DNA from: a virus
Strand: one strand, 5' to 3'
Length of the DNA stretch: 64,000 nt
IMG/VR virus record: IMGVR_UViG_3300009008_000010
Coordinates: 1-64,000 of that record
The notes under the pieces: generated by a model
The model's input: only the letters and a program-made list of their open reading frames with translations
What the model was told of the DNA's origin: nothing
Databases searched by the model: none
In this document: positions 1 through 64,000 of the stretch, piece by piece
Layout: each line of letters opens with the position of its first letter
How positions within the stretch are numbered: the stretch's first letter is position 1
Program-made: the position numbers and the translations under genes

Positions 1-42
1 CCGACCCTTTTTTTTTGCACCTACAGAACGAAAGAATGAGAT

Positions 43-480
43 ATGGCTATTTTAAAAGGCTTTCCGCCTTCTGATAGAATTTCTACGGGTGGGCATCCAA
101 TAAATGACGTTCAAGTAGACATTAAAGAACGCACGTTCCAAACATTAAAGTTGGCGAATGAATTGTTTGAAGATTTGAGGGGTGGAATTAAGAAATGCAC
201 TGTAAGGGCAGGAAAAAGAGATGTGTCATTAGGCCCGTTAATTTTTGAGTCTACTGATCCTGTTGATGATGATAGTGTGTTTCTTTTCCAAGAGGTCAAT
301 ATAACAGAAGTAAGATATACTACTTTGAAATACTTGAGCGATGAAGTTGCCCAAATGGACGGCGCTGCTGATGCAGTGGAACTTTTGGGATCGCTAAGAA
401 ACTTTTATCCAGACCTTGATTTAAACGATGAAATAACGATAATAATATTTAACGAGGTAAAAGACTATGGCAAGACGTAA
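43..480 (+). CDS. ASCH-domain protein
   Basis: GIKKCTVR motif and downstream AQMDG...FYP pattern typical of ASCH/PUA-like domains. Confidence 0.6.
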   Translation: MAILKGFPPSDRISTGGHPINDVQVDIKERTFQTLKLANELFEDLRGGIKKCTVRAGKRDVSLGPLIFESTDPVDDDSVFLFQEVNITEVRYTTLKYLSDEVAQMDGAADAVELLGSLRNFYPDLDLNDEITIIIFNEVKDYGKT

Positions 481-1687
481 AAAAGAACCGGCAGAGGATT
501 TTGTTGATCTGTCGGATATGGGTGGAGTCGCTTTAGATGAGATTCGCCCCAAATATTTTGTAGATACTGGCAATTTAGCCATTAATTATATTTGTAGTGG
601 GAGGTTTATAGGTGGCGGGCTTCCTGGTGGCAAGATTACTGAAATTTTCGGTCCACCTGCGGGTTCTAAATCTTTATTAGCAACTTGTGCCTTGCATGGC
701 TGTCAGCAGATGAATGGGTTTGCTGTTTTGTTGGATTTAGAGCGTGCCGTGAATAGAGATTTCGCAGTAGCAGCAGCTAGAATTAATCCTAAACGATTGA
801 TAGTTTTCGAGCCAGACACAATTGAAGAAACGTTTTCAAAGATTGTAAATGTGACCAAGCGTGTCAGAGAGAAGATGGGACCAGATATTCCTATTGTGTT
901 TATGTATGACTCCTTGACTGCTGTTCCTTGCGAGCGTGAGTTAAGAGAAAATGATTTGCCTGACCTAGCATCTTCCGACATTACAGATGCTCAGTGGAAG
1001 AAAATTGTTGGTGCTAAGGAGCAACCTGGAGAAAGAGCCAAGGCTATCAATAAAGGCTTGCGTAAGGTCAATGGGTTCTTATCTAAGCAGAATGCAACTT
1101 TAGTTGTAATTAATCAGGTCCGAGAGAAGATTGGGGTGATGTTTGGCAGTCCTGAAACCACTCCTGGTGGTAAGTCTCTTGAGTTTTATTCATCGTGCCG
1201 TCTGAGAGTTGCACCGCAGAAGCAGATGGTTAAGAAATTAACTGAAAAACACCAAATACCGATTGGTGTTAATGTTCAATTAAAGAACAAAAAGAACAGA
1301 TCGTTTGCGCCTCATTGGGAAACTGATAATATTCAATTGTATTTTGAAAGTGGCATCAATCCTTTGGGAGGTTTGCTTGGTGTGCTTATTAAAGCAGAGC
1401 GAATCAAAGCTGTGAAGGCGGGGTATTACCAAGTATTGGAGCCTTATGCTGGCGGCAAAGAGATTAAATTTCAAAGCAGCCAAGAGAGAAACGATGTGCC
1501 AGTAGACTTATTGTTTGACTGTCCTGCTGTAATTGATGCTAAGAGCAAGAAGGAAGTCGAAGATTACCTCAAAGCCTTTGGTTCTGCAATTGATCTTTCT
1601 CATGTTGATGGCATTACGGAAGAAGAAATTGAAGACGAGAATAAAGACATTATGGCTGTTATAAATGGTAGCGCAGAAGAAGAATAG
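467..1687 (+). CDS. recA: RecA/UvsX-like recombinase
   Basis: GGLPGGKITEIFGPPAGSKS Walker A region, YDSL Walker B, INQVREKIGVMFGSPETTPGGKSLEFY RecA signature. Confidence 0.93.
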   Translation: MARRKKEPAEDFVDLSDMGGVALDEIRPKYFVDTGNLAINYICSGRFIGGGLPGGKITEIFGPPAGSKSLLATCALHGCQQMNGFAVLLDLERAVNRDFAVAAARINPKRLIVFEPDTIEETFSKIVNVTKRVREKMGPDIPIVFMYDSLTAVPCERELRENDLPDLASSDITDAQWKKIVGAKEQPGERAKAINKGLRKVNGFLSKQNATLVVINQVREKIGVMFGSPETTPGGKSLEFYSSCRLRVAPQKQMVKKLTEKHQIPIGVNVQLKNKKNRSFAPHWETDNIQLYFESGINPLGGLLGVLIKAERIKAVKAGYYQVLEPYAGGKEIKFQSSQERNDVPVDLLFDCPAVIDAKSKKEVEDYLKAFGSAIDLSHVDGITEEEIEDENKDIMAVINGSAEEE

Positions 1688-1732
1688 AGAGTTGGTCGTT
1701 ATCTTACCTCCAATTGATCAAACATCAACTCT

Positions 1733-1763
1733 GGCCCCGTTCATATTTTGAGCGGGGTTTTTT
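1733..1763 (+). terminator. Intrinsic terminator after recA
   Basis: GGCCCCGTTCA/TGAGCGGGGTT stem followed by T-run. Confidence 0.75.
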
Positions 1764-2724
1764 ATTCTCTGTCCATCATCCATAGGATTTCAGCAGCGTA
1801 TCTTACGATTTGCTGCATATCTCTGTAATTAATTTTTTCTGGGGTGTCAGTGGTTTGGTGGTAGTTCCTGTGTGTTCCGGTAAAGAGCCATACTATTTTT
1901 ACCCCTTTATCACGAAAGCTCTTGTTGTCTGAAACCCCAGACCCTTGCCATGTGATGTCTCTGTAGGGGTATTTGTGTTCTAATTTAGATATTATATGTT
2001 CAACAACTGGTTCTCCTTGGCTTACACGAGCATCAGGCCCCATTGATTTACCGTGGTAGCCAATCATATCCAGGTTTATCATGTAGTTATGTTTTCTAAT
2101 ATCTGGGTTGCTAATAGGGAATGTTGGGTTATTACAGTAGTATCGACTCCCATAAAGCCCATATTCTTCGGCATCATAGAGTTGAAACACTATGGTTCTT
2201 CGGGGGTGGAGTGGGGTGTTTTTTAGCATTCCAAATGCTTCAGCCACTTCCAACACTCCAACGCTCCCAGAGCCGTTATCGTCAGCACCAGGACAATTTC
2301 TTACTGTGTCAAAGTGAGCGCCTATGACCAGTATTTCATTTGGTAATTCTTTCCCCTCAATCCAAGCAAATAAATTTGTAGCATTTCCTCTCCTGTAGGG
2401 AAATTGTTGCCTCATTACTTGAAGTCCTGCTTCTCTGAACCTCGCTTCAGCATAATCCATGTGTTTATGGTATTCATTGCTGAGGGCATATCTGTGCGTC
2501 TTAGCAATTGCATAAAGCATCTCCTTTAATTCCGCCTCTGTAATTGATTCTACAGCTTGGTCAAAGGTTAAATGACCTGGAGGAAGACCTGGAGGTTGTG
2601 GTTGAGATGGATATTGAGGCGGTTGATATGGGTATGGTGTTGGCGTATCAACCGGAGGAACAAGGGAAAAGAATATTAGCCCTAAAATAAGAGCCAGTGC
2701 TACTATTACGGGTTCTTTTTGCAT
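1762..2724 (-). CDS. Membrane-anchored M28 family metallopeptidase
   Basis: N-terminal TM helix, Pro/Gln linker, GAHFD, GADDNGSG, AEEYGLYGS, NLDMIG and YH motifs; start moved to MQKEPV behind an AAGGA SD. Confidence 0.88.
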   Translation of the reverse strand: MQKEPVIVALALILGLIFFSLVPPVDTPTPYPYQPPQYPSQPQPPGLPPGHLTFDQAVESITEAELKEMLYAIAKTHRYALSNEYHKHMDYAEARFREAGLQVMRQQFPYRRGNATNLFAWIEGKELPNEILVIGAHFDTVRNCPGADDNGSGSVGVLEVAEAFGMLKNTPLHPRRTIVFQLYDAEEYGLYGSRYYCNNPTFPISNPDIRKHNYMINLDMIGYHGKSMGPDARVSQGEPVVEHIISKLEHKYPYRDITWQGSGVSDNKSFRDKGVKIVWLFTGTHRNYHQTTDTPEKINYRDMQQIVRYAAEILWMMDRE

Positions 2725-2768
2725 TTTACAGTCCTTTATATCTGGAGATATATAGGGACTGTAAAGGT

Positions 2769-3251
2769 TCATTTAATGGTGTAGACGCCTCGTTTTTTGC
2801 GAACTATTTCGTAGCCATCTTGTTCCATTTCTTCTTTTGCTCTTCTGATATGGTTGCTGATTGTGGGTTTGCTCAGGTTGTATTTGTGAAATTTCTTTTC
2901 TACCTGGGCGAACGTCACGGAGCCATTGGTTAAGAGTTGGGTAACAATGAAGGTTTTAATTTGCGAGGCAAGGGCCAAGATATTTTTTCTTTTGTTGGGT
3001 GCTTGCGGGGCAATGTTTTTGAATTCCGCTATTTTGATGCGGACTAATTCATAGTTTGTTTGATCGGCGTAGGATGCATCGCAGAATGCTGTGGGCAACT
3101 CTTCCAGGGTCAGCACTTTGTTATCATCATCTATTTTCACCACGGATATTTCTGCCCCGAACACTTTTGAGAACTCTATCAATTGTGGCAGGTGTTCTTC
3201 GTGAGTGAAGAATTGTCGCTGGTCTTTGGTTTTAATCATCAAGCATTTCAT
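2769..3251 (-). CDS. Hypothetical protein with C-terminal winged-HTH-like region
   Basis: LSKPTISNHIRR...GYEIVRKKRGVY resembles wHTH; GGGAG SD before the ATG at 3251. Confidence 0.55.
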   Translation of the reverse strand: MKCLMIKTKDQRQFFTHEEHLPQLIEFSKVFGAEISVVKIDDDNKVLTLEELPTAFCDASYADQTNYELVRIKIAEFKNIAPQAPNKRKNILALASQIKTFIVTQLLTNGSVTFAQVEKKFHKYNLSKPTISNHIRRAKEEMEQDGYEIVRKKRGVYTIK

Positions 3252-3350
3252 ATAATAACTCCCTAAGAGTATTTTAATTATAAAGGAGGTTTTGTCAATA
3301 GGAAAGGAAGGAATCTGAGAGAATGGCATTATTATTTGATATATATAAGC

Positions 3351-3806
3351 ATGGCAGACAAATTTGATGATAACATGATGGACAGAATAAGGTGTTGGGC
3401 TGACAGGCTGATCCCTTTCAGCTACCCATTTGTTGCACCAGAGGAAGAAGACGCTATCAATATCTTAAAATTTAGAGAGGTAACGGTAGACGGTTATCAT
3501 TTAATTTTGCACTTCAACAGGCATGATTACAAAGATCATTATCTCGAAACTTTCCAAATCATAGGGAAAGACACGCCTTTTTTGCCATTCTGCTTGACCT
3601 GCAAGCTGGCCCAGAAGATGTTGGGCGACCGATACCTGTCATTAGTTGAGGTATTGAAGAACAATCGTAAGATTTATTGTTGGACTGTTGTAACTGACAG
3701 AGACGGATATGCTGTCTCCAGTCCCTATAAAAATCAAGGAGAATCTTGTAATTACGAGGGATGGGAGTATAATTACGTCTATCCTAATAGTGTCAACTTT
3801 TATTAA
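3351..3806 (+). CDS. Hypothetical protein
   Basis: Long ORF preceded by ATATATA late-like motif. Confidence 0.7.
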   Translation: MADKFDDNMMDRIRCWADRLIPFSYPFVAPEEEDAINILKFREVTVDGYHLILHFNRHDYKDHYLETFQIIGKDTPFLPFCLTCKLAQKMLGDRYLSLVEVLKNNRKIYCWTVVTDRDGYAVSSPYKNQGESCNYEGWEYNYVYPNSVNFY

Positions 3807-3888
3807 CGAAAACGATTTTTCATAATAGTAAATTTTGCTTCGTATTAAAGGTAAATACTGTATCGTTCCCATTTAGGAGGATTCAGAA

Positions 3889-4179
3889 ATGACACGGAAA
3901 GATAAGATACAATACCTTTTAATCTCCTACCTTTTGAAACACGGAAGCATCAAATTACAGCTACCGGACGGCGTTGACTTAGAAATCGGCATTACAGAGG
4001 AGGGCTTCAGTGGGAAGAAATTTAAAAAGCAAGACTATTGCTGGGTCATCACACGACGAGAAGATCGTGAAGTTGAGCTAGATTCATATAATTTAGGATT
4101 GAATTTCCTTGACGAAGACAGTATAATACTTATTGACGAAGACAACGTTGAGGAAACCATCAACGTTAGCGTTTTTTAA
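3889..4179 (+). CDS. Hypothetical protein
   Basis: AGGAGG SD upstream of ATG. Confidence 0.75.
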   Translation: MTRKDKIQYLLISYLLKHGSIKLQLPDGVDLEIGITEEGFSGKKFKKQDYCWVITRREDREVELDSYNLGLNFLDEDSIILIDEDNVEETINVSVF

Positions 4180-4498
4180 GCATTTGTCCGACTATACGAA
4201 CTGGTATTAAATCACCTTCAAAATTCAGGTGGGTTTCTAAAGTACCGATTGCAAAACCATTGTCCTTTGGTACTGTGAAATCCAGCCAGAGGAGGAATCC
4301 ATTGTCGAGTAGTGTAAAGCGGGTGACGGTAATCTCCACACCCTTCTGTGGAAGAGTTTCTTCTTCATATACTGGAAACTCATCGTGATCCCTTACGTTG
4401 ACCATAACGAACGCCATGATTTTCTTGAAGTCAAGGAATTCCGCCCATTTTGACGTGAGCAGGCGTTCCAACTTATCTTTATCAATCACGTTTTGCAT
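4166..4498 (-). CDS. Hypothetical protein
   Basis: 110-aa ORF filling the gap between + strand genes. Confidence 0.6.
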   Translation of the reverse strand: MQNVIDKDKLERLLTSKWAEFLDFKKIMAFVMVNVRDHDEFPVYEEETLPQKGVEITVTRFTLLDNGFLLWLDFTVPKDNGFAIGTLETHLNFEGDLIPVRIVGQMLKKR

Positions 4499-4512
4499 GT
4501 GAGGTACTTAAA

Positions 4513-4767
4513 ATGAAAAAGGCTGAAGTATTAGTAAAAGAGTATGTTGGTAGATTAACTGATGAGAACGTGTTTTTCTTACATTCACGTATAACACAGA
4601 GATATGCCACCGATTTATCTGAAGCGTTGGAGTTTGTTTCTAAGGCAAACGACGTAGACAAGTGGCTATGTTCCGCTTCCTCAGCCCACGAATTTTATTC
4701 AATGTTAGACAAATTAGAAGAGCAATTGCAGAAAGAGGTTGCTAAACGAGAGAAGACTAGGGTATAA
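4513..4767 (+). CDS. Hypothetical protein
   Basis: GAGG SD; followed by a strong terminator. Confidence 0.7.
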   Translation: MKKAEVLVKEYVGRLTDENVFFLHSRITQRYATDLSEALEFVSKANDVDKWLCSASSAHEFYSMLDKLEEQLQKEVAKREKTRV

Positions 4768-4791
4768 TCATACCATTAATTTCATAAACCG

Positions 4792-4826
4792 CCTCCCCGC
4801 ACGCGGGCGGGCGGGGAGGTTTTTTT
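4792..4826 (+). terminator. Intrinsic terminator
   Basis: CCTCCCCGC/GCGGGGAGG stem plus T7. Confidence 0.85.
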
Positions 4827-4862
4827 ATAGAGACTGTGAGTTGATTTGGAGCAATATAAGTA

Positions 4863-5030
4863 ATGACTCTAAAAGAAGCGTTTATTAAAGGTTTTACGCC
4901 CCTTTATAAGGGGTGGTTTGGACAAAAAGAAGAACCCACTCCTGAACAATTAGAACAAGCGTGGGTGGAATTTACTACGAAATATGATTATAGTTATTTG
5001 CGTGATCCATGTTTTCCGACTTTATGTTAG
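4863..5030 (+). CDS. Small hypothetical protein, 55 aa (MTLKEAFIKG...), below the ORF-track cutoff
   Basis: Translated by hand; GGAG upstream; fills the gap before the helicase. Confidence 0.5.
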   Translation: MTLKEAFIKGFTPLYKGWFGQKEEPTPEQLEQAWVEFTTKYDYSYLRDPCFPTLC

Positions 5031-5071
5031 AGGATGCAATGAAAAGAGATGCAGAAAGAAAAGGAACATAG

Positions 5072-7090
5072 ATGCCCCCAATTCAAAAGCTAACTGACCA
5101 GAACGAATTAGCTAAATCCGATCAATTCCCACACGCCTCATTTCCCTTTGATGAATTCAATCCAGTTCAAAGTAGAGTGCTTGAGGTCTATGAGAATAAC
5201 GCCAATTTAATTATTGCAGCCGCTACATCGGCTGGTAAGACCGTTTGCGCAGAAATGCTGCTCAGTCACGAAGTTCGAGTTAGAGGCGGTAAGGGGATGT
5301 ATCTGGCCCCTTTAAAAGCCCTTTCTCAGGAGAAGATAGATGATTGGACGGATGAAAAACACCACTTCTCAGATTTAAATTTATCAATTTGCACGGGGGA
5401 TTATAGATTAACTGCTGCCAGAAAAAAGGAACTGGAAGAATCGAATCTTATCTTGATGACTTCGGAGATGTTAAATTCTCGGTGTCGCAATGATAAATCG
5501 GAGAAAAATCAATTTTTAAGAGAGATAGGAACAATTGTAGTTGATGAAAGCCACTTGCTGACAGTGCCAGGACGAGGCGATCATTTAGAGGCGGGGTTGA
5601 TGAAATTAACCATGATTAACCCTGATGTAAGAATTGTTTTTCTATCTGCTACCATGCCTAATGTTGATGAAATCAGCGAGTGGGTTTCTTACGCATTAAC
5701 AGGCCGGGATACTGCGCTTTTAAGTTCTACATATCGCCCCTGTCCTTTGACCGTGCATTACGAAGCATATTGGGATATGGGAGGCACTTATGAAGAAAAC
5801 GAGGCGCAGAAGGTCAATCAGGCTTTAGGATTAATTGAATCTTATCCTAACGACAAGTTTCTAATTTTTGCCCACACCAAGCGAACTGGGCACCTGATGA
5901 AGCGACACATTCAAGCATTAGGAGAAGAGTGTGAGTTTCACAATGCTGATTTAGAGAAGAAGAAGCGAGTAGAGCTTGAGCATAGATTCAGGAACGATCC
6001 TAAGTTTCGTTGTATTGTGGCTACTAGCACGTTGGCTTGGGGTTTAAATATGCCTGCTAGACGTGTGATTATTTTGGGAGTGCATAGAGGTTTAGAAGAT
6101 GTTGCTACCTACGATATTACTCAGATGGTAGGTCGTGCAGGGCGAGTGGGTTATGACCCTTGCGGGGATGCTTATATTTTATTGCCGCAATCGAAGTTTG
6201 ATCAATATAAAGACAAGTTGACGAAGCCACAAAAGATTAAATCACAGATGTTGGATGATGCTTTTGGGCACCACAAGATTCTAGCTTTCCATTTGGTCAG
6301 TGAGATTCATCATGGGAACATTAGCACGGTGCAGGATATTCACGAATGGTATGATCGCAGTTTGGCTCATTGGCAGGAGAATGAATTAGAAGAAAACATC
6401 ATTGAGAAGACTATTGAGTTGTTGAGGAAGTGTGGTGCTGTTTATGAAGATGAGGAAGGTGTTTTAAGTGCCACGTCGATTGGCAAGATTTCCAGTTTGT
6501 TTTATTACTCTCCTTTTGATGTGTCTGATTTGAAGAAGAATTTTCAGAAATTATTTGAAAATCACGATGAAAAGGATGATCATAGTTTAGCTATCGCTCT
6601 AGGCGATATAGATACAAATAGAATGGGCATTGTAAGTCGCCTAGAAAGGGAGAATATGGGGACATTTCTCTCTACTTCAATAAGGAGGTTTCCAAATGTT
6701 TATGAGCCGTCTATTAAAGCAGGCTATTGCTACCACCAGCTTCTCCACGGACGTTCAAATGCTATTTTTGCTGGCTACATGCGAGGTCTTCAGATGGATT
6801 TTCCTCGCTGCGTCGAAGTATTAAATGCCATAGACAGCATGAGTGCTAAGTGGGGCAAGAGAGAATGGATCAAGAGGCTTAATCTCAGAGTAAAATATGG
6901 GGTTAGAGGCGACTTGGTTTTCTTATGCGAGATTCCTAATGTTGGTAAAGTCAGGGCTGAAAAGCTCTGGAAGGTAGGATTACGCACAGTAGCCGATGTC
7001 GCCAATAACCCCGGTAAAGTTCAGGATGCCCTCAAGTTTAAATCTGAGCGTGTCACTAAGATTTGCGAGGACGCCTCTTCACTTCTTTGA
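5072..7090 (+). CDS. Ski2/Hel308-like SF2 DExH helicase
   Basis: Q motif (NPVQ), ATSAGKT, DESH, LSAT, TSTLAWGLNMPA, QMVGRAGR and C-terminal HhH (IPNVGKVRAEKL). Confidence 0.9.
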   Translation: MPPIQKLTDQNELAKSDQFPHASFPFDEFNPVQSRVLEVYENNANLIIAAATSAGKTVCAEMLLSHEVRVRGGKGMYLAPLKALSQEKIDDWTDEKHHFSDLNLSICTGDYRLTAARKKELEESNLILMTSEMLNSRCRNDKSEKNQFLREIGTIVVDESHLLTVPGRGDHLEAGLMKLTMINPDVRIVFLSATMPNVDEISEWVSYALTGRDTALLSSTYRPCPLTVHYEAYWDMGGTYEENEAQKVNQALGLIESYPNDKFLIFAHTKRTGHLMKRHIQALGEECEFHNADLEKKKRVELEHRFRNDPKFRCIVATSTLAWGLNMPARRVIILGVHRGLEDVATYDITQMVGRAGRVGYDPCGDAYILLPQSKFDQYKDKLTKPQKIKSQMLDDAFGHHKILAFHLVSEIHHGNISTVQDIHEWYDRSLAHWQENELEENIIEKTIELLRKCGAVYEDEEGVLSATSIGKISSLFYYSPFDVSDLKKNFQKLFENHDEKDDHSLAIALGDIDTNRMGIVSRLERENMGTFLSTSIRRFPNVYEPSIKAGYCYHQLLHGRSNAIFAGYMRGLQMDFPRCVEVLNAIDSMSAKWGKREWIKRLNLRVKYGVRGDLVFLCEIPNVGKVRAEKLWKVGLRTVADVANNPGKVQDALKFKSERVTKICEDASSLL

Positions 7091-7736
7091 GTTTTGGTGC
7101 AATTTTATTTCTATTCTTCTTTGGTTTCCTCATTACAAAGTATTCTCTGTGTTTGATACTTTTCAGTTTGTTAATTAATGATTTTTCATTGAGATAAAGT
7201 TTATTACCTACACGAACATAAATGGGTGCTTTTGATGCCATGAATGCTGACATACTAGCGGCAGGATCGCAATCGGGGAATTCCCCCATTGAACATCCTG
7301 TGTTGCAACATCCACAACCATCTCCTGTTGCTACCACACTGGCAGAAACACCCATCCCATGAGTAACTGCGATTGGAGGGGTGCTGCCATTTAATAGAAG
7401 CGTGTAAGGGCCACAACATGTGCCCCCACCACCTACAGAACCACCTACGGTTCCGTCGCCTCTGGCCGTGACGCTAGAGCCGCCACAAGAGTTTTTTTCA
7501 AAGCAACAGGATGCACTGAGACTTACGGTGACTTCTTCGCAAGCACAAGAACATACTGCTAGTGCGTGGACCTGTTCTTCCTCAAATTCTGGAACAGGAA
7601 AGTCTACTTCTAAAACGGGTTTTAATAGAGGGGCACCGCAGCAGGTTGGATCGGTAGCGCAGCCGCAATCGAAAGTCATTTCTGCTGAGTTACAACAACA
7701 ACAACATTTACAACAATCAGGATCTATGCAACCCAT
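7056..7736 (-). CDS. Cysteine-rich protein with basic C-terminal tail
   Basis: About 25 Cys in the first ~160 aa, including a CCKCCCCC run; K/R-rich tail. Confidence 0.65.
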   Translation of the reverse strand: MGCIDPDCCKCCCCCNSAEMTFDCGCATDPTCCGAPLLKPVLEVDFPVPEFEEEQVHALAVCSCACEEVTVSLSASCCFEKNSCGGSSVTARGDGTVGGSVGGGGTCCGPYTLLLNGSTPPIAVTHGMGVSASVVATGDGCGCCNTGCSMGEFPDCDPAASMSAFMASKAPIYVRVGNKLYLNEKSLINKLKSIKHREYFVMRKPKKNRNKIAPKLKEVKRRPRKS

Positions 7737-7766
7737 TTAGTTACCCTTTAAAGGGGTAAGAAGAGC

Positions 7767-8108
7767 TTAATCCCGAAAGAGACCACCGAATCCTTTATCT
7801 TTCAGATCGTCATCGGATTGGAAGAAGCCTTCCCATAACTTTAATTTTTCTGGAAACTGCATTTTTACAACGCCATCCTTCTCTGTTTTGTTTCCAGTAA
7901 GGGGGTCTTCTGTCCACCATCTCATTTCTTCGACTTCAATGCCTAATTCATCCATGTGGCATTGGTCTTGTGGAAAAACAGGCATGTTAAATTGCTCTTC
8001 ACCGATCATCACGCTTACTTTGCATTGACCTTTTGGATGGTCGTATAATCTGCAATTACCGCAAATCGGTTCAACTTTGCCTTTTCTTTTCTTGCTTTTC
8101 TTTCCCAT
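7767..8108 (-). CDS. Hypothetical protein with CxxC motif
   Basis: GGAGG upstream; CGNC motif. Confidence 0.65.
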   Translation of the reverse strand: MGKKSKKRKGKVEPICGNCRLYDHPKGQCKVSVMIGEEQFNMPVFPQDQCHMDELGIEVEEMRWWTEDPLTGNKTEKDGVVKMQFPEKLKLWEGFFQSDDDLKDKGFGGLFRD

Positions 8109-8179
8109 AATTCTATTGACTTTACCTCCTCTAAGTTAGTATATTAATCAAAGTTTCAAATTAATTTAAGGATGAAATT

Positions 8180-8602
8180 ATGACTCAACCGCAACTTAAC
8201 CCTCCTGATGACGGCCCTACGACTTTCAATAAAGTTGTGGATTCTGGTGAACGACAAGAGTTTGGAACCGGAGCGGTTCGAGATACTCAAGATGGAAAGG
8301 GGAGATTCGATTTGCTTCCTTATTACGCAGTAACAAGACTGGCACAGCACTTTGAGAATGGCGCTCAAAAATATGGTGCTGAGAACTGGCGACAAGGCAT
8401 TCCTCTTAGGCGATATTTGGATTCTATGCTAAGGCACGCATTTAAGTTTTTGGCTGGTTCCGAGGACGAAGACCACCTAGCGGCTGTCATTTGGAATGCG
8501 TGTTGTTTGCTGGAAACTCAGGAATTAGTTAAGCAGGGCTTGCTACCTGAAGAATTAAATGATTTGCCCAAACCTGTAATAGTGGAGAAAACAAATGAGT
8601 GA
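8180..8602 (+). CDS. dATP/dGTP diphosphohydrolase-domain protein (DUF5664-like)
   Basis: GAVRD..KGRFDLLP, GAQKYG.ENW..G, SMLRH, EDHLAAVIWNA motifs. Confidence 0.8.
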   Translation: MTQPQLNPPDDGPTTFNKVVDSGERQEFGTGAVRDTQDGKGRFDLLPYYAVTRLAQHFENGAQKYGAENWRQGIPLRRYLDSMLRHAFKFLAGSEDEDHLAAVIWNACCLLETQELVKQGLLPEELNDLPKPVIVEKTNE

Positions 8603-9071
8603 AGATCCTCTAATGAAGAAAATGTTGGATGTTTCTATGAATCAAAGGATGGAGATGCTAAATAAACAAAAAGCCAAGGTGGAGCGATCCATGAGAGAGA
8701 CGCCGAAGTATTTTGTTCATCCTAATAAAAGAACATTCGTCCCTAAAGGTTGGGGCTATGAAGATTGGATTGCTAATTCTGAATTATATTGTGGCAAAGA
8801 ACTGTTTGTCAAAAAAGGCAAAAAGTGCAGTTGGCACTATCACGAAAAAAAGGATGAAACATTCTATGTGATGACAGGCAAGATGCTTCTATATTTCTCT
8901 GAAGATGACGATTTAGAGAAGTCTTGTGAAGTAGTTCTAACTCCAGGCGATGCTTTCCATGTGCCTGTAGGTTTAAGGCACCAGTTTGTTGGATTGCAAG
9001 ATACACGTTTTTTTGAAATTTCTACACAGCATTTTGATGAAGATTCCATAAGGGTAATCAAAGGCGATTAG
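8595..9071 (+). CDS. Cupin-fold sugar isomerase-like protein
   Basis: KGWGYE, CSWHYHEKKDETFY, GDAFHVPVGLRH cupin metal-binding motifs. Confidence 0.8.
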   Translation: MSEDPLMKKMLDVSMNQRMEMLNKQKAKVERSMRETPKYFVHPNKRTFVPKGWGYEDWIANSELYCGKELFVKKGKKCSWHYHEKKDETFYVMTGKMLLYFSEDDDLEKSCEVVLTPGDAFHVPVGLRHQFVGLQDTRFFEISTQHFDEDSIRVIKGD

Positions 9072-9085
9072 CAAGGAGAATTGCG

Positions 9086-9415
9086 ATGCCGTATATCACA
9101 CAGGATGATCGTGAGAAACTGAAGCACACCCTAAATTTGCTTGTCTATCAATTAGATTCTTTTGGTGATGAGGATATTGAAGGTGTAATGAACTATTGTA
9201 TTACTTATATTCTCAACAAGAGAATGAGACCTCATTCCGGCTGGCGATATAAATGGGTCAATCGAGCCATAGGTGTCTTAGAAGCTGTTAAAATGGAGTT
9301 TTATGGAAGACTGGCTAGGCCGTATGAAGATAAAGCCATTGCTAAAAATGGCGATATTGACGTATATGGTGAAGATGTTAAATCTGATTTGGGAATTTCT
9401 TCACCTTCAGAATAA
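9086..9415 (+). CDS. Conserved phage hypothetical protein (DUF6899-like)
   Basis: MPYI, NYCIT, GVLEAVKMEFY and PYEDK..KNGD pattern; AGGAG SD. Confidence 0.6.
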   Translation: MPYITQDDREKLKHTLNLLVYQLDSFGDEDIEGVMNYCITYILNKRMRPHSGWRYKWVNRAIGVLEAVKMEFYGRLARPYEDKAIAKNGDIDVYGEDVKSDLGISSPSE

Positions 9416-9424
9416 ATACCTGAG

Positions 9425-10483
9425 ATGAAGGATCACAAAAAACTAATCATAATAGGCTTGGCCTTTTTACTAGCTTTTATAGTATTTGACAGCAAAAACA
9501 AGAGGCGTCAAAACACGCTACCCGTCCAGCCTCAACAGGTTCTTCCCCCGCAGCAGCCTCAACAGCCGCCGCCTCCTCCACCTGAGCCTGAAATTCCCGA
9601 TATATCCAATCCTGTGCCCAGCTATCAGGATTACTCTGATATTATAACACAAATAAAAGAATGGCAGCAGGAAGCTCCTGATTTGGTGTATGAGGTTGGC
9701 GTATATGGAAAAACTACTAGAGGCAACAGTCTTTGGTTTATGAGGATGGGGAATAAATACAGAGAAAGTAAATTAAAAGTTCTTCTGTTCGCTGCTATTC
9801 ATGGCAATGAATCAATTGGCACAAGCACTATGATGGCTTTCTGTGGCACTTTGCTTTCTAAATATGGCAAAGATAACAAGGTTACAGAATTATTAAATAC
9901 AAGAGAAATAGTGTTAGTTCCTGTAGTTTCTCCTGATACCTACCCACATACTCGTTGGGTAGATGGGGTAGATCCAAATAGGAACTTCCCATCAAAGCGA
10001 AGTCTTCAAGTTAATTCTGTGCCTCCTGTTAGAGCTTTAATGGAGCTTCATAAAAAAGAGAACTTCAAGGCTGTGTTGTGCGGTCATTCGTCAGGCAGGT
10101 GGTGGTTATATCCTTGGTCGGAAATTAAAGAGGAGACCCCAAATCACAATAAATATAACGATTTGTTGGATAGAATGACGGCAAGTGGGGCTAGAGGCTA
10201 TAAGAAAAAGCAATCTGCATATTTTTATCCTGGTCAGACGATAGTTGGCGGTGCGTGTGATTGGTTCTATAGAAATGGCTGTGTTGCTATGACTCCTGAG
10301 TTTGGAACACACCAAAGAAAATCTTCAGACGAAGAAATAAGGACTGAATTGGGATTAGTATATGATGCTTTCGTAATTTATATTACAGAAGCACCTACTT
10401 GGGATGTTCCTCAAATAGATCCAGAATACCACAATGCGGTTCATTTAAAACCATACACTCCTTATGATCCTATTCGAGAATGA
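9425..10483 (+). CDS. Membrane-anchored M14 zinc carboxypeptidase
   Basis: TM helix, Pro/Gln linker, HGNE, DPNRNF, GHS and terminal EFG catalytic Glu; ATAAATA at 9412. Confidence 0.88.
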   Translation: MKDHKKLIIIGLAFLLAFIVFDSKNKRRQNTLPVQPQQVLPPQQPQQPPPPPPEPEIPDISNPVPSYQDYSDIITQIKEWQQEAPDLVYEVGVYGKTTRGNSLWFMRMGNKYRESKLKVLLFAAIHGNESIGTSTMMAFCGTLLSKYGKDNKVTELLNTREIVLVPVVSPDTYPHTRWVDGVDPNRNFPSKRSLQVNSVPPVRALMELHKKENFKAVLCGHSSGRWWLYPWSEIKEETPNHNKYNDLLDRMTASGARGYKKKQSAYFYPGQTIVGGACDWFYRNGCVAMTPEFGTHQRKSSDEEIRTELGLVYDAFVIYITEAPTWDVPQIDPEYHNAVHLKPYTPYDPIRE

Positions 10484-10484
10484 T

Positions 10485-11081
10485 TCATAAGTGCATTTTA
10501 TCAAAGTTTCTGAGAGTGTGGTATCGGCTAAGATTTGCGAACTTCTTGTGTCTTAGTGAAAGTTGTAATCGTCGGTAGTGTTTTGTGTTTCCATTTTTGA
10601 GTTTAAGCGAATTTAAGTTTTCTAGTATAGGCAAATCAAAGTAGTTTAAGATTAGGTTTACATAAATTAAATTATATGTCAAAAGAGATTCATAAGATAC
10701 ATCCATGTAATTTAGATTGAGTTGAGCAATTCCACCATAAATCATCTTGTATGCTCTTTGAATGTTTTTTATTCTAAATATGTTGCCTGCACTATTGCAA
10801 AACCAATCTCTTTTGGTCACGGCCACTCTAATATCATTGAATCCACCCTTTTTTGCTCCATCTACTAGCTTAGGAATGGGTGCCCACCATTTTCCATGAG
10901 GGTAACTTAATCGCAATATAGCTAAATTAATGCCTTTTGTAGCCGTTGGGGAGTTATACATTTTAAGCATTCTTTGGAAATTATCTCCATCTCCAAAGCA
11001 CCCTGCTTGCAGAAACACTCTTGCCCAAAGGCGAGTGCAGCTTGTTTCTGGGCCAAGCACCAAAATTAGCCTTTTAGCCAT
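10485..11081 (-). CDS. Sulfotransferase-like (P-loop) protein
   Basis: LVLGPETSCTR resembles a PAPS-binding loop; VSYESL motif. Confidence 0.5.
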   Translation of the reverse strand: MAKRLILVLGPETSCTRLWARVFLQAGCFGDGDNFQRMLKMYNSPTATKGINLAILRLSYPHGKWWAPIPKLVDGAKKGGFNDIRVAVTKRDWFCNSAGNIFRIKNIQRAYKMIYGGIAQLNLNYMDVSYESLLTYNLIYVNLILNYFDLPILENLNSLKLKNGNTKHYRRLQLSLRHKKFANLSRYHTLRNFDKMHL

Positions 11082-11082
11082 G

Positions 11083-11769
11083 CTACCCTCTGATTAATCG
11101 TTTGACCTTTTTTTCTAATTTATTGATGCCGACCTCGGTTATAACTACAAATTTCCAACCTCTGATGTGACAATAATCTTCGGCGGCATGGAATTTAGCC
11201 TCGTTTTTTGGACTGCTAGTTTGGCTGGCTGGCTTCACTTCCCAGACTTCTGTATGGCCATCTGCCATAGCTATTTTTAAATCTGGTAAGTAAATGTGTC
11301 TTTCCCCATCGAGGTAGTATGGGATTTCTTCGGTTTCTGTGTCATAAAGCAATATGTCTGGCAAGACTTCAAGGCACTCGTATACTTTTCTTTCATAGCC
11401 AGATCGGTATCTTACTTCTTTCCCTTTCATCATGGGCTTATTGGATACTAAAATACCCTGCATGAATTTGGGTTTTCTGGTGACAATTTTCTTTTTGCCT
11501 TTAGCTACTTTTTGATCTCGCCACACGGTAGCCTTGAATTGAATCCCTCCAGGTATTTTTTCATTTCTGTGCTTGGTTTTAAAATGTGCTCTCAAATCAC
11601 GCACGGGTGCTCCACATCTTTTTAGTGGGCAAAGCACGTAATCTCTGCTTTCTTCGTGTTTTTCTACTATGTGTTCTTTGTATGCTTTGTAGTCATTGAA
11701 TTCTTGCCCACACACGAAACACTGCCATCTTCTTTTATATTTATCAGGCAGATCGAAGGGTAGTGTCAT
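11083..11769 (-). CDS. TnsA-like/T4 gp4-like head-completion endonuclease with N-terminal C2H2 zinc fingers
   Basis: YRSGYE, YLPD, EVKP, KFHAA...GWKFVVITE PD-(D/E)xK pattern; CxxC-x12-HxxxxH fingers. Confidence 0.75.
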   Translation of the reverse strand: MTLPFDLPDKYKRRWQCFVCGQEFNDYKAYKEHIVEKHEESRDYVLCPLKRCGAPVRDLRAHFKTKHRNEKIPGGIQFKATVWRDQKVAKGKKKIVTRKPKFMQGILVSNKPMMKGKEVRYRSGYERKVYECLEVLPDILLYDTETEEIPYYLDGERHIYLPDLKIAMADGHTEVWEVKPASQTSSPKNEAKFHAAEDYCHIRGWKFVVITEVGINKLEKKVKRLIRG

Positions 11770-12203
11770 TCTTTGTCTCCTTGGAGAGTGATTGTTCCAG
11801 GTGGTGTATCGTCTTCTTTTTCTGGTTCTATTGGTTTTGCACTTTTAGTTTTCTTAGCCAGTATATTCTTGACATCTTCTTGATCTAGAATTTTGATTTT
11901 ATCTAAGTCTTTTGTAGAGAACATATTGTGGACTTTTGCTCCTTGGAGAGCCTTGGTTAAGTTAATTCCCATGAAATTAGCTTCTTTTTTCCACTCTTCA
12001 TCTTCATCATCCCCTTTCATTTTGGCAAAAACGAGGCGACCTTCCTCGGTAGCTCCATACACTTCTTTGCCTTTTTTAAAGAACATGACAAATGGCTGAC
12101 CATTCAAAAGCAGGTCAATTTTGTTCTCTTCTTCTTCTTCTACTAAATATTGGTCCCAAGTGTCGATTAGGGATCTGAATTTGGAGAATCCTAGTGATTT
12201 CAT
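11766..12203 (-). CDS. Hypothetical late protein
   Basis: GAGG SD; ATATATA upstream. Confidence 0.7.
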   Translation of the reverse strand: MKSLGFSKFRSLIDTWDQYLVEEEEENKIDLLLNGQPFVMFFKKGKEVYGATEEGRLVFAKMKGDDEDEEWKKEANFMGINLTKALQGAKVHNMFSTKDLDKIKILDQEDVKNILAKKTKSAKPIEPEKEDDTPPGTITLQGDKE

Positions 12204-12233
12204 AATTTCTACCTCTTAATAGTATATATCTCT

Positions 12234-12668
12234 ATGATTAAAACATTTCGTCAATGGCTTGAAGGTCAAGCACCACCAAATCCCGATGGTATCACGGGAG
12301 GCACCGAGAGTCAGGTGGGTGCTGGCCCTGCTGCTTGGAAAGGCCAAGCATTTCCTTTTACTGGAGAATTAAAAGGAAAGCAGTATAATCAAGTATGGTT
12401 TACCATAGCTGATATGGATGATGATGAAGATCCACAGACGATTACGCTAGATATATTTAGCGATAGCCCCAGTTTGACTCAACGGGTGTCTTTCGTAAAC
12501 CAAAAACAAGATGGCGATAAATTTGCAGCCGAACCAGACCAGGGACAAATTACAGTCACCAGAGCAGAATTGGATGAAATAATAGGAGGACCGTGGCGAA
12601 CAGCAATGGCCCCTCCAAATCCAATGGGCGGTGGCGGATTACCTGGAGGAGCACCAGGAGGATTATAA
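12234..12668 (+). CDS. Hypothetical protein, putative internal head protein
   Basis: N-terminus MIKTFRQWLE resembles the T4 capsid-targeting sequence. Confidence 0.65.
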   Translation: MIKTFRQWLEGQAPPNPDGITGGTESQVGAGPAAWKGQAFPFTGELKGKQYNQVWFTIADMDDDEDPQTITLDIFSDSPSLTQRVSFVNQKQDGDKFAAEPDQGQITVTRAELDEIIGGPWRTAMAPPNPMGGGGLPGGAPGGL

Positions 12669-12669
12669 A

Positions 12670-13002
12670 ATGAAATTTTGTGACATGAACGATTTAATTA
12701 CTGAATCTAAAAAAACAAAAAAAGAAAAAAAAGAGGCCCCAAAAGAGTTTCCATTTTTTAAAAAAGAGGCTCCAGAAGACAAGTCGCCTGATAAGGACGG
12801 TAAGGAAGAACCTAAAGACGACAAAAAAGAGGCGGTGGCTTATCCCACATTTACTGAGTGGATGAAGTTAAAAGAAACAACGACATCTACTGCTTGTGTT
12901 GCTGGCTTTGCTCGTCCTGTCGGAATTGGCACTCCAGGCCCAGATGATGACAAAAAGAAAAAAAATGAAAAAGGGAGTGTGATAAGAAGGAATTTCCCTT
13001 GA
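12670..13002 (+). CDS. Charged low-complexity hypothetical protein
   Basis: AGGAGG SD before ATG 12670; internal TFTEWMKLKE motif. Confidence 0.65.
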   Translation: MKFCDMNDLITESKKTKKEKKEAPKEFPFFKKEAPEDKSPDKDGKEEPKDDKKEAVAYPTFTEWMKLKETTTSTACVAGFARPVGIGTPGPDDDKKKKNEKGSVIRRNFP

Positions 13003-13027
13003 CAATTTATCCCTAGAAGACTACTAT
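12999..13027 (+). promoter_or_regulatory. Sigma70-type promoter
   Basis: TTGACA-17 bp-TACTAT. Confidence 0.75.
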
Positions 13028-13032
13028 ATTTA

Positions 13033-13208
13033 ATAAGGTGCTACAACACCTGTGGCTGCAATTAGCCAAACAAAGTTCGCGTCTAATTTAAATTTGCTAC
13101 GATTTTCATATGACGATGATTTTTGGATAATAATAACGGCTTTTGAGATGGGAAATTGCGAACACTAATAATTGCAGGCCCACCTTCGATAGGAAGGTGG
13201 GCTTTTTT
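13033..13208 (+). ncRNA. Putative ~175-nt structured ncRNA (6S-like candidate)
   Basis: Bounded by the promoter and a terminator; no meaningful ORF; long-range pairings CTGCAATTA/TAATTGCAG and GTTCGC/GCGAAC. Confidence 0.55.
13178..13208 (+). terminator. Intrinsic terminator
   Basis: GCCCACCTTC-GATAG-GAAGGTGGGC-T6, a perfect 10-bp stem. Confidence 0.9.
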
Positions 13209-13242
13209 TGTGTCTATACTAGATTAGAACAAGGAGATTGAA

Positions 13243-13671
13243 ATGCAAATAGAGCTAAGGACGGAAAAACAAGAGTATATTGATGAGGATTTCAAAGATC
13301 ATTTGAAGGAATGCAAAGATTGTTTCCCTGAGTGTGAGACTAGGTTCGGTCCTGGTAGTTATGGGTTTTTTGAACTTTTAGATCGCTCAATGCAGGCTTA
13401 TGAGTATTTTGAACATTATGTATTAGGAAGCTGCGCTACATCAGTAGATAAAGAGATTTATGAGAAAGCTCATAAAATAGCTCAGGCGTTGTATGACTTT
13501 TATCAATTTGTTGCCTTGAAGGATTTCGATGCAGAAGATAAAGAAAAACACCGTCAAGTAGGCGAGTTTTTCGATTGGGCAACTAAAAAAATCAAAACGG
13601 ATGGCAAACCAGTGGATTTGGAGGCTTTAATGAAAGAATGGGAGAAGGAGCACAACGTAGGACAATTTTAA
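13243..13671 (+). CDS. Hypothetical protein
   Basis: AAGGAG SD; 142 aa. Confidence 0.75.
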   Translation: MQIELRTEKQEYIDEDFKDHLKECKDCFPECETRFGPGSYGFFELLDRSMQAYEYFEHYVLGSCATSVDKEIYEKAHKIAQALYDFYQFVALKDFDAEDKEKHRQVGEFFDWATKKIKTDGKPVDLEALMKEWEKEHNVGQF

Positions 13672-13672
13672 T

Positions 13673-14005
13673 ATGATAGAAATTGGTGGATACGGGTATG
13701 AATTTGAAACCGAGCATTATGGTGGCCCGTTTGATGGTTCAAAAGATACAGTGGTATCATTTAATGAACTTCCGCCCCGTTATCAGGTTTTGCCTGTAGG
13801 CGAAACAATAAATGATAATAAGAAGTTGGGGCAGAAATTAATGGAGGCGTGGAGACAAAAACACTTGCCTGATGATACATGGGTAGCCGTTTATAAAATA
13901 GAAGGCAGACCAGAAGAATATGATAATGAACAGGTGGTTCCTTATCACTATGTCAAAACCATGTGTCATAAGGAATATAAGGAAGAATACAGGGAGGAAG
14001 AGTGA
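13673..14005 (+). CDS. Hypothetical protein
   Basis: Tightly coupled to the previous ORF; GGPFDG motif. Confidence 0.7.
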   Translation: MIEIGGYGYEFETEHYGGPFDGSKDTVVSFNELPPRYQVLPVGETINDNKKLGQKLMEAWRQKHLPDDTWVAVYKIEGRPEEYDNEQVVPYHYVKTMCHKEYKEEYREEE

Positions 14006-14172
14006 TCCCACTAGAGAGCGGACAGCCTCCAAACAACATTGCGATTGCAACTGGATGTTGTGATGATGATGATTATATCAAGCAATTAGGCGATGATATA
14101 GCCAAATTAGATACGAACCAATCCAAGGAATTATATGATTACCTCAGATTACATATTGGAACCCTACGATGA
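14002..14172 (+). CDS. 56-aa mini-protein resembling the ribosomal bL12 (L7/L12) N-terminal domain
   Basis: GTG start overlapping the previous stop (GTGA), GGGAGG SD; sequence IKQLGDDIAKLDTNQSKELYDYL. Confidence 0.55.
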   Translation: MIPLESGQPPNNIAIATGCCDDDDYIKQLGDDIAKLDTNQSKELYDYLRLHIGTLR

Positions 14173-15043
14173 TGCCCTTACTCAAATATTGAGGAAGGGC
14201 GATCTTAAAAAAAATAGGACGGGAGTGGATACCATTTCTATTTTCTGTATGCAGTCTCGTTATAGAATAGATGAATACTTTCCCTTGCTTACTCGTCGTT
14301 CTATAAGACCTCAATCTCTTTTCGCTGAACTATTGTGGTTTATCAGTGGAAACACCAACAACAATAAACTCAAAGAGCTAGGTTGTAATTTCTGGACTCC
14401 TTGGGTAGATGAAGAGTTTGAGGAAAAACATAAATTTGTTCCTGGGTCATTTGGCCCGCTCTATGGTTTCCAGTTGAGACATTTTAATGGGATTTATCAT
14501 AATGGGGATCAAAATTGTTTTAGGAGAGACCATTATGGGTCTGAGCCAGACAATTACTGTTATGGTGAGGGTGGTTTTGACCAACTGGCTTATGTTTTAG
14601 AACAATTAAAAACCAACCCTGATTCTCGTCGCATATTGTGGAATTTGTGGAATCCTAAACAGTTAGATAAAATGCGGTTGCCTCCCTGTCATTATGGGTT
14701 TCAGTTTTATACTTACGAAAATAAATTAAGCGGCGTCCTAACACAACGCAGTTGTGATTTCCCAGTTGGCGTTCCTTTCAATATCGCTTTTTACAGTGCT
14801 TTAATCTATATGGTGGCTCAACAAACAGGTTTTGAGCCTTATGAGTTTATCCATTGGACAGCCGATAGTCACATCTATGTAGATCAAATTCCGGCAGTGG
14901 AAGATTATCTCGCACGAGATAAACCGGGTTCACCTAAATTAAATCTGAGAAAAGCAGAAGATATTGACTCATACAAAGTTGAAGATTTTCAACTAGAGAT
15001 GTATAATCCCCTTTCGCATATTAAAATTCCGGTAGCTGTATGA
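14135..15043 (+). CDS. thyA: Thymidylate synthase
   Basis: NRTGVDT, ELLWFISG, PDSRR, LPPCH catalytic Cys, QRSCD, PFN, HIY. Confidence 0.95.
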   Translation: MITSDYILEPYDDALTQILRKGDLKKNRTGVDTISIFCMQSRYRIDEYFPLLTRRSIRPQSLFAELLWFISGNTNNNKLKELGCNFWTPWVDEEFEEKHKFVPGSFGPLYGFQLRHFNGIYHNGDQNCFRRDHYGSEPDNYCYGEGGFDQLAYVLEQLKTNPDSRRILWNLWNPKQLDKMRLPPCHYGFQFYTYENKLSGVLTQRSCDFPVGVPFNIAFYSALIYMVAQQTGFEPYEFIHWTADSHIYVDQIPAVEDYLARDKPGSPKLNLRKAEDIDSYKVEDFQLEMYNPLSHIKIPVAV

Positions 15044-15366
15044 GTTTTTATCTTTTTTGGGTTCCTGCTGTATTAATCATGTATGCTGTAACTGCTGTCT
15101 TTTCTAAGTGGGCAAATGACAGCACTGGTTGGACGTGGGTGTTTGGCTTGTATGTTCTTCAGTGTGCAGGTCTTTGGCCATTGGTTTCCAAGTATTCTAA
15201 GAACATTGTTTTTGATGGCCTTTTATATGAAGTGATTATGTTTGTAGGTTTTTATGGTGTTTTGTGTATAATGGGTGCAACAAAGAACTTTACATTTTAT
15301 CAGTATTGTGGTATGATTCTCGTAATTACTGGGATGATTTTAGTTAAAGTCACAGGAACACACTAA
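15040..15366 (+). CDS. Small 4-TM membrane protein (SMR/EamA-like)
   Basis: Four hydrophobic helices ending GMILVITGMILV. Confidence 0.6.
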   Translation: MSFYLFWVPAVLIMYAVTAVFSKWANDSTGWTWVFGLYVLQCAGLWPLVSKYSKNIVFDGLLYEVIMFVGFYGVLCIMGATKNFTFYQYCGMILVITGMILVKVTGTH

Positions 15367-15863
15367 TGATCACTATAATTGCAGCCGTAGATGATAACGG
15401 AATCATAGGCCAGAATGGGGACATTCCTTGGCGCATTCCAGAAGAACTGGAACATTTCAAAAAGACCACGTTGGGTCACGTAGTAATTATGGGGCGAAAG
15501 ACGTGGGACAGTTTACCAGATGGATTTAAACCTTTACCAGAAAGGTTTAATTTGATAGTATCTGGTAGCGATCATGTTGACACTGGCACTGAGAACACGG
15601 TGTTTTTTGATAGCTTAGAGTCGGCTATTCAATTTGCTGAATCTAATTGTCAGAGTTCTTTTGTGATAGGTGGAGCCAGCATTTATCGTCAAGTGCTAGA
15701 CAAAGGCTTGGCTGATCGCATATTAATGAGTAAGGTAAAAGGGGAACATGAGGGGGATGTGTATTTCCCCTTAATGACCGGCTGTTGGCAAGGAAACTTA
15801 ACAGAAGAGCATGATCAGTTTGATGTCTGGGAATACAATAAAATACACGAAGACGACGATTAA
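15366..15863 (+). CDS. folA: Dihydrofolate reductase
   Basis: IGQNGDIPW, MGRKTWDSL, PLPER, VIGGASIY, GDVYFP. Confidence 0.95.
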   Translation: MITIIAAVDDNGIIGQNGDIPWRIPEELEHFKKTTLGHVVIMGRKTWDSLPDGFKPLPERFNLIVSGSDHVDTGTENTVFFDSLESAIQFAESNCQSSFVIGGASIYRQVLDKGLADRILMSKVKGEHEGDVYFPLMTGCWQGNLTEEHDQFDVWEYNKIHEDDD

Positions 15864-16293
15864 TTTAATGATCGCTTCGTTGATTGAGAATATAAAATCA
15901 TCGGGAAAGCAGTATAGCTGTGTAGTAGGCATCAGGGAAGGTGGGATAAACGTGAGTGTTCCGGTCGCGCGTGCGTTATGCCTGCCGCATCATTCGGTCC
16001 ATATTAGTTTTTATGATCGTCAGAATGCGGTAGGAGGGTTGGTGTCTAGCGATGGTTTTATTTGGCAGCAAAACTGTCTTGTTGTGGATGATTTGATTGA
16101 TGGGGGCAAGACGATTGAGTGTTTTAAATCTAATTTTGGTGAAGCAGACGTAGCGGTTTTATTCTGGCATGAGACGTGTCATGTGATTCCAGAATACTAC
16201 GTTCATGTTAAGCCGCCATCCTGGGTGGTTTTCCCTTGGGAGATAGAAGAATGTCCGAATGGCAATTTGAAGGTTTCGAGCGTCCCAAATTAA
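15811..16293 (+). CDS. Purine phosphoribosyltransferase-like protein
   Basis: GIREGG, LVVDDLIDGGKT PRPP-binding loop, WVVFPWE as in Gpt. Confidence 0.85.
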   Translation: MISLMSGNTIKYTKTTINLMIASLIENIKSSGKQYSCVVGIREGGINVSVPVARALCLPHHSVHISFYDRQNAVGGLVSSDGFIWQQNCLVVDDLIDGGKTIECFKSNFGEADVAVLFWHETCHVIPEYYVHVKPPSWVVFPWEIEECPNGNLKVSSVPN

Positions 16294-16623
16294 ATCTTGA
16301 GGACATTGATAAAGTTCTCCACATGATTCGGGCACGCATTAGTCATCATTTTGAAAAGTATGGTGATGGTGTCTTTAGGTAATGATCGAACCAATATACT
16401 TGAGGTCAATGCCGGTAAGGGTATATCTACCATATTTGATTGTGGTTGTTCGTCCGCAGGATTCCCAGTGCCCATACCAGAAGAACCGTATAGATTTCAA
16501 TTAAAAGGCATTGCTGCTTTTCCATTATTCGTGGATAGTCTTCTTTCTGATGATGCCTTGGTGATTATGTTAAAAGACGGGTTAGCCCATAATTTGGTGA
16601 TTAGAAATGCAAATTATAAATGA
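16251..16623 (+). CDS. Hypothetical protein split over two frames (43-aa ORF 16251-16382 plus +1-frame ORF to 16623)
   Basis: GGAG SD before ATG 16251; stop at TTT-AGG-TAA while the +1 frame stays open to 16623. Confidence 0.45.
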
Positions 16624-17857
16624 TGTTAAATTAGACTTTAGTGACGTTTTGATACGTCCTAAGAGATCAAAAACAGTAAGTCGTTCTAGGGTTGATTTAA
16701 CCCGTGAATATCAGTTTCTCAATTGCGATAATCCTTCTGAAGAGCTTCCAACTTGGGAAGGTGTCCCAATTGTTGCAGCAAATATGGATTCGGTAGGAAC
16801 ATTTAGAATGGCTGAGTCATTATCCAAGCATGGGATGATGACTTGTCTTCATAAACACTACAGTATCGAACAACTAATTGCATTTTATTCTAGGTCGGAT
16901 CAGGTTTGTAGTAAATTGATGCATTCAGAGCCGCCAGGAGGGCCAGATTATGAGATTGGCCCTGAAGGTGTGCCGGAAGAAGACATAGAATTTGCGAAAG
17001 AATGTTATCGCGCCTATGTTGCCGATCATACTTTCTACACAATGGGGATTAAAGAAGATGATTTAATGAAGCTGAAAAAAGTGATAGGCATACAAAACTC
17101 AGAGCTTTTTCAGATTCCAGGTGCAAAAACAAAAATTAGGCACGTCTGCATGGATGTTGCAAATGGGTATCAAGACTACTTTGTAGACTGTGTGAGAAGA
17201 CTCAGAGATGAGGTGGGTGAAGATGTGGTAATTATGGCTGGTAATGTAGCTACACCTGAAATGGTTCAGGAGCTTCTAATTACTGGGGCAGCAGACATTG
17301 TAAAGGTTGGGATTGGTCCTGGTTCTGTTTGCACTACTAGAACCACTACAGGCGTGGGTTTTCCTCAGTTAAGTGCAGTTATTGAATGTGCAGACGCCGC
17401 ACACGGTTGCGATGGTCATATCTGTGCAGATGGAGGCTGCGTAACCCCTGGTGATGTGTGTAAAGCGTTCGGGGCCGGGGCAGATTTTGTAATGTTGGGC
17501 GGGATGCTGAGTGGAACGGACGAGTGTGATGGTGAATGGACTTATTGGGAAGATTACGGTTCATGTAGTGGAACCACTGAATCTGGTGAGAGAAAAAAGA
17601 AAGCCTTTGTGTTTTATGGTATGAGTTCTAAAGAAGCTCAATTGAAACATGACGGAGAATTTAAGAGATACAGAGCGGCGGAAGGGAAAAAGACATTTAT
17701 TCCTTATAAAGGCCCTGTAGATCGTGTTATACAAGAAGTTTTAGGGGGGTTAAGGTCGGCTTGTGCTTATGTGGGCACGGATGATCTTAAAAATTTATCT
17801 AAATGCACTACTTTTGTAAGAGTCAATAGAACTCACAACCGAACTTACGGAGAATAA
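16607..17857 (+). CDS. guaC: GMP reductase
   Basis: LDFSDVLIRPKRS, AANMD, DVANGY, KVGIGPGSVCTTR, ADGG, FYGMSS, AEGK. Confidence 0.93.
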   Translation: MQIINDVKLDFSDVLIRPKRSKTVSRSRVDLTREYQFLNCDNPSEELPTWEGVPIVAANMDSVGTFRMAESLSKHGMMTCLHKHYSIEQLIAFYSRSDQVCSKLMHSEPPGGPDYEIGPEGVPEEDIEFAKECYRAYVADHTFYTMGIKEDDLMKLKKVIGIQNSELFQIPGAKTKIRHVCMDVANGYQDYFVDCVRRLRDEVGEDVVIMAGNVATPEMVQELLITGAADIVKVGIGPGSVCTTRTTTGVGFPQLSAVIECADAAHGCDGHICADGGCVTPGDVCKAFGAGADFVMLGGMLSGTDECDGEWTYWEDYGSCSGTTESGERKKKAFVFYGMSSKEAQLKHDGEFKRYRAAEGKKTFIPYKGPVDRVIQEVLGGLRSACAYVGTDDLKNLSKCTTFVRVNRTHNRTYGE

Positions 17858-17858
17858 A

Positions 17859-18158
17859 ATGGATATTAAGTATGTAAAACTTTTGACAGGTGAAGATTTG
17901 GTTTCTGAAGTTGTCGATAGTAGTGGTGAATCTTTTAAATTGAAGAATCCAGTTAGATTGATTGTGACCCAAGAAGGCTTGGGGATGGGTCCACTTACTC
18001 CTTTTTCAAAAGGGGTAGAAGTGGAAATTAGAAAAGAACATGTTATTTTTGTTGATGATCCTGAAGAAGAGATAAGGAATGCATACAACAGTCAGTTTGG
18101 CAGTGGTATAGTGACTGCCGGGGCTGGTGCGCTGCATGGTATTGACATTGTGAGTTAA
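17859..18158 (+). CDS. Conserved T4-like phage protein (Sm-like fold)
   Basis: KLLTGEDLV...LKNP...YNSQFGSGIV pattern common in T4-like myoviruses. Confidence 0.55.
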   Translation: MDIKYVKLLTGEDLVSEVVDSSGESFKLKNPVRLIVTQEGLGMGPLTPFSKGVEVEIRKEHVIFVDDPEEEIRNAYNSQFGSGIVTAGAGALHGIDIVS

Positions 18159-18159
18159 A

Positions 18160-18414
18160 ATGTTGACCTATGTTACGCTTGAAGAACTTAGAGGAAGATT
18201 ATATCATTATGCTGCTCAACCCGGCAGGCCGGTAATAATAGAAGCGGGGCCGGGGAACTTTTCTCAAGTAGCATTTGCTTTGGAGGAAGGTGAGCGGTAT
18301 AAGTTGTTTAAGATTTATACAGGAGGGGGAAAGTATTCTGAAGTGCGAGATATGATTACCCTTGTTGTAGAGAATTTAGGTGGAACAGTGGAAGAATGGT
18401 GGAAAAATGAGTGA
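18160..18414 (+). CDS. Hypothetical protein
   Basis: Contiguous with flanking ORFs. Confidence 0.65.
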   Translation: MLTYVTLEELRGRLYHYAAQPGRPVIIEAGPGNFSQVAFALEEGERYKLFKIYTGGGKYSEVRDMITLVVENLGGTVEEWWKNE

Positions 18415-19123
18415 GTTGTTAAAACAAGTTGAAAGTCTGGCCCCTTGGCATATGAAGGTAGATTTGGGAAATGGGCTTTTTACATCGGGGAAATCTGATC
18501 CTAAATCTGTGACAGGTGTTTTGGAAAGGGTTTATCCTCAAGGCTTGGAAGGAAGGAGTTTTTTGGATGCGGGTTGTAATTGCGGAGCAACATGTTTCGC
18601 AGTTAAAAAAATGGGAGCCGGAAAGGTTCTAGGTGTAGATGTGCGACCGCATTGGATGAAACAAGCCGAGTTTCTAAAGACGCAACTTCCGTCCGATGAT
18701 ATAGAGTTTAAACTATGTCATGCTAACGAAGTAGATGTGGAGCCGTTTGACATTGTTGCATTTAAGGGTTTATTTTATCATTTGTCTGATCCTATTGGTG
18801 CGATGAAAAGGTTGGATGCAAATGAATTAATTATAGTAGACACGGACGGCGATCCTTCAGTTCCAGAAGATTGCATTCAGGCTGGAATGGAGAAAACTTC
18901 GGGAGATTTGATGGGGGTAGATGGCCTTAAATGGTTGCCGGGCGGGCCAAAAGTTATGCAGATGATACTGGAATCTCTGGGTTACAAATATACTGCCATA
19001 GAGTATAATAGGCCCCTGTCGCCTCGTAGAACCGAGAAATGCCACAAGAAAGAATTGATCCGGTTTTGTGTCGTCGGCAGCAAGAAAGAGGGAATGTTAG
19101 ATAAGATAGGAAAGAGAAAATGA
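18407..19123 (+). CDS. Class I SAM-dependent methyltransferase (CmoB/DUF1698-like)
   Basis: FLDAGCNCG SAM-binding motif, VLGVD, FDIV..GLFYH. Confidence 0.85.
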   Translation: MSELLKQVESLAPWHMKVDLGNGLFTSGKSDPKSVTGVLERVYPQGLEGRSFLDAGCNCGATCFAVKKMGAGKVLGVDVRPHWMKQAEFLKTQLPSDDIEFKLCHANEVDVEPFDIVAFKGLFYHLSDPIGAMKRLDANELIIVDTDGDPSVPEDCIQAGMEKTSGDLMGVDGLKWLPGGPKVMQMILESLGYKYTAIEYNRPLSPRRTEKCHKKELIRFCVVGSKKEGMLDKIGKRK

Positions 19124-19407
19124 GTGAAATCACGGACAAAATTGTTCAAGATATTGCTGCGGAATACGAATATCAGTTAGAAAAGTGGGGTGTCGAGTTT
19201 GACGACAAAAACACTGTGAATGACTGGGTGGCTTACCTAGCCAACTACTCATCCAGAGCGTCAAACATGGAAAGCCCCCCTAGCAGGCAGAGGGAGTCTA
19301 TGGTAAAGGTTGCGACCCTAGCCGTGGCTGCAATTGCGGCTTTCGACCGAAATGGCCAATTTCCGCCTCGACATTATGAGGAAAGATGTGCCAAAATCGA
19401 AAGTTGA
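19120..19407 (+). CDS. Hypothetical all-alpha protein, possibly MazG-like NTP pyrophosphohydrolase
   Basis: EYEYQLEKWG...VKVATLAVAAI helical pattern. Confidence 0.4.
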   Translation: MSEITDKIVQDIAAEYEYQLEKWGVEFDDKNTVNDWVAYLANYSSRASNMESPPSRQRESMVKVATLAVAAIAAFDRNGQFPPRHYEERCAKIES

Positions 19408-19519
19408 TCAGAAATCTCAAAATTGTAGTTGAGTGACTTCGCTTTGGTGCGCCGTATGTTACAATGTGCATACATGAAATGCACGAAATGACTCTCAGAG
19501 AAAGGGAAAGGGAAAGCAA

Positions 19520-20248
19520 ATGACGAAGAATGGTATTATTGGTGTTGTGGGTGTCTTGGTTGTTCTGGGTGGTATCTGGTTTGTCCTGAGCAAGCCGTTT
19601 CAGACTCAGGTGAAGGAAACCTTCCGCCAGGGAACCGAGTGGACCCCGGAAAACATTCAGGCTGATCCGGTGGGGTATCTCACCTGGGCACAAGCCGAGA
19701 CGAAAAAGACCGAGCAAAAGCTGGAAGCCAGTGTGCTGAGCCTGCGCACAAAGAAGAACGCCGCCGCACGCTCGTTGGAGAAGAACAAGGCAGATCAGGC
19801 CGACTATGAGAAGCTGTTGGCCGAATTCAAAGAAGGATATATTGCTGCCGAAGGTAATTTCCCCGTCAAGATTCGTGGCGTCGAATTTGAGGAATCGGGC
19901 TTGAAGCGAAAGATTGTCGAATGCAACGACAAGCTGGAAAACGTTACGAGCTTGGTGGGAACCTACGAGAAATCGAAAACGACGATTGACCGGAAACTTG
20001 GCGAAATCGAACAGAAGATGAGCGAAGTGACCAAATTGACCAACAAGTTGGGCACCGATTTGGAAATCGCCAAGGTCAACAAGTCCGTCGAAGGTATCGA
20101 AGGTATCGGTGATACGCTCAATTCCATCATGGATACCACTGATGCGTTGGTCAGCACAGCCGAAGACGGCATCAGCGTCGAAGAGATGATTACCCCGACC
20201 GGCGAAATGCGGGTGGACGACGAATTCGACAAGATTATGGGTGAATAA
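19520..20248 (+). CDS. Membrane-anchored coiled-coil protein, PspA/ESCRT-III-like
   Basis: N-terminal TM, long heptad helices, C-terminal VDDEFDKIM; GC content visibly higher than flanks. Confidence 0.55.
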   Translation: MTKNGIIGVVGVLVVLGGIWFVLSKPFQTQVKETFRQGTEWTPENIQADPVGYLTWAQAETKKTEQKLEASVLSLRTKKNAAARSLEKNKADQADYEKLLAEFKEGYIAAEGNFPVKIRGVEFEESGLKRKIVECNDKLENVTSLVGTYEKSKTTIDRKLGEIEQKMSEVTKLTNKLGTDLEIAKVNKSVEGIEGIGDTLNSIMDTTDALVSTAEDGISVEEMITPTGEMRVDDEFDKIMGE

Positions 20249-20274
20249 CCCATCCCCTGCGGTCCACCACAACC

Positions 20275-20309
20275 GGCCCCCGTGCTTGCACGCACGGGGG
20301 CCTTTTTTT
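20275..20309 (+). terminator. Intrinsic terminator
   Basis: GGCCCCCGTGC/GCACGGGGGCC 11-bp stem plus T7. Confidence 0.9.
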
Positions 20310-21273
20310 ATGCGCAACTCTCTCTACCAATACTAAAGGCCACTGAGGCTTCTTTCATAAAGTAAAGAGCCGCTTCATAGGTCGCCTCAAATTCTGTTTC
20401 AATGTCTCTTTCTGAGGGCGCTCGCTGGTGCGTGCCGAATTCTATAATGGTGGAAAATGCTCCCTGTCTATTTCCCCAATCGGCATCCAGAGTAGTTCCG
20501 GGGCCTCCCAAGCTGCTTATTCTGTAGCTGCTGAGTCTGCCTATTTCTTTCTCAATCCTACTGTAAACCGCTTTTCTTTGCGGGTCTGAGTTGGATGCAA
20601 ACAGCCAAATTCTACCGTAAGAGTGGCCAGAGGCGTAGCAGTCGAATTGCATTCTTTTGAAGAATTCCTTCAGGTTTTGAATTGGAGGAATTGATCTATT
20701 GTCAGAATTGCCTGATGGGAAGTTGCGGTTCGGGTCTAATCCGTCACAATGTCTGCTGCTGGGGTAACTATCAGGGCAAACTACAGGGATGAAATATAGC
20801 TCCCTCGTATCCACCAATTCGGTGACTTCTGGGTTTTGACCGTATGTGCTTAAAATTCGGCCTATCCACCACATTGTTGTCCATGTGCTAATAGGTTCAT
20901 TACCGTGAATACAGCCTGTCATTAGGCTGCGAGGCTTTTCTGCCTGATTAAATTCATTGGTGATTTTAATGTAATACTGATCTTGACCTCTTGAAGTTTT
21001 GCCGTAAGTCCCCACTTCTACGAAGTCTTCTGCTTCGCTCTCCCAAGTTTTTAATACCGCTACCATTGCATTGTAATCTCTATGCAGTGGTCGCACTTCT
21101 GATATTTGAGGTAGTCTAGGTTGTTGTGGTTGCGGTTGTTGAGGTTGTTGAGGCCACCGTTGTTGCTGCTGTGGCGGTTGGAATTGCGCAGGTGGCTCAC
21201 TCTTTTTGTTAAAGTAAAAAAACGATAATGCAAACGCAAAGACTAAGACGACGAGCTTTTTTTTGTCATCCAT
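20308..21273 (-). CDS. Membrane-anchored M14 zinc carboxypeptidase (paralog of 9425..10483)
   Basis: TM, Q/P linker, YGKTSRG, HGNE, DPNRNF, GHS, EFGTHQR; AGGAGG SD and ATAAATA upstream. Confidence 0.88.
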   Translation of the reverse strand: MDDKKKLVVLVFAFALSFFYFNKKSEPPAQFQPPQQQQRWPQQPQQPQPQQPRLPQISEVRPLHRDYNAMVAVLKTWESEAEDFVEVGTYGKTSRGQDQYYIKITNEFNQAEKPRSLMTGCIHGNEPISTWTTMWWIGRILSTYGQNPEVTELVDTRELYFIPVVCPDSYPSSRHCDGLDPNRNFPSGNSDNRSIPPIQNLKEFFKRMQFDCYASGHSYGRIWLFASNSDPQRKAVYSRIEKEIGRLSSYRISSLGGPGTTLDADWGNRQGAFSTIIEFGTHQRAPSERDIETEFEATYEAALYFMKEASVAFSIGRESCA

Positions 21274-21320
21274 AACGAACCTCCTGTTAATTATATTTAT
21301 CCGTAATACTCTTTTATTGC

Positions 21321-22634
21321 ATGACACTGATAACAGACTTTATAGGCAAGAACTATGCGACCCGCCCCAAAATCCTTGTAATGGGGGATTGCATGATTGA
21401 TGAGTATTACGAGGTAGAAGTTAATAGAATATCACCGGAGGCACCCATTCCAGTGATGAAGTCTTCTACTGATGAGCCAGTATGTATCGCTCCAGGTGGG
21501 GCAGCTAATGTGGCGAGTCAATTTGCATACTGGAATACGGAATGCGATTTGTTGAGTCCAGAGTGTCGCATCCCTATTAAAAAGAGGTTTAAAAATGGAC
21601 AGAATTTAATTAGATGGGACGTAGAAGATCCGTCTGAAGTGACTGATAAGCACATTGAGGAAACCATTGCAACTTTGAAGGTGTGGTTATCAAAAAAGAA
21701 ATATGATGTTGCTATATTGAGCGATTATGATAAGGGTCTTTTTAGAAACTTCAAACTTGTTCAAGAAATGATTACTCTTTTTAGCACCTATGGAGTCAAA
21801 ACTATTGTCGATCCTAAAGATGATCCTATTGAGAAGTGGTTGGGTTGCACTGTGTTTAAGCCCAATTCTGTTGAAGCAAATAAATTTACAGGGCACTATG
21901 ACGGTGGTTGTCAAAGTGCCAAATTAGCTGAGAGCTTGTTGGATTCGTCTATCGTAATAACTAAAGGGGGTGAAGGTACCTATTGTTACGACGCTTCAGC
22001 AAGACACGATTTCCACTATCAGCCAAAGAAGAGGGCAAGGGTAAAGAGTGTAATAGGGGCGGGAGATTGTTTTGTTTCTTTGCTCGCCTTAGCGATAGCT
22101 CATAAGTATCCGCTTGAACAAGCGGTAGAGATAGCTTATGAGGCGGGGGCTATTTATGTGCAGAGAGAACACAATAAGCCCGTTAGCCCACTGGACTTAC
22201 AAGATAGTAAGTTTGTATGGCCAGTTTCTTTGGCTGATAGGGATTTTAAATTAGTCGTCAGTAATGGATGTTTTGATTTGCTTCATTCTGGTCATATAGC
22301 TTCTTTGGAGTTTGCTAAATCTAAAGGGGATAAGTTAGCCGTTCTTGTTAATTCAGATATGAGTGTAAGGAAATTAAAGGGGCGCGGAAGACCGATTTTA
22401 CCACTATCAGATAGAATGGACATGTTGGCTGCATTAGAGTGTGTTGATTATGTAGTTCCTTTTGAGGAAGAGAGTCCTATGGAATGTATTAAGAAAATAC
22501 AGCCAGATGTTCTTGTTAAGGGGCCGACAAGCAAAAAACCAAGGTCTGCTGAGTTTGTCAAAGAGTTTTATAATGCTCCTTCTGTAGATTGGGTATCTAC
22601 AAGTAACATTATTGACAGAATTAAAAACGCTTGA
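21321..22634 (+). CDS. hldE: Bifunctional heptose-7-phosphate kinase / heptose-1-phosphate adenylyltransferase
   Basis: RISPEAPIPV, GGAANVA, SDYDKG, KPN, GAGD PfkB domain plus NGCFDLLHSGH, NSD.SV..LKG.GRP, PDVLVKG, STSNII. Confidence 0.92.
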   Translation: MTLITDFIGKNYATRPKILVMGDCMIDEYYEVEVNRISPEAPIPVMKSSTDEPVCIAPGGAANVASQFAYWNTECDLLSPECRIPIKKRFKNGQNLIRWDVEDPSEVTDKHIEETIATLKVWLSKKKYDVAILSDYDKGLFRNFKLVQEMITLFSTYGVKTIVDPKDDPIEKWLGCTVFKPNSVEANKFTGHYDGGCQSAKLAESLLDSSIVITKGGEGTYCYDASARHDFHYQPKKRARVKSVIGAGDCFVSLLALAIAHKYPLEQAVEIAYEAGAIYVQREHNKPVSPLDLQDSKFVWPVSLADRDFKLVVSNGCFDLLHSGHIASLEFAKSKGDKLAVLVNSDMSVRKLKGRGRPILPLSDRMDMLAALECVDYVVPFEEESPMECIKKIQPDVLVKGPTSKKPRSAEFVKEFYNAPSVDWVSTSNIIDRIKNA

Positions 22635-22671
22635 TATAATTCAGCGATATAAATTTTACAAGGAACAGTTG

Positions 22672-23658
22672 ATGTCACTTCCTATCCCACTATACGCTCT
22701 GGTAACAGAAGAACAATTACGATCTACTAGGAGCGGCGAAAGATACTTTTTTCAATACACTGTCAAAACTATTGCGGGCAATTTGAAGGCGATGATGTGG
22801 AATGCACATCAAGGTGCCGATATGGACGAGGCTTTCCCGCACGCCAATGACATAGTAGAGTTGACCAACTTTATCGATCAGCTTTCTACCCACAAAAGCA
22901 TTGTAATTAACAGCAATGGATTCAGGCGATTAACCAAAGAACAATTGCCTGAAGACCAAAAATCCATTTGTGAATTCCCCAAGGCGAAGCCAGAGGATCT
23001 AAAATGGGCTTTTTCAGTGCTTGCTGATAAAGAAATGTGGGATGAAGTTGAGCATTATGAGTTCGCTGCTGCATGTTTGGCTAAGTTGGACACAAATAAA
23101 TTGAAGGCGTGTCCTGCTGCTACTGCTGTTCACCACAACTATCAGGGCGGATTGCTTGTTCACACGGCTGAGGTTTTAAGTTTGTGTAAATCTTACATGG
23201 ATGCCGCTGGTGAAAGGTATCCTTTTGTTAGTCGTGATGTATTGTATGCTAGTGCTATCTTGCATGATATTGGCAAGGTAGAAACGTATTCTATCAGTGA
23301 AATGGGGGCCGCAGAGAGAAGCGTCACTGAGAATCAAATAGGTCATATTTATTACGGTATGCACCTTGCACAAATTGTAGGCGAAGAAAGAAAAGTTGAT
23401 CCTGAATTTTTAAATGAAGTGATGCACTGTATTGCTGCTCATCATGGCACCGTAGATTGGGGCAGTGTTAAACCTGTGTTGTCCCATGAAGCTGGTATTT
23501 TGAGTCGCCTCGATTATCTTAGTAGCAGAAATGGCATGATTGAATCCAAGCTAGAAGAGAACGTAAGAGGCAATCTACCACTAAAAGATTTTGTTATTTA
23601 TGGCGATCCGTATTTCGCATCCATTGCCATGAAAAAATACGTCGAAGATAGGATTTAA
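22672..23658 (+). CDS. YhaM/Cbf1-like OB-fold plus HD-domain 3'-5' exonuclease
   Basis: PAATAVHHNYQGGLLVHT, LHDIGK, GHI, HCIAAHHG. Confidence 0.85.
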   Translation: MSLPIPLYALVTEEQLRSTRSGERYFFQYTVKTIAGNLKAMMWNAHQGADMDEAFPHANDIVELTNFIDQLSTHKSIVINSNGFRRLTKEQLPEDQKSICEFPKAKPEDLKWAFSVLADKEMWDEVEHYEFAAACLAKLDTNKLKACPAATAVHHNYQGGLLVHTAEVLSLCKSYMDAAGERYPFVSRDVLYASAILHDIGKVETYSISEMGAAERSVTENQIGHIYYGMHLAQIVGEERKVDPEFLNEVMHCIAAHHGTVDWGSVKPVLSHEAGILSRLDYLSSRNGMIESKLEENVRGNLPLKDFVIYGDPYFASIAMKKYVEDRI

Positions 23659-23702
23659 TATGGATATATACATTAGGTTTTAATCCAAAGGAGGGACACC
23701 TA

Positions 23703-23810
23703 ATGTTATACGTCATATTAGCTTTCGCAGCAGGTTTAGTGGTAGGATGGAACTTCATTCCGCAGCCCCAATGGGTTGCCGATATTTTCAGCAAGTTCAA
23801 GAAAAACTAA
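23703..23810 (+). CDS. 35-aa single-TM peptide (MLYVILAFAAGLVVGWNFIPQPQW...)
   Basis: Translated by hand; GGAGG SD and ATATATA upstream. Confidence 0.55.
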   Translation: MLYVILAFAAGLVVGWNFIPQPQWVADIFSKFKKN

Positions 23811-23826
23811 TTTGCTTTTAACCCCA

Positions 23827-24597
23827 TCAATATGATGGGGTTAATTTTTTCTCTACCCAAAAGAATGCGGTTACTGCTATTAATATTGGCCAGCCGATTA
23901 GCCAAGCAACCGCATAGTCAAAGGGGAATCTAGCCCACCAATACATTCTTTCTAAAATAGGTATATCAGCTTTGGCAGTTGGCCACCACACATCTTTGAT
24001 GACGGCTGTATATGGGATTTTCATTTTTTGGCAAACACGTTCCCACATTATCATTAAATGTCTGGCGTCTGATCTCATTAGAACTCCTGGCGCATTTACC
24101 GAATCAACTGCTTCTTGTTCTTTTACTACGCTAAACCCTAATGCTTTTTTATAAAAACCAACATGTTTGGGATTGAATACAAAGAGTATCACATGGACAT
24201 GGTTTTCACACATGAACTCGATGGCTCTTTTTATTAAATAGAAAGCTAGTTTTCTATCTCTGTAGCCGGAATCGGTGATTATCCGCCAACAGTAGCCAAG
24301 GTGTTTGCTGGTTACAATACATTCATGTTTGATTTTTTCCACGTCTTCAGGGAAGTCGTGGTCTATAGGGAATCCGGTCAAGTTGTTGGTGGTTACTGAT
24401 ATGGTCCCTATTATTTTATCATCAGCTTTAGCTATGAACACAGATGTTTCTGGGAGCGTGTCCCATCTTCTGAATTTTTTGAATTTCTTGTCAGAATTGG
24501 GTTCGATGTAATCTTCTTTGAGATATTCTTTATAAGTTAATTCTTCTACAGATGTGAAATCTTCCGGCGTTTCTGCCTTCCTGATAGTGTAGTTCAT
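23827..24597 (-). CDS. GNAT-fold N-acyltransferase (FeeM/acyl-HSL-synthase-like) with C-terminal TM
   Basis: YKEYLKEDYI, IIGTISV, NPKHVGFYKKALGF, VNAP motifs. Confidence 0.65.
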   Translation of the reverse strand: MNYTIRKAETPEDFTSVEELTYKEYLKEDYIEPNSDKKFKKFRRWDTLPETSVFIAKADDKIIGTISVTTNNLTGFPIDHDFPEDVEKIKHECIVTSKHLGYCWRIITDSGYRDRKLAFYLIKRAIEFMCENHVHVILFVFNPKHVGFYKKALGFSVVKEQEAVDSVNAPGVLMRSDARHLMIMWERVCQKMKIPYTAVIKDVWWPTAKADIPILERMYWWARFPFDYAVAWLIGWPILIAVTAFFWVEKKLTPSY

Positions 24598-24678
24598 TCC
24601 GTTGTTTATTTTCCTTCCTTGTTAATGAACACATGCATATATATCATTAACAATCTTGCTCTTTATGGAGGAAATAAA

Positions 24679-24849
24679 ATGGACAGGAATAGCATACTTG
24701 CATTGGTTGCCGGTGTCTTGCTTGGACTGATCGTAGGTTGGATGGGTCGTGGCGAATATGATGCTCGCAATCAGCGAACAATTAATATTGATGTGCCCGG
24801 CTTTCAGTATGAGGGTAATTTTTGCGAACCAGGAGGTTGCCCCAAATGA
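24679..24849 (+). CDS. Small membrane protein
   Basis: GGAGG SD; TM helix. Confidence 0.65.
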   Translation: MDRNSILALVAGVLLGLIVGWMGRGEYDARNQRTINIDVPGFQYEGNFCEPGGCPK

Positions 24850-25064
24850 GACTTTTTAGTTTTTTAATTGCTGCATGTCTTTTAGTAGGGTGTGCGCCAC
24901 AGCAGCCGCAATCACAGCCTCAAGGTTGTGATATAAATAATCCACAATGTCCCGATCATGGGATTCAACACCGTGATGTTCATGTTAAGCCCCCCTTTGG
25001 CCCAGAGGTTCATGTTGAAGAGGGTGATGTTCGAGTTGGAAGAAGAATTCATATTAAGAAATAA
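24846..25064 (+). CDS. Small lipoprotein
   Basis: MRLFSFLIAACLLVGC lipobox followed by PQQPQ. Confidence 0.65.
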   Translation: MRLFSFLIAACLLVGCAPQQPQSQPQGCDINNPQCPDHGIQHRDVHVKPPFGPEVHVEEGDVRVGRRIHIKK

Positions 25065-25087
25065 TTAATTTTCTTCTCTCCTAGAGT

Positions 25088-25351
25088 GTGGACAAAAAGG
25101 CTAAAAAGAGGCGCGATAAAAGGTGTGTTTTCTGTGAAGAAGACGATTATGAGTTGCTTGATACGCACCGCATAGTTCCAGGTGAAGAGGGCGGGAAATA
25201 TACTGAGCACAACACGATAACGTGTTGCAGTTTATGTCACAGGAAAACACACAGCGGCAGGATAGAAATTTTTGGTAAACATCCTACATCCAAAGGGGTT
25301 CGTGTTTTGCATTGTGCTGTAGATGGTGAAGAAAAATGGCTTCCTTGTTGA
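25088..25351 (+). CDS. Small HNH endonuclease
   Basis: CVFC, HRIVP..GG...N...CSLCHRKTH. Confidence 0.8.
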   Translation: MDKKAKKRRDKRCVFCEEDDYELLDTHRIVPGEEGGKYTEHNTITCCSLCHRKTHSGRIEIFGKHPTSKGVRVLHCAVDGEEKWLPC

Positions 25352-25364
25352 TAGATATATTATT

Positions 25365-25625
25365 ATGAAAACATTTGTAACATGGTTGGAAGAACAAGAC
25401 AATAAAGCGGCACAGGATTTTGCTAAGACTGTGGCTACTAATGTTGCTACGACAAAAACGAGGCAATTGGGCACCACGACGGGGGCAACCCCTCCTAATT
25501 CAGCAGGCGTAGATGCTGGGAAAGTCATTAATCAGGCTGTTTTAGATGCTGCATCTGATCCCAATCAAGTGTCAGGCGCTATTAAATCTGTTTCTGGTAT
25601 GAAAAAGAAGATGAAGAAGAAATGA
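25365..25625 (+). CDS. Putative internal head protein
   Basis: N-terminus MKTFVTWLEE; ATAGATA upstream. Confidence 0.6.
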   Translation: MKTFVTWLEEQDNKAAQDFAKTVATNVATTKTRQLGTTTGATPPNSAGVDAGKVINQAVLDAASDPNQVSGAIKSVSGMKKKMKKK

Positions 25626-25873
25626 ATGGTTTTACTGAATTCTTTTTTTCTGAGGAAAATAGAAACCCCTCGCCACAGAAGAGGAAGCATGTTTCTAGTT
25701 CACTTGCTGTAAAACCTCCTGCCCCTGTCAGAGATGGTGGCGTAGAGCCGCCTCAAAATGTTACTTGGAAGCCTAAAAAAGCACCTACGGATGGAGGTTT
25801 GGGTATCATTCCTAATTTAATTCCCAGGCCCCAGACGGTTTTTGGTAACAAAAGACCCTTAGATAACAAATGA
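25622..25873 (+). CDS. Putative internal head protein
   Basis: N-terminus MNGFTEFFFSE; ATGA overlap with previous gene. Confidence 0.55.
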   Translation: MNGFTEFFFSEENRNPSPQKRKHVSSSLAVKPPAPVRDGGVEPPQNVTWKPKKAPTDGGLGIIPNLIPRPQTVFGNKRPLDNK

Positions 25874-26073
25874 AATATTACACTCTTTACAATAAATTAA
25901 CCGACAAGAAATTGATTCATCCTAAAGTTGGTTTGTGGTTTACTACCAAATTAGATGAAGCAAAAGATATGTTGGAGGATGTCCGTGGTTATCTCGATCA
26001 TACAGGTGTTTCCAATCTAAAAGATAAAATAGTCATTATTGATGCTGAGACGGGCGAGGAATCACTCGTTTAG
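25870..26073 (+). CDS. Hypothetical protein
   Basis: Overlaps the previous stop. Confidence 0.6.
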   Translation: MKYYTLYNKLTDKKLIHPKVGLWFTTKLDEAKDMLEDVRGYLDHTGVSNLKDKIVIIDAETGEESLV

Positions 26074-26076
26074 TGT

Positions 26077-26553
26077 ATGGAAAATACAGGTAGTGGCCTT
26101 AGCATCGTGGTGGAGTGTGAATATCTAAAACACCACCACTGGATGACTTATGCTTCGTGGTATTCTTTAACAAAGAATTTACCAGATGCTAATGTCCTCA
26201 TTTACTGTAAAAGAAGCAGGGAAACTGAACCATTATTCCAATGGGCGGTTAAATTAAGGGCATTCTTTTCTTATAATCCACCTAAACAGTGTGATTTAGT
26301 GATCCCTTGTGATGTCATGGCAGTAAGATCATGGCACGGGGAAAAAATAATTAACGCTAAATCCAAAGAAACTACCACTTTCGTGAGTTATAAAGACGGT
26401 TGTGGTGATTTTGTTTTGTCTGACTGGATACATAAGGAAGAGGCACCTTTTTTTGAGGTAGATACATTGAAATCGGCGGACATGACCGTAAATGAATTTA
26501 AAGTATTTGATTTATGGAAAAAGATGCTTCTTGTATATCGGGAGGTAGGATGA
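26077..26553 (+). CDS. Hypothetical protein (possible degenerate glycosyltransferase fold)
   Basis: Contiguous ORF; weak WYSL..NLPDA resemblance. Confidence 0.55.
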   Translation: MENTGSGLSIVVECEYLKHHHWMTYASWYSLTKNLPDANVLIYCKRSRETEPLFQWAVKLRAFFSYNPPKQCDLVIPCDVMAVRSWHGEKIINAKSKETTTFVSYKDGCGDFVLSDWIHKEEAPFFEVDTLKSADMTVNEFKVFDLWKKMLLVYREVG

Positions 26554-26873
26554 TGCGCGAGTATGATTATGACGAGAACTCCGATGAGTTTCAGGACGAA
26601 ATGGAAGAATTTTTTGAGGAGGAATACGAGGAGTATCAAGCCGAACTTCTTAAAAAGAAGGATGTGCTTAAAGCTATGGAAATGGAATTGGTTGAGAATA
26701 GTATGGATTTGAAATTGTTAAAAGATGTGACAAAAATGCTACAAAAATCGTTTTGGTGGAGGTTTTACTCATTTAAAACCAGACTTAAGATGATTACTCA
26801 GGCGTATGCTGTCATTGATAAGTTAATAATGGAAGTCCGAGATAGACGAAGAGAACAACAACAGGGGGAATAA
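26550..26873 (+). CDS. Hypothetical protein with acidic N-terminus
   Basis: GGAGG SD; ATGA overlap. Confidence 0.65.
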   Translation: MMREYDYDENSDEFQDEMEEFFEEEYEEYQAELLKKKDVLKAMEMELVENSMDLKLLKDVTKMLQKSFWWRFYSFKTRLKMITQAYAVIDKLIMEVRDRRREQQQGE

Positions 26874-26874
26874 A

Positions 26875-27210
26875 GTGCCTCTTTACGAGTTTGAATGTAA
26901 TAAATGTGATTCAGGGTATACTGAATTAGCACAATATGATGAATCTGGCGAATATGAATCTGTTATTTGCCCAGAATGCGGTTCTTCAGATAAAACTAAG
27001 TTACTCTCTGCGTGTAAGCATAGTTTTACCAATCCAGAAGGAACTGACAAGATGAATACGCATGATTATCGAGCACATCATGCAATCGAGAAGCCGGGAG
27101 GCGCAAGCGACCAGCGTAAAAATGCTGAAGAAAATTCGCACATGGGTTCTGATCCATATCCAAAAATTGACGATGTTAGTGGCGGGAAGCATTTCGGTCC
27201 CGTTAAATAA
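26875..27210 (+). CDS. FmdB-family zinc-ribbon protein
   Basis: MPLYEFECNKC...CPECGS...KLLS. Confidence 0.85.
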   Translation: MPLYEFECNKCDSGYTELAQYDESGEYESVICPECGSSDKTKLLSACKHSFTNPEGTDKMNTHDYRAHHAIEKPGGASDQRKNAEENSHMGSDPYPKIDDVSGGKHFGPVK

Positions 27211-27242
27211 TAGAGGTTTATCTGAAAACTCCGTGTTCGTTG

Positions 27243-27292
27243 TTGCTTTTAATTTGTAGATTTAATATACTACTTTAAGTTCAACATAAATA
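27243..27292 (+). promoter_or_regulatory. Sigma70-like promoter plus late-type ATAAATA upstream of the prkA operon
   Basis: TTGCTT-17 bp-TATACT (27243-27271) and ATAAATA (27286-27292). Confidence 0.55.
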
Positions 27293-27312
27293 ATGCTAAG
27301 GGAGCTTTTTAG

Positions 27313-29373
27313 ATGACGAAACTAGCAGAACTCACTTCTCAATTTGATCGTCAACGTTTTCTTTCGTTGAATGAAGAGATTTCTTTTGACGAATATTTAG
27401 AGAAGTGTTGGGAGAGACCCAAAACCGTAAGGTCAGCGTACCAAAGAATATATGACATGATAATGTGCGCTGGCACTTCATCTTACAAAAGATACAGGAA
27501 GTCTTATACCTGTTATCACTTTTTCGATGACACAGAAGTGCCTGTGTTTTCTTTAGATGATACCAAGGATCAGTTTGTTAAATTCATTAGAGGGGCCGCA
27601 GGTGGCTTCGGTAGTGAAAAGAGACTACTCCTTCTACATGGCCCAGTAGGCTCAGCTAAGTCTACACTGTGCCGTCTTTTAAAGCGTGGGCTAGAAAGGT
27701 TTTCAAGGACCGACGATGGTGCTTGGTATACCTTCAAGTGGGTTAATTTACCAGAGGAATTGTTTGTTAAGGAACACGATATTTCCCCAATGAATGATGA
27801 GCCTCTGAAGCTGCTCACCCCTGATATAGCCCTGCCTTTCTTGCAAGACCTAAACAAAAGGCTTGTAGAAACTGTTGAAGACACCCGCTTGCATTATGAT
27901 CTTAAATTGGTTGGTTCTTTAAATCCAAGGTGCAAGTTTTACTTAGATGAACTTTTGAGGCTCCATGATGGAGATTTGAACAAAGTTCTTTCAGAACATG
28001 TTAGGGTAATTCGTAGGGTTCACTCTGAAGCAGATCGCACAGGTATCGGAACATTTGCTCCGAAAGACGAGAAAAACCAAGATTCCACTGAATTAAATGG
28101 TGACATTGCTTGGGATAAGATCAGCAAGTATGGTTCGGATTCCGATCCGAGGGCATTTAATTTTGATGGTGAATTCTGTGTGGGTTCTCGTGGTGTTGTA
28201 GAGTGGATTGAGGTCTTAAAACTGCAAAAAGAATTCCTATATGACTTGTTGAGTGCTACCCAAGAACAGTGTATCAAACCTAAAAAGTTCCCTCAGATTG
28301 GCATTGACACCGTTTTAATTGGTCACACCAATAATCCTGAATATAAAAAGCTCCAAGAAGATATTTACATGGAAGCATTCAGGGACAGAACAGTTAAGGT
28401 GGATGTTCCCTATCTGTTGGAAATATCACAAGAGAAGAAGATTTATGACCATGATTATGGCGAAGAGAAGGTTCAACAACATATCGCTCCGCACACTTTG
28501 GAAATGGCTGCTCTTTGGGGAGTTATAACCAGATTGAAGGAATGTGAGGCATGTGATGATCCTATCAAGTTGGCCAAATTATATGATGGTCAAGCACTGC
28601 CCGGTTGGACAGAAGACCGAGTTCGAGAAATTAAAGAGACTAGGGTAGATGAGGGCATGGGTGTGGGCATCAGTGCCCGTTACATCCAAGATGCTCTCTC
28701 TTGTTGCCTTAGCGATCACCACACCTATATCAACCCATTTATGTTGATTAACGAACTGGAACGTCGTCTAAGACACAGTTCGGTCTTTGCAGCAGATAAA
28801 GATTTGCTCAAACACCTGTTAGATTGCATTGATTCTGTTAAAAAGGAATTAGATGAAATTCTTAAAAATGAAGTCAAGAATGCTTTAATTTCTGATGAAA
28901 AAGCCGTTGTTAGACTTTGCACTAATTACATTGATAACTTAATGGCTTATATTGAAGGTTCTAAAGTTACGAATGAGTTCACAGGACGGGAAGAAGAGCC
29001 TAATGAAGCGTTAATGCGGAGTATTGAAGAAAAAATCAGAATCCCCGATACAGGGGCACATGATTTTCGTGTTATGATTCAAGGCTACATTGGCAAGTGT
29101 CACCACTTAAAAGAAGAGTTTACGTGGAAGTCCAATGATGATTTGAAAAGGGCTTTGGAAGCCAAACTGTATGAAGATACCAAGGATCACATTAAGTTGA
29201 GTGCTTTAAATGTCAAAGGTGCTTCAACTGTAGACCCTGACTTGCAAGAAAAGATCGATGTTATTAAGAAGAGGATGATTGAAAAATTTGGATACATCGA
29301 AGAATCTGCCACTGATGTTTTGAATTATGTTGGTAGTATTTTCGCTAGAGGCGAGTTAGCCAAGGAGGAGTAA
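27313..29373 (+). CDS. prkA: PrkA/YeaG family AAA+ ATPase / serine kinase
   Basis: LHGPVGSAKST, PKDEKNQDSTEL, DPRAFNFDGE, HTN.PEY, EAFRDR, IAPHTLE, GISAR, FGY. Confidence 0.92.
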   Translation: MTKLAELTSQFDRQRFLSLNEEISFDEYLEKCWERPKTVRSAYQRIYDMIMCAGTSSYKRYRKSYTCYHFFDDTEVPVFSLDDTKDQFVKFIRGAAGGFGSEKRLLLLHGPVGSAKSTLCRLLKRGLERFSRTDDGAWYTFKWVNLPEELFVKEHDISPMNDEPLKLLTPDIALPFLQDLNKRLVETVEDTRLHYDLKLVGSLNPRCKFYLDELLRLHDGDLNKVLSEHVRVIRRVHSEADRTGIGTFAPKDEKNQDSTELNGDIAWDKISKYGSDSDPRAFNFDGEFCVGSRGVVEWIEVLKLQKEFLYDLLSATQEQCIKPKKFPQIGIDTVLIGHTNNPEYKKLQEDIYMEAFRDRTVKVDVPYLLEISQEKKIYDHDYGEEKVQQHIAPHTLEMAALWGVITRLKECEACDDPIKLAKLYDGQALPGWTEDRVREIKETRVDEGMGVGISARYIQDALSCCLSDHHTYINPFMLINELERRLRHSSVFAADKDLLKHLLDCIDSVKKELDEILKNEVKNALISDEKAVVRLCTNYIDNLMAYIEGSKVTNEFTGREEEPNEALMRSIEEKIRIPDTGAHDFRVMIQGYIGKCHHLKEEFTWKSNDDLKRALEAKLYEDTKDHIKLSALNVKGASTVDPDLQEKIDVIKKRMIEKFGYIEESATDVLNYVGSIFARGELAKEE

Positions 29374-29377
29374 GGAA

Positions 29378-29647
29378 GTGGAAGTGAGCGACAATCAAAT
29401 GTTGTTTGATTGGGCTTATACTCAATATACCTGTGAGCCTATTGTGCTTTCGTTGGTCACATTAGGCAAAACAGTGTATGAAGTAAATATAAGCCCCACT
29501 ATTGCGCGTAAAGTGTTGGAATGGTATTTCAATAATTACGTTGACGAAATCAAGGATGAGGATTGGAGTGATAGTCTCCTTTGTCAAGCACTAGAGGAGT
29601 TCACACAAGAACACACCGATACAGGTCTAACAAAGGTAAATAAATGA
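29378..29647 (+). CDS. Hypothetical protein inserted in the prkA operon
   Basis: AGGAG SD; coupled to both neighbours. Confidence 0.6.
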   Translation: MEVSDNQMLFDWAYTQYTCEPIVLSLVTLGKTVYEVNISPTIARKVLEWYFNNYVDEIKDEDWSDSLLCQALEEFTQEHTDTGLTKVNK

Positions 29648-30855
29648 CACGTCGTATTGATGCAGATCATAAATATTTCCGAAAGGTAATAGAAAGAAAA
29701 GTTCGCAAGTCGTTAGACAGATATATCGACAAGGGCAGCATTTTTCGCAACAAGCCAAAAGGCGGCAAAATAGTTATTCCTATTGATCAAATTCACCAGC
29801 CTAAATTGGTTTATGGTGATAATAAAATAGGCGTAGGCCGTGGTCCTGGTAATAAAGGGGATGTGATTAGGCGTGATCCTCAACAGGGCAAAGGTGGAAA
29901 TCAAGCAGGCGAAGAACATGCGGACGGTGTGGAGGTCGTTGTCGATTTGGATGCTGTCTTGCGAGCTATTGGGGAAGATTTAGAACTTCCCAACTTGAAG
30001 CCCAAGGAAAGCAATCTTGAAGAAATAGAATATAAATATTGCAGCATTTCTAAAACAGGCCCTAATTCTCTTAGGCACACTAGAAAAACTCTCATGCAGG
30101 CACTCAAACGCAGGATTATGAGTGGTGAAGATGATGTTTTATATCAACTGCCTGGATTCCGCGAGTCGGTGCAATTAATTAGTCCCATTAGTGAAGATTT
30201 TAGATATAGACAGTATAAGGAGTTTCGGAAACCTGTTAGCAATGCTGTCATATTTTTTGCTAGGGATTGTTCGGGGTCTATGGGTGATGCCAAATGTGAG
30301 ATTGTGTCTGATATATCTTGGTGGCTTGATTTGTGGATACGCAGGTTTTATAAAAGAACAGAGAGAATCTATACAATCCACGATACTGAGGCTGAAATCT
30401 GTGACGAGGATAAATTCTATAGATACCGTCATGGAGGCGGGACAAGGTGTTCATCATCCTTGAAATTAATAAATCAAGAAATCAAAAATAGGTTCCCGCC
30501 CCACAAGTGGAATATTTATTTGTTTTACTTCAGTGATGGGGATAACATAGACCATGATAATGCAGAGTTCTGTCGTGTTTTAAAAGAAGACCTGACGCCC
30601 CAAATTGTTAATTTAACTGGTATTACTCAGGTCTTGTGTTGGAATTACAAATTTAGTCTTAAAAAGTCAATAGACACAGAATTAAGTTCTGGAGGTTTAA
30701 GGCCAGAGTTTGTTAGGACTGTCAGTGTGGGTTCTGAAGAAGAGAAGAAAGGCTATTCAATCTCAGGTGGCACTTTAACGGATGAACAGCGAGACCAATA
30801 CACAAAAAGAGTTTTAAAATCCCTACTAGGCAAGCTAGAAAAAGCAGGTAAATAA
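29644..30855 (+). CDS. yeaH: YeaH/YhbH (DUF444) vWA-domain protein
   Basis: LELPNLKPK, DFRYR, DCSGSM MIDAS motif, GGTRCSS, WNIYLFYFSDGDN. Confidence 0.9.
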   Translation: MTRRIDADHKYFRKVIERKVRKSLDRYIDKGSIFRNKPKGGKIVIPIDQIHQPKLVYGDNKIGVGRGPGNKGDVIRRDPQQGKGGNQAGEEHADGVEVVVDLDAVLRAIGEDLELPNLKPKESNLEEIEYKYCSISKTGPNSLRHTRKTLMQALKRRIMSGEDDVLYQLPGFRESVQLISPISEDFRYRQYKEFRKPVSNAVIFFARDCSGSMGDAKCEIVSDISWWLDLWIRRFYKRTERIYTIHDTEAEICDEDKFYRYRHGGGTRCSSSLKLINQEIKNRFPPHKWNIYLFYFSDGDNIDHDNAEFCRVLKEDLTPQIVNLTGITQVLCWNYKFSLKKSIDTELSSGGLRPEFVRTVSVGSEEEKKGYSISGGTLTDEQRDQYTKRVLKSLLGKLEKAGK

Positions 30856-32432
30856 TGGTTTCTAAAGTTTTTGCGGGATCGCCAACATTAGAAGGCGACA
30901 ATACGGTTCCTGGCGCATCAATGCCAGAAGAGCTTAAGGCTGTAATCCCTCAAATTTTTCAAGCTGTAAGGGATTACGGTTGTGATTTTTACCCCACCAT
31001 CATCGAGATGTTGAGAGATGATGAAATCAGTGAGATTGTGGCTTATAACGGATTCCCTGTTCGTTACCATCACTGGTCGTTTGGGGCAACTTATGAAGAA
31101 ATGCAGATAAGCTATGAGCTTGCCATCAGGCGTGTCAGTGAGCTTGTCATTAACACAGACCCTTGTTTTATTTATTGTTTGAGCAGCAACACCCTTATAG
31201 ACAACATAACCTGTGTATCGCACGCTCTGGGCCATAACGACTTTTTTAAAAATAACATACACTTCCAACACACCGACCGTAACGCCATGAATCGGTTGGC
31301 TAATAATGGCAGTCGTATTAATGAGTATATGGATAGGTGGGGGCGAGAGCGAGTAACGGCTTTTATAGATTGTGTTATGAGGCTGAACACCCTTGTCGAT
31401 CCTGTTAAAGGGTATAAAAGAGTTAGGCAAAAGCCTTTACAGAAAATCAAGGATGAAAGAAAGTATTACGAACCCAGAAGGCTGAAGGTTGATGAAGACC
31501 ATATGGAAAAGTGGATAAACCCGGAAGGTTGGGTTGAACATGAACATGAAATAATTAGAGATAAAGAGGCGGCAGATAACATAGATTTATTTGAGGAGCC
31601 TACTCGTGATGTTTTAGGATTTTTGAGGGATAATGCCCCATTGAAGAATTGGCAGGCAGATATTTTGTCTATGCTCTATGATGAGGCTCTTTATTTTTAC
31701 CCTCAAAGGAAGACTAAGATGGCTAACGAGGGTTGGGCTTCAAAGATTGATTATGAATTGATGGCAAAGCAAGGTCTTGTTGATTTAGGCCCAGGGGGCA
31801 TAGTTGAATATGCCAAGGATAAAATGGGTGTTCTGGGAGGAAAATACTCCATGAACCCCTACAAGCTAGGTTTTTGTTTATTTAATGATATTGAGGATAG
31901 GTGGAACAAGGGGAAATTCGGTCCAGAGTGGGCGAAGTGCCCCATACCAGATAAAAAAGATTGGGATAAAAAGCTAGGCTTAGGCAAAGATAAGATTTTT
32001 GAAGTTCGCCAGTTTTATGATGATTACATGATGATCAATGATTTCTTCACCGAGGACTTTTGTAACGAAAATGAATTTTTCGAGTGGGAGAAGAACGCTA
32101 AGGGCGAATACGTGATAGCTAGTAGGGATCATAGTGTAATTAAAAACAAGTTGCTGAGACATTATCTGAATCGTGGTCTCCCTGACATAAGGCTTGCCGA
32201 CCCTAATTTCAGGGGCAGGGGGCAGTTTTTATTGGAGCATGTTTGGGAAGGTCGAGAATTGTATCATCCTTATATGAAAGCAGTGCTTACATCTGTTAGG
32301 ACACTGTGGAATGATGCTGTGTTTTTGGCTACTAGAGATGCTGATGGCGAGGAAATAGTTTGCATGTGTGATTCGGATAATGAAGATGATGTAGAAATTA
32401 TTAGTAGAGAAAAGTTTGAAAAGGATTGGTAG
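30855..32432 (+). CDS. spoVR: SpoVR/YcgB family protein
   Basis: GFPVRYHHWSFG, ELVINTDPC, HALGHNDFFKNN, YFYPQRKTKMANEGWAS, NPYKLG. Confidence 0.92.
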   Translation: MVSKVFAGSPTLEGDNTVPGASMPEELKAVIPQIFQAVRDYGCDFYPTIIEMLRDDEISEIVAYNGFPVRYHHWSFGATYEEMQISYELAIRRVSELVINTDPCFIYCLSSNTLIDNITCVSHALGHNDFFKNNIHFQHTDRNAMNRLANNGSRINEYMDRWGRERVTAFIDCVMRLNTLVDPVKGYKRVRQKPLQKIKDERKYYEPRRLKVDEDHMEKWINPEGWVEHEHEIIRDKEAADNIDLFEEPTRDVLGFLRDNAPLKNWQADILSMLYDEALYFYPQRKTKMANEGWASKIDYELMAKQGLVDLGPGGIVEYAKDKMGVLGGKYSMNPYKLGFCLFNDIEDRWNKGKFGPEWAKCPIPDKKDWDKKLGLGKDKIFEVRQFYDDYMMINDFFTEDFCNENEFFEWEKNAKGEYVIASRDHSVIKNKLLRHYLNRGLPDIRLADPNFRGRGQFLLEHVWEGRELYHPYMKAVLTSVRTLWNDAVFLATRDADGEEIVCMCDSDNEDDVEIISREKFEKDW

Positions 32433-32485
32433 AATTGGGCGGGTTTCTTTCGATTAAATAGGGTCACATATAATAAGGATTTCAA

Positions 32486-33205
32486 ATGGTACGCAACCAA
32501 AGTCAAGCTGCCGCTAAAAAGAGAAAAGAACAGCTTGAGCAAATCTTGTCAGATTTGCACAATTTAAACTGTAATCTATACACTCGTGAAGTATACATGC
32601 ATGGTTATTACAATGACTATGACGAGCCGGGTGTAGAATACCGCATGGCAACTACTTTCGAGAAGAACATAAGACTCCTCGATCAACAAGACCAAACTAA
32701 TATTTTGGTTCACATGCACACTTTTGGCGGTGAGTGGAATGATGGCATGGCTATGTATGACATCATTAGATTCGTAAAGTCTCCGGTCACAATTATCGGG
32801 TATTCTTGGGCAAGGTCTATGTCCAGTATAATTCCACAAGCAGCAGATTTAAGAATCCTTTTACCAGATTGTGATTTTATGGTGCATTATGGGTGGTATG
32901 GTGAGGAGAATCAATGGACTGCTGCAATGTCATCTATGGAATATGCTAAAAGATCAGAGGAAAGGATGTTGCGTGTTTATGCGAAAAGATGTATAAATGG
33001 AGAATACTTTCAAAATCGTTATAAGTCTCTCACCGAAGAGAAGGTGATGGAGTTTTTAGATAAAAAGATGAGAGAGAGAGGGGACTGGTGGATTGGCTCA
33101 GAAGAAGCCGTCTATTATGGTTTTGCAGACGGAGTTCTGGGTCAGCCAGGATTTGAAACGTTCGAGAAAACCAGAATTAAGAAAAAGGTGAAACTAGAGC
33201 TATGA
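32486..33205 (+). CDS. clpP: ClpP-like serine protease
   Basis: TFGGEWNDGMAMYD, ARSMSS (catalytic Ser), FMVH (His), ERGD (Asp), EEAVYYGFAD. Confidence 0.85.
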   Translation: MVRNQSQAAAKKRKEQLEQILSDLHNLNCNLYTREVYMHGYYNDYDEPGVEYRMATTFEKNIRLLDQQDQTNILVHMHTFGGEWNDGMAMYDIIRFVKSPVTIIGYSWARSMSSIIPQAADLRILLPDCDFMVHYGWYGEENQWTAAMSSMEYAKRSEERMLRVYAKRCINGEYFQNRYKSLTEEKVMEFLDKKMRERGDWWIGSEEAVYYGFADGVLGQPGFETFEKTRIKKKVKLEL

Positions 33206-33456
33206 CAGAAGGTGAACTACTACTGACAGACGAATTCCTACAGTTTTCCGGGGACATTGCAGCACTTATCCAAGAAAAGAAAACCCTCAAAGACGATTTT
33301 AAGAAAGTCTATGAGGAGTTTCAAACCAAACTCAAATCGGTAGATCAAAAAGCTGATAAACGATCTAAAGAGTTTGATGAGTGGAAGAAATCTAAAACTA
33401 AAGATCCTGTGCCGCACATGGAAGAACCTCCTAAATCCAAGACGGGTAAAAAGTGA
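33202..33456 (+). CDS. Hypothetical coiled-coil protein
   Basis: Coupled to neighbours by 4-nt overlaps. Confidence 0.65.
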   Translation: MTEGELLLTDEFLQFSGDIAALIQEKKTLKDDFKKVYEEFQTKLKSVDQKADKRSKEFDEWKKSKTKDPVPHMEEPPKSKTGKK

Positions 33457-34844
33457 AACACGAAATTTGTGGCGTTGAGCATCTTCACAGGCACACCCAT
33501 TTCAGTCTCCTAGACGGGTATGCGCATCCTGAAGAATATGCAGCCTATTCTAAATTGGTGAATCAACAATTCTTGTGCATTTCGGATCACGGGCAGATGG
33601 GGGCAATCCCTCGTCAAATAGCCACCTGTGAGAAAAACAGCGTGCATCCGATATTTGCGTGTGAACTGTATGTAAACCCCCTACAGCCAGCTTGTCGAAA
33701 TAACGATGAATATAAAAAATTCATGGATGACCTGGATGAAGAACAAAAGCGTATTCTTAAAAAGAGCTTCCATCTATTAGCCATAGCTCATAGCGATGAA
33801 GGTTATAAAAATCTCGTTAATCTGAGTTCATGGGCGTGGGTTAATGGTAAGGGCGGTCGCCCCAGAAGGCCCCGTGTGAACCATGAACAGCTTCTTAAAT
33901 ATAAAGAAGGTATCACGTTTAGCTCGGCCTGCTACAACAGTGAAATAGCTCAGGCTTTTGATGGTTTCTATGGTGGAAATGAGAATCGTGAAGCCGGTTT
34001 CGAGATGCTTGAAAAATATCTGGCGATGTTTGGAGAGCATTTTTTCTTAGAACTCATGCTTCTTGATTTTAAATCTCAAAAGCCTTATGATAAGTTCCTA
34101 GTTGAAGCTCATGCTAAATATGGCACTCCCGTAGTTCTTACAAATGATTGCCATTATTGCTTTCAAGATGATTCTAAAATGCAAAGATACTCCTTGATGA
34201 TCCAGACTGGAAAAACAATCAAGGAGATTACAGAGGTTCTGTCTCAAAACCCAGATGCGGATATGTTTGAACTTCAAGACACAAACCTCTGGATGAAGTC
34301 TGAAGATGAAATTAACGCTATGTGGGAAGCTAATTATATGGATACTGTCCCATATGAGATTTTTAAAGAAGCTAAAAGGAATAGTGTTAGAATATGCGAA
34401 AACGCTAAGGGAGTAGAACTGGATCGTAGTATGAAGTTGCCGGATTATCCTGATGCTGATGCTAAATTCAAAGAAGCTATAGGAATAGGCTTTAAAGAAA
34501 GAGGGCTTCCTCCCAACAGAACATACCTTGGTAGAATCAAAGAAGAATACGCATTGATTTGCAGGAAAGGCTTTTCTAGTTATTTCTTAATTCAAAAAGA
34601 AATGGTTGATGAAGCTAGAAGAATTTGTCCTGAAATCTTAGGTTGGGGCAACGGCTGTGAAGCCGTTGGACCGGGGCGCGGTAGTGCGGTTGGTGCTTTG
34701 GTTTGTTATTGTTTAGGAATTACAGACGTAGATCCTATAAAACATGACCTGCTGTTTTCTCGTTTCTTAAGTGAATCTAGGGGCGGTAAGCAGATGAAAC
34801 TTAGATTTGTGAATGTAGATCCAATTTTAGAAGGAGCGGCTTGA
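33453..34844 (+). CDS. dnaE: DNA polymerase III alpha, N-terminal part (PHP domain plus first half of the palm)
   Basis: HLHRHTHFSLLDG, SDHG, GYKNL, SAC, TNDCHY, GFSSYFL, GPGRGSAVG, LLFSRFL; stops just before the PDIDxD motif. Confidence 0.9.
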   Translation: MKHEICGVEHLHRHTHFSLLDGYAHPEEYAAYSKLVNQQFLCISDHGQMGAIPRQIATCEKNSVHPIFACELYVNPLQPACRNNDEYKKFMDDLDEEQKRILKKSFHLLAIAHSDEGYKNLVNLSSWAWVNGKGGRPRRPRVNHEQLLKYKEGITFSSACYNSEIAQAFDGFYGGNENREAGFEMLEKYLAMFGEHFFLELMLLDFKSQKPYDKFLVEAHAKYGTPVVLTNDCHYCFQDDSKMQRYSLMIQTGKTIKEITEVLSQNPDADMFELQDTNLWMKSEDEINAMWEANYMDTVPYEIFKEAKRNSVRICENAKGVELDRSMKLPDYPDADAKFKEAIGIGFKERGLPPNRTYLGRIKEEYALICRKGFSSYFLIQKEMVDEARRICPEILGWGNGCEAVGPGRGSAVGALVCYCLGITDVDPIKHDLLFSRFLSESRGGKQMKLRFVNVDPILEGAA

Positions 34845-35902
34845 TGGCCAGTAATGAAGACAAGGAATTGTTGGGAATTTTAAAAACCATGAATGATGGG
34901 TTTGATCAACATATGAACTCGAAACCTCAAGCATGTGGAGAAGCGGTGGCAGAGGAACCACGAGCTAACGACATATTTTCGGGTGCTTTGGTTCAATGGA
35001 CTACAGGCGACGGAAAGGTTTATTTTCCTGCGGGAGAAACCACCCAAAATCTTACTCCAGGTGTTTATGAGATTGGACATTGTGAAAGAGGGATTTATTT
35101 TCAGAGAATACCTGTTAAGACCGAAGGTTTAATTCATTTTCCTCAAACTAATATGGAGAAAGTGGTCGAGGAGATACAAACTTTTTGGTCGAAGGAAGAT
35201 AAGTTTCGTGAGTATGAATTGACATACAAACGAGGCATTATTCTCTGGGGGCCTCCTGGTAGTGGTAAAAGCTGCACGGTTCAGTTGATTATCAAAGATG
35301 TAATTGATCGTGGCGGTGTGGTGATTAAATTCACCCAACCAGCTTTGTTTATGCAGGGCATGAGGGATTTGAGAGAAATACAAACGGACTCCCCTGTGGT
35401 TGTTCTAATGGAAGATATTGATTCTATTTTAGAACATTATAGCGAGAGTATGGTTCTTAATATTTTAGATGGCGTTGATGAAGTAGATAAGGCTGTGTTC
35501 TTGGCGACTACCAATTATCCAGAAAGATTAGGAGCCAGGATTATTAATCGTCCTAGCCGTTTTGATAAGCGATTCAAGATAGGCCATCCCAACAAAGAGT
35601 CTCGACGCCTCTATTTTGAACACATAATTGGTGGTAAAAATAAGACTACAGTTCAAGAGTTTCAAGAGAGGTTTGGTGTTGATCTTGATCAATGGGTGGA
35701 TGATACCAAAGGTTTTTCTATTGCTCACTTGAAAGAATTGTTTGTTGCGGTTTGTATTTTGGGGGATAATTATAGTGATGCTATCGAAACTCTTGAAACC
35801 ATGAGAGAGCAGGTTATGGCTGAGAAGGAATTCGATTCACCCCATATGGGATTCGAGCAAAAAGCCTGCACGAAGAAAACAAGATACAATGAGTTTGAAT
35901 GA
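34841..35902 (+). CDS. AAA+ ATPase (single domain, BCS1/FtsH-like, no protease domain)
   Basis: KRGIILWGPPGSGKS, MEDID, LNILDG, TTNYPERL..RPSRFD. Confidence 0.9.
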   Translation: MMASNEDKELLGILKTMNDGFDQHMNSKPQACGEAVAEEPRANDIFSGALVQWTTGDGKVYFPAGETTQNLTPGVYEIGHCERGIYFQRIPVKTEGLIHFPQTNMEKVVEEIQTFWSKEDKFREYELTYKRGIILWGPPGSGKSCTVQLIIKDVIDRGGVVIKFTQPALFMQGMRDLREIQTDSPVVVLMEDIDSILEHYSESMVLNILDGVDEVDKAVFLATTNYPERLGARIINRPSRFDKRFKIGHPNKESRRLYFEHIIGGKNKTTVQEFQERFGVDLDQWVDDTKGFSIAHLKELFVAVCILGDNYSDAIETLETMREQVMAEKEFDSPHMGFEQKACTKKTRYNEFE

Positions 35903-36503
35903 AGTTTGGCACAAAGTATCTGTAATAACGCCCACCTGGAAGCGTCATAGGTTTTTACTAAACCTTACTCAAAATATGTTGGCCCAGGTGGGCGTTGAGT
36001 TTGAACACATCATTGTCTCAGATGGTTATGATGATGTTGCTAGGAGTGTCTGTGAATCTTATGGTTCAAAAGCCACCTACCCAGTTACATATGATGAAAT
36101 AGAGCATAAGGGTCACTATGGCGATTATGCTCGCACCAGAGGGTTAGAATTAGCCAAGGGTGAATATGTAATTTTCTTTGACGATGATAATGCCTATTTT
36201 CCACATGCTGTTACGACCTTATACGCAGCAGCGTGTAATCACGATATTGGAATAGCTCTTATTGAGCATTGGGATTTTCAAAGTCCCAACAAGCAGATCA
36301 TAGGCAGTCAGATTGCATACGGCCAAATTGATACCGCTTGTTATTGTGTTCGCAAAAGCCGTGCAGTTCCTTGGACGGGATTTACAGAAAATGGTGTTGG
36401 CACGGATTATCATTGGATTGAGCTAGTAAGCACTGGAGCCAATGTAAATCTTGTCCCAATAGTAATTGCCAGCCATCTTATTGAGAAACAACACCCTGTC
36501 TAA
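35889..36503 (+). CDS. Glycosyltransferase family 2
   Basis: VSVITPTWKR, IIVSDG, RTRGL..AKGEYVIFFDDDN. Confidence 0.88.
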   Translation: MSLNEVWHKVSVITPTWKRHRFLLNLTQNMLAQVGVEFEHIIVSDGYDDVARSVCESYGSKATYPVTYDEIEHKGHYGDYARTRGLELAKGEYVIFFDDDNAYFPHAVTTLYAAACNHDIGIALIEHWDFQSPNKQIIGSQIAYGQIDTACYCVRKSRAVPWTGFTENGVGTDYHWIELVSTGANVNLVPIVIASHLIEKQHPV

Positions 36504-36514
36504 TAAATACCAGT

Positions 36515-37195
36515 ATGAAAGTGAAGGACTACATATTGGTTGGCACAATGGTTGCCATTATCTTGGGTGCTGTTCTGTGGAGAGATTTTCGCAATCACTT
36601 TCCACATAAAGAGGAAAATCTTCTTTCTGATTTTCCTGTCTTAAAGCAACCTGATGGTATAAGCTGTGGGCCTACGTCTGCGGCTATGGCTCTTAATTAT
36701 TTGGGGCGAGAGGCAACAATAGAGGGTTTGAAGAGCAAGGCTAAAACCACTTGGTATAAATCGGGAGACACAGAGATAGGGATGACTGCCCCAGATGTTT
36801 TGGCGAAAGCTATTCCAGGTAAGTTGAAAACCGGCAGTTTAGATGAAATAAAATATCACATTGATCAAAACAAACCTGTAATTGTTTTACTTCGCAGTGG
36901 TCAAACAACGTGGCATTATGTTGTGGTGATTGGATATACTGAAGATAATATCACAATGGCCGACCCAGCAGGATATATTCACTCTAAAGAAAATGATATG
37001 TTTTTAAGTGCTTGGAATTTCTCTACAGATATGTCTGGAAATGAAGTCGCTGAATCTTGTCCTATGTGTGGCGGTGATGGGGAAATAGGAATAGCTGCTT
37101 GTGAAGTGTGCAATGAAGGCCGAGTTGATCTTATTCTTATGGCTTTTATTTTAACCGAAATCAAGCCTTACACCATGATTATTGTTTCAATTTAA
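36515..37195 (+). CDS. Membrane-anchored C39-like cysteine peptidase
   Basis: TM helix; QPDGISCGP (Q/C), HYVVVIGY (H), ADP (D); ATAAATA at 36503. Confidence 0.8.
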   Translation: MKVKDYILVGTMVAIILGAVLWRDFRNHFPHKEENLLSDFPVLKQPDGISCGPTSAAMALNYLGREATIEGLKSKAKTTWYKSGDTEIGMTAPDVLAKAIPGKLKTGSLDEIKYHIDQNKPVIVLLRSGQTTWHYVVVIGYTEDNITMADPAGYIHSKENDMFLSAWNFSTDMSGNEVAESCPMCGGDGEIGIAACEVCNEGRVDLILMAFILTEIKPYTMIIVSI

Positions 37196-37595
37196 CGCTT
37201 CTGACATTTTCGTTGTTTTGCAACAATTCAAGTAGTGTTGATCTGTTTTTGCGCGTAGACATTTTGACTTCATAAATTCCGCCTTGCTTGTGTTCAACAG
37301 ACACAATTTGCCCTCCGCTATTTTCTATCGTTGTTGGAATTGCTTGAGGATCGACAACATCTACAACAACTGTAATTTGTTCAACTGACATTGTGTTGTA
37401 GGTCATTATTCCGACACCGCCCAAGCATACAGCCAGAAGCATGATGCCTATATTAAGAGGAAAGCGCGATCTCTTTCTCTTGATGACAATTCTTCCCATG
37501 TCAACAACCCCCATGTCAGGGTATTCTTCGCCTTCGTCTCTTGCAGATTGCAAATTTCCCGGCAAATCTCTGAGTGGCATTGGTTTTTTATTCAT
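37179..37595 (-). CDS. Single-TM hypothetical protein
   Basis: GGAG SD; one hydrophobic segment. Confidence 0.6.
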   Translation of the reverse strand: MNKKPMPLRDLPGNLQSARDEGEEYPDMGVVDMGRIVIKRKRSRFPLNIGIMLLAVCLGGVGIMTYNTMSVEQITVVVDVVDPQAIPTTIENSGGQIVSVEHKQGGIYEVKMSTRKNRSTLLELLQNNENVRSVKLKQ

Positions 37596-37620
37596 TTTAT
37601 CTCCGTTTCAATCCTTTAAG

Positions 37621-38397
37621 TTATATATCATTCTCACAATGGTTTAATTTTTGGAAAGCCTCTAGTATCGGCTTTGGATTTAGTTGCTCGTTTACGCGCA
37701 CGGGAATTATTTTGGAGAATGGAGGTATTCTTGAGTTTGGGCTGACATCGCCAAATAAGCCGATGCTGTCTGTGCCAAGTGAATTTGCAATGTGTAAAGG
37801 AGCAGAGTCTACGCCTAAGAACATATTAGCAGCATTTATGATGGACATTAATTGTCGCAATGTGGTTTGGTCCCTCAAATCTAAATCTTGATTATCTAGC
37901 GGGGGTATATCGTGACCCTTGTTGCCAACAATAACTAATTTATATCCCGCCCCTTTAATTATTTGCAGAATAGGCTGCCATTCATCTTTAGGCCAAGATT
38001 GTTTTTTTCTGGGTATTTTAGGGGGTCTTTTGCCCGTGTCTACTACCACCCATTTTTCATCAGGATGAAGTATTGAAAACCCATACTTTTTCTCTTTCGA
38101 TGATAAAAAAATTCGAGGCGTTAGTTCAAGTTCTGGAAGATGGAGACGAAATTTTATTAAATATGACCGTATTGCTAGACCCTTTGATGCTTCATAAGCA
38201 TCTGTGAGGTTGAACGTTCTGCTGTTTGAGGGTTTTTCTTCTCGGAAGCCAGTTACAAGTGGGTGGTTTTTAAATATTTCAGGGTATCTGGTGGAAATGA
38301 ATATTTGGTCATATCCTATTGCACCCAATGCTCTTATTGTGGGTTCTGCAAACAGCACATCTCCAATTGCCACTCTTCTGATAATAAATGCTTTCAT
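37621..38397 (-). CDS. Glycosyltransferase family 9 (heptosyltransferase-like)
   Basis: AIGDVL, DLRDQTTLRQL, GVDSAPLHIA, IGLFG. Confidence 0.88.
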   Translation of the reverse strand: MKAFIIRRVAIGDVLFAEPTIRALGAIGYDQIFISTRYPEIFKNHPLVTGFREEKPSNSRTFNLTDAYEASKGLAIRSYLIKFRLHLPELELTPRIFLSSKEKKYGFSILHPDEKWVVVDTGKRPPKIPRKKQSWPKDEWQPILQIIKGAGYKLVIVGNKGHDIPPLDNQDLDLRDQTTLRQLMSIINAANMFLGVDSAPLHIANSLGTDSIGLFGDVSPNSRIPPFSKIIPVRVNEQLNPKPILEAFQKLNHCENDI

Positions 38398-39284
38398 AAT
38401 TCACTTATAAAAGTTCTAACCTCAGCAACAAAATCTTCCACTGTTGGGAGATTGATCTGTTTTAGAAACTCATGTCCTTCTTCTGCTCGATTAAATAAAA
38501 GGCGAGCGTCCTCAAACTTATCATAAAAAAGAGGATAGTCCGGTGTTAGGTATTCTTCTATTGACGGGTGCCGATTGACGACCAAAGGTGTATTTCTTAG
38601 AATGCATTCTACAATTATATTACTAGCACCGCAATCTATGAATTCAGCAAAAACACAACTGGATGACAACCACCTGTTTAATCTATCATTGCTGATTCTC
38701 TTTTTTATAACCACGTCATTGTCTAGTATAGGTCTTCTTAATTGAGTTCTGATTTTTGGGGGTTTTATTTTTACCTTGTTGTAGCCTTCAATGGGCGGTA
38801 GTTGATCTAATGCCAGGGAGTTTTTCAAAAAGAAGCCATATTGAAGTATTCTTTTTTGATTGTGAAATCTATCAATTGAAAACCTCCTCTCGACTGGTGG
38901 CATGGTGAATTTTAGTATTTTGTAAGGACAATCTACATGATTTGCAAAAGTTTGAGAAGATAGATAGGATTCAGCCACATACTTCGATAGGAAAATTACA
39001 CCTTTAAGGTTCTTTCGAGATCGATGCCAACACCTGGATTTTATCAGTTGTTTTCGATAAGACTTATGATTAGGGATGTGAAATACGCCCACCCAAGGAC
39101 GCCAAATAGGCTCATGTGTGTTTTTTCTTAAAAAAAAATCTGGAAAGTCCTTTAGGATTATGCTGTCTTTGGCTGTTTTAGAACTATACTCGGCCAGTCG
39201 TTTGACCAAATATGGCCATCCCGCAATGTGTTGCGTTGCATTTTCAGATCCTATTGGGCTGGTATTACCAAGATAATATTCCAT
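38394..39284 (-). CDS. Putative GT-B glycosyltransferase
   Basis: SNIIVECI.RNTP, EEYL.PDYPLF, similar to GT4-like C-terminal motifs. Confidence 0.55.
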   Translation of the reverse strand: MEYYLGNTSPIGSENATQHIAGWPYLVKRLAEYSSKTAKDSIILKDFPDFFLRKNTHEPIWRPWVGVFHIPNHKSYRKQLIKSRCWHRSRKNLKGVIFLSKYVAESYLSSQTFANHVDCPYKILKFTMPPVERRFSIDRFHNQKRILQYGFFLKNSLALDQLPPIEGYNKVKIKPPKIRTQLRRPILDNDVVIKKRISNDRLNRWLSSSCVFAEFIDCGASNIIVECILRNTPLVVNRHPSIEEYLTPDYPLFYDKFEDARLLFNRAEEGHEFLKQINLPTVEDFVAEVRTFISEL

Positions 39285-39320
39285 AGCATTATTTAGTATA
39301 TAGTATTAAAGGAGTTACCA

Positions 39321-40253
39321 ATGGGGAAGAAACACATATTTGTAATAAGCGTTATTTGCCTTTTCATTTTATTTTTTTGGAATAGTGGTGGAGCATCTGT
39401 TGATGTGCAGATTTGCCCTATTTCGGATTATGTGGCCAAAGTCCAGTGTATTCAGGAAGATTCGCCTTTTTCCATACGTCTTTTGGTTCTCAAGCATTGT
39501 TTAGAAAGCATGGCTGATGGGGATGCTAAATTAGCCATACAAGCAGCGAACGTAGCTAAATCGAGAGGATTGAGAATTAGGGATATTGGTAATCACTATG
39601 TTGATAAAAATGGGGAAATCCAAAGGGCCAGTTATGCCAATGAAATAGTCTGGGGTCAGACGCAATATTTAGACATTGATCAGTTTAAAGCGTTTGTTAA
39701 ACAACAAATGGTTGTAGGTGCTGAACCCGGTGACACTTTGGTTTTGTTTACTATTGGACATGGTAGTAAATCGGGGTATTTAGATACGCTGGGACAGAGA
39801 CCAGAAGTTATGAAGGCTTTAGCTGAAGCAGCAGAAGAGACGGAACAAGAGACGATGTGGTGGCAATTAAGTTGTTATGCTGCTGCGTCGTTGCCTGCCA
39901 TTTCCACTTTGAATGAAAACCAGCAAGATTTATTTAGCATCTGTGCTAGTTCGCCTGCTAACAGAGAGAGTCCAGCTTATGTGGAAGGCGAACACATGGA
40001 GAAGGTTTTCACTGCTATGGCAGATAGAAGCCCTGAGATTGACCCAGACCAGGATGATATGGTGGTAGCAATCGAGTTGGGTGGTTTTTTAGAAAAGAAC
40101 GCAGAGCGAGGTCGTGGCCGTTTAGTTTTTGCCAGAAGCGACCGAGAGGTTATCTTTGGTTTAAATTTTGCTCAACGCATACCTATTATCGACAGGAATA
40201 GCCCACAGAGAGAATATCCAAGAGATTATATCCCAATGCCAGAAGGAGGATAA
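39321..40253 (+). CDS. Secreted/anchored caspase-hemoglobinase-fold peptidase candidate
   Basis: Signal/TM; hydrophobic strand ending IGHG, later strand ending SCYA (His/Cys dyad pattern). Confidence 0.5.
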   Translation: MGKKHIFVISVICLFILFFWNSGGASVDVQICPISDYVAKVQCIQEDSPFSIRLLVLKHCLESMADGDAKLAIQAANVAKSRGLRIRDIGNHYVDKNGEIQRASYANEIVWGQTQYLDIDQFKAFVKQQMVVGAEPGDTLVLFTIGHGSKSGYLDTLGQRPEVMKALAEAAEETEQETMWWQLSCYAAASLPAISTLNENQQDLFSICASSPANRESPAYVEGEHMEKVFTAMADRSPEIDPDQDDMVVAIELGGFLEKNAERGRGRLVFARSDREVIFGLNFAQRIPIIDRNSPQREYPRDYIPMPEGG

Positions 40254-40254
40254 T

Positions 40255-40407
40255 ATGGCTAGATTGATTAAATCAAGTAAGGTTAAAAAGTTGAATTGGC
40301 CTGCACACACGGGCCACAGTGAGCACAAACGAGAAAAGTTTGACAGACATGGAAGGAAATGGTGTAGGGTTTGCAAGAAATACACTAATGAGTGCAAGCA
40401 CAAATAA
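40255..40407 (+). CDS. 50-aa basic zinc-finger-like protein
   Basis: AGGAGG SD; CRVC...CKH. Confidence 0.55.
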   Translation: MARLIKSSKVKKLNWPAHTGHSEHKREKFDRHGRKWCRVCKKYTNECKHK

Positions 40408-40445
40408 AAAAACCCATCGTGAGGCGTTGGGCTTCACGATGGGTT
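40406..40445 (-). terminator. Intrinsic (probably bidirectional) terminator
   Basis: AACCCATCGTGA/TCACGATGGGTT stem flanked by an A-run, between convergent genes. Confidence 0.8.
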
Positions 40446-40946
40446 AAAATTAACTACAGCTTCACAGAAATCCTTCAATTCTTGATCGTCCCATGTGTTT
40501 TTTGCATATTGGGCCATAAGCGATACAAATTGAATGTTGTCTTTCGTATATGGTTTAGATGAATCTATACGATCAAGGCTGGCTCTGTCAGGTGTTCTCG
40601 GTAAAGATTCCCTTGTGTTTTTTGGAGTTTTTAATTTCCAACCAGTGTAGGGACATTTGCCGTTTTGTTTTTCCCATTGTTTTTTTAAATCTTCTACTGT
40701 GATGAAAAACGGTTTTCTTTTGCAGTTGCGTAAGATTTTCATAAAAAAACGAAATGGAGAAAGATCGTCTGCCTTATTATCGGGGATAAGATTTTCAGGA
40801 TTGGCAGGCAGGTGTGTGTGGTTGTCTTTTCCCACACATTGAAGTGAGCAGTAATTTCTTCTTCCTAATTTTTTGCTTCGATTGACTTCTGCTTTTCTTC
40901 TTTTGAATTCTTTTCCGCAAGTTTCACAAGTTAGTTGTATGTACAT
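40434..40946 (-). CDS. Free-standing HNH-like homing endonuclease
   Basis: CETCG...YCS..C zinc motif; QNGKCPYTG, SLDRIDSSKPY..DNIQFV; start moved to MYIQL behind GGAGG. Confidence 0.75.
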   Translation of the reverse strand: MYIQLTCETCGKEFKRRKAEVNRSKKLGRRNYCSLQCVGKDNHTHLPANPENLIPDNKADDLSPFRFFMKILRNCKRKPFFITVEDLKKQWEKQNGKCPYTGWKLKTPKNTRESLPRTPDRASLDRIDSSKPYTKDNIQFVSLMAQYAKNTWDDQELKDFCEAVVNFNPS

Positions 40947-40985
40947 AAAAAACGCCTCCATGCCATTTATATAGTATGGAGGCGT
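40947..40985 (-). promoter_or_regulatory. tmRNA terminator hairpin that sequesters the HNH SD and carries a late-promoter-like motif in its loop
   Basis: Minus strand: ACGCCTCCAT-ACTATATAAATGGC-ATGGAGGCGT-TTTTT-ATG. Confidence 0.7.
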
Positions 40986-40996
40986 CAGTTTTGAAG

Positions 40997-41349
40997 TGGA
41001 GGCGGTGGGCTATGCTCCCACGTCCAGTCTATCTATCCCCAAAGCGTCTACGTGTGTAGTTTATTGCTTGTGTCTCGCTTCATGGTGTTGCAACAAACAA
41101 AAGCGCCAATCAGCCAGCAACATCTTGTCTTACTTAGGTCGTCGTTGCAGGAACCTAAGAGTGGCCAACTTTTGCGACTAGACTTCAGACCCCGTTAGCT
41201 AAGGGTTCTTTGTCCAGGGCTACTGTTACGCAGCCAGTTGAAGTGGTCTTTCGACAACTAAATTATTGATCAAGTTTTTACGTGGCCCCTTGATCAACCA
41301 CGACACGCGACTTTGGCTCAACGATACCTGTCGAACCTAATTCGCCCCC
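40997..41349 (-). ncRNA. ssrA: tmRNA (one-piece)
   Basis: 5' GGGGGCGAATTAGGTTCGAC and 3' GGACGTGGG-AGCATAG-CCCACCGCCTCCA form a tRNA-Ala-like acceptor stem with G3.U70; tag ORF (A)VERPLQLAA-stop at 41255..41226 after UAGUU; 353 nt; CCA not encoded. Confidence 0.92.
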
Positions 41350-41357
41350 GAAGTATC

Positions 41358-41687
41358 CTATTTAGTGGTTTCAGCTACAATTTTACCGTCTTCAACCTTT
41401 CTGGTCGAGTGCAAAAAAGCTGCTTCTTTACGAAGTTCTTTCATCATTGCGGCTTGAACCGGATCTTTCCACCCCACAGGGGGGGCCGCAATGAAGTCTT
41501 TGCCGTCTGCCGCTTTCCCCATTTCATCAATCTGATCCATAACAGCCGATTGTTGGGGAATGGGACATTCAGGCCCATCGCAAGGCGGCTCCTCTTTGCA
41601 TCCGGTCAGTATGACCAGCAAGGCAAGCGGAGTCAGCCAAAATAGGAAATGAGGAATTGCTTTAGTCCAAAACTCAGGCTTCGTCAT
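41358..41687 (-). CDS. Lipoprotein
   Basis: LLVILTGC lipobox; ends just upstream of the tmRNA. Confidence 0.65.
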   Translation of the reverse strand: MTKPEFWTKAIPHFLFWLTPLALLVILTGCKEEPPCDGPECPIPQQSAVMDQIDEMGKAADGKDFIAAPPVGWKDPVQAAMMKELRKEAAFLHSTRKVEDGKIVAETTK

Positions 41688-42063
41688 CTTTCAATCTTCC
41701 TGTGATTTTAAGAAAGTGCTTCCAGCGTTTGTCAAACCTCAATCTAAGTCGTTGGTATTCCTGCCATTCAGGGTCGGCGTTTCTATTTGCTTCATATTGG
41801 CGAGCTTCTTGTGAGGTCATAGCCCCTCTTGCTGCCGATTTGAAGTCTTCTTTTTGCACTACCCTTTTGAGTCTTACCTCGACTTCTACTATACCGCACC
41901 CCTTGTGGGGGGGTATAGCTTCTGGACTGGGGTATAGCGTGTTGCCAGATATGGCACCGCCGAGTTCATAATCCCAGTCTGTTTTGTCCATGAAGCAGGT
42001 GACTACATCGTTCTCGTCTCCATGTAGAGGTTCAGTAAAAACCCCCTCGTCGTGATTGATCAT
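41674..42063 (-). CDS. Hypothetical protein
   Basis: 129-aa ORF; TATAAT promoter-like element upstream. Confidence 0.65.
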   Translation of the reverse strand: MINHDEGVFTEPLHGDENDVVTCFMDKTDWDYELGGAISGNTLYPSPEAIPPHKGCGIVEVEVRLKRVVQKEDFKSAARGAMTSQEARQYEANRNADPEWQEYQRLRLRFDKRWKHFLKITGRLKDDEA

Positions 42064-42181
42064 CTGTCTGCGGCTCGACGCCGCTATTGCTAAGGTTCAT
42101 ACCTATTATAGTTGATTTTCGGCCAAAGTGAAGCCGTATCGTTTTTTTGGAAAAAATGGATACATACAGTAGAGGTTTGTC

Positions 42182-42838
42182 ATGCAATTTAAAGAATGGG
42201 TTGAAATCAGTATCGAGTTTGAGGAGTGGTTGAAAGAAAACCATCCTGAACTACTTGAGGAAGATTGGAAAGACATGCTGCGCAGAGCAGCTATGGGAGC
42301 AGCAATGGCTGGCGCTGGTGCTGGGGCAATGAATCCAGCAGATGCGGCGGCGGATCAATTTTTCCGTCAAAGACAGCCACCGGGAGTATCGGCATACGAG
42401 CGACCGGCTCAATTACCAAGGGCGGTTAGTGCAGATAGAACGCAAGGAGCGGAAGAGCCTGGACCCATTAGAGGCGAAAGTCCTATGTCGAAGAGGGCTG
42501 GTGAATCAGGGGTTGGGCTTAATGGTGAGACTTATACTATTGCGGATAATGAGACCATAAAATGGCCCAAACATAAAGCAGTGTCCCATCGAGCCAATAA
42601 CAAATTTACTATTTATTATCCTTCTGAAATGGCAGCTAAATTTAACGAAAAAACAAGACACTATTTTTTCAGTGATGCAAATAAAAGAGCGTTGAGCCAC
42701 CAGAAGGTTTACATGGGCGTTAGTGATCGATATTTAGGACATGCATCGTTTGGCGATCCTTCTTTTAAAGTGTTAGAAGATGGTAGACTTATTATTTCGT
42801 TTTCAATTGGAGGCGTTCAGAGAATAAGGATGAGATAA
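42182..42838 (+). CDS. Putative internal head protein
   Basis: MQFKEWVE...FEEWL N-terminus, Ala/Gly-rich helix; ATACATA at 42160 and GAGG SD. Confidence 0.65.
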   Translation: MQFKEWVEISIEFEEWLKENHPELLEEDWKDMLRRAAMGAAMAGAGAGAMNPADAAADQFFRQRQPPGVSAYERPAQLPRAVSADRTQGAEEPGPIRGESPMSKRAGESGVGLNGETYTIADNETIKWPKHKAVSHRANNKFTIYYPSEMAAKFNEKTRHYFFSDANKRALSHQKVYMGVSDRYLGHASFGDPSFKVLEDGRLIISFSIGGVQRIRMR

Positions 42839-42839
42839 T

Positions 42840-43232
42840 ATGAAACGAGATCCTAATAACGCTGTTCTTGCAGGAGTTTGTGCCGGGTTGGCAAAGCACC
42901 TGGGAGTCAGTGCCTTATTGATGAGAGTTATTTTTATTATAGGCACACTATGGTTAGGTGCGCCTTTGTTAATTTACATACTGCTGGCGATTTTAATGCC
43001 GCCTGAAAGAGCAGAGTTTTTTGAGAGTTTGGAGAAACTACACAGGGATGATGAAAAGGGTATGATTGGTGGCGTTTGTGCTGGTATTGCGAATGTTTCC
43101 AGTATAGATGTTACTTTAATTAGAGGGTTATGGATTATTTCGGCTATATACTTTGGCTTCGGAATTATCCCTTATGTCATTCTGTGGATTTTACTTCCAA
43201 AAAAAAGTGACGAGGCGTTAATAAATAAATAA
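42840..43232 (+). CDS. pspC: Tandem PspC-domain membrane protein
   Basis: Two copies of R...GVCAG(L/I)A...R...Y(I/V)(L/I)L...P. Confidence 0.85.
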   Translation: MKRDPNNAVLAGVCAGLAKHLGVSALLMRVIFIIGTLWLGAPLLIYILLAILMPPERAEFFESLEKLHRDDEKGMIGGVCAGIANVSSIDVTLIRGLWIISAIYFGFGIIPYVILWILLPKKSDEALINK

Positions 43233-43257
43233 ACTAAAAGTTTGAGGGTGGCGAATT

Positions 43258-44394
43258 ATGTCTTATAGATCATTCACTGAATACTTAGATACTAAAAATC
43301 ACAACGGCAAGGGTAAAATGGTTGAAAAGCCTTCTACGGAGGAGGTTCCAGATTTTAAAGGGAAGCCTAATCCCGAAGGCAATGAGCCGTGTAAATGTAA
43401 AAACATCAAGGATAATCAAGTTGTCGAAACGATGACTAAATTTAAAGAGTACCTTGATGGTAATGGTAAAATGAAAAAGCCAACAGTGGCTTTAAATGTG
43501 AATTTTCCGAAACAGGATTCGCCACCTTCTCAATCTATGCCGCCCGCTCCAGGTCTTGGTCAAGGTAAACCAGCACCTTATACACCGAAGAAGGGTGGTA
43601 AGGCAGGAGAAAAAGGTTTTGCTGATCAAGGGTGTTGCCCAGCTTACGAACCAGATACAAAAAATGCACCCGCTCCTAAAGAGTCTTTGCCCAAATCAGG
43701 TGGCGGCGGGAAACAACCGCAGATAGAAGCCGTAACTGAAATGAGTTTGGCGGAAATGACCTCTTATATTAATGAGCAAAATTATGAGCCAGATGGTTCG
43801 TTTGCTCCCCCAATGGTTACGGCGTATATGCCTGGGAAGTTTATGCCAGATCCAGTTGAGGCGATTGATTACGTGACGCACTTAGCCGCCGTTAATCCCG
43901 CTTTGATGGAAACCATGATTCGTGCTCTAAAATACAAAACCAGTATGGGTTATATTGTCAGCGAAATGGCGAAACATCCCGAAACCTTCAAAGAATTGGC
44001 CGCACTTTTAGAGAGCGAAGATGGACTGAAATATGCTGGTTCTCTTTGTAGGTCTATGAATGATCTTTATTCTAATTACATGGAACAGTTTGAGTCTTTA
44101 AACGAATCCGCTCTTTCTCCCCCTCTAGGAGCCGATGATGAAGATGATGAAGAACTGGATGATGAGTTAGAAGATGATGACGAAGAAGGTGATGAAGATT
44201 TAGGTGATGAAGAAGACGAAGAGGGCGAAGATGAAAACGATCCGTTCGCTGGCGGCGAAGAAGGCCCAGTGCCACCACCTAAAAAGAAGCCCAAAAAACG
44301 TTTTGGACATAATAATATGATTGACGCTATGGGCGGTCATGGACACATGTTGGATGCCATGAAAGGCATGTGTAAACGTTGTGGGGTAATGTAG
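43258..44394 (+). CDS. Large acidic/Pro-rich late protein, putative internal head or scaffold-like protein
   Basis: Twice-repeated (S/K)F(T/K)EYLD..NGK motif, long D/E tract; ATAAATA at 43221. Confidence 0.65.
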   Translation: MSYRSFTEYLDTKNHNGKGKMVEKPSTEEVPDFKGKPNPEGNEPCKCKNIKDNQVVETMTKFKEYLDGNGKMKKPTVALNVNFPKQDSPPSQSMPPAPGLGQGKPAPYTPKKGGKAGEKGFADQGCCPAYEPDTKNAPAPKESLPKSGGGGKQPQIEAVTEMSLAEMTSYINEQNYEPDGSFAPPMVTAYMPGKFMPDPVEAIDYVTHLAAVNPALMETMIRALKYKTSMGYIVSEMAKHPETFKELAALLESEDGLKYAGSLCRSMNDLYSNYMEQFESLNESALSPPLGADDEDDEELDDELEDDDEEGDEDLGDEEDEEGEDENDPFAGGEEGPVPPPKKKPKKRFGHNNMIDAMGGHGHMLDAMKGMCKRCGVM

Positions 44395-44422
44395 TTGAAA
44401 AATAGGTTCCATTTGCTATAAT
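44395..44422 (+). promoter_or_regulatory. Sigma70-type promoter of the DnaE C-terminal gene
   Basis: TTGAAA-16 bp-TATAAT with extended -10 TG. Confidence 0.6.
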
Positions 44423-44430
44423 TAACTTCT

Positions 44431-47292
44431 ATGGAACCTAAAAAAAGACTCATACAATTGTGCTTAAAGGCCCTTCAAGAGATGGGCCTTTTTGATGAAC
44501 CTCACAAAAATCGCCTTATGCTAGAAGCGAAGGAAATAGACGCTCAAAGTGAGTTTGATTATTTCCTTGAACTCCACGATAAGTGCGTTAAATACCCAGA
44601 AAACCAAAACAATCTACTGGTAGCTTATCTTCTGGGTCTTGCTCCTGATTTTAACATTGATGCGGAACCCGCATTCGTTATCGGGGAAATGCCGGATATT
44701 GATGTTGATTATCTGCGCCCCGTTCGGGATCGCCTCAAAAATGAGTGGGCACCTGAGCATTATGGTCAAGAATATGTTTGTAACATCGGCAGCTACAACA
44801 GTTATGGTATGCGAAGTTCGTTGATTGATGTTGCTAAAATATTCGGTGAAGATCGTGACCGGATGCTTGAACTCACCAAGAATCTCCCCGATAAGGATGA
44901 AGAGGGCGATCCTATCACATGGGAAAGCGTTCTCAAAATCTATCCGGCTTTGAATACTTTTTGTGAGGAAAACCCGGAAATATTTGATGTGGCCAAACGA
45001 CTCTCGGAAAGCGATTACGGCCCCAGATACAAGAGTTCTGGTAAACACGCTGGAGGTTTAATTGTATCATCTAAGCCTCTTGCGGATTTGGTGCCTCTGG
45101 TAGTTGATAAAGATGGTCTTATCACTTCCGCTTGGCCCGAAGGACTTAACACGCAAGACCTTGGCCCAGTCGGGCTTATTAAATTTGACTGCTTAGTAAT
45201 TACAAACCTTCAACAGATTGCTGATATTGCAGAATTAGTTAAACAAAGACACCAATTAAACGCTATTTGCTCTACAGATGGAAAAAACAATTGGTCAGAT
45301 ACGAGTTATTTAAATGATGAAAAAGCCATTGAGATGGCAAATGAAGGCGATTTAAGATGTATCTTTCAGTTTGATTCGCCAGGGATTCGTGGACTTGTTA
45401 AATCTGGTGGCGTCACAGATTTTGATGATTTGGTGGCTTATACAGCTTTATATCGTCCTGGTCCTCTCGGAATGGGCATGTCGGAGAAGTTTGTAAAACG
45501 TAAGAAGGGCGAAGAGCAATACGAGATACACCCGATTATGGAGCCTATTCTTGGCAGCACCTACGGAGTTATGGCATACCAAGAACAGGTTATGAAAATC
45601 CTGCACGCAGTTGGTGGAGTTCCTCTTAAAGATTGCGAAAAGGTAAGAAAAGCGATCAGTAAGAAGAAGGAAGAAATATTTGAAAAAATCAAGCCGCAAT
45701 TTATAGAAGTCGGTTCTGAACGATTACAGCGTGATTGTGATTGGGAACTTGAAGAAGATTTTAATGAAGTTATCCGCAGGGAATATGATCCCAGCGAAGA
45801 CATGGATTATAATATTAAAAAACTCTCAGGCATCCCCTATAGAGACGGCAAACCCAGTCCTTACCCTAAGAGCATGGGTCTGGTGGCCGCTTTGTTAAAA
45901 ATGAAATACGCTGATGCTGCTCGAACCCAACCCATTCTTCACAAATATGCCGCTGCTGCTGAAGCTCGGTCTTTGTGGGAACAAATTGAAGCCTTTGCAG
46001 CTTATGGATTTAATAAAAGTCATGCTGTGGCTTACACCTATATCTCTTCTCGCCTCTTATATTTGAAGGCTAATTATCCTGTTGAATTTTATGCTGGGAT
46101 TCTCAAGTCTGAAACTAAGGAAGGCAAGATCAAGGAGTATAAAACTGAGGCGGCTATTCACGCTGTTGAGATCAAACCTTTGGATTTGAACCGTTCTGGT
46201 GTCAGGTTTCAGATTTATCAGGAAGGAAGTGACCCCGCTCTCACAGACCCGATTTATTTCGGATTTTCTAACATCAAGGGCATTGGGCACGAATCGGCCC
46301 AGAATATGGTGGATCACCAGCCCTACAGTGGGTTTGATGATTTCTTGTTTAGGTTTGGAACAGAGGCAAAAGTTCTCAAGCCTTTAGTGTGTTTGAGGTT
46401 GTTTGGCGATGATAATTTGGAGGATTTATGGAGATATTACGACACTTACAAGAAATTATCTAAGAACCGCAAGGATAGCGAAGTGAGGAATCGCAAGTCC
46501 TTAATTAGATATGAGGAAGAATTAAAAGAGTTGCTGGCTGTTGACCCGGAGGCGGTAATTAGTTGGGATGAAGGCAATTTAGAAATATGGGAAGCAAAGT
46601 ATGATGAAGACGAGATAAGAGAGCAGGTTTGCACTAAAGCCGGTTCTCCAAAATATGGTAAATTAGATCAGGTGAAATTTAATCGTTGGAAGAAATTAAA
46701 AAGTCTCTATAACAGGCGAAACAAGTGCATAAATGGTCAAGCTGAGAAGATGCGCGAATGGGAAGAAAACCCTTTTACGTTTGATAAATTTCGCCCCGAT
46801 ATAGCTGAGGAAGAGGTGTTTATAACCAAAGAGATGCAGTCTTATTTTGATTCCTTGGAGTTGGCTCAAGAGAAGTTCTTAGGGTTCCTGTGGGATCATC
46901 CTTTGGTAAAGTCGCCTGATTTTACTAATTTAACTTACTCTCATCTAAGGGAATTACTGGACGAGAACCCCAACATAACAGATGCTCCGGTAGAAATTCT
47001 TACAATTGAGATAAGACGTAGAGATTGGAAAAGCGGTAAAGGCTTTAATTACACCATAAATGCAGAAGATGCAAATGGTGAAAGGAACTATGTTACTGTT
47101 TGGCCAGATGACTTTGATCGATTTAATGAAGAATTCACTGAGGGGATGTTATTGAGGTTGAGAGTGCAACCACCAACTAAATATGGTTACACTTTGGATG
47201 GCCCTCCCAAATGGAAGCGGCACACCCTTCCCGACAAAGATAGAGATGTTAGAGTTGTAAAACTTAGGTATCCTGTGGAGGAAATAACGTGA
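44431..47292 (+). CDS. dnaE: DNA polymerase III alpha, C-terminal part (catalytic Asp palm, fingers, HhH, OB)
   Basis: MPDIDVDY, GKHAGG, GLIKFDCL, IFQF, ALYRPGP, YQEQVM, YGFNKSHAVAY, GFSNIKGIG; no PHP domain. Confidence 0.92.
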   Translation: MEPKKRLIQLCLKALQEMGLFDEPHKNRLMLEAKEIDAQSEFDYFLELHDKCVKYPENQNNLLVAYLLGLAPDFNIDAEPAFVIGEMPDIDVDYLRPVRDRLKNEWAPEHYGQEYVCNIGSYNSYGMRSSLIDVAKIFGEDRDRMLELTKNLPDKDEEGDPITWESVLKIYPALNTFCEENPEIFDVAKRLSESDYGPRYKSSGKHAGGLIVSSKPLADLVPLVVDKDGLITSAWPEGLNTQDLGPVGLIKFDCLVITNLQQIADIAELVKQRHQLNAICSTDGKNNWSDTSYLNDEKAIEMANEGDLRCIFQFDSPGIRGLVKSGGVTDFDDLVAYTALYRPGPLGMGMSEKFVKRKKGEEQYEIHPIMEPILGSTYGVMAYQEQVMKILHAVGGVPLKDCEKVRKAISKKKEEIFEKIKPQFIEVGSERLQRDCDWELEEDFNEVIRREYDPSEDMDYNIKKLSGIPYRDGKPSPYPKSMGLVAALLKMKYADAARTQPILHKYAAAAEARSLWEQIEAFAAYGFNKSHAVAYTYISSRLLYLKANYPVEFYAGILKSETKEGKIKEYKTEAAIHAVEIKPLDLNRSGVRFQIYQEGSDPALTDPIYFGFSNIKGIGHESAQNMVDHQPYSGFDDFLFRFGTEAKVLKPLVCLRLFGDDNLEDLWRYYDTYKKLSKNRKDSEVRNRKSLIRYEEELKELLAVDPEAVISWDEGNLEIWEAKYDEDEIREQVCTKAGSPKYGKLDQVKFNRWKKLKSLYNRRNKCINGQAEKMREWEENPFTFDKFRPDIAEEEVFITKEMQSYFDSLELAQEKFLGFLWDHPLVKSPDFTNLTYSHLRELLDENPNITDAPVEILTIEIRRRDWKSGKGFNYTINAEDANGERNYVTVWPDDFDRFNEEFTEGMLLRLRVQPPTKYGYTLDGPPKWKRHTLPDKDRDVRVVKLRYPVEEIT

Positions 47293-47792
47293 GTGAAGAA
47301 GTAGTCATTAATGAAGATAATTTTAGCGAGTATTTTTTTGATGCAAGGACGCACAAACCCCAACGGGGACAGTGCATGGCCATATATACTGCTGTGGCCG
47401 AATTAGTGGATGGTCAGTTGAAGCGAGATGTGGTTTATCTTTTGAGCAGTACGCCCAAGGTGAGCGAAAGCATACAACTCCTTCGTAAAATAGCCTTGAT
47501 GAATGAAGAGGATGCTATCAGTATTTGTCTGGATATTGCGAGACGATTGCATGAAGGACAAACATCAGATGTGATTTGTGAGCATCCTCACGAATATAAA
47601 TTTGAGGCGGGATATTACACGAACAAGGAACATATCCCCACGGATGACAAGCATTGGGCTATGGTAGAGCTTACCAACTTGGAGGAGTTTATCGAAGAAA
47701 CTGAGGAAGGTACCATCAAAACCAAGATCGTAATGAATCCAACCGAAGAAGAAATAAAAGAATTTAAAGATCAAACCGAGGATAATACATAA
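47289..47792 (+). CDS. Hypothetical protein
   Basis: GGAGG SD; GTGA overlap with the dnaE stop. Confidence 0.7.
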   Translation: MSEEVVINEDNFSEYFFDARTHKPQRGQCMAIYTAVAELVDGQLKRDVVYLLSSTPKVSESIQLLRKIALMNEEDAISICLDIARRLHEGQTSDVICEHPHEYKFEAGYYTNKEHIPTDDKHWAMVELTNLEEFIEETEEGTIKTKIVMNPTEEEIKEFKDQTEDNT

Positions 47793-47821
47793 ATAGTGGT
47801 TGGGTAGTTAATAAAGGATAT

Positions 47822-48448
47822 ATGATGGACAAGAAAGATTTTCAAAATTGGCAAGATATGTGGGAAAAGGCAATGGACGAAGATGTTCCAACGCCAGCAG
47901 CGACACCACCAGAACAACAATCTAGGCAGGTTTATTTTAATAATCCGAGTGGTGCTGCCGATCCTCCGCAATCAGACAATTCATCTGTAGACAAAGAATA
48001 CTGGGATCAGATTTATAAAGCCTCTATGCACCCAGGCGATTCTCCCGATCCTTTACAGGCTGCTTTCGGCGCAGAAAGTGAAATTTTAACTGAAAAAGCC
48101 GAAGATATGAATGTAACAACGCCCAAACCAGTGGCACCCAACCAATCCAAGGATGAATTGGGAGATATTGCCAAAACCAAGGCAAATGCTGCCAATCCTA
48201 TTGATCCTGGTTCTATTGGCAAGGATCAAGATTACAAACCCAACCTTGCTGATGCTCACCAATTAGAGCAATTGCATAATTTAAAAATCAATCTTTATGA
48301 GCTTGAATGCAAGCTAAATACTAACGATTGTCTCGCTAAAACCGACAAAGGCAAAAAAATTCAGAATCAAATTGATGCACTGAAAACTCATATAGATGAG
48401 TTGAGTGATACGATCACTCCCGATTTCTTGCAATCATATTTGTCGTAA
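47822..48448 (+). CDS. Hypothetical late protein with C-terminal coiled coil
   Basis: ATAAATA at 47789; AAGGA SD. Confidence 0.7.
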   Translation: MMDKKDFQNWQDMWEKAMDEDVPTPAATPPEQQSRQVYFNNPSGAADPPQSDNSSVDKEYWDQIYKASMHPGDSPDPLQAAFGAESEILTEKAEDMNVTTPKPVAPNQSKDELGDIAKTKANAANPIDPGSIGKDQDYKPNLADAHQLEQLHNLKINLYELECKLNTNDCLAKTDKGKKIQNQIDALKTHIDELSDTITPDFLQSYLS

Positions 48449-49170
48449 TGAGAAATAAAAACTTAAAAAAGAAAAAATTAGCTTTTGTCCATATCCCTAA
48501 AAGTGCTGGGGTCTCTGCGGAAGTGTGGTTCTACAGAATGTTGGGCCACAAATCTGATATAGTTTGGGCTAACAGTTGGCGAATGGGTATGGGGCGAGAC
48601 TGGTTGCCTTCTGAAATCCATTCGTGTCTACATTTTCCTAAAGTTTTCATTCACAACCACTCTCCCAACTGGACTATCGAATCGTTAGAAGAACTTAAAG
48701 AGCATGGCTTTTTTGTTTTCGCGTGGATAAGGAAATGCCCTTACGACTGCTTGTGTTCTTATTATCACTTCTTCAGGAATATGCAAGAGCACTATGATCG
48801 AGAGGATATTGGTGCGGAATTTTTCAAACCTACCAGAGGGGCTGTGTTTGAAGCTCCCGAAATGGATGTAAATGAGTGGTTAGTTAAATGGGCCGACTTG
48901 TTTTCGGGTATTCTGCCCATGAAAACTTATAAGTATTTCGATTATTTCAAAGTCTACAGTGACAAAAACTTTGGAGATTTCATCGAACAAGAGCTTGAAT
49001 TGAAATACTACGATCATCGTCCCCCTATAATGCACATGAACAAAAGTGAAAATCGAGGGTGGCGTTATTACAGAAAAAGTGGTATCATTACGGATGAAAC
49101 TGTTGATTTTCTAAAAAACGGTAAGTATGTGAATCTCTATAACGAATTATTGGCGAAGGCAAATGAGTAA
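48448..49170 (+). CDS. Sulfotransferase family 2-like protein
   Basis: FVHIPKSAG PAPS-binding motif; R.P....S.Y. Confidence 0.7.
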   Translation: MRNKNLKKKKLAFVHIPKSAGVSAEVWFYRMLGHKSDIVWANSWRMGMGRDWLPSEIHSCLHFPKVFIHNHSPNWTIESLEELKEHGFFVFAWIRKCPYDCLCSYYHFFRNMQEHYDREDIGAEFFKPTRGAVFEAPEMDVNEWLVKWADLFSGILPMKTYKYFDYFKVYSDKNFGDFIEQELELKYYDHRPPIMHMNKSENRGWRYYRKSGIITDETVDFLKNGKYVNLYNELLAKANE

Positions 49171-49948
49171 TTACGGTATATTGACTGGTGCATCGTCGGA
49201 ATATTTCAGGTGTCTCAAGTTAATGGTCATGTCTTGTAAAAGACAAGGTATTCCCATAACGGTTCTGGATGATGGGCTTTTAGAAGAACAGGTTGAACAT
49301 ATTGTAGATGAGGGTGCGGACGTTGTAGAAGGCACTGCGGGCATAGTTGCGGAGCGGTATGTTTACAACCCCAACAATCCTTTGATCATTTATGAAAAAC
49401 CATTTAAATGCCTGAGAACTCCTTACGAAAAAACGGTTTGGATAGATTCAGATGCTATCCCACTCAGGGATACCATGTTTTACTTCGATGTGTTAGATAA
49501 AGAAGAGGCGTTTTTCACCAAAGATTATTTTTCTAAATTCAGTGTCAGCCTGCCACTTTTAGAGGCGCTTCGATGCCCAAATGCAGAGATGGTTGATTTA
49601 GGTTTTAATTCTGGCGTTTTTGGTTGGACAGGCAATTGTGAGATCATAGAGTTATGGGCATCTGTGGTGCATTATGTCTCCACAGTCCCAGAATTAAGAA
49701 AGCTCCCGAAGTGCTGCGATCAAGATATGCTTTGCTACGCTGTAAATGCTTTGGACAAGTCGCATTTGATTTTAGATGGCACCAAGTATAATACGCCAGC
49801 TAACTTTCAGGATGACAAAAACGTAGAGCGACGAAAACAATACGAAGGAACTGACGAGGACGTATTTGACGCAATTTGTGCGGACCATTCAGAATCACTT
49901 GTTGTTCACTGGATGGGAATACCCAAATTAGATCATTTGGCTTTTTAA
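49163..49948 (+). CDS. GT-A glycosyltransferase (GT8-like)
   Basis: VWIDSD DxD motif, FNSGV, DQ, VVHW.G.PK. Confidence 0.75.
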   Translation: MSNYGILTGASSEYFRCLKLMVMSCKRQGIPITVLDDGLLEEQVEHIVDEGADVVEGTAGIVAERYVYNPNNPLIIYEKPFKCLRTPYEKTVWIDSDAIPLRDTMFYFDVLDKEEAFFTKDYFSKFSVSLPLLEALRCPNAEMVDLGFNSGVFGWTGNCEIIELWASVVHYVSTVPELRKLPKCCDQDMLCYAVNALDKSHLILDGTKYNTPANFQDDKNVERRKQYEGTDEDVFDAICADHSESLVVHWMGIPKLDHLAF

Positions 49949-49959
49949 GGAGAGAAAGA

Positions 49960-50490
49960 GTGATTGTAACGAAAGCACCTGCCCCTGTTACGGATTTGTT
50001 TAGGGAAGTTCGTGAGAAGCATCACCCCAATTTAGATCAAGCCGCTATAGGTGTTTGTTTTACTGACGCCAAGCCATTTCGAGGCGATCAAATTAATTTG
50101 GGAAAAGTTTCTAAGTTTTCCCCTGCTGACCAAGTTTGGCAGGACACAAAGAGAGATTTCTGTATTACGTTATGTGCAGATGTGTGGTATCAGATTTTAA
50201 ATGAAGAGCAACGTGAAGCACTGGCAGATTTGCACTTAACTTGTTGCGATGTTGAGCATGAGCCTGTTGTTGAAATTGTTGGAAATCGTAAAAAACCCGT
50301 TAAAGATGAATGGGGTCGCGTTCAAAAGACTGATGAAATTAAATACAATGATGATGGTAGTCCAAAGTGGAAAATAAGACCCTTAGATTTGATAGTTTTT
50401 GCTGACAATGCGCGTAAATATGATCTGTGGCTTAAAGAAGTCATAGATGGTCTTGAACCCTTAACGGTGCAGCAAAATGAAGAAGTATAG
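49960..50490 (+). CDS. Phage metallopeptidase-like protein (zinc motif degenerate)
   Basis: HHP.L, DFCITL...W..L..EQREAL pattern; the expected HELxH is replaced by LHLTC. Confidence 0.5.
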   Translation: MIVTKAPAPVTDLFREVREKHHPNLDQAAIGVCFTDAKPFRGDQINLGKVSKFSPADQVWQDTKRDFCITLCADVWYQILNEEQREALADLHLTCCDVEHEPVVEIVGNRKKPVKDEWGRVQKTDEIKYNDDGSPKWKIRPLDLIVFADNARKYDLWLKEVIDGLEPLTVQQNEEV

Positions 50491-50905
50491 AAGAGTGGGA
50501 CTCTATGTATTATGCCTAGCATTAGGCGTGGCTATTTTTGTGTTTAGCTGTTTAACACCTCCTCAACCCCAGCCGCCCCAATTTCAACAATCTGTTGTTG
50601 AAATTAGCGAAATTGGGAAAGAGATACCTGTTATGAGGATTCGCATAATTTCAGGTCACGAATTTGACTTGAAATTGGAGGATGGCCGCAGAATTCTTGG
50701 TCGTCTTACTGTAACGACACCCGAAGGCGAGGAAGTTCGGGATAAGGTCATTGATTTTTTGAACTCCCCCGGAGTCACCCATCCCGCAGTTGTTTTACTT
50801 GGTAAGTTAGATCACGCATGGAGCATTGAGTTGTACTTGAATGTAGGTGAAGAACGGGTACAATTGACTAGCTGGTTGCGTGAAAATGGGCTGATCTGGG
50901 AATAA
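50477..50905 (+). CDS. Membrane-anchored protein with PQ linker, thermonuclease(SNase)-like fold candidate
   Basis: TM, PPQPQPPQ, RIISGHEF...LRENGL resembles degenerate SNase. Confidence 0.45.
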   Translation: MKKYRRVGLYVLCLALGVAIFVFSCLTPPQPQPPQFQQSVVEISEIGKEIPVMRIRIISGHEFDLKLEDGRRILGRLTVTTPEGEEVRDKVIDFLNSPGVTHPAVVLLGKLDHAWSIELYLNVGEERVQLTSWLRENGLIWE

Positions 50906-50921
50906 TGCGAAGGTATGTAAC

Positions 50922-52010
50922 ATGTCAGAGGTTGCTGTAGATGAAATCCCTACCGAGAGTAGTGGCTTTGAACGACAATTTGAGAGTTGGAAAGATCAGA
51001 TTAAGTCGGGTGAGAAGGTAGCTATATTCACCCATAGAAGCCCTGATCCAGATGCTATTGGATCTACGATGGCTCTCATGTGGTTGCTCGATAAATTCGG
51101 CATCGAAGCTGAGGCTTTCTTTGTAGGCGCTGTTAGTCATCCTCAGAATCTAGCTATGTGCAATCTTTTATCGCCACTTAGCAGGCCCGTTGAGGATTAT
51201 GACTCTAGCGAGTTTGCGCATAATGTGATGCTAGACTGTTGCCCAGATGGGGATAATGCGGGCCTGCCTAAAGATAAACCGAAGTTCGATTTGGTTGTAG
51301 ATCACCATAAGGCTATTCCCAACAACGGTTTTAGTGGCACGTTCATTAATTTAAAGAACGGTAGTTGCAGTTCCACCATTTACGCATTGATCAAGGCTTC
51401 CAGTTTTGATTTTCAGGATGACAACGCCGCCGATAGTAAAGTGGCTACGTCATTGATGGTAGGAGTGTTGACAGATACGGACGGTCTACTGGCTGATTCC
51501 TGTACCGAGTATGAATTTAATGCATATTCGGGTCTGTTTGAATTCAGAAATGACAATGCTTTGCGGGCGATCATTAAATACAAACGCCCCAAGTTCTGGG
51601 TCACTAAGAAGGCAGACGCTACTAAGACGGCCACTATTGACGATGATGGTGTGGCTATTGTGGGCGTAGGGCTGCTCCCAGAAAAACACTTCAATTTAAT
51701 TGCCGATATTGCCGATGAAATGATCTCATGGGCCTCTGTTGAAACGGCGGTTTGTTTCGCAATTATCAACGGGGAGAGGCTTGTAGGCTCAGTTAGAAGT
51801 ATCAACGCAAGTGTTGACACGGATTTGATTTGCAGCCGTTTAGGTGGCCGATTTGGATCTGGTGGTGGTCGAGAAGGTAAGGGTTCATATTCATTTTCAA
51901 TTCAGGGTCTTTCTATTGAAGAGGAAGATGATGAAGAAGTGAAGTCGGCTGTGTGGGCTACTGCCAATACAAAGGAAATCAAGCGAGTCAAGAGGATTCT
52001 CAACAGTTAG
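50922..52010 (+). CDS. DHH/DHHA1 phosphoesterase (NrnA/Pde2-like)
   Basis: HRSPDPDAIGS, MLD, VDHH, TDT, GSVRS...GGG. Confidence 0.88.
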   Translation: MSEVAVDEIPTESSGFERQFESWKDQIKSGEKVAIFTHRSPDPDAIGSTMALMWLLDKFGIEAEAFFVGAVSHPQNLAMCNLLSPLSRPVEDYDSSEFAHNVMLDCCPDGDNAGLPKDKPKFDLVVDHHKAIPNNGFSGTFINLKNGSCSSTIYALIKASSFDFQDDNAADSKVATSLMVGVLTDTDGLLADSCTEYEFNAYSGLFEFRNDNALRAIIKYKRPKFWVTKKADATKTATIDDDGVAIVGVGLLPEKHFNLIADIADEMISWASVETAVCFAIINGERLVGSVRSINASVDTDLICSRLGGRFGSGGGREGKGSYSFSIQGLSIEEEDDEEVKSAVWATANTKEIKRVKRILNS

Positions 52011-52474
52011 GCAGCGTTCCTTCCTGGTGGGTTGATATTTTTGAATTTATCTACAGTCTCACCAGAGTTTTGTCTGGCGGTCTGGAACAACTTCTCTAAT
52101 TCCGCCACTCTTTTCTGCAATTCCCCAATGTCTGAGGTCTGTTCTAAGTCCCTCAGTCTCTTTTCAAGTTCCCCCACTTTGCTCTGAAGCCCTTGTGATT
52201 GTATTTGGGTGTCTTGTTGGGCATCTTTCGCCTGTTGCGCACGGGGATCATGGTAAATTTGGGTTAGGTCGGGGTCATTGGGATTTACTTCGCCCCGTTT
52301 TACTTGCGCATCGAATTCCTTCTGTCTGTCATCATTGTCTTTTTTAGCTTGGATGGCATACATTTGTTGCAATTGGTCACGATTTAAAAACTTATTCATG
52401 TGCTTGTCATTAAAAAACACATGTTCTGGGTCTTCGTGCCAACCCGCTTCTAGGAATTGTTTGAATGTAAGCAT
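52007..52474 (-). CDS. Putative internal head protein (coiled coil)
   Basis: N-terminus MLTFKQFLE; ATATATA immediately upstream. Confidence 0.65.
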   Translation of the reverse strand: MLTFKQFLEAGWHEDPEHVFFNDKHMNKFLNRDQLQQMYAIQAKKDNDDRQKEFDAQVKRGEVNPNDPDLTQIYHDPRAQQAKDAQQDTQIQSQGLQSKVGELEKRLRDLEQTSDIGELQKRVAELEKLFQTARQNSGETVDKFKNINPPGRNAA

Positions 52475-52492
52475 TAATTATATATACTCATG

Positions 52493-52981
52493 TTAAATGT
52501 TTGACCCTACAGCCATCGCAGCTTTTTCTAGTTCTGGTTTGCGATCACGATACCATGCTAAGATTGGTGGTGTATCAAGTTCTTTGCCTTCCTGAAAGCC
52601 GTTTATGAGGATATTTTCGTTGTGTCCTTTGGTGCATCCATATCTATCCATCCGATTGGCCGCAGGCCAAGGGGCGTCTACGCCATTTTTTAATGGATAG
52701 AGATGGTCGAAACAATAACCACAGAACTTATCATTACAAAAGCCGTTTGTATATCGGTCTGTTTCTCCATTTAAAAATGCCAACAATCTAACCTCATTGC
52801 GCACGGAATTTGTCCACACTTTGGATTTTTTGCATTTGCATGTCCGCATTTGACCAACATCGTAGATGTGTCTGGGATTGATTATGATTCCTGCGCCTGT
52901 TAATGGAGCATGGCAGAATTCACAGAATGCAGACTCGTCATTCATGTATTTTTCTGTCAGCAGCCATTCTTGAAAATTCAT
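52493..52981 (-). CDS. Putative internal head protein with Cys clusters
   Basis: N-terminus MNFQEWLLTE; AAGGA SD; ATAAATA at 53005-53011. Confidence 0.6.
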   Translation of the reverse strand: MNFQEWLLTEKYMNDESAFCEFCHAPLTGAGIIINPRHIYDVGQMRTCKCKKSKVWTNSVRNEVRLLAFLNGETDRYTNGFCNDKFCGYCFDHLYPLKNGVDAPWPAANRMDRYGCTKGHNENILINGFQEGKELDTPPILAWYRDRKPELEKAAMAVGSNI

Positions 52982-53014
52982 ATTGTTGTCCTTCTTTACT
53001 ATTTTATTTATACA

Positions 53015-53206
53015 ATGGCTTTTATTATCAGATGCAACAATTGTGGCCACAAAGTCTTTACTAACGGAACTAAGCCCGATTTGAAGGAAAAGGGCATGTT
53101 AGACAGAGAAATCCATAAAGGCTGTAAAACTTGTGGCGGTCCCAGGAAATTCAGATGTTTGAATTGCGGCATTGCTACAAAAATGATTAGGTTAATTAAA
53201 AGATGA
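53015..53206 (+). CDS. Small zinc-ribbon protein
   Basis: CNNCG, CKTCG, CLNCG. Confidence 0.6.
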   Translation: MAFIIRCNNCGHKVFTNGTKPDLKEKGMLDREIHKGCKTCGGPRKFRCLNCGIATKMIRLIKR

Positions 53207-54345
53207 AATTCATACAGGCTAAAGATAGAGAACCATTTGAGGATTTAGGTTTTACTATATATAAATTTTCAAATCGTCCTCGCCCTAAAGACAAGCGTAG
53301 CATAACTTTAATATCATGTTTATCTGAGTTCGGGTGTGAGACACTGGGGATACTTTGGAATATCCCTATGATATGCCAAGAGCGAGCGGGACATTACAAG
53401 ATTGCGGTGGGTTGGTACGGTCGTGAGTATTTTTACAGGCATCTTGTTGACGAGTTTTGGGAATTAAAACCAAAGCACCAGTGGTTGCGAGATTATTGTA
53501 AGGCTTTTCACCATGAATCTAGGAATTTAACAAAACTAGAAGAGCTTTTGACTAATTATGGACATGTTGTAACGGCTCAACAAGTCGGCAATTATGCAGT
53601 TGGCAACAGATGTCAGGGGTGCGGTAATTTCTGGGGAGATATTAGCTATGTGACAGAGTGCCCCAGATGCAAAGGGAAGAAGATTCTCAGATCGCTGTTT
53701 GGAGATATTCCCTACTACAGAAAGAAATTCACTCCTATGAAGGCTCCATCTAAGGAAAAGCAAAAGATAGCTAAAGACTATTTGAAGCCTAAAACTGTGG
53801 GGGTTTTTGCGAGAGGTAGAAAAACTTATGGCAGGAATTTACAGCCAGAGTTTTATGTGAAGTTGATTAATCTTCTTCGGTCCAGGGATTATAATGTGCT
53901 TTGGTTGGGCGAGAAACAAAGCACACAGTCCTGTCCTGTTGAAGACATTTTGGATTATTCAAGGATGGAGCAGGCTAAGGATTTAGAATTAACTTGTGCT
54001 ATCGTCAAAGAGCTTGAATTCACTGTTCAATTTTGGACAGCATCAACTAGGCTTGCTGCCATGATGGGGACTCCTTATTTAATGTTTGAGAGTCCGATGC
54101 AAATATGGGGCGAGGGGCAGGAGGGTTATCGACTCTCTTTGTTGAAAAATATGGCACCTAGAAAGATGTCAATTAATCATTTTACCAAAGTATTAAACGA
54201 TCACGAGGGTTCAATGAAAGTGATTGAGCAATGCATAGATGAAATGAACCAGGGGGATTATTCCGACAACATAGGGCTTGTTGAAAACAAAGATTTTGTT
54301 CATAGCATGAAGACGTTTAGCAAACAGAGGATTAGTGATGATTAG
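53203..54345 (+). CDS. Putative GT-B (GT9-like) glycosyltransferase with inserted zinc ribbon
   Basis: EFWEL, CQGC...CPRC, YNVLWLGE, LAAMMGTP resemble GT9 layout. Confidence 0.5.
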   Translation: MKFIQAKDREPFEDLGFTIYKFSNRPRPKDKRSITLISCLSEFGCETLGILWNIPMICQERAGHYKIAVGWYGREYFYRHLVDEFWELKPKHQWLRDYCKAFHHESRNLTKLEELLTNYGHVVTAQQVGNYAVGNRCQGCGNFWGDISYVTECPRCKGKKILRSLFGDIPYYRKKFTPMKAPSKEKQKIAKDYLKPKTVGVFARGRKTYGRNLQPEFYVKLINLLRSRDYNVLWLGEKQSTQSCPVEDILDYSRMEQAKDLELTCAIVKELEFTVQFWTASTRLAAMMGTPYLMFESPMQIWGEGQEGYRLSLLKNMAPRKMSINHFTKVLNDHEGSMKVIEQCIDEMNQGDYSDNIGLVENKDFVHSMKTFSKQRISDD

Positions 54346-55477
54346 TGTTCCAGAGTTTTTAGATAAAGCTGCTGATAAATGCGGTTTTTTACGAGAGAAT
54401 TATAATGAGGGTGACATTCCCACCACGGTGTCTAATGTAACGATTTTACCTTTTTTTGGCGATACTTGTTTGTCGTTTGTGTTGTCGTGTTTGCTTTTTA
54501 AATCGTATAGGGAGAGAATTAGAGGGTCTAAGTATTTTATTGTGGCCTCTTGGCCAGGACATAAAATACTTTATCCTGGTGCGAATGAGTATTGGTCTGT
54601 AAAAGATGCTTCATTGTTGAGGGGTTTTTATTCTAAATCCAATGGTTTAATTAATGAAAATCCTGCTACCATGAATTACATGAGGTTATTAAATCAATTC
54701 TTTGATGACGTGATAAATATAGATTCTTTGAAAGCATATTACAGCTTGGGACTTGGTGATGATTATATTGCTGCATTTGGAAAAATAGAGAGATCGATGC
54801 CTATGATTCCATCTTCTGGTGTCTTAGGTGCTGATTTTAACCGCATGTTGGCAAATAACACAGGTTATAAGATTTTAGTTTGTCCCACTCTTTATGTGAA
54901 GTCATGGAGAAATCATGGAATTGTCAACATTAAAACTCAGGAAGATTTCTGGGTGAGTTTGATTGATAGACTTAAGAATGAAGGTTACACTCCAGTGGTG
55001 GTAAATAATTATACCACACATGACCTGTCTGCCCGTTTGAGTGATGGTTGTATAGTTTTCAATGACACCGATCTCTCCAAGTTGCTTTGTGTTATGCGGT
55101 CGGTGAACTGTGTTTTAGATGTGTTCAATGATTTTTCAAAATGGGCCATTTTGGCAAGAAGCCCCTTTGTTTCTTGCACAGAACGACAGAAGTATATAAA
55201 AGCTAAGGACTATGAGATTGATGATTTAACCTGTTTGGATATGCTCCCTAAGCAATATATTTTCTCTTTCACTACTATATTAGAAAGTGCGAAAGAAGTG
55301 TGGGATATTAGTCTTTTTGACAACATAATAGCCCGATTGAATAAATTCATCCCTGAAATTGACAGGAGTAGGTTGCCTACAGGGTCAGCCATCACTGAGG
55401 AAGTTTCATATGAAAAGGTGAGAATTAGAAAGATAAAGCGCCTGGGCGCAAGATATATTAAAGTACGTCAAGATTAA
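54335..55477 (+). CDS. Paralog of the preceding putative glycosyltransferase
   Basis: Same length (380 aa); VASWPG...EYWS aligns with AVGWYG...EFWE. Confidence 0.5.
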   Translation: MMISVPEFLDKAADKCGFLRENYNEGDIPTTVSNVTILPFFGDTCLSFVLSCLLFKSYRERIRGSKYFIVASWPGHKILYPGANEYWSVKDASLLRGFYSKSNGLINENPATMNYMRLLNQFFDDVINIDSLKAYYSLGLGDDYIAAFGKIERSMPMIPSSGVLGADFNRMLANNTGYKILVCPTLYVKSWRNHGIVNIKTQEDFWVSLIDRLKNEGYTPVVVNNYTTHDLSARLSDGCIVFNDTDLSKLLCVMRSVNCVLDVFNDFSKWAILARSPFVSCTERQKYIKAKDYEIDDLTCLDMLPKQYIFSFTTILESAKEVWDISLFDNIIARLNKFIPEIDRSRLPTGSAITEEVSYEKVRIRKIKRLGARYIKVRQD

Positions 55478-55535
55478 ACAAAATCGCATGATGGTTAGGT
55501 ACATCAAACGTGCGTGAAAATTGAGGAGACTTCCG

Positions 55536-55745
55536 ATGGTTAGAGTAGTTGCTAGAGATAGCGGCAACATGGATAAGGACAGGGCTTTTAAGGCTTTGTT
55601 GAGTGCTTTCAAGAACCAAGTGAACAAATCGGGCATTCTTTCCGAGTGCAAAAAAAGAGAGTTTTTTGAAAGCAAAGGTGAAAAAAGGAGACGAAGGCGA
55701 AAGGAAGCCATAAGAGAACATCAAAAGAAACTTAAGAAGCAATAA
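55536..55745 (+). CDS. rpsU: Ribosomal protein bS21
   Basis: LSAFKNQVNKSGILSECKKREFFESKGEKRRRRRKEA; GAGGAG SD. Confidence 0.88.
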   Translation: MVRVVARDSGNMDKDRAFKALLSAFKNQVNKSGILSECKKREFFESKGEKRRRRRKEAIREHQKKLKKQ

Positions 55746-55754
55746 GGTGTATAA

Positions 55755-56033
55755 ATGTCGAAAAAGTTAAGCATAATGTCTTTGTCGATCAAGCCGGAAC
55801 TACAAGAAAGAGCCAAGCAAGAGGCTAAGGAAGAAGGCATTTCCGCTTCCAAATTTCTTTCAGGTTTAGTCCAGAAATATGTTGTGGATAGGGATAAGTT
55901 AATTATAATTGAGAAGTCAGATGAGCAATTGCCCGTAGTACTCAAGATACCGCGTGGTTTAAGCGAACCAGAACTTCAGAAATGGCTACAAATTAGAGTG
56001 GGAGCCATTCAGAAATATTATAAAGAACAGTAA
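55755..56033 (+). CDS. Ribbon-helix-helix DNA-binding protein
   Basis: SLSIKPELQERAKQEAKEEGISASKFL. Confidence 0.65.
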   Translation: MSKKLSIMSLSIKPELQERAKQEAKEEGISASKFLSGLVQKYVVDRDKLIIIEKSDEQLPVVLKIPRGLSEPELQKWLQIRVGAIQKYYKEQ

Positions 56034-56531
56034 ATGTTGGAAATAGTGCCCCTTGATAAAATACCTGTGGCAGAAGATGTGCCTCTTGATAACCTTATGT
56101 CAGTCTATAAGACGTGTCTGGATTTGCAGGACGCATGTGAGTTTGGTGATGGTGTGGGACTTTCTGCCGTTCAGGTTGGTATAGCATGGAAGCTGTTTGT
56201 GGTGAGGTATGGCAACAAGTTTTCATATTTTGTGAATTGTAAATATGAGCCTTTGGTTGATCCTAGACTACGAACACTCCAATCCATAGAGGGTTGTCTT
56301 TCACTCCGAAAGGACGATGGTTCGTTTCGGAGTTTCTTAGTTAATCGCTACCCAAAGATAAAAGTTACAGGCAAATCTCTTGTAGTGGGAGAATATCCTG
56401 TAATACAGGATATAGATTTAAGACTGAGTGATGATAGGATGACAGTGGTTTTTCAGCATGAAATAGATCACCAGTTTGGCACTGAACGCCTCATATCTGT
56501 CATTGGTGAAGAAAAAGAAATTATTATCTAA
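56034..56531 (+). CDS. def: Peptide deformylase
   Basis: GVGLSAVQVG, EGCLS, QHEIDH. Confidence 0.92.
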   Translation: MLEIVPLDKIPVAEDVPLDNLMSVYKTCLDLQDACEFGDGVGLSAVQVGIAWKLFVVRYGNKFSYFVNCKYEPLVDPRLRTLQSIEGCLSLRKDDGSFRSFLVNRYPKIKVTGKSLVVGEYPVIQDIDLRLSDDRMTVVFQHEIDHQFGTERLISVIGEEKEIII

Positions 56532-56552
56532 ATTATTGCATGAAACTATTTA

Positions 56553-56588
56553 TTGTGCATAAATAACATGTGGAGTAATGATGCACAA
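56553..56588 (+). promoter_or_regulatory. Hairpin enclosing the HNH SD and pairing with its start codon, overlapping an ATAAATA late motif
   Basis: TTGTGCAT (56553-60) pairs with ATGCACAA (56581-88); ATAAATA at 56559-65; GGAG in the loop. Confidence 0.55.
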
Positions 56589-57288
56589 AAACGTTAAAGA
56601 TATTACAGGGCAACAATTCAACAATTGGACCGTTATTCAAAAAAGCGAGTCTCGTCAAGGTAAGGCGTATTGGTTGTGTATTTGTAGGTGTGGGACTGAA
56701 CAGATCGTATCTGGTTATAAATTAAGAAATGGTGCAAAAGGTTGCAGGCGTTGCGCTGGCGTAGAAGATTTAAGTGGCAGAAAATTCGGCAGTTGGCTGG
56801 TGTTAAAGAGAGACTATTCAAAATCAGGCAATGTTTATTGGTTGTGCCGATGTGATTGTGGGTTGGAGAAGCCTGTTTTGGGTTGTCACCTTGTTAGAAA
56901 TAAAACATTAAGTTGCAGAAAGTGTTCCAATCATAAACACAAGGGTAAACTTAACGGTACTTTGATTGCTAGAATCAGATGGGGCGCAAAAAAAAGAGGT
57001 ATTTTTATTGAAGACACAAATGCCTTTTTTAAATATGTTTATGATTTGTTTTATGAGGTTCAAGAAGGCAAGTGTGCGTTGACGGGTAGAGATATTACTA
57101 TTGCTAATTGCAATAAAGAGCAAAAGTCTGGAATGGCTACTGCATCGTTGGATAGAATTGATTCATCTAAAGGTTACGTGAGAGGAAATGTGCAGTGGGT
57201 ACATAAAGATGTAAATTTAATGAAGATGAATTTGGATCAAAAACACTTTGTTGATTTGTGTAGAGAGGTGGTTGAGTATGCTATCTAA
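56578..57288 (+). CDS. Free-standing HNH-like homing endonuclease
   Basis: Two DxxGxxFxxWxV...YWLCxCxCG repeats; QEGKCALTG, SLDRIDSSKGYVRGNVQWV. Confidence 0.8.
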   Translation: MMHKNVKDITGQQFNNWTVIQKSESRQGKAYWLCICRCGTEQIVSGYKLRNGAKGCRRCAGVEDLSGRKFGSWLVLKRDYSKSGNVYWLCRCDCGLEKPVLGCHLVRNKTLSCRKCSNHKHKGKLNGTLIARIRWGAKKRGIFIEDTNAFFKYVYDLFYEVQEGKCALTGRDITIANCNKEQKSGMATASLDRIDSSKGYVRGNVQWVHKDVNLMKMNLDQKHFVDLCREVVEYAI

Positions 57289-57553
57289 AGAACATTTGAA
57301 TTGTTATTGTCTTCCTTACGGCGGTCCTTCAAGGTGCAAATACCTTGCAGAAGACGACAATCACATGGGAAGATTTTTCTGTCTTAAAAAATCTGTCAAG
57401 AAGAAAGTTGTAGATGCTGAGCTAAATGAGATTCTTAAAACCTTAAAAGGCAAAGGCAAAGATCCCTCAAAACAAGGCATCCCTCTAGGAAACAATTGTC
57501 CTGGTTTCATTTTGTTAAAAAACAAAGAGCAGGGTCTTGATGTTCAAGATTAG
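57278..57553 (+). CDS. Hypothetical Cys-containing protein
   Basis: GAGG SD; CKYL...FFCLK...GNNCPG. Confidence 0.6.
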   Translation: MLSKEHLNCYCLPYGGPSRCKYLAEDDNHMGRFFCLKKSVKKKVVDAELNEILKTLKGKGKDPSKQGIPLGNNCPGFILLKNKEQGLDVQD

Positions 57554-58053
57554 ACTTTAATGCCAAACTTTCTCTGATTTCGCTTGATAACCATTAGTAT
57601 CTCTTTTTCGACACCGATGGTCATAGCTTTGCTGAATACAGCGTTTTCAACATCTATGTCGTTAAATTTAACCACCTCTTCAGCTAGGATTTCTAGCGCC
57701 TTTTCGTTCTTTGAGTATTTCTCTCTGTAATACATCAATAGGAACATTAAGACTATCACAATTGTGGCAAAGGCAAAGATCAACCCGCCCGATCCCTGAA
57801 ACATCTGAAATCCAGAGTTTTCGTTGCTGCTGTTGACTAAGCCTTGTTGTAGGTTGTTAATGCTATCGGCATTAATCTCGCTTTGGTGTTGAAGATTACC
57901 TACTTCTAAATTGATTGAGTTTTGCAATTCCTGCAACTCTTGAATCTGCCCTCCTTGGTTATCAATGTCATTCTGCATATCGCTGATTGGAGACATGTTG
58001 CCACAACCAGGGAAGAATAAAATCAGTGCAAGCAGTGCAAGTAGATTTTTCAT
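57550..58053 (-). CDS. Lipoprotein with coiled coil and second TM (unimolecular spanin candidate)
   Basis: LFFPGC lipobox, Q/N-rich heptads, TM GLIFAFATIVIVLMFLLMY; ATATATA upstream. Confidence 0.55.
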   Translation of the reverse strand: MKNLLALLALILFFPGCGNMSPISDMQNDIDNQGGQIQELQELQNSINLEVGNLQHQSEINADSINNLQQGLVNSSNENSGFQMFQGSGGLIFAFATIVIVLMFLLMYYREKYSKNEKALEILAEEVVKFNDIDVENAVFSKAMTIGVEKEILMVIKRNQRKFGIKV

Positions 58054-58107
58054 TTTATACCCCCTTGACTGTTATATATATGCTTCTGACCTCATAGAAA
58101 AATGGTG

Positions 58108-58136
58108 TTGACGAGATCAATTAAAGCGGCTAGAAT
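58108..58136 (+). promoter_or_regulatory. Sigma70-type promoter
   Basis: TTGACG-17 bp-TAGAAT. Confidence 0.6.
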
Positions 58137-58170
58137 TAAATATCATTTGACTTCGAGATAGGAGGCTCCG

Positions 58171-58518
58171 ATGCGGAAAGAGAAGGAAGTAAACTTTGAT
58201 GGGTTGGATGACAAACAGAAATGGGAGATTTGTAAGGATCTTATAACGTTATTTTTTTGCGACAAGCAATTTACATGGGGTGGGCCGATTCCGGCAAGTA
58301 AATTGCATTCAAACCGTAATGTCCGTCGTGTTATGAATACCACCATAAGCGAAGGCGTAAGTAAGTTCTACGCAGCAGTTTGGGATGAATGGCCCAATGC
58401 TCAACAACGGTTGGTGGATGTGTTGAATCAATGCGCTAAACGACATATCCCCAAACAGTTCGCTGCTGGTATTATGTTGATGTATTTTAATCTTTGTGAG
58501 GGTGTCCAAATTGCGTGA
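58171..58518 (+). CDS. Hypothetical protein
   Basis: AGGAGG SD. Confidence 0.7.
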   Translation: MRKEKEVNFDGLDDKQKWEICKDLITLFFCDKQFTWGGPIPASKLHSNRNVRRVMNTTISEGVSKFYAAVWDEWPNAQQRLVDVLNQCAKRHIPKQFAAGIMLMYFNLCEGVQIA

Positions 58519-58804
58519 TTTGAAGTTAATATCTGGCGAGTTCTTTGACTTAACACTTCCAAAGGAGAAGTTGTATCTGCTCAAGTATTTTGATACGGAA
58601 GTGCAGTTGCAGTTTTTGTATTACTACCACATTTTCCGTTCTACAGACAGATTCATACAACATACGGGGCACCTTGTTAGCAAAAGGTGGTTGAATGACC
58701 TGAAGAACAAGTATGAAAAACTTGTAGAAACTCACGATAATGCCAAAAGCAACTTAGATTTAGATATTTTGGCTGAAATAACTTCGGGTAAATTTAAGTT
58801 ATGA
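58496..58804 (+). CDS. Hypothetical protein (start uncertain)
   Basis: Contiguous ORF. Confidence 0.6.
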   Translation: MRVSKLRDLKLISGEFFDLTLPKEKLYLLKYFDTEVQLQFLYYYHIFRSTDRFIQHTGHLVSKRWLNDLKNKYEKLVETHDNAKSNLDLDILAEITSGKFKL

Positions 58805-58822
58805 GTTGCTACATAAGATATT

Positions 58823-59374
58823 ATGGCACTAAAATCATTTAAAGAATTTCTTGCACAGAGGGAATCTAGTGCATTTACCAGAACGAGAAAACAGGCAATG
58901 TTGGGCTTAGGGCCTGATATACCAGACGCCTCTACCCATTCTCGTTCAACTTGCGATCCCACTCTTCTCGATTACAAAGAGAAGCGAAAAAAGAAGAAAA
59001 AAGGCAAGAAAAAGAAAAAGAAGATGTTTGACGAATCTTCAGATGAATCTTTAAATGAGGCCAAAACCCCGCGTCCGGTCAACAAGCAGATTGATAAATG
59101 GTTGGATGCTGTAGACGGTTTAAAGAAAGATGTGGATGAGCTAGATGATGCTCCTGATGAAGACGAAGACGAAATCGGTCATCACATTCCAAGAGACGCA
59201 GATGAGCTTGAAGATTTAGAAGATGAAATCGGTGGCTTGGAAGATGATGTTGAGGATTTAGAAGACGACATAGATGATCAGGAAGATGACATGGAAGATG
59301 CGGCTGAAGAAGGCCCAAAATCCTTCCAGTCTTGGATGAAAAACAAGGATAAAACCCCACCTATAGACGCTTAA
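58823..59374 (+). CDS. Putative internal head protein with poly-Lys and acidic tracts
   Basis: MALKSFKEFLAQRE N-terminus, second KSFQSWMK motif near the C-terminus. Confidence 0.65.
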   Translation: MALKSFKEFLAQRESSAFTRTRKQAMLGLGPDIPDASTHSRSTCDPTLLDYKEKRKKKKKGKKKKKKMFDESSDESLNEAKTPRPVNKQIDKWLDAVDGLKKDVDELDDAPDEDEDEIGHHIPRDADELEDLEDEIGGLEDDVEDLEDDIDDQEDDMEDAAEEGPKSFQSWMKNKDKTPPIDA

Positions 59375-59402
59375 TAATTTCCTAGCCATAGTAAATATTA
59401 CT

Positions 59403-59921
59403 ATGGAGTTTATCAATGTTCCCCGGCTAGGGAAGAAGCGGGACGAATTCATTAAATTGCTCAACAAGAGAGTTGGTAAAGGCAATTGGTATTGGGCTTT
59501 CCAAATAGGGAAGAATCTCTATTCTTGGGAATTTGGCCTACAATTATATGAAGACTCCTATTGGCTTTATTTAAAAGATCACTTGACTTTGTTGAAAGAA
59601 ATCGTTACAAAGTATGGAGATGTTTACGTTGTAGATAAGAAGGATCTTAAATCGGGTCTTGATTATAAAAAACAATCCCAATACGAAGACCATTATGCTG
59701 ACATTGCTATCAGACGTTCATTGAGGCGATTAGGCGTTTGGTTCAAAGGGGATAAGTTGTTGAAAATATCAGAATCAGATTTAAGTGAAAACAAAGTGCC
59801 TTTTCATCTAACTCATTTATTGAAAAACAGACCAGTTGGAGACTTTTTAAATACCAGGGTTGCTGTAGTCGTCGTAGAAATAGGTGACAAGCATGAACTG
59901 GGAGAAAGGTTAATTAAATGA
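59403..59921 (+). CDS. Hypothetical protein
   Basis: 172-aa ORF. Confidence 0.7.
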   Translation: MEFINVPRLGKKRDEFIKLLNKRVGKGNWYWAFQIGKNLYSWEFGLQLYEDSYWLYLKDHLTLLKEIVTKYGDVYVVDKKDLKSGLDYKKQSQYEDHYADIAIRRSLRRLGVWFKGDKLLKISESDLSENKVPFHLTHLLKNRPVGDFLNTRVAVVVVEIGDKHELGERLIK

Positions 59922-60097
59922 GAGAAGATGGTGAACCGATTACCACTGAACAAGAGTTGAAAGAGCTTTTGATCAGGATTCGTAAAGGATCGTTAGAAAG
60001 TGAAAGTGCCCGTGATTTTATATCGTGGGTGCAGGAAATCTTAATTGAACATCCATTATTAGAGGAGGATGACGATGGAGAAGATGGAATTTCATAA
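59918..60097 (+). CDS. 59-aa acidic hypothetical protein (not in the ORF track)
   Basis: Translated by hand (MREDGEPITTEQEL...); ATGA overlap with the previous stop. Confidence 0.55.
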   Translation: MREDGEPITTEQELKELLIRIRKGSLESESARDFISWVQEILIEHPLLEEDDDGEDGIS

Positions 60098-60389
60098 ACC
60101 TCGATTGCCCCATGTGACAATGAAGGAATTGAGGGAACAGGATGAAGTGTCGTTTGAAATAGTGATGACAGTCGTAAGAAATGCTGCATTGATGCTATAT
60201 CATGCTAATCCAGCTACTTACGAACTGGGCTTAGAAAAGTGCGAAGAAGCCATTTTAGACATGCTCGATGAAGGGACAGCTAAGATAATGTGGGATGAAC
60301 ATGATTTCGATCCAGAGGAAGATCGTGTTTGGATTGGGTATTTCCACTCCACTACTGGCGAATATCACCCTCCTGCATTTGCTGAATAA
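60069..60389 (+). CDS. Hypothetical protein
   Basis: GAGGAGG SD region. Confidence 0.65.
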   Translation: MTMEKMEFHKPRLPHVTMKELREQDEVSFEIVMTVVRNAALMLYHANPATYELGLEKCEEAILDMLDEGTAKIMWDEHDFDPEEDRVWIGYFHSTTGEYHPPAFAE

Positions 60390-60391
60390 CT

Positions 60392-60862
60392 ATGAACTGG
60401 GACGAATATTTTTTCGATATAATCGAATCTGTATTAAAAAAATCTAAAGATCCAAGCACTCGCGTTGGGTCCATAATTGTTTCCCCAGACCATGAAATCG
60501 TCTCTACTGGTTTCAATGGTTTTCCTAAACGTGTTCAGGATGTTTCTAATAACCTCAAAAATATTGAGGCGAGATATGAGCGATCCCAGAAGTTGCTTTT
60601 CACAGAACATGCTGAAAGGAACGCCATTTACGCCGCCGCCCGCAGAGGTACACCATTAGATGGATGCACAATCTATGTTGATTGGACCCCTTGTGCAGAT
60701 TGCATGAGGGGTATTATTCAGTCTGGGATTGTAGAAGTTGTTCTTAATGGGCGCAGCGAATCATTTAATAATGAGGCGCTACAGAAAAGGTGGGCAGATC
60801 ACATCGAATGCTCAAATACTATGGCAAGTGAGGCCGGTGTTTTGATAAGGGTGTGGAAATAG
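60392..60862 (+). CDS. dCMP deaminase
   Basis: SKDPSTRVG, TGFNG, HAERNAI, PCADC. Confidence 0.92.
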   Translation: MNWDEYFFDIIESVLKKSKDPSTRVGSIIVSPDHEIVSTGFNGFPKRVQDVSNNLKNIEARYERSQKLLFTEHAERNAIYAAARRGTPLDGCTIYVDWTPCADCMRGIIQSGIVEVVLNGRSESFNNEALQKRWADHIECSNTMASEAGVLIRVWK

Positions 60863-60889
60863 ATTTTATTGGTGATATATACCTTTACT

Positions 60890-61678
60890 ATGACATGTAA
60901 AAGCTCAGGATGTGGAAATACGATGGATGCCCCGATTGTTCGCAATTCAGGGTGTCCCGACAAATTTGGATGTGGCCCAGATGTTTGCCCAGATTTTGTA
61001 ATAAGGCGAAATGATTCTCTGCCTTCTTTCAAGTTGCTTGTCGAAGATTGCGATGGGCCGCTAGATTTAGAGGACGAAGACATCATTGTTGAAGCCAATA
61101 TGTGGGCCAGAGTAAAATTAAAGGCCGCTCTTACCGCAGATGCTACGTCATTTAGACTAGCAGATGATATTGGGTTTGAGCAGGTAATGACTGGGGATAT
61201 TATTATTATGGAACGGGTTCGTGCGCCCGAACATATGATAGTCACTGGATTTGATGAAGTGAATAAATTGATTCATGTTACTCGTGGCTACAATGCTACT
61301 ATACCCTCAGCGTGGAAAAAAGGGGCGGTTATGAGGGTTTTTCGCATGATAAATGCCCCAGCCGCAATTGAGTTAATTAAGCAAGATATACTAAGCCCTG
61401 ATGGGTCTACAGAAGAAGATGTTTTAACAGATACTTTTTTGGTGTATGAGTGGAATACTGGTAACACCTGTCTTCCTGGTTGTTATTATTTTGAGTTTAA
61501 AGTGTTGAAGCAAGAAGAAGGTGCTGAACCACATACACACACACCAAGCGTAAGTTCTACTCCAAGCGTCAGTTCAATTCCCTGCGGGGCTACTGGCATT
61601 GAGTGGATAAGAAGGTTCCCTGTATCGGGAGAGGGGTTTTTAATTCAAATAGTTGATTCTCCAACATCGGAACCGTAA
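60890..61678 (+). CDS. Putative virion structural protein (BppU N-terminal-like)
   Basis: IRRNDSLP...DL...YEW..GNT..PG.Y.FEF.V...RFP layout; TPSVSS repeat; ATATATA at 60875. Confidence 0.5.
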   Translation: MTCKSSGCGNTMDAPIVRNSGCPDKFGCGPDVCPDFVIRRNDSLPSFKLLVEDCDGPLDLEDEDIIVEANMWARVKLKAALTADATSFRLADDIGFEQVMTGDIIIMERVRAPEHMIVTGFDEVNKLIHVTRGYNATIPSAWKKGAVMRVFRMINAPAAIELIKQDILSPDGSTEEDVLTDTFLVYEWNTGNTCLPGCYYFEFKVLKQEEGAEPHTHTPSVSSTPSVSSIPCGATGIEWIRRFPVSGEGFLIQIVDSPTSEP

Positions 61679-61691
61679 AACGAAACGAAAT

Positions 61692-62213
61692 ATGAAAAAG
61701 AAAGAAAAAAACAAGTTCACAAGAGTAAACGATCAGATTAGAATTTCTCCTGTTCGTGTTGTAAAAGATGGTGAACAATTAGGCGTTATGCCTTTAGATA
61801 AAGCTAAAAGGCTGGCCAGAAATGCAAAGCTGGATCTCGTAGAGATAGCTCCGCAAGCCAGACCACCAGTTTGTAATATTATTGATTATGGTAAATTTCG
61901 TTACCAGCAATCAATTAAAGAAAAAGAGATAAAACAAAAATCCAAGACTTCAGAAGTTAAAGAAATTCGTCTTTCGCCTAAAATTGCTGTTCACGATATA
62001 GATACGAAAACGAAAGCGGCTCGCAAGTTTTTAGAGCAAGGTAAGAAGGTGCAGTTTAATTTACTATTTAAAGGTCGTGACTTAGCACATAAAGACACGG
62101 GCTTTGCAGTGGTTAAAAGAATGGCAGAAAACCTTGAGGACGTTGCTCAAGTAGAATTGAAACCTAAACTCGATGGCAAACGTCTTATATGTAGACTTGA
62201 ACCCAAAAGGTAA
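61692..62213 (+). CDS. infC: Translation initiation factor IF-3
   Basis: RVNDQI, LDLVEIAPQARPPVCNIIDYGKFRY, VKEIRL, HDIDTK, FKGR. Confidence 0.95.
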   Translation: MKKKEKNKFTRVNDQIRISPVRVVKDGEQLGVMPLDKAKRLARNAKLDLVEIAPQARPPVCNIIDYGKFRYQQSIKEKEIKQKSKTSEVKEIRLSPKIAVHDIDTKTKAARKFLEQGKKVQFNLLFKGRDLAHKDTGFAVVKRMAENLEDVAQVELKPKLDGKRLICRLEPKR

Positions 62214-62214
62214 C

Positions 62215-63123
62215 ATGGATATTAAAAAAACAATTCAGCAGGCCGTTGAACTACAGATGCTATGTAATGAGCCATTTGACTCTAGTGCTGTGCGCTTTAA
62301 TTTATTGAATTGTTTTTTGCCAAAACCGCATCGTTTTAGTTCTCAATTATCTCCTATGAATCCCAAAGTAGTAGGAATGTTGGGAGATGTGGGCTGGAAG
62401 TTGGCTCTCTTAGCTGTTGCTTTTGATGATAATGTTAATCATCCTGATATTCACAATGCTCTTGGTGGTGCTTTTAAGTTAGAAAGCAAATTTGCTCAGT
62501 CAATTGATGAATTTCTCAAGATGGCTCGAATGCTAGTTCCACACATGCAGAGCACCCATAAAAATCATAATTTTGATTACTTCATCAAGAAAGACAAGGC
62601 GGTTAGAAAGATTCTTCCTAGATTGGGGACGCCTCATGTGGTCCGGTTTTTAAAGGAAAAAAACAGAACTACATGTAGACTAGAAAAGGAATCTTTTAAC
62701 CTAGATTTGCCACATACGCTTCCTATCTGGGAGAGAATGAATAGTGCTTCTTTTTGGGACTATGTAAGATTTAATACTCCCACAGCAAAGGATCTGAGGA
62801 AAGAAGATTTATACAAGCACCAACCTTATTTCGGTTTTAATCGCATCACCATGACTAATGCTGGCGTGCTGCTTTCTCTTAAAAAACCGTTCATACCAGG
62901 AAAACACCTTATAGCCAGAGTGGTTCCAGTTGTTCCATCTTCTGATCATAGCCAGTGGTCTTGGTTGCCTGACCACGCCAAATATGTTTTAGAAAAGTTG
63001 GAAGAATTTCCTGATGCAGGCAATCGAGCCATTTTTGATTATTTTTGGGCAATAACGATAGGTAATGACTCTATTCTTTTAGGCGAACGTGAGAAACGTT
63101 GCTACTTCATTACTATGTTATAG
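62215..63123 (+). CDS. Hypothetical protein
   Basis: Long ORF; AAGG SD. Confidence 0.7.
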   Translation: MDIKKTIQQAVELQMLCNEPFDSSAVRFNLLNCFLPKPHRFSSQLSPMNPKVVGMLGDVGWKLALLAVAFDDNVNHPDIHNALGGAFKLESKFAQSIDEFLKMARMLVPHMQSTHKNHNFDYFIKKDKAVRKILPRLGTPHVVRFLKEKNRTTCRLEKESFNLDLPHTLPIWERMNSASFWDYVRFNTPTAKDLRKEDLYKHQPYFGFNRITMTNAGVLLSLKKPFIPGKHLIARVVPVVPSSDHSQWSWLPDHAKYVLEKLEEFPDAGNRAIFDYFWAITIGNDSILLGEREKRCYFITML

Positions 63124-63143
63124 AAAGAACCGAAAGGAATAAA

Positions 63144-63461
63144 ATGGGCGTTGCAAAGATTTCAGACATTAGAGCTACTGGTATGTCTATTTTGGTAGAA
63201 TTAATCAATCCAGAAGAGATGATACAAACCACCATCATTACTCCTGAAGGAGGCGCGAAAGATTTGATTGATGGTGCCTCTCAGGCTTACATTTTAAGTT
63301 TGGGTCCAAAAGTAGACCCAGAAGAATGGGGTTTTGATGAGGGTGATAGGGTGATGTTTTCAGGTAATTTTGTGCCTGCTTATAACTTCGATGAGAGCAA
63401 GAGGGCTAAGGGCACAATTGACCCTCATAGCATAAAAGCTGTTTTTGATGAGGCAGAGTGA
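63144..63461 (+). CDS. GroES/gp31-like co-chaperonin
   Basis: IRATGMSILVE, mobile-loop IITP, ILSLGPKV, GDRVMF, IKAV. Confidence 0.7.
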   Translation: MGVAKISDIRATGMSILVELINPEEMIQTTIITPEGGAKDLIDGASQAYILSLGPKVDPEEWGFDEGDRVMFSGNFVPAYNFDESKRAKGTIDPHSIKAVFDEAE

Positions 63462-63766
63462 ATTATTACGAGATTTTGAGTGTAGCCACGGATGCCAGCA
63501 TTGAACAGATAAATATTGCTTATCGTAGGCTGGCTATCAAGAGTCACCCCGATGCAGGAGGCGACCCAGAGCAATTTAAAAAATTCACTGAGGCATATGA
63601 TACATTAGGCGATCCTGTTAAAAGAATGGCCTACGATAAGCAATATAAGGTTTATAATGTTTGCTACAACAGAGATGCAAGATTAATAATGCCGCTCTGT
63701 AAAAAAAAGACTCATAGGGAATTATTAGATGAGTTAGTAAATACAGAGTGGGAGGTAAACAGATGA
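63458..63766 (+). CDS. J-domain (DnaJ-like) protein
   Basis: NYYEIL...AYRRLA..SHPD...EAYDTL.DP.KR..YD. Confidence 0.9.
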   Translation: MNYYEILSVATDASIEQINIAYRRLAIKSHPDAGGDPEQFKKFTEAYDTLGDPVKRMAYDKQYKVYNVCYNRDARLIMPLCKKKTHRELLDELVNTEWEVNR

Positions 63767-64000
63767 AGAAAACCAAGAATAAGAATACCATAATAATTAT
63801 TGCTGTTGTGCTGGGTGCTGCCCTTATAGGATTTCAGGGGTGTGATATGCTGATGGACAAGATAGCTGATAGGGTTATCGAAAAGCTAGAAAAAGATTAT
63901 TCTCCGTCACCTTATGGACCGGGACTTGATCCAGATAGGGTTGATGTGAATGCTTTTGCTAGGCCCCAACAGCAACAAATCCCTCAACAGCCGCCTAATT
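63763..64000 (+). CDS. Membrane/lipoprotein with PQ linker, truncated at the window end
   Basis: GGAGG SD; TM ending FQGC; PQQQQIPQQPP. Confidence 0.6.
   Translation, partial: MKKTKNKNTIIIIAVVLGAALIGFQGCDMLMDKIADRVIEKLEKDYSPSPYGPGLDPDRVDVNAFARPQQQQIPQQPPN

Follow-up and report, generated by a model that had tools for sequence, protein, structure and literature searches.

A conserved promoter-to-terminator RNA unit ahead of a thyA-folA gene string in a giant-phage record

The locus and its setting

The DNA analysed here (the window) is the first 64,000 nucleotides of IMGVR_UViG_3300009008_000010, a virus record of 120,240 bp with a GC content of 42%. CheckV rates the record as 24% complete, which would make the whole phage roughly half a megabase long. 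Its genes include those for RecA, a split DnaE, a PrkA/DUF444/SpoVR triad, ClpP, ThyA, DHFR and GMP reductase. By DnaE the closest phage in GenBank is LR756511.1 (uncultured, 595 kb), at 48% identity. The stretch occurs in seven sequencing runs, none of them listed as RNA, and its sources are marine and sediment metagenomes.

A gap without ORFs, 13003-13242, separates ORF 12631-13002 from ORF 13243-13671, both on the plus strand. The original prediction placed here a stand-alone, structured RNA, a 6S-like candidate, in an otherwise gap-free genome. By a crude ORF call the window has six gaps of more than 120 nt, this 240-nt gap among them, and two of the six are accounted for, one by a tmRNA gene and one by a missed PRTase gene. 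Conservation at the DNA level was compared with one relative, L002, a 1009-nt metagenome contig. The features, all on the plus strand, are as follows.

12999..13027, plus: predicted sigma70-type promoter, with −35 TTGACA (12999-13004), a 17-nt spacer and −10 TACTAT (13022-13027)
13036..13051, plus: 5′ hairpin P0, core GGUG/CACC plus an A-U pair, loop CUACAA
13056..13064, plus: 5′ strand of helix P1, CUGCAAUUA, with an alternative partner in a local hairpin (13053-57/13064-68)
13075..13080, plus: 5′ strand of helix P2, GUUCGC, invariant in L002
13081..13157, plus: A/U-rich core, 77 nt, weakly structured and highly conserved
13143..13172, plus: internal promoter-like site, TTGAGA-18-AATAAT, score 10/12 (TTGAAA and AATAAT in L002)
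13158..13163, plus: 3′ strand of P2, GCGAAC, complementary to GTTCGC at 13075-80
13169..13177, plus: 3′ strand of P1, UAAUUGCAG, its last 2 nt shared with the lowest terminator stem pairs
13176..13209, plus: intrinsic terminator, hairpin 13176-13204 with a 12-bp stem (7 G-C) and a 5-nt loop, then seven T
13210..13242, plus: spacer, poorly conserved, with ribosome-binding site AAGGAG (13231-13236)
13243..17857, plus: same-strand gene string beyond the terminator, thyA-folA-PRTase-GMP reductase
from 13243, plus: proteins of unknown function of 142, 110 and 56 aa, ahead of ThyA
14135..15043, plus: ThyA, then a 108-aa protein
15366..15863, plus: DHFR
15811..16293, plus: xanthine-PRTase-like protein, 160 aa, overlapping the end of the DHFR gene and hidden in the crude ORF call
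16607..17857, plus: GMP reductase, preceded by a 90-aa ORF

The promoter is present as originally described (TTGACA-17-TACTAT, read directly in the sequence). It scores 10/12, its −35 hexamer overlaps the TGA stop of ORF 12631-13002, and transcription from it would start at about 13034-13036. Among the 43 sites of the record that score at least 10/12, 18 fall in the 12.6% of the sequence that is not deep inside an ORF. Given this enrichment outside ORFs, the phage very probably uses the host polymerase at sigma70-type sites. The other intergenic promoter-like sites of the record mostly lie 7-95 nt before the next start codon, while the main promoter lies 216 nt before it. Two perfect 12/12 sigma70 consensus sequences occur elsewhere, one at 8812-8783 (minus strand), antisense within ORF 8595-9071, and one at 22612-22640 (plus strand), at the very start of ORF 22612-23658. 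There are also promoter-like −10 elements that end only 7-11 nt before predicted starts, at 44395-44422 in the window and at 76696-76723, 99253-99280 and 116879-116906 in the rest of the record; either these mark leaderless mRNAs or the longest-ORF starts were placed too early.

The terminator had been called perfect, with 10 bp. It is indeed strong, and the program counts 12 pairs rather than 10. It is the best of 17 terminator-like sites between 8 and 20 kb, and over the whole 120-kb record it ranks fourth in strength among 86 candidate hairpins with a T-run (−23.8 kcal/mol). First in that ranking is a terminator-like hairpin at about 20265-20309 on the plus strand (−29.1 kcal/mol), at a point where two minus-strand ORFs meet.

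Beyond the terminator, same-strand genes continue without a strong terminator to about 19.1 kb. The first of them, for the 142-aa protein, has no match in Pfam, PHROGs or NCBIfam; its structure model is too poor for a search (pLDDT 60.6), and in the Atlas it falls only in unnamed clusters, all below 0.9. A PyrR-like regulator behind folA was considered and rejected, the closest match being a xanthine PRTase (45 bits, with PyrR at only 16 bits). A type III toxin-antitoxin system was rejected as well: there are no tandem repeats in 13003-13242, the only array in 12900-13300 being an A-rich run inside the upstream ORF, and the database searches of the 142-aa protein returned nothing ToxN-like. 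Nor does GC skew indicate a replication origin at the locus, as it is positive in 60 of 60 two-kb bins with no turning point.

Several other features of the record were observed in passing. Just upstream of the locus, a divergent gene block encodes a protein that combines a C2H2 zinc finger with a TnsA-like endonuclease domain in a fusion (11083-11769, minus strand). The PrkA kinase, DUF444 and SpoVR triad lies at 27313-32429 (plus strand), with ClpP just behind it at 32486-33202. DNA polymerase III alpha is seemingly split into two plus-strand parts about 10 kb apart, 33453-34841 (PHP domain and start of the polymerase core) and 44431-47289 (remaining core, fingers and HhH domain). A tmRNA gene at 40994-41349 (minus strand) reaches 113 bits in Rfam (cut-off 47) and was missed by ARAGORN in two runs; a strong terminator follows it on the same strand at about 40947-40952. 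For huge phages, tmRNA has been reported before (PMC7162821). The largest unexplained gap in the window, 49949-50476, has neither an ORF of 50 codons nor an Rfam match over its 528 nt. A peptide deformylase-like gene (56034-56528) and a translation-initiation-factor-like gene (61653-62210), both on the plus strand, are further phage translation genes. Beyond the window, the part of the record from 92161 to 115339 (L043, L044) carries 31 tRNA genes by ARAGORN, all on the plus strand, and 30 by Rfam, which account for most of the large gaps there.

Conservation and folding of the RNA

The protein encoded downstream of the gap has seven homologues, at 57-81% identity, and for only one of them, L002, is DNA at hand; the six others are 57-73% identical. 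L002 contains the entire unit of promoter, RNA and terminator. Its RNA is 91.9% identical to that of the window (158 of 172 aligned bases, with seven gap columns). The 142-aa ORF is 83.1% identical, with 88.8%, 91.2% and 64.8% at codon positions 1, 2 and 3 (81/125 at the third). By this comparison purifying selection acts on the RNA with about the strength seen at non-synonymous sites, and more strongly than on the neighbouring codons.

The indels that separate the two RNAs (−2, −1, −1, +2, −2) are not multiples of three, and on this evidence the unit is non-coding. The original prediction saw no meaningful ORF here; a 38-codon frame opening with GTG exists at 13052-13168, and indels break it in L002. 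A contig from another run (X4) spans the RNA at about 90% identity, with −2 at 13133 and a T-run that is one T longer. In the flanking and upstream ORFs of that contig the indels are −3, −3 and +3, plus −2 at 12667, where ORF 12234-12668 ends.

Conservation differs along the unit. The L002 promoter hexamers, TTGACA and TATTAT, keep 11 of 12 bases; the spacer between them differs at 6 of 17, so that 7 of 29 bases differ over the whole stretch from −35 to −10. In P0 the four core pairs are unchanged and the outer A-U pair is lost (T13051C). Within the A/U-rich core, the sole difference over 13093-13132 is a 2-nt insertion. The terminator keeps its 10-bp core stem, while its lowest pair goes from G-U to A-U and three of the five loop bases change. 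From the T-run to the ATG (33-38 nt) the sequences cannot be aligned except at the ribosome-binding site.

Wider searches added little. The flanking proteins had no match among viral contigs, and GenBank phages matched the locus neither in DNA nor in protein. A search with an eight-sequence alignment gave one locus among 585 pattern matches in metagenome contigs and none among 74 in genome contigs. Five DNA words taken from the RNA gave 0, 0, 34, 1 and 30 loci; scored with a covariance model of the RNA (R1), all of these and one further locus (L038) were at chance level, the best reaching 19.4 bits against 236 for the RNA itself. R1 found no match in LR756511.1 (best E 0.88) and no second copy in the 120-kb record, where it matches only the RNA itself; a repeated element was therefore rejected.

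The helices of the original prediction are all in the sequence: the 5′ hairpin (AGGTG 13036-40, CACCT 13047-51), long-range helix P1 (CTGCAATTA 13056-64 with TAATTGCAG 13169-77), long-range helix P2, and the alternative local hairpin (TGGCT 13053-57 with AGCCA 13064-68). In dinucleotide shuffles of the body, a perfect helix of at least 9 bp arises in 85 of 2000, and a 9-bp helix enclosing a 6-bp helix in 12 of 2000. The term "structured" is a weak description. The RNA as a whole has a folding z-score of −3.97, a value attributable to the terminator. For the body without the terminator z is −1.46 (21 of 200 shuffles fold equally well), and for the L002 body it is +1.00 (169 of 200).

The helix model that we tested is the one of the original prediction, defined on the window alone, plus one added 3-bp inner helix. 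All 32 of its pairs are standard in both the window and L002. One change in P1 is compensatory (C13056U with G13177A), and a further substitution, A13061G, leaves a G-U pair; G13177A can alternatively be read as an improvement of the lowest terminator pair. Columns that changed relative to L002 number 3 of 64 when paired and 18 of 115 when unpaired (Fisher p 0.03), and the shuffle control gave 242/500, two sequences having no statistical power. The minimum-energy folds of the two RNAs disagree. That of the window uses another AATTGC copy, at 13154-60, in a helix that is broken in L002 by T13157A. The two-sequence consensus fold has 42 pairs, shows no compensatory change and is unlike the rod. 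Forcing P1 carries a penalty of only 2.5 kcal/mol for the RNA of the window and 1.2 for that of L002, and P1 is compatible with the 10-bp terminator core. Of the "long rod" that had been proposed, the P1 and P2 helices hold up in the comparison, with modest support for the rod model, while the folding energies of the two bodies do not suggest a stable rod.

A terminated leader and its alternatives

The reading that we favour, at a probability of about 0.5, is a prematurely terminated leader RNA that gates a thyA-folA-PRTase-guaC operon. Host sigma70 RNA polymerase would initiate at about 13034, and the majority of transcripts would end at the terminator (13176-13209) as RNAs about 175 nt long. 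Those that pass the terminator would serve as message for the 142-aa gene and for the thyA-folA-PRTase-guaC string, and the terminator would act as an attenuator that sets or switches the level of the operon. Transcription from the promoter, its stop at the terminator and read-through as the source of downstream mRNA are what we infer.

Several points speak for the leader. L002, the sole DNA relative found, keeps promoter, RNA and terminator together. The RNA is better conserved than the next gene, its indels are out of step with codons, and the promoter hexamers and terminator core persist where spacer and loop change. The main promoter lies unusually far from the next start codon (216 nt), the same-strand genes run on without a strong terminator, and the extended P1 dominates the nascent transcript of L002. 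The 33 nt that lead from the terminator to the ATG contain no promoter-like site, so that only read-through could feed the operon. The layout also resembles the 5′UTR transcripts that arise by premature termination in Pseudomonas phages, as the available text of PMC10914365 describes them. Against it, no known riboswitch or leader family matches, the conserved unpaired A/U-rich stretches would be just as much in keeping with a seed acting in trans or with a site for protein binding, and promoter-like sites within the downstream ORFs, at 14474, 14979 and 15289, could drive thyA and folA on their own. It may also simply be a habit of this phage to have leaky terminators between genes, since a second strong terminator (about 4785-4826) likewise lies about 36 nt ahead of a same-strand gene. 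The description of the RNA as stand-alone is doubtful, as the next start codon is only 33 nt beyond the T-run with no promoter between. The fallback of the original prediction, a novel sRNA or attenuator, stands, as the unit is non-coding, is conserved above the neighbouring genes and is placed for read-through.

A way in which the leader might switch can be drawn, speculatively, from the competing helices. P1, extended by GUGG (13052-55) pairing with CCAC (13180-83), would cover 8 nt of the 5′ arm of the terminator and so allow read-through. The local hairpin at 13053-68 would compete for the 5′ strand of P1, free the arm and allow termination, and the A/U-rich core, with P2 as its closing helix, would then sense an effector. 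In the modelled nascent transcript of L002 the extended P1 dominates (pair probabilities 0.93 and 0.84), whereas in that of the window its pair probability is 0.02-0.19. In the full-length RNA the proposed antiterminator is 12-13 kcal/mol worse than the terminator state. Because of this penalty and the low pair probability in the window, the switch is not robustly predicted. We regard a switch by P1 extension as no more than possible. It is unlikely that the unit represents a new class of ligand- or factor-sensing switch, in which the core would sense nucleotide or folate status and the P1 extension would open the operon only at times when the infected cell has need of it.

The chief alternative to the leader is an autonomous gene for a trans-acting sRNA, which would base-pair to mRNAs of the host or the phage, probably helped by a chaperone such as Hfq, while read-through would be incidental. 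We hold this to be less probable than the leader, and it is the most serious of the rivals. The conserved promoter and the strong terminator with its seven-U tail are as in Hfq-type sRNAs, and a weakly folded body with conserved unpaired A/U-rich stretches is seen in many base-pairing sRNAs. The 194-nt "6S RNA" of lambda is, in the available text of bioRxiv 10.1101/2024.10.31.621285, found on Hfq with host and phage partners. Codons 4-9 of the DHFR gene (15376-90) could pair with 13050-64 in a 15-bp helix that includes two G-U pairs, but among the 724 contiguous helices in the record this one comes only 11th (10th without pairing to the RNA's own reverse strand). The best duplex with the translation-start regions of the record reaches −45.7 kcal/mol, a value that shuffled RNAs attain as well (40 shuffles, mean of minima −42.1, sd 2.8), and the longest complementary match in the 120-kb record is 12 nt, the chance expectation. 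These target scans covered the record, about 24% of the phage. The sRNA reading also leaves the next gene without a promoter of its own behind the terminator.

Quite unlikely, to our mind, is that the internal site at 13143-13172 starts the operon transcripts and that the upstream promoter makes only the short RNA. The predicted start would land in the 5′ arm of the terminator, and transcripts lacking the full hairpin would escape termination. Upstream of the 142-aa gene, the main promoter and this weaker site are the sole candidates. The site scores 10/12, both of its hexamers persist in L002, and its distance to the ATG, 71 nt, is typical of the intergenic promoter-like sites of the record. 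However, a start at 13178-13180 (6-8 nt past the −10) would retain the 10-bp core hairpin and the U-tract, so that escape from termination is not assured. The −10 also lacks its first T, and conservation of the hexamers is unspecific since the whole RNA is conserved.

The 6S-like polymerase decoy of the original prediction, a rod whose central bubble would imitate melted promoter DNA and thereby capture sigma70 RNA polymerase, now seems very improbable. 6S RNAs have a closing stem formed by their ends and a large central bubble between two stable helical arms. The unit is about as long (some 175 nt), and its nested P1 and P2 (15 bp) would enclose a poorly paired region of 77 nt. No closing stem is seen: every fold puts the 5′ end into a hairpin by itself and ends, on the 3′ side, with the hairpin of the terminator. 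Past the "bubble" the folds show no stable terminal arm, the folding energy of the body stays within the range of its shuffles in both sequences, and the consensus fold departs from the rod. The Rfam check for 6S RNAs and riboswitches matched no family at the unit. At gathering scores the scan of the window matched only the tmRNA, and a permissive scan of 12900-13300 (401 nt, E up to 10) gave ten matches, none of them 6S. The best of these sub-threshold matches were sau-41 (25.2 bits against a cut-off of 80), with the terminator hairpin as its largest matched block, and the PyrR site (17.5 against 54), whose alignment is confident only at the terminator. Known riboswitch and cis-regulatory leader families in Rfam are likewise without a match to the unit.

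As improbable is a leader-peptide attenuator or small protein gene using the GTG frame, which lies behind an SD-like AAGGTG (13035-40), is open from the same GTG in L002 too (30 codons) and shares with it the first six codons and a stretch coding YDDDFWII: two 1-nt deletions shift the frame between these shared stretches until a 2-nt insertion restores it, a further 2-nt deletion displaces the stop by about 20 nt so that a ribosome on the L002 RNA would not stop beside the terminator, both substitutions in the shared N-terminal codons are at first or second codon positions, the eight shared codons have no synonymous change against a 35% third-position difference in the neighbouring gene, and the frame has no Pfam match.

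Known systems of similar layout and the meaning of the unit

The closest parallel to the leader is in Pseudomonas phages, including the jumbo phage phiKZ, where ONT-cappable-seq gave ncRNA candidates derived from 5′UTRs by premature termination. The available text of PMC10914365 counts 42 terminators within 5′UTRs, of which 34 give either a short RNA of less than 250 nt or a long read-through transcript. Those cases and the present unit share a promoter, a terminator within 250 nt and the first same-strand gene after it (here a promoter at 12999-13027, a terminator at 13176-13209 and an ATG at 13243, a layout kept in L002). As that text presents them, the Pseudomonas phage ncRNAs rest on mapped transcript ends, whereas the unit is read from the sequence; phages and hosts differ, and no sequence relation is expected. 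Also unlike the cases described there, the unit has a host sigma70-type promoter and is conserved above coding level in one relative.

In lambda, the pR′-"6S RNA"-tR′ unit has a sigma70 promoter and a terminated transcript of about 190 nt that is found on Hfq (bioRxiv 10.1101/2024.10.31.621285, available text). Like the present unit, as far as that text goes, it places a terminated transcript directly before an operon without its own promoter. The same text has read-through in lambda depending on the Q protein and NusA. No Q-like family was found among the window ORFs scanned in Pfam (8 + 55) and PHROGs (55), sets that partly overlap, and this search covered part of the phage, about three quarters of which is unseen. 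The DNA site used by lambda Q lies between the promoter hexamers. In the present unit that spacer is not conserved, and no sequence similarity to the lambda unit is claimed.

Bacterial 6S RNA and the unit are similar in length and in having a poorly paired interior enclosed by helices. They differ in that the unit has no model match, closing stem or stable arms and has a Rho-independent terminator for its 3′ end. In transcriptional ON riboswitches, such as the adenine-sensing pbuE leader, the closing helix of the aptamer shares bases with the 5′ arm of the terminator. The unit has the same order of promoter, sensor-sized RNA, terminator, ribosome-binding site and metabolic operon, and the 3′ strand of the extended P1 likewise would overlap 8 nt of the terminator arm. 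Unlike these riboswitches it matches no family, its body is weakly folded and only one of the two sequences favours the alternative fold. Literature searches on phage 6S RNA, on riboswitches or leaders of phage thymidylate-synthase genes and on jumbo-phage sRNAs, supplementary lists excepted, gave no description of the element. The unit is real, conserved and uncatalogued, and its architecture is already known from phage 5′UTR-derived ncRNAs.

Giant phages carry much machinery for translation and nucleotide metabolism, the timing of whose expression is largely unknown, as almost none of these phages are cultivated. The unit heads a thymidylate and purine-salvage operon with a predicted host-polymerase promoter and one of the strongest terminators of the record, and offers a defined element for experiments in vitro that need neither phage nor host. 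If its termination is conditional, it would be a phage-borne sensor; if the RNA acts in trans, it would add to the few known sRNAs of lytic phages; and if neither, promoter-proximal termination, so far mapped in Pseudomonas phages, would extend to marine giant phages.

Follow-up and report, generated by a model that had tools for sequence, protein, structure and literature searches.

A bacterial-type DNA polymerase of huge phages encoded by two intein-free genes, with a half-palm duplication at the cut

How can a replicative polymerase be made whole when its gene is cut through the catalytic centre? The question is raised by a window of 64,000 nucleotides (positions 1 to 64,000 of IMG/VR record IMGVR_UViG_3300009008_000010), in which the catalytic core of DnaE is not carried on a single polypeptide and is distributed over two open reading frames, genes A and B, that lie 9,586 bases apart. 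Both were confirmed where the preliminary description had placed them; their features are as follows.

33453..34844, + strand: gene A, N-terminal chain of the split DnaE (ORF, Pfam, PDB search; 53% identity to residues 3-433 of the LR756511.1 DnaE)
33480..34058, + strand: PHP domain, A residues 10-202 (Pfam PF02811, E 7.2e-30)
34452..34781, + strand: half-palm copy 1, A residues 334-443, with helices, GPGRGS loop and LLFSRFLSESR helix (PF07733 profile positions 19-98)
34782..34841, + strand: A tail, residues 444-463, consensus RGG[KR]x[MLI][KV][LIF][RKE]F (tails of 120 A-type proteins)
44431..47292, + strand: gene B, C-terminal chain of the split DnaE (ORF, Pfam, PDB search; 51% identity to the LR756511.1 DnaE from residue 406)
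44431..44685, + strand: half-palm copy 2, B residues 1-85, a decayed duplicate (profile comparisons, conservation)
44692..44709, + strand: PDIDVD catalytic strand, B residues 88-93 (P88, D89, D91, V92 and D93 invariant; aligned to T. aquaticus 460 onward)
45181..45189, + strand: KFD with the third catalytic Asp, B residues 251-253 (invariant)
45208..45711, + strand: fingers domain, B residues 260-427 (PF17657, E 1e-40)
46165..46389, + strand: HhH domain, B residues 579-653 (PF14579, E 3.6e-10)
46984..47196, + strand: C-terminal beta-barrel, OB-like, B residues 852-922 (AlphaFold strands; weak OB-fold matches, E 0.03-0.1)

Gene A encodes 463 amino acids from a GTG start that overlaps the stop codon of the upstream ORF; its product unites the PHP domain with the first half of the palm of DnaE. 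Its motifs read as first described: GFSSYFL, GPGRGS (R409, G410 and S411) and LLFSRFLSESR (R437 and R443) are followed by an end that precedes PDIDxD, in agreement with Pfam (DNA_pol3_alpha profile positions 19-98 at residues 354-443) and with alignments to E. coli Pol III alpha 82-396 and M. tuberculosis DnaE1 5-410; the gene closes 20 residues beyond the position of E. coli R396. Across 79 A-type sequences the positions H12, H14, D21, H46, E71, H107, C160, D232 and H234, which we take to be the metal ligands of the PHP domain, are invariant or at least 90% conserved. Gene B (953 aa) contributes the remainder of the enzyme. The PDIDVD, KFD, fingers and HhH elements attributed to it were recovered by motif and Pfam searches (DNA_pol3_alpha, with residues 86-255 on profile positions 100-259, and then the finger domain and HHH_6), and the best fold match of its model is 7pu7_A (E 6.6e-30). 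The OB domain also attributed to B has a counterpart in the modelled beta-barrel; it has no Pfam match and its OB-fold matches are weak, and we call it OB-like. The aligned M1 of B is used as the start by 85% of 34 homologues, one protein (P0123) being called from M18. In the PDB search the alignment of B begins at E. coli 398 and T. aquaticus 460, which, with the alignments of A, places the cut between the ...FLxxxR helix and the PDxDxD strand. All catalytic elements of the palm are present and invariant yet divided, with GS in A and DxD and KFD in B.

The two chains together have the same domains in the same order as the single-chain enzymes of E. coli (2HNH/5FKU), T. aquaticus (2HPI/3E0D) and M. 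tuberculosis (5LEW/7PU7), the nearest single-chain DnaE being a protein of 1,179 aa from the uncultured phage LR756511.1. They differ in what lies at the junction. In 20 of 20 close full-length relatives 12 residues separate FxRFL from PDxDxD, whereas the present enzyme consists of two polypeptides and has in addition a tail without counterpart in canonical DnaE and a module of 85 residues.

This module had been described as a degenerate copy of the last region of A, and profile-profile comparison bears the description out: hhalign matched residues 2-46 of B to residues 334-379 of A (E 2.5e-7, probability 93.4%). When B 1-85 was made into an HMM, it hit the corresponding part of canonical single-chain DnaEs (P0279, for instance, at 369-425 with iE 2.2e-8), and in tblastn against canonical phage dnaE genes the alignment of B, from residues 1-5, runs over DNA that A 343-444 also covers. 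A BLASTP comparison of the two proteins gave no significant match, the duplicate being too decayed for pairwise search. These comparisons identify B residues 1-85 as a genuine duplicate, in decayed form, of A residues ~334-443. Invariance in the two chains is complementary. Copy 1 retains the dNTP-binding residues, R409, G410, S411, R437, F438 and R443 being invariant in the 79 A-type sequences (mean column identity 57%). Copy 2, as had been noted, lacks GRGS and both arginines, since YPxNxNN stands in place of GPGRGS and the Arg helix is gone; in 34 B-type sequences it keeps R28, E32, Y44, N58, N61, L68 and G85 invariant, as are P88, D89, D91, D93 and K251-F252-D253 beyond it. Conservation extends to both junction extensions, with mean column identities of 0.69 in the A tail and 0.54 in B 1-85, against 0.12 in the variable B insert 432-510. 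Within the tail G444/G445 reach 99% and F452 95%, K449 and R451 being just 75% and 63% conserved, with V/E there in one sub-clade.

The stretch between the two genes bears on how their products could be united.

34845..44430, both strands: 9.6-kb spacer of unrelated genes (ORF list, domain and RNA searches)
40434-40961, - strand: HNH/endonuclease VII-like ORF, in the spacer
40994-41349, - strand: tmRNA, in the spacer
44395..44422, + strand: sigma-70-like promoter match TTGAAA-16-TATAAT, 8 nt before the ATG of B (pattern only, 11/12 with TG)

Besides the tmRNA and the endonuclease VII-like ORF, which is one of ~13 spacer genes and adjoins neither the A end nor the B end, the spacer encodes an AAA ATPase, GT2, a C39 peptidase, GT9 and a PspC-domain protein. 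A promoter of its own had been claimed for B; the single sigma-70-like match is there, but the region upstream of B holds 3 promoter-like matches against a mean of 3.6 in shuffles and thus no excess. We consider it very improbable that an unrecognised protein or RNA trans-splicing joins the two products covalently and that a canonical single chain does the work. Inteins, seen as in-frame Hint/LAGLIDADG inserts, are common in the A-type genes of relatives at other sites, and in one relative (G009) a GIY-YIG gene interrupts the R|PDxD site, the same as that cut here. Nevertheless, no Hint/intein Pfam family was found in A or B at E <= 0.01, in line with the first reading of the junctions as free of split-intein motifs, and no Rfam intron was matched in 33000-48000. 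The C, S or T nucleophile required by an intein is absent from the junctions, as the A tail begins G444-G445 and B has E86-M87-P88 before its DxD strand. Furthermore, the 'extra' 85 residues of B are DnaE-derived and conserved as protein, and the spacer contains opposite-strand genes.

Less probable still, to the point of being negligible, is a contig joined wrongly in assembly, or a dnaE pseudogene that an insertion has interrupted. The record is a metagenome-assembled fragment, rated 24% complete by CheckV, its assembly was checked at the level of contigs, and an odd back-joint of low depth (42683->34594, with 39 letters between) was seen in two runs. Against this, the 3' end of A (33723-37389 and 33126-36295) and the 5' end of B (44001-48000 and 44229-46539) are each spanned, at 0 differences, by contigs from two runs, both of one study and one of them possibly from the window's own source sample; no joint linking A to B was found among the contigs of those runs. 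Both ORFs are intact and under purifying selection, and the same split, tail and N-terminal module recur in independently assembled records at 48-69% identity with different spacers.

The breakpoint is indeed shared by related huge phages. An A-type gene at 52-69% identity is present in 8 IMG/VR records, of which 6, including all 3 rated at least 85% complete, also carry B at a distance of 6.9-15.2 kb; in the other 2 B is not on the contig, and in one (G004) none lies within ~48 kb on either side of A. The B gene of another relative (G003) has an in-frame TAA. In a near-length search with A, the best 120 matches were all of 414-619 aa with PHP and palm only, and 40 of 107 candidates matched B 1-130 at E <= 1e-5, none of the 40 having a PHP domain; stand-alone A-type protein clusters number at least 120 and PHP-less B-type clusters at least 40. 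Neither a second dnaE nor a family-B polymerase was found in 5 related records (2 complete), with PF00136 matching 0/5. The two-gene, intein-free DnaE is a widespread family of huge phages and not a one-off.

Two related architectures accompany it: a canonical single-chain clade, and a single-chain family with the same tandem duplication (21/21 loci, IMG/VR L046-L066, on contigs up to 379 kb). The latter shares the module order of A and B, namely a live GS/Arg half, an RG(T/N)QYKID-type stub, a linker, a decayed second half and a live PDxDTD strand, but is encoded by one ORF of 1,070-1,127 aa, about 30% identical to A and B; the literature searched yielded no description of a tandem-duplicated single-chain DnaE. 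Since single-chain enzymes share the duplication, its origin need not lie in holding split halves together, and a duplication with subfunctionalisation following the split is just one of the possible sequences of events. The preliminary description had proposed a heterodimeric C-family replicase of this origin; its composite-site reading fits the computed evidence, and its order of events is one of those possible.

Modelling of A and B as a complex gave an ipSAE of 0.84 (0.85, 0.84 and 0.84 in three runs; best of 3 controls 0.01), a pass that may reflect the model's memory of solved single-chain DnaE and that denotes likeness, not binding; by rough counts, with own alignments used, 58 of 80 complexes of solved structure reach the same mark, as do 2 of 110 mismatched pairs. 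At least 94% of contacts were common to the runs, with a partner pLDDT of at least 78. The model sets the beta-strand of A that precedes GPGRGS against the DxD strand of B (A 404-405 with B 93-95; A 388-392 with B 94-98), and its interface takes in A 436-461 (residues 436-453, 455 and 457-461) and B 32-70. In a model of A by itself the tail is disordered (pLDDT about 50, below 50 at 448-455); in an AlphaFold model of B by itself the N-terminal module is confident (pLDDT 78-93; helices 3-17, 23-39, 42-50 and 63-67).

This last result, together with the invariance of N58 and N61, means that B could own a complete palm, in which case the copy in A would need to lie elsewhere. B would then be a self-sufficient polymerase whose YPxNxNN loop replaces GS, and A an accessory chain, a PHP exonuclease for proofreading that its half-palm anchors, with a GS loop and arginines that are non-catalytic in synthesis or bind nucleotide for another purpose. 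The contiguous full palm topology formed by B 1-85 and 86-255, which folds confidently without A, and the conservation of all nine PHP positions of A, presumed metal ligands, speak for such an arrangement, which resembles the second option of the preliminary description. We nonetheless regard it as unlikely: all 79 A-type sequences keep R409, G410, S411, R437 and R443, a constancy not readily accounted for in a vestige; the model sets the GS strand of A, not the loop of B, beside the DxD strand; and both arginines are missing from B.

In our judgement A and B are probably a non-covalent, two-chain DnaE-type replicase of a huge phage with a composite active site. The chains would be made from separate transcription units and then assembled without covalent joining, the cut lying within the Pol-beta-like palm. 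A would provide the PHP domain, likely a nuclease for proofreading, along with the GS loop and the arginines that grip the incoming dNTP, and B the aspartates that bind metal and the thumb, fingers, HhH and OB. A tandem half-palm duplication flanks the cut, its copies decayed in complementary ways, with copy 1 retaining GS and the arginines and copy 2 retaining helices alone ahead of the live DxD strand. The composite active site is a modelled one. From the same models we infer that the short conserved tail of A and the N-terminal module of B would make up an additional docking surface, clasping the two halves as a splicing-free counterpart of a split intein.

Division of Pol III alpha between NTP-binding and Mg-binding subdomains has already been published for a minimal phage version. 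The passages of Iyer et al. (2021, Viruses 13:63, PMC7824862) drawn on here describe a 'minimal' Pol III alpha of group 2.2 (T4-like) jumbo phages that is split in two, with an N-terminal unit that binds NTP and a C-terminal unit that binds Mg2+ and template DNA, and its authors propose that the pieces reconstitute one enzyme. As there, the locus holds a phage Pol III alpha module in distant genes, cut at the same place in the fold. According to those passages the minimal version is without PHP and other DnaE domains and accompanies a family-B replicase, whereas the pieces here make a DnaE of full length (PHP, palm, thumb, fingers, HhH, OB-like), a search of 5 related records found no family-B polymerase, and the cut is flanked by a complementarily decayed duplicate half-palm that the passages do not mention.

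A second parallel is the ribonucleotide reductase of phage Aeh1, as portrayed in parts of Crona et al. (2010, NAR 39:1381, PMC3045599), where NrdA-a is split from NrdA-b by the mobE endonuclease. There too an essential phage enzyme has an active site shared by two genes without RNA or protein splicing, and both assembly and activity depend on new tails, C- and N-terminal, at the break. The terminal extensions of A and B, which may serve in assembly, are conserved and fall within the modelled interface; the two cases differ in that the flanks here are a duplicated part of the enzyme and in the spacer of 7-15 kb of varied genes. Cyanobacterial split dnaE and the phage 'fractured genes', on the portions of Dassa et al. 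(2009, PMC2677866) used here, likewise concern polymerase or DNA-metabolism genes in distant pieces, but their halves are ligated by split inteins, and A and B contain no intein parts.

The split full-length DnaE with a duplicated junction is a variant of the known 'genes in pieces', in which a bacterial-type DNA-copying enzyme of a huge marine phage and many relatives is encoded by two intein-free genes cut through the catalytic centre. The copies of the junction segment probably help the A and B pieces to dock. We tentatively extend this to a bolder proposal, which we think possible though rather doubtful, that the duplicated half-palm is a splicing-free docking device in which the A tail completes the decayed module of B and the DxD strand of B completes the live half of A, a pre-existing internal duplication having made the core safe to cut. 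This reciprocal exchange of elements would clasp the A and B chains, and the internal duplication, surviving in single-chain relatives, would have preceded fission; deletion of the whole junction module may even have healed the gene in the lineage of the canonical sister clade. If true, this would be a general route for essential enzymes to survive fission through the active site.

Our analysis describes a DnaE divided between two genes of a huge phage, an N-terminal chain (A) and a C-terminal chain (B), and makes plausible, with partial support, a two-chain enzyme with a composite active site. The source record, of 120,240 bases, is a huge-phage fragment, as it is rated 24% complete; the window is its first 64 kb, and the sequencing runs that contain this stretch are labelled marine or marine-sediment metagenome. 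The division of DnaE reported in the preliminary description is borne out; both reading frames are intact, and the DNA_pol3_alpha profile is divided between them.

Features of the split dnaE locus and its surroundings (window coordinates for genes, residue numbers for domains)
27313-29373, plus strand: PrkA, in the block directly upstream of A
29644-30855, plus strand: DUF444, same block
30855-32432, plus strand: SpoVR, same block
32486-33205, plus strand: ClpP-like protease, same block
33453..34844, plus strand: ORF A, intact, 463 aa
A residues 10-202: PHP domain (Pfam)
A residues 354-443: DNA_pol3_alpha, profile positions 19-98 (Pfam)
40994-41349, minus strand: tmRNA, full-length (Rfam RF00023, 113 bits, E 2.4e-43)
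44431..47292, plus strand: ORF B, intact, 953 aa
B residues 86-255: DNA_pol3_alpha, profile positions 100-259 (Pfam)
B residues 260-427: finger domain (Pfam)
B residues 579-653: HHH_6 (Pfam)

In searches against solved structures, A aligns with residues 82-396 of E. coli Pol III alpha and 5-410 of M. tuberculosis DnaE1, and the alignment of B begins at residue 398 of the E. coli protein and 460 of the T. aquaticus protein. Alignment to the E. coli and T. aquaticus enzymes, proposed earlier as a check, thus places the cut within the Pol-beta-like catalytic fold, after the LLFxRFLxxxR helix and before the PDxDxD strand. In Pol III alpha the GS motif and arginines bind dNTP, and three aspartates bind metals. 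Beyond R443 chain A carries 20 further residues, GGKQMKLRFVNVDPILEGAA, and in B the segment E86-M87-P88-D89-I90-D91-V92-D93 is preceded by 85 residues. The ATG of B at 44431 has no Shine-Dalgarno sequence and a -10-like box lies 8 nt before it; the B mRNA may be leaderless. One recorded gene call (P0123, 936 aa) starts instead at M18 (window 44482); homologues support M1 as the probable start.

The spacer between A and B comprises 9,586 bases with about 13 ORFs on both strands and the tmRNA gene; its products include an AAA ATPase, GT2 and GT9 glycosyltransferases, a C39 peptidase, an HNH/endonuclease VII-like protein and a PspC-domain protein. Because of the opposite-strand genes, A and B cannot share one transcript. 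No repeats were found flanking the spacer, and so neither a recent target-site duplication nor excision ends can be recognised there. The PrkA-DUF444-SpoVR-ClpP block (27313-33205), a bacterial stress/sporulation-type operon on huge phages, keeps its order upstream of A in related loci L006, L007, L009, L010, L012 and L028.

Covalent joining of A and B into one product is very improbable, as any splicing element is missing. In agreement with the earlier statement that no split-intein motifs are visible at the junctions, Pfam gives no match of A or B to Hint or intein families, and splicing nucleophiles are missing from the new termini; Rfam has no match to a group I or II intron in window 33000-48000. 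Inteins are found elsewhere in A-type genes: those of L010:9983-12592, L028:9251-11887, L012:8144-10759 and L016:9899-12208 carry in-frame inserts of about 400 aa, those of L016 match Hint, Intein_splicing and related families, and many cluster representatives have LAGLIDADG or intein matches in Pfam. The inserts sit close to the GPGRGS motif or around residue 233, so inteins are common in this gene at sites other than the split. In L016 (record G009, 497 kb) a GIY-YIG/NUMOD3 endonuclease gene lies within dnaE, again at the R|PDxD site (12208-13353 and 13883-18851); the 176-aa palm piece that follows does not open with a start codon, a hint of an intron, and the fingers lie in a separate ORF 5 kb further on. 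Rfam gives no group I or II intron in L016 11800-19000 at E <= 0.1, so that the intron is a conjecture.

Contigs from Logan bridge the 3' end of A into the downstream genes (33723-37389 and 33126-36295) and the upstream DNA into B (44001-48000 and 44229-46539), all with 0 differences, and no contig of the two runs joins the end of A to the start of B. This evidence consists of contigs, as distinct from raw or long reads, from two runs of one study, and as one run may be the window's own source sample the contigs are not independent support; uncovered parts in runs X3 and X4 were counted neither for nor against the assembly. That the arrangement is an artefact or a pseudogene is scarcely credible, given that the layout recurs in independent assemblies with different spacers. 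In two runs, contigs of low depth (2.6 and 3.5 versus about 6-8) lead from 42683 back to 34594 through 39 intervening letters of other sequence. A search for repeats found none at the two places, and the joint could reflect a minor variant, a duplication or circle junction, or coincidence.

The start of B had been described as a degenerate second copy of the last region of A, and this holds at the level of profiles. BLASTP of A against B gives no significant match, and the duplication is detectable by profile methods only, not by a pairwise search. With tblastn, B from residues 1-5 and A 343-444 align over the same DNA in canonical phage dnaE genes, that is, unduplicated single-chain ones; hhalign, comparing profiles of B 1-85 (33 sequences) and A 320-463, pairs B 2-46 with A 334-379 (probability 93.4%, E 2.5e-7); and an HMM of B 1-85 picks out the corresponding stretch of canonical DnaEs (P0279 369-425, iE 2.2e-8; also P0281, 4.5e-8, and P0003 331-373, 2.2e-6). 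Together these results show that B 1-85 is homologous to the half-palm of A and that the duplication is real. The second half of the B module reads YPENQNNLLVAYLLGL in place of GPGRGSAVGALVCYCLGI in A, and the Arg-bearing helix is replaced. Across 79 A-type sequences R409, G410, S411, R437, F438 and R443 are invariant; across 34 B-type sequences P88, D89, D91, V92, D93 and K251-F252-D253 are invariant, as are R28, E32, Y44, N58, N61, L68 and G85 of the decayed copy. The decay of the two copies is complementary and fixed. Mean column identity is 0.69 in the A tail (444-453) and 0.54 in B 1-85, compared with 0.68-0.78 in the A domains, 0.69 in the B palm and 0.12 in the variable insert B 432-510, so that both extensions are under purifying selection. 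The QMKLRF segment of the A tail was considered as a dead copy of the DxD strand and rejected in exact register, since the match needs a 1-residue shift; with K449 conserved at 75% and R451 at 63%, it is left as a weak idea.

The two-gene layout is a family trait. The A-type gene occurs at 52-69% identity in eight IMG/VR records, six of which also hold B in the same orientation and 6.9 to 15.2 kb further downstream, so that the breakpoint recurs in related jumbo phages, where the preliminary description had proposed to look for it. These six include all three rated at least 85% complete (G001, 527 kb; G002, 436 kb; G006, 572 kb, terminal repeats); the remaining two are fragments, 21% and 23% complete, whose contig is without B. 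In G004 the roughly 48 kb to each side of A contain no B. One of the six B genes, that of the 77-kb relative G003 (L031), contains a single in-frame TAA about 125 residues in (...GNYT*FKI), which could be an error, a pseudogene or recoding. A related-locus search with B returned one distant locus, and the B genes of the relatives came from a genome search. A near-length protein search with A, in which 7,999 candidates were scored, gave 3,090 matches at E <= 1e-20; the top 120 of these are all 414-619 aa with PHP and half-palm only, 57-82% identical and on contigs up to 634 kb, and 116 of the 120, among which is the window's own A, pass an F[SEA]RF[LIM] filter. The listed A tails follow FSRFLSxxRGG[KR]x[MLI][KV][LIF][RKE]F, usually with 0-50 residues to the stop; P0092 has about 95, and some tails end ...MKLRY. 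A search with B 1-130 gave 40 matches at E <= 1e-5 among 107 candidates, all 40 without PHP.

In five records, two of them complete, PF07733 matches the A and B pieces only and PF00136 (family B) has 0 matches; the split DnaE is thus the sole polymerase of replicase architecture found there, with another polymerase-like gene present. The latter is a family-A-like ORF of 408-439 aa in four of the five (G001, G002, G006 and G008; e.g. G002:C1:46483-47145), and these short ORFs match only the C-terminal part of PF00476. Other, distant phage dnaE ORFs of 628-669 aa (L067, L073, L077, L085, L093, L095, L100, L105, L109 and L118) stop at the palm/fingers boundary, at ~182 of the B-core HMM, which looks like a different, recurrent dnaE split site.

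Single-chain relatives bear on the order of events. The nearest GenBank phage, LR756511.1 (595 kb), encodes a 1,179-aa DnaE without the duplication, with identities of 53% to A and 51% to B, and in all 20 close full-length canonical relatives from a search for longer proteins 12 residues separate FxRFL from PDxDxD. The canonical relatives form one clade, which lies inside a well-supported split-plus-canonical clade, each with 100* and 99* in trees of the A part and the B part, the B-part sequences having been extracted by HMM. Quick trees nest the canonical forms within the split forms (86-91% SH-aLRT), and in the A part an AU test does not reject split monophyly (p 0.908), the constrained tree outscoring the free quick search by 28.5 lnL units; the canonical clade may thus be either sister to the split clade or nested in it.

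The single-chain DnaE of G010/L013 (1,071 aa, about 30% identical) has the same tandem duplication, in the order live GS half, FERFLNPGRGNQYKIDF, linker, decayed second half (KQNSSNFITFFVAGIA) and LPDIDTDID; the B-module HMM matches it twice, at 338-386 and 458-516, and Pfam splits its palm at profile positions 98/100. In each of the 21 loci sharing at least 50% identity with it (L046-L066, the longest contig 379 kb), the two motifs are 115-122 residues apart; of the 80 loci put through the motif filter, 58 were left unclassified and 1 was canonical, and nothing is drawn from these 59. Since the duplication occurs within single chains, it is not tied to the split. Of the earlier proposal of duplication followed by subfunctionalisation, the duplication and the complementary decay stand, and the presence of the same duplication in single chains makes the proposed order of events only one possibility. 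Either the duplication came first and the linker was later cut, or a split pair was re-fused in the duplicated single-chain family; that family sits on a long branch in the A- and B-part trees, which leave the order undecided.

The proposed modelling of the complex was carried out with A (1-463) and B (1-530), each chain having its own alignment. It gave an ipSAE of 0.84 (runs 0.85, 0.84 and 0.84) against 0.01 for the best of three controls, on a rough calibration, with own alignments, in which 58 of 80 solved complexes attain this mark, as do 2 of 110 mismatched pairs. The three runs share at least 94% of contacts, with partner pLDDT of at least 78. Because single-chain DnaE structures have been solved, the result may be a memory of them, and it indicates likeness to DnaE, not binding. 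In the model A 404-405, the strand before GPGRGS, contacts B 93-95 at the end of the DxD strand, and A 388-392 contacts B 94-98, both of which we take to match the canonical DnaE palm arrangement; PHP residues 122-130 contact B 220-225. The active site is probably composite, drawing its GS motif and arginines from A and its aspartates from B. It is rather unlikely that B is a self-sufficient polymerase with A as proofreader only: the contiguous palm topology of B and the invariance of N58 and N61 are in keeping with this, whereas the invariance of the dNTP-binding residues of A and the model of the complex speak against it. The same invariant residues and the model geometry favour the heterodimeric replicase of the preliminary description, which is not unique to this phage.

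Beyond canonical structures, the modelled interface takes in A 436-453, 455 and 457-461, in the tail region, and B 32-70 of the decayed module. Modelled alone, A has a mean pLDDT of 90.6, with a tail that falls to about 50 from residue 441 onward and under 50 over 448-455; B has a mean of 83, with its N-terminal module at 78-93 (helices 3-17, 23-39, 42-50 and 63-67) connected to the palm through a hinge of low confidence (84-86), and its best fold matches are DnaE structures (7pu7_A, E 6.6e-30, TM 0.51). We infer that the A tail and the decayed B module may form an added docking surface that would fold on binding, from an interface listed as residues per chain, not as tail-module pairs.

The split Pol III alpha reported by Iyer et al. 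2021 (PMC7824862) is cut at the same place in the fold; the DnaE described here differs in being full-length with PHP, with no family-B enzyme found and a duplicated junction. A functional parallel is offered by NrdA-a/NrdA-b of Aeh1, where a mobile element is reported to divide the active site and assembly to need the new tails (Crona et al. 2010, PMC3045599). In split-intein dnaE and in the 'fractured genes' (Dassa et al. 2009, PMC2677866) the halves are spliced together, unlike A and B. A literature search, supplements excluded, found no full-length intein-free split DnaE with a duplicated junction, 'split DnaE' there denoting inteins. The gene pair is a fresh variant of known genes in pieces, though not wholly new.

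Annotation pipelines name both halves 'DNA polymerase III alpha', so that replicase surveys can miscount them or read them as fragments. Replicative polymerases are usually believed to require an uninterrupted catalytic core; in this large and old group of huge phages a full-length DnaE is severed between the parts that bind dNTP and those that bind metal, and no intein reunites the pieces. The coexistence of canonical, duplicated single-chain and split forms makes the order of events testable. If the chains share an active site, they would be a natural experiment in assembling a Pol-beta-fold site from pieces, and would show how partial duplication makes a cut tolerable and how phage genomes absorb kilobases of cargo within an essential gene.
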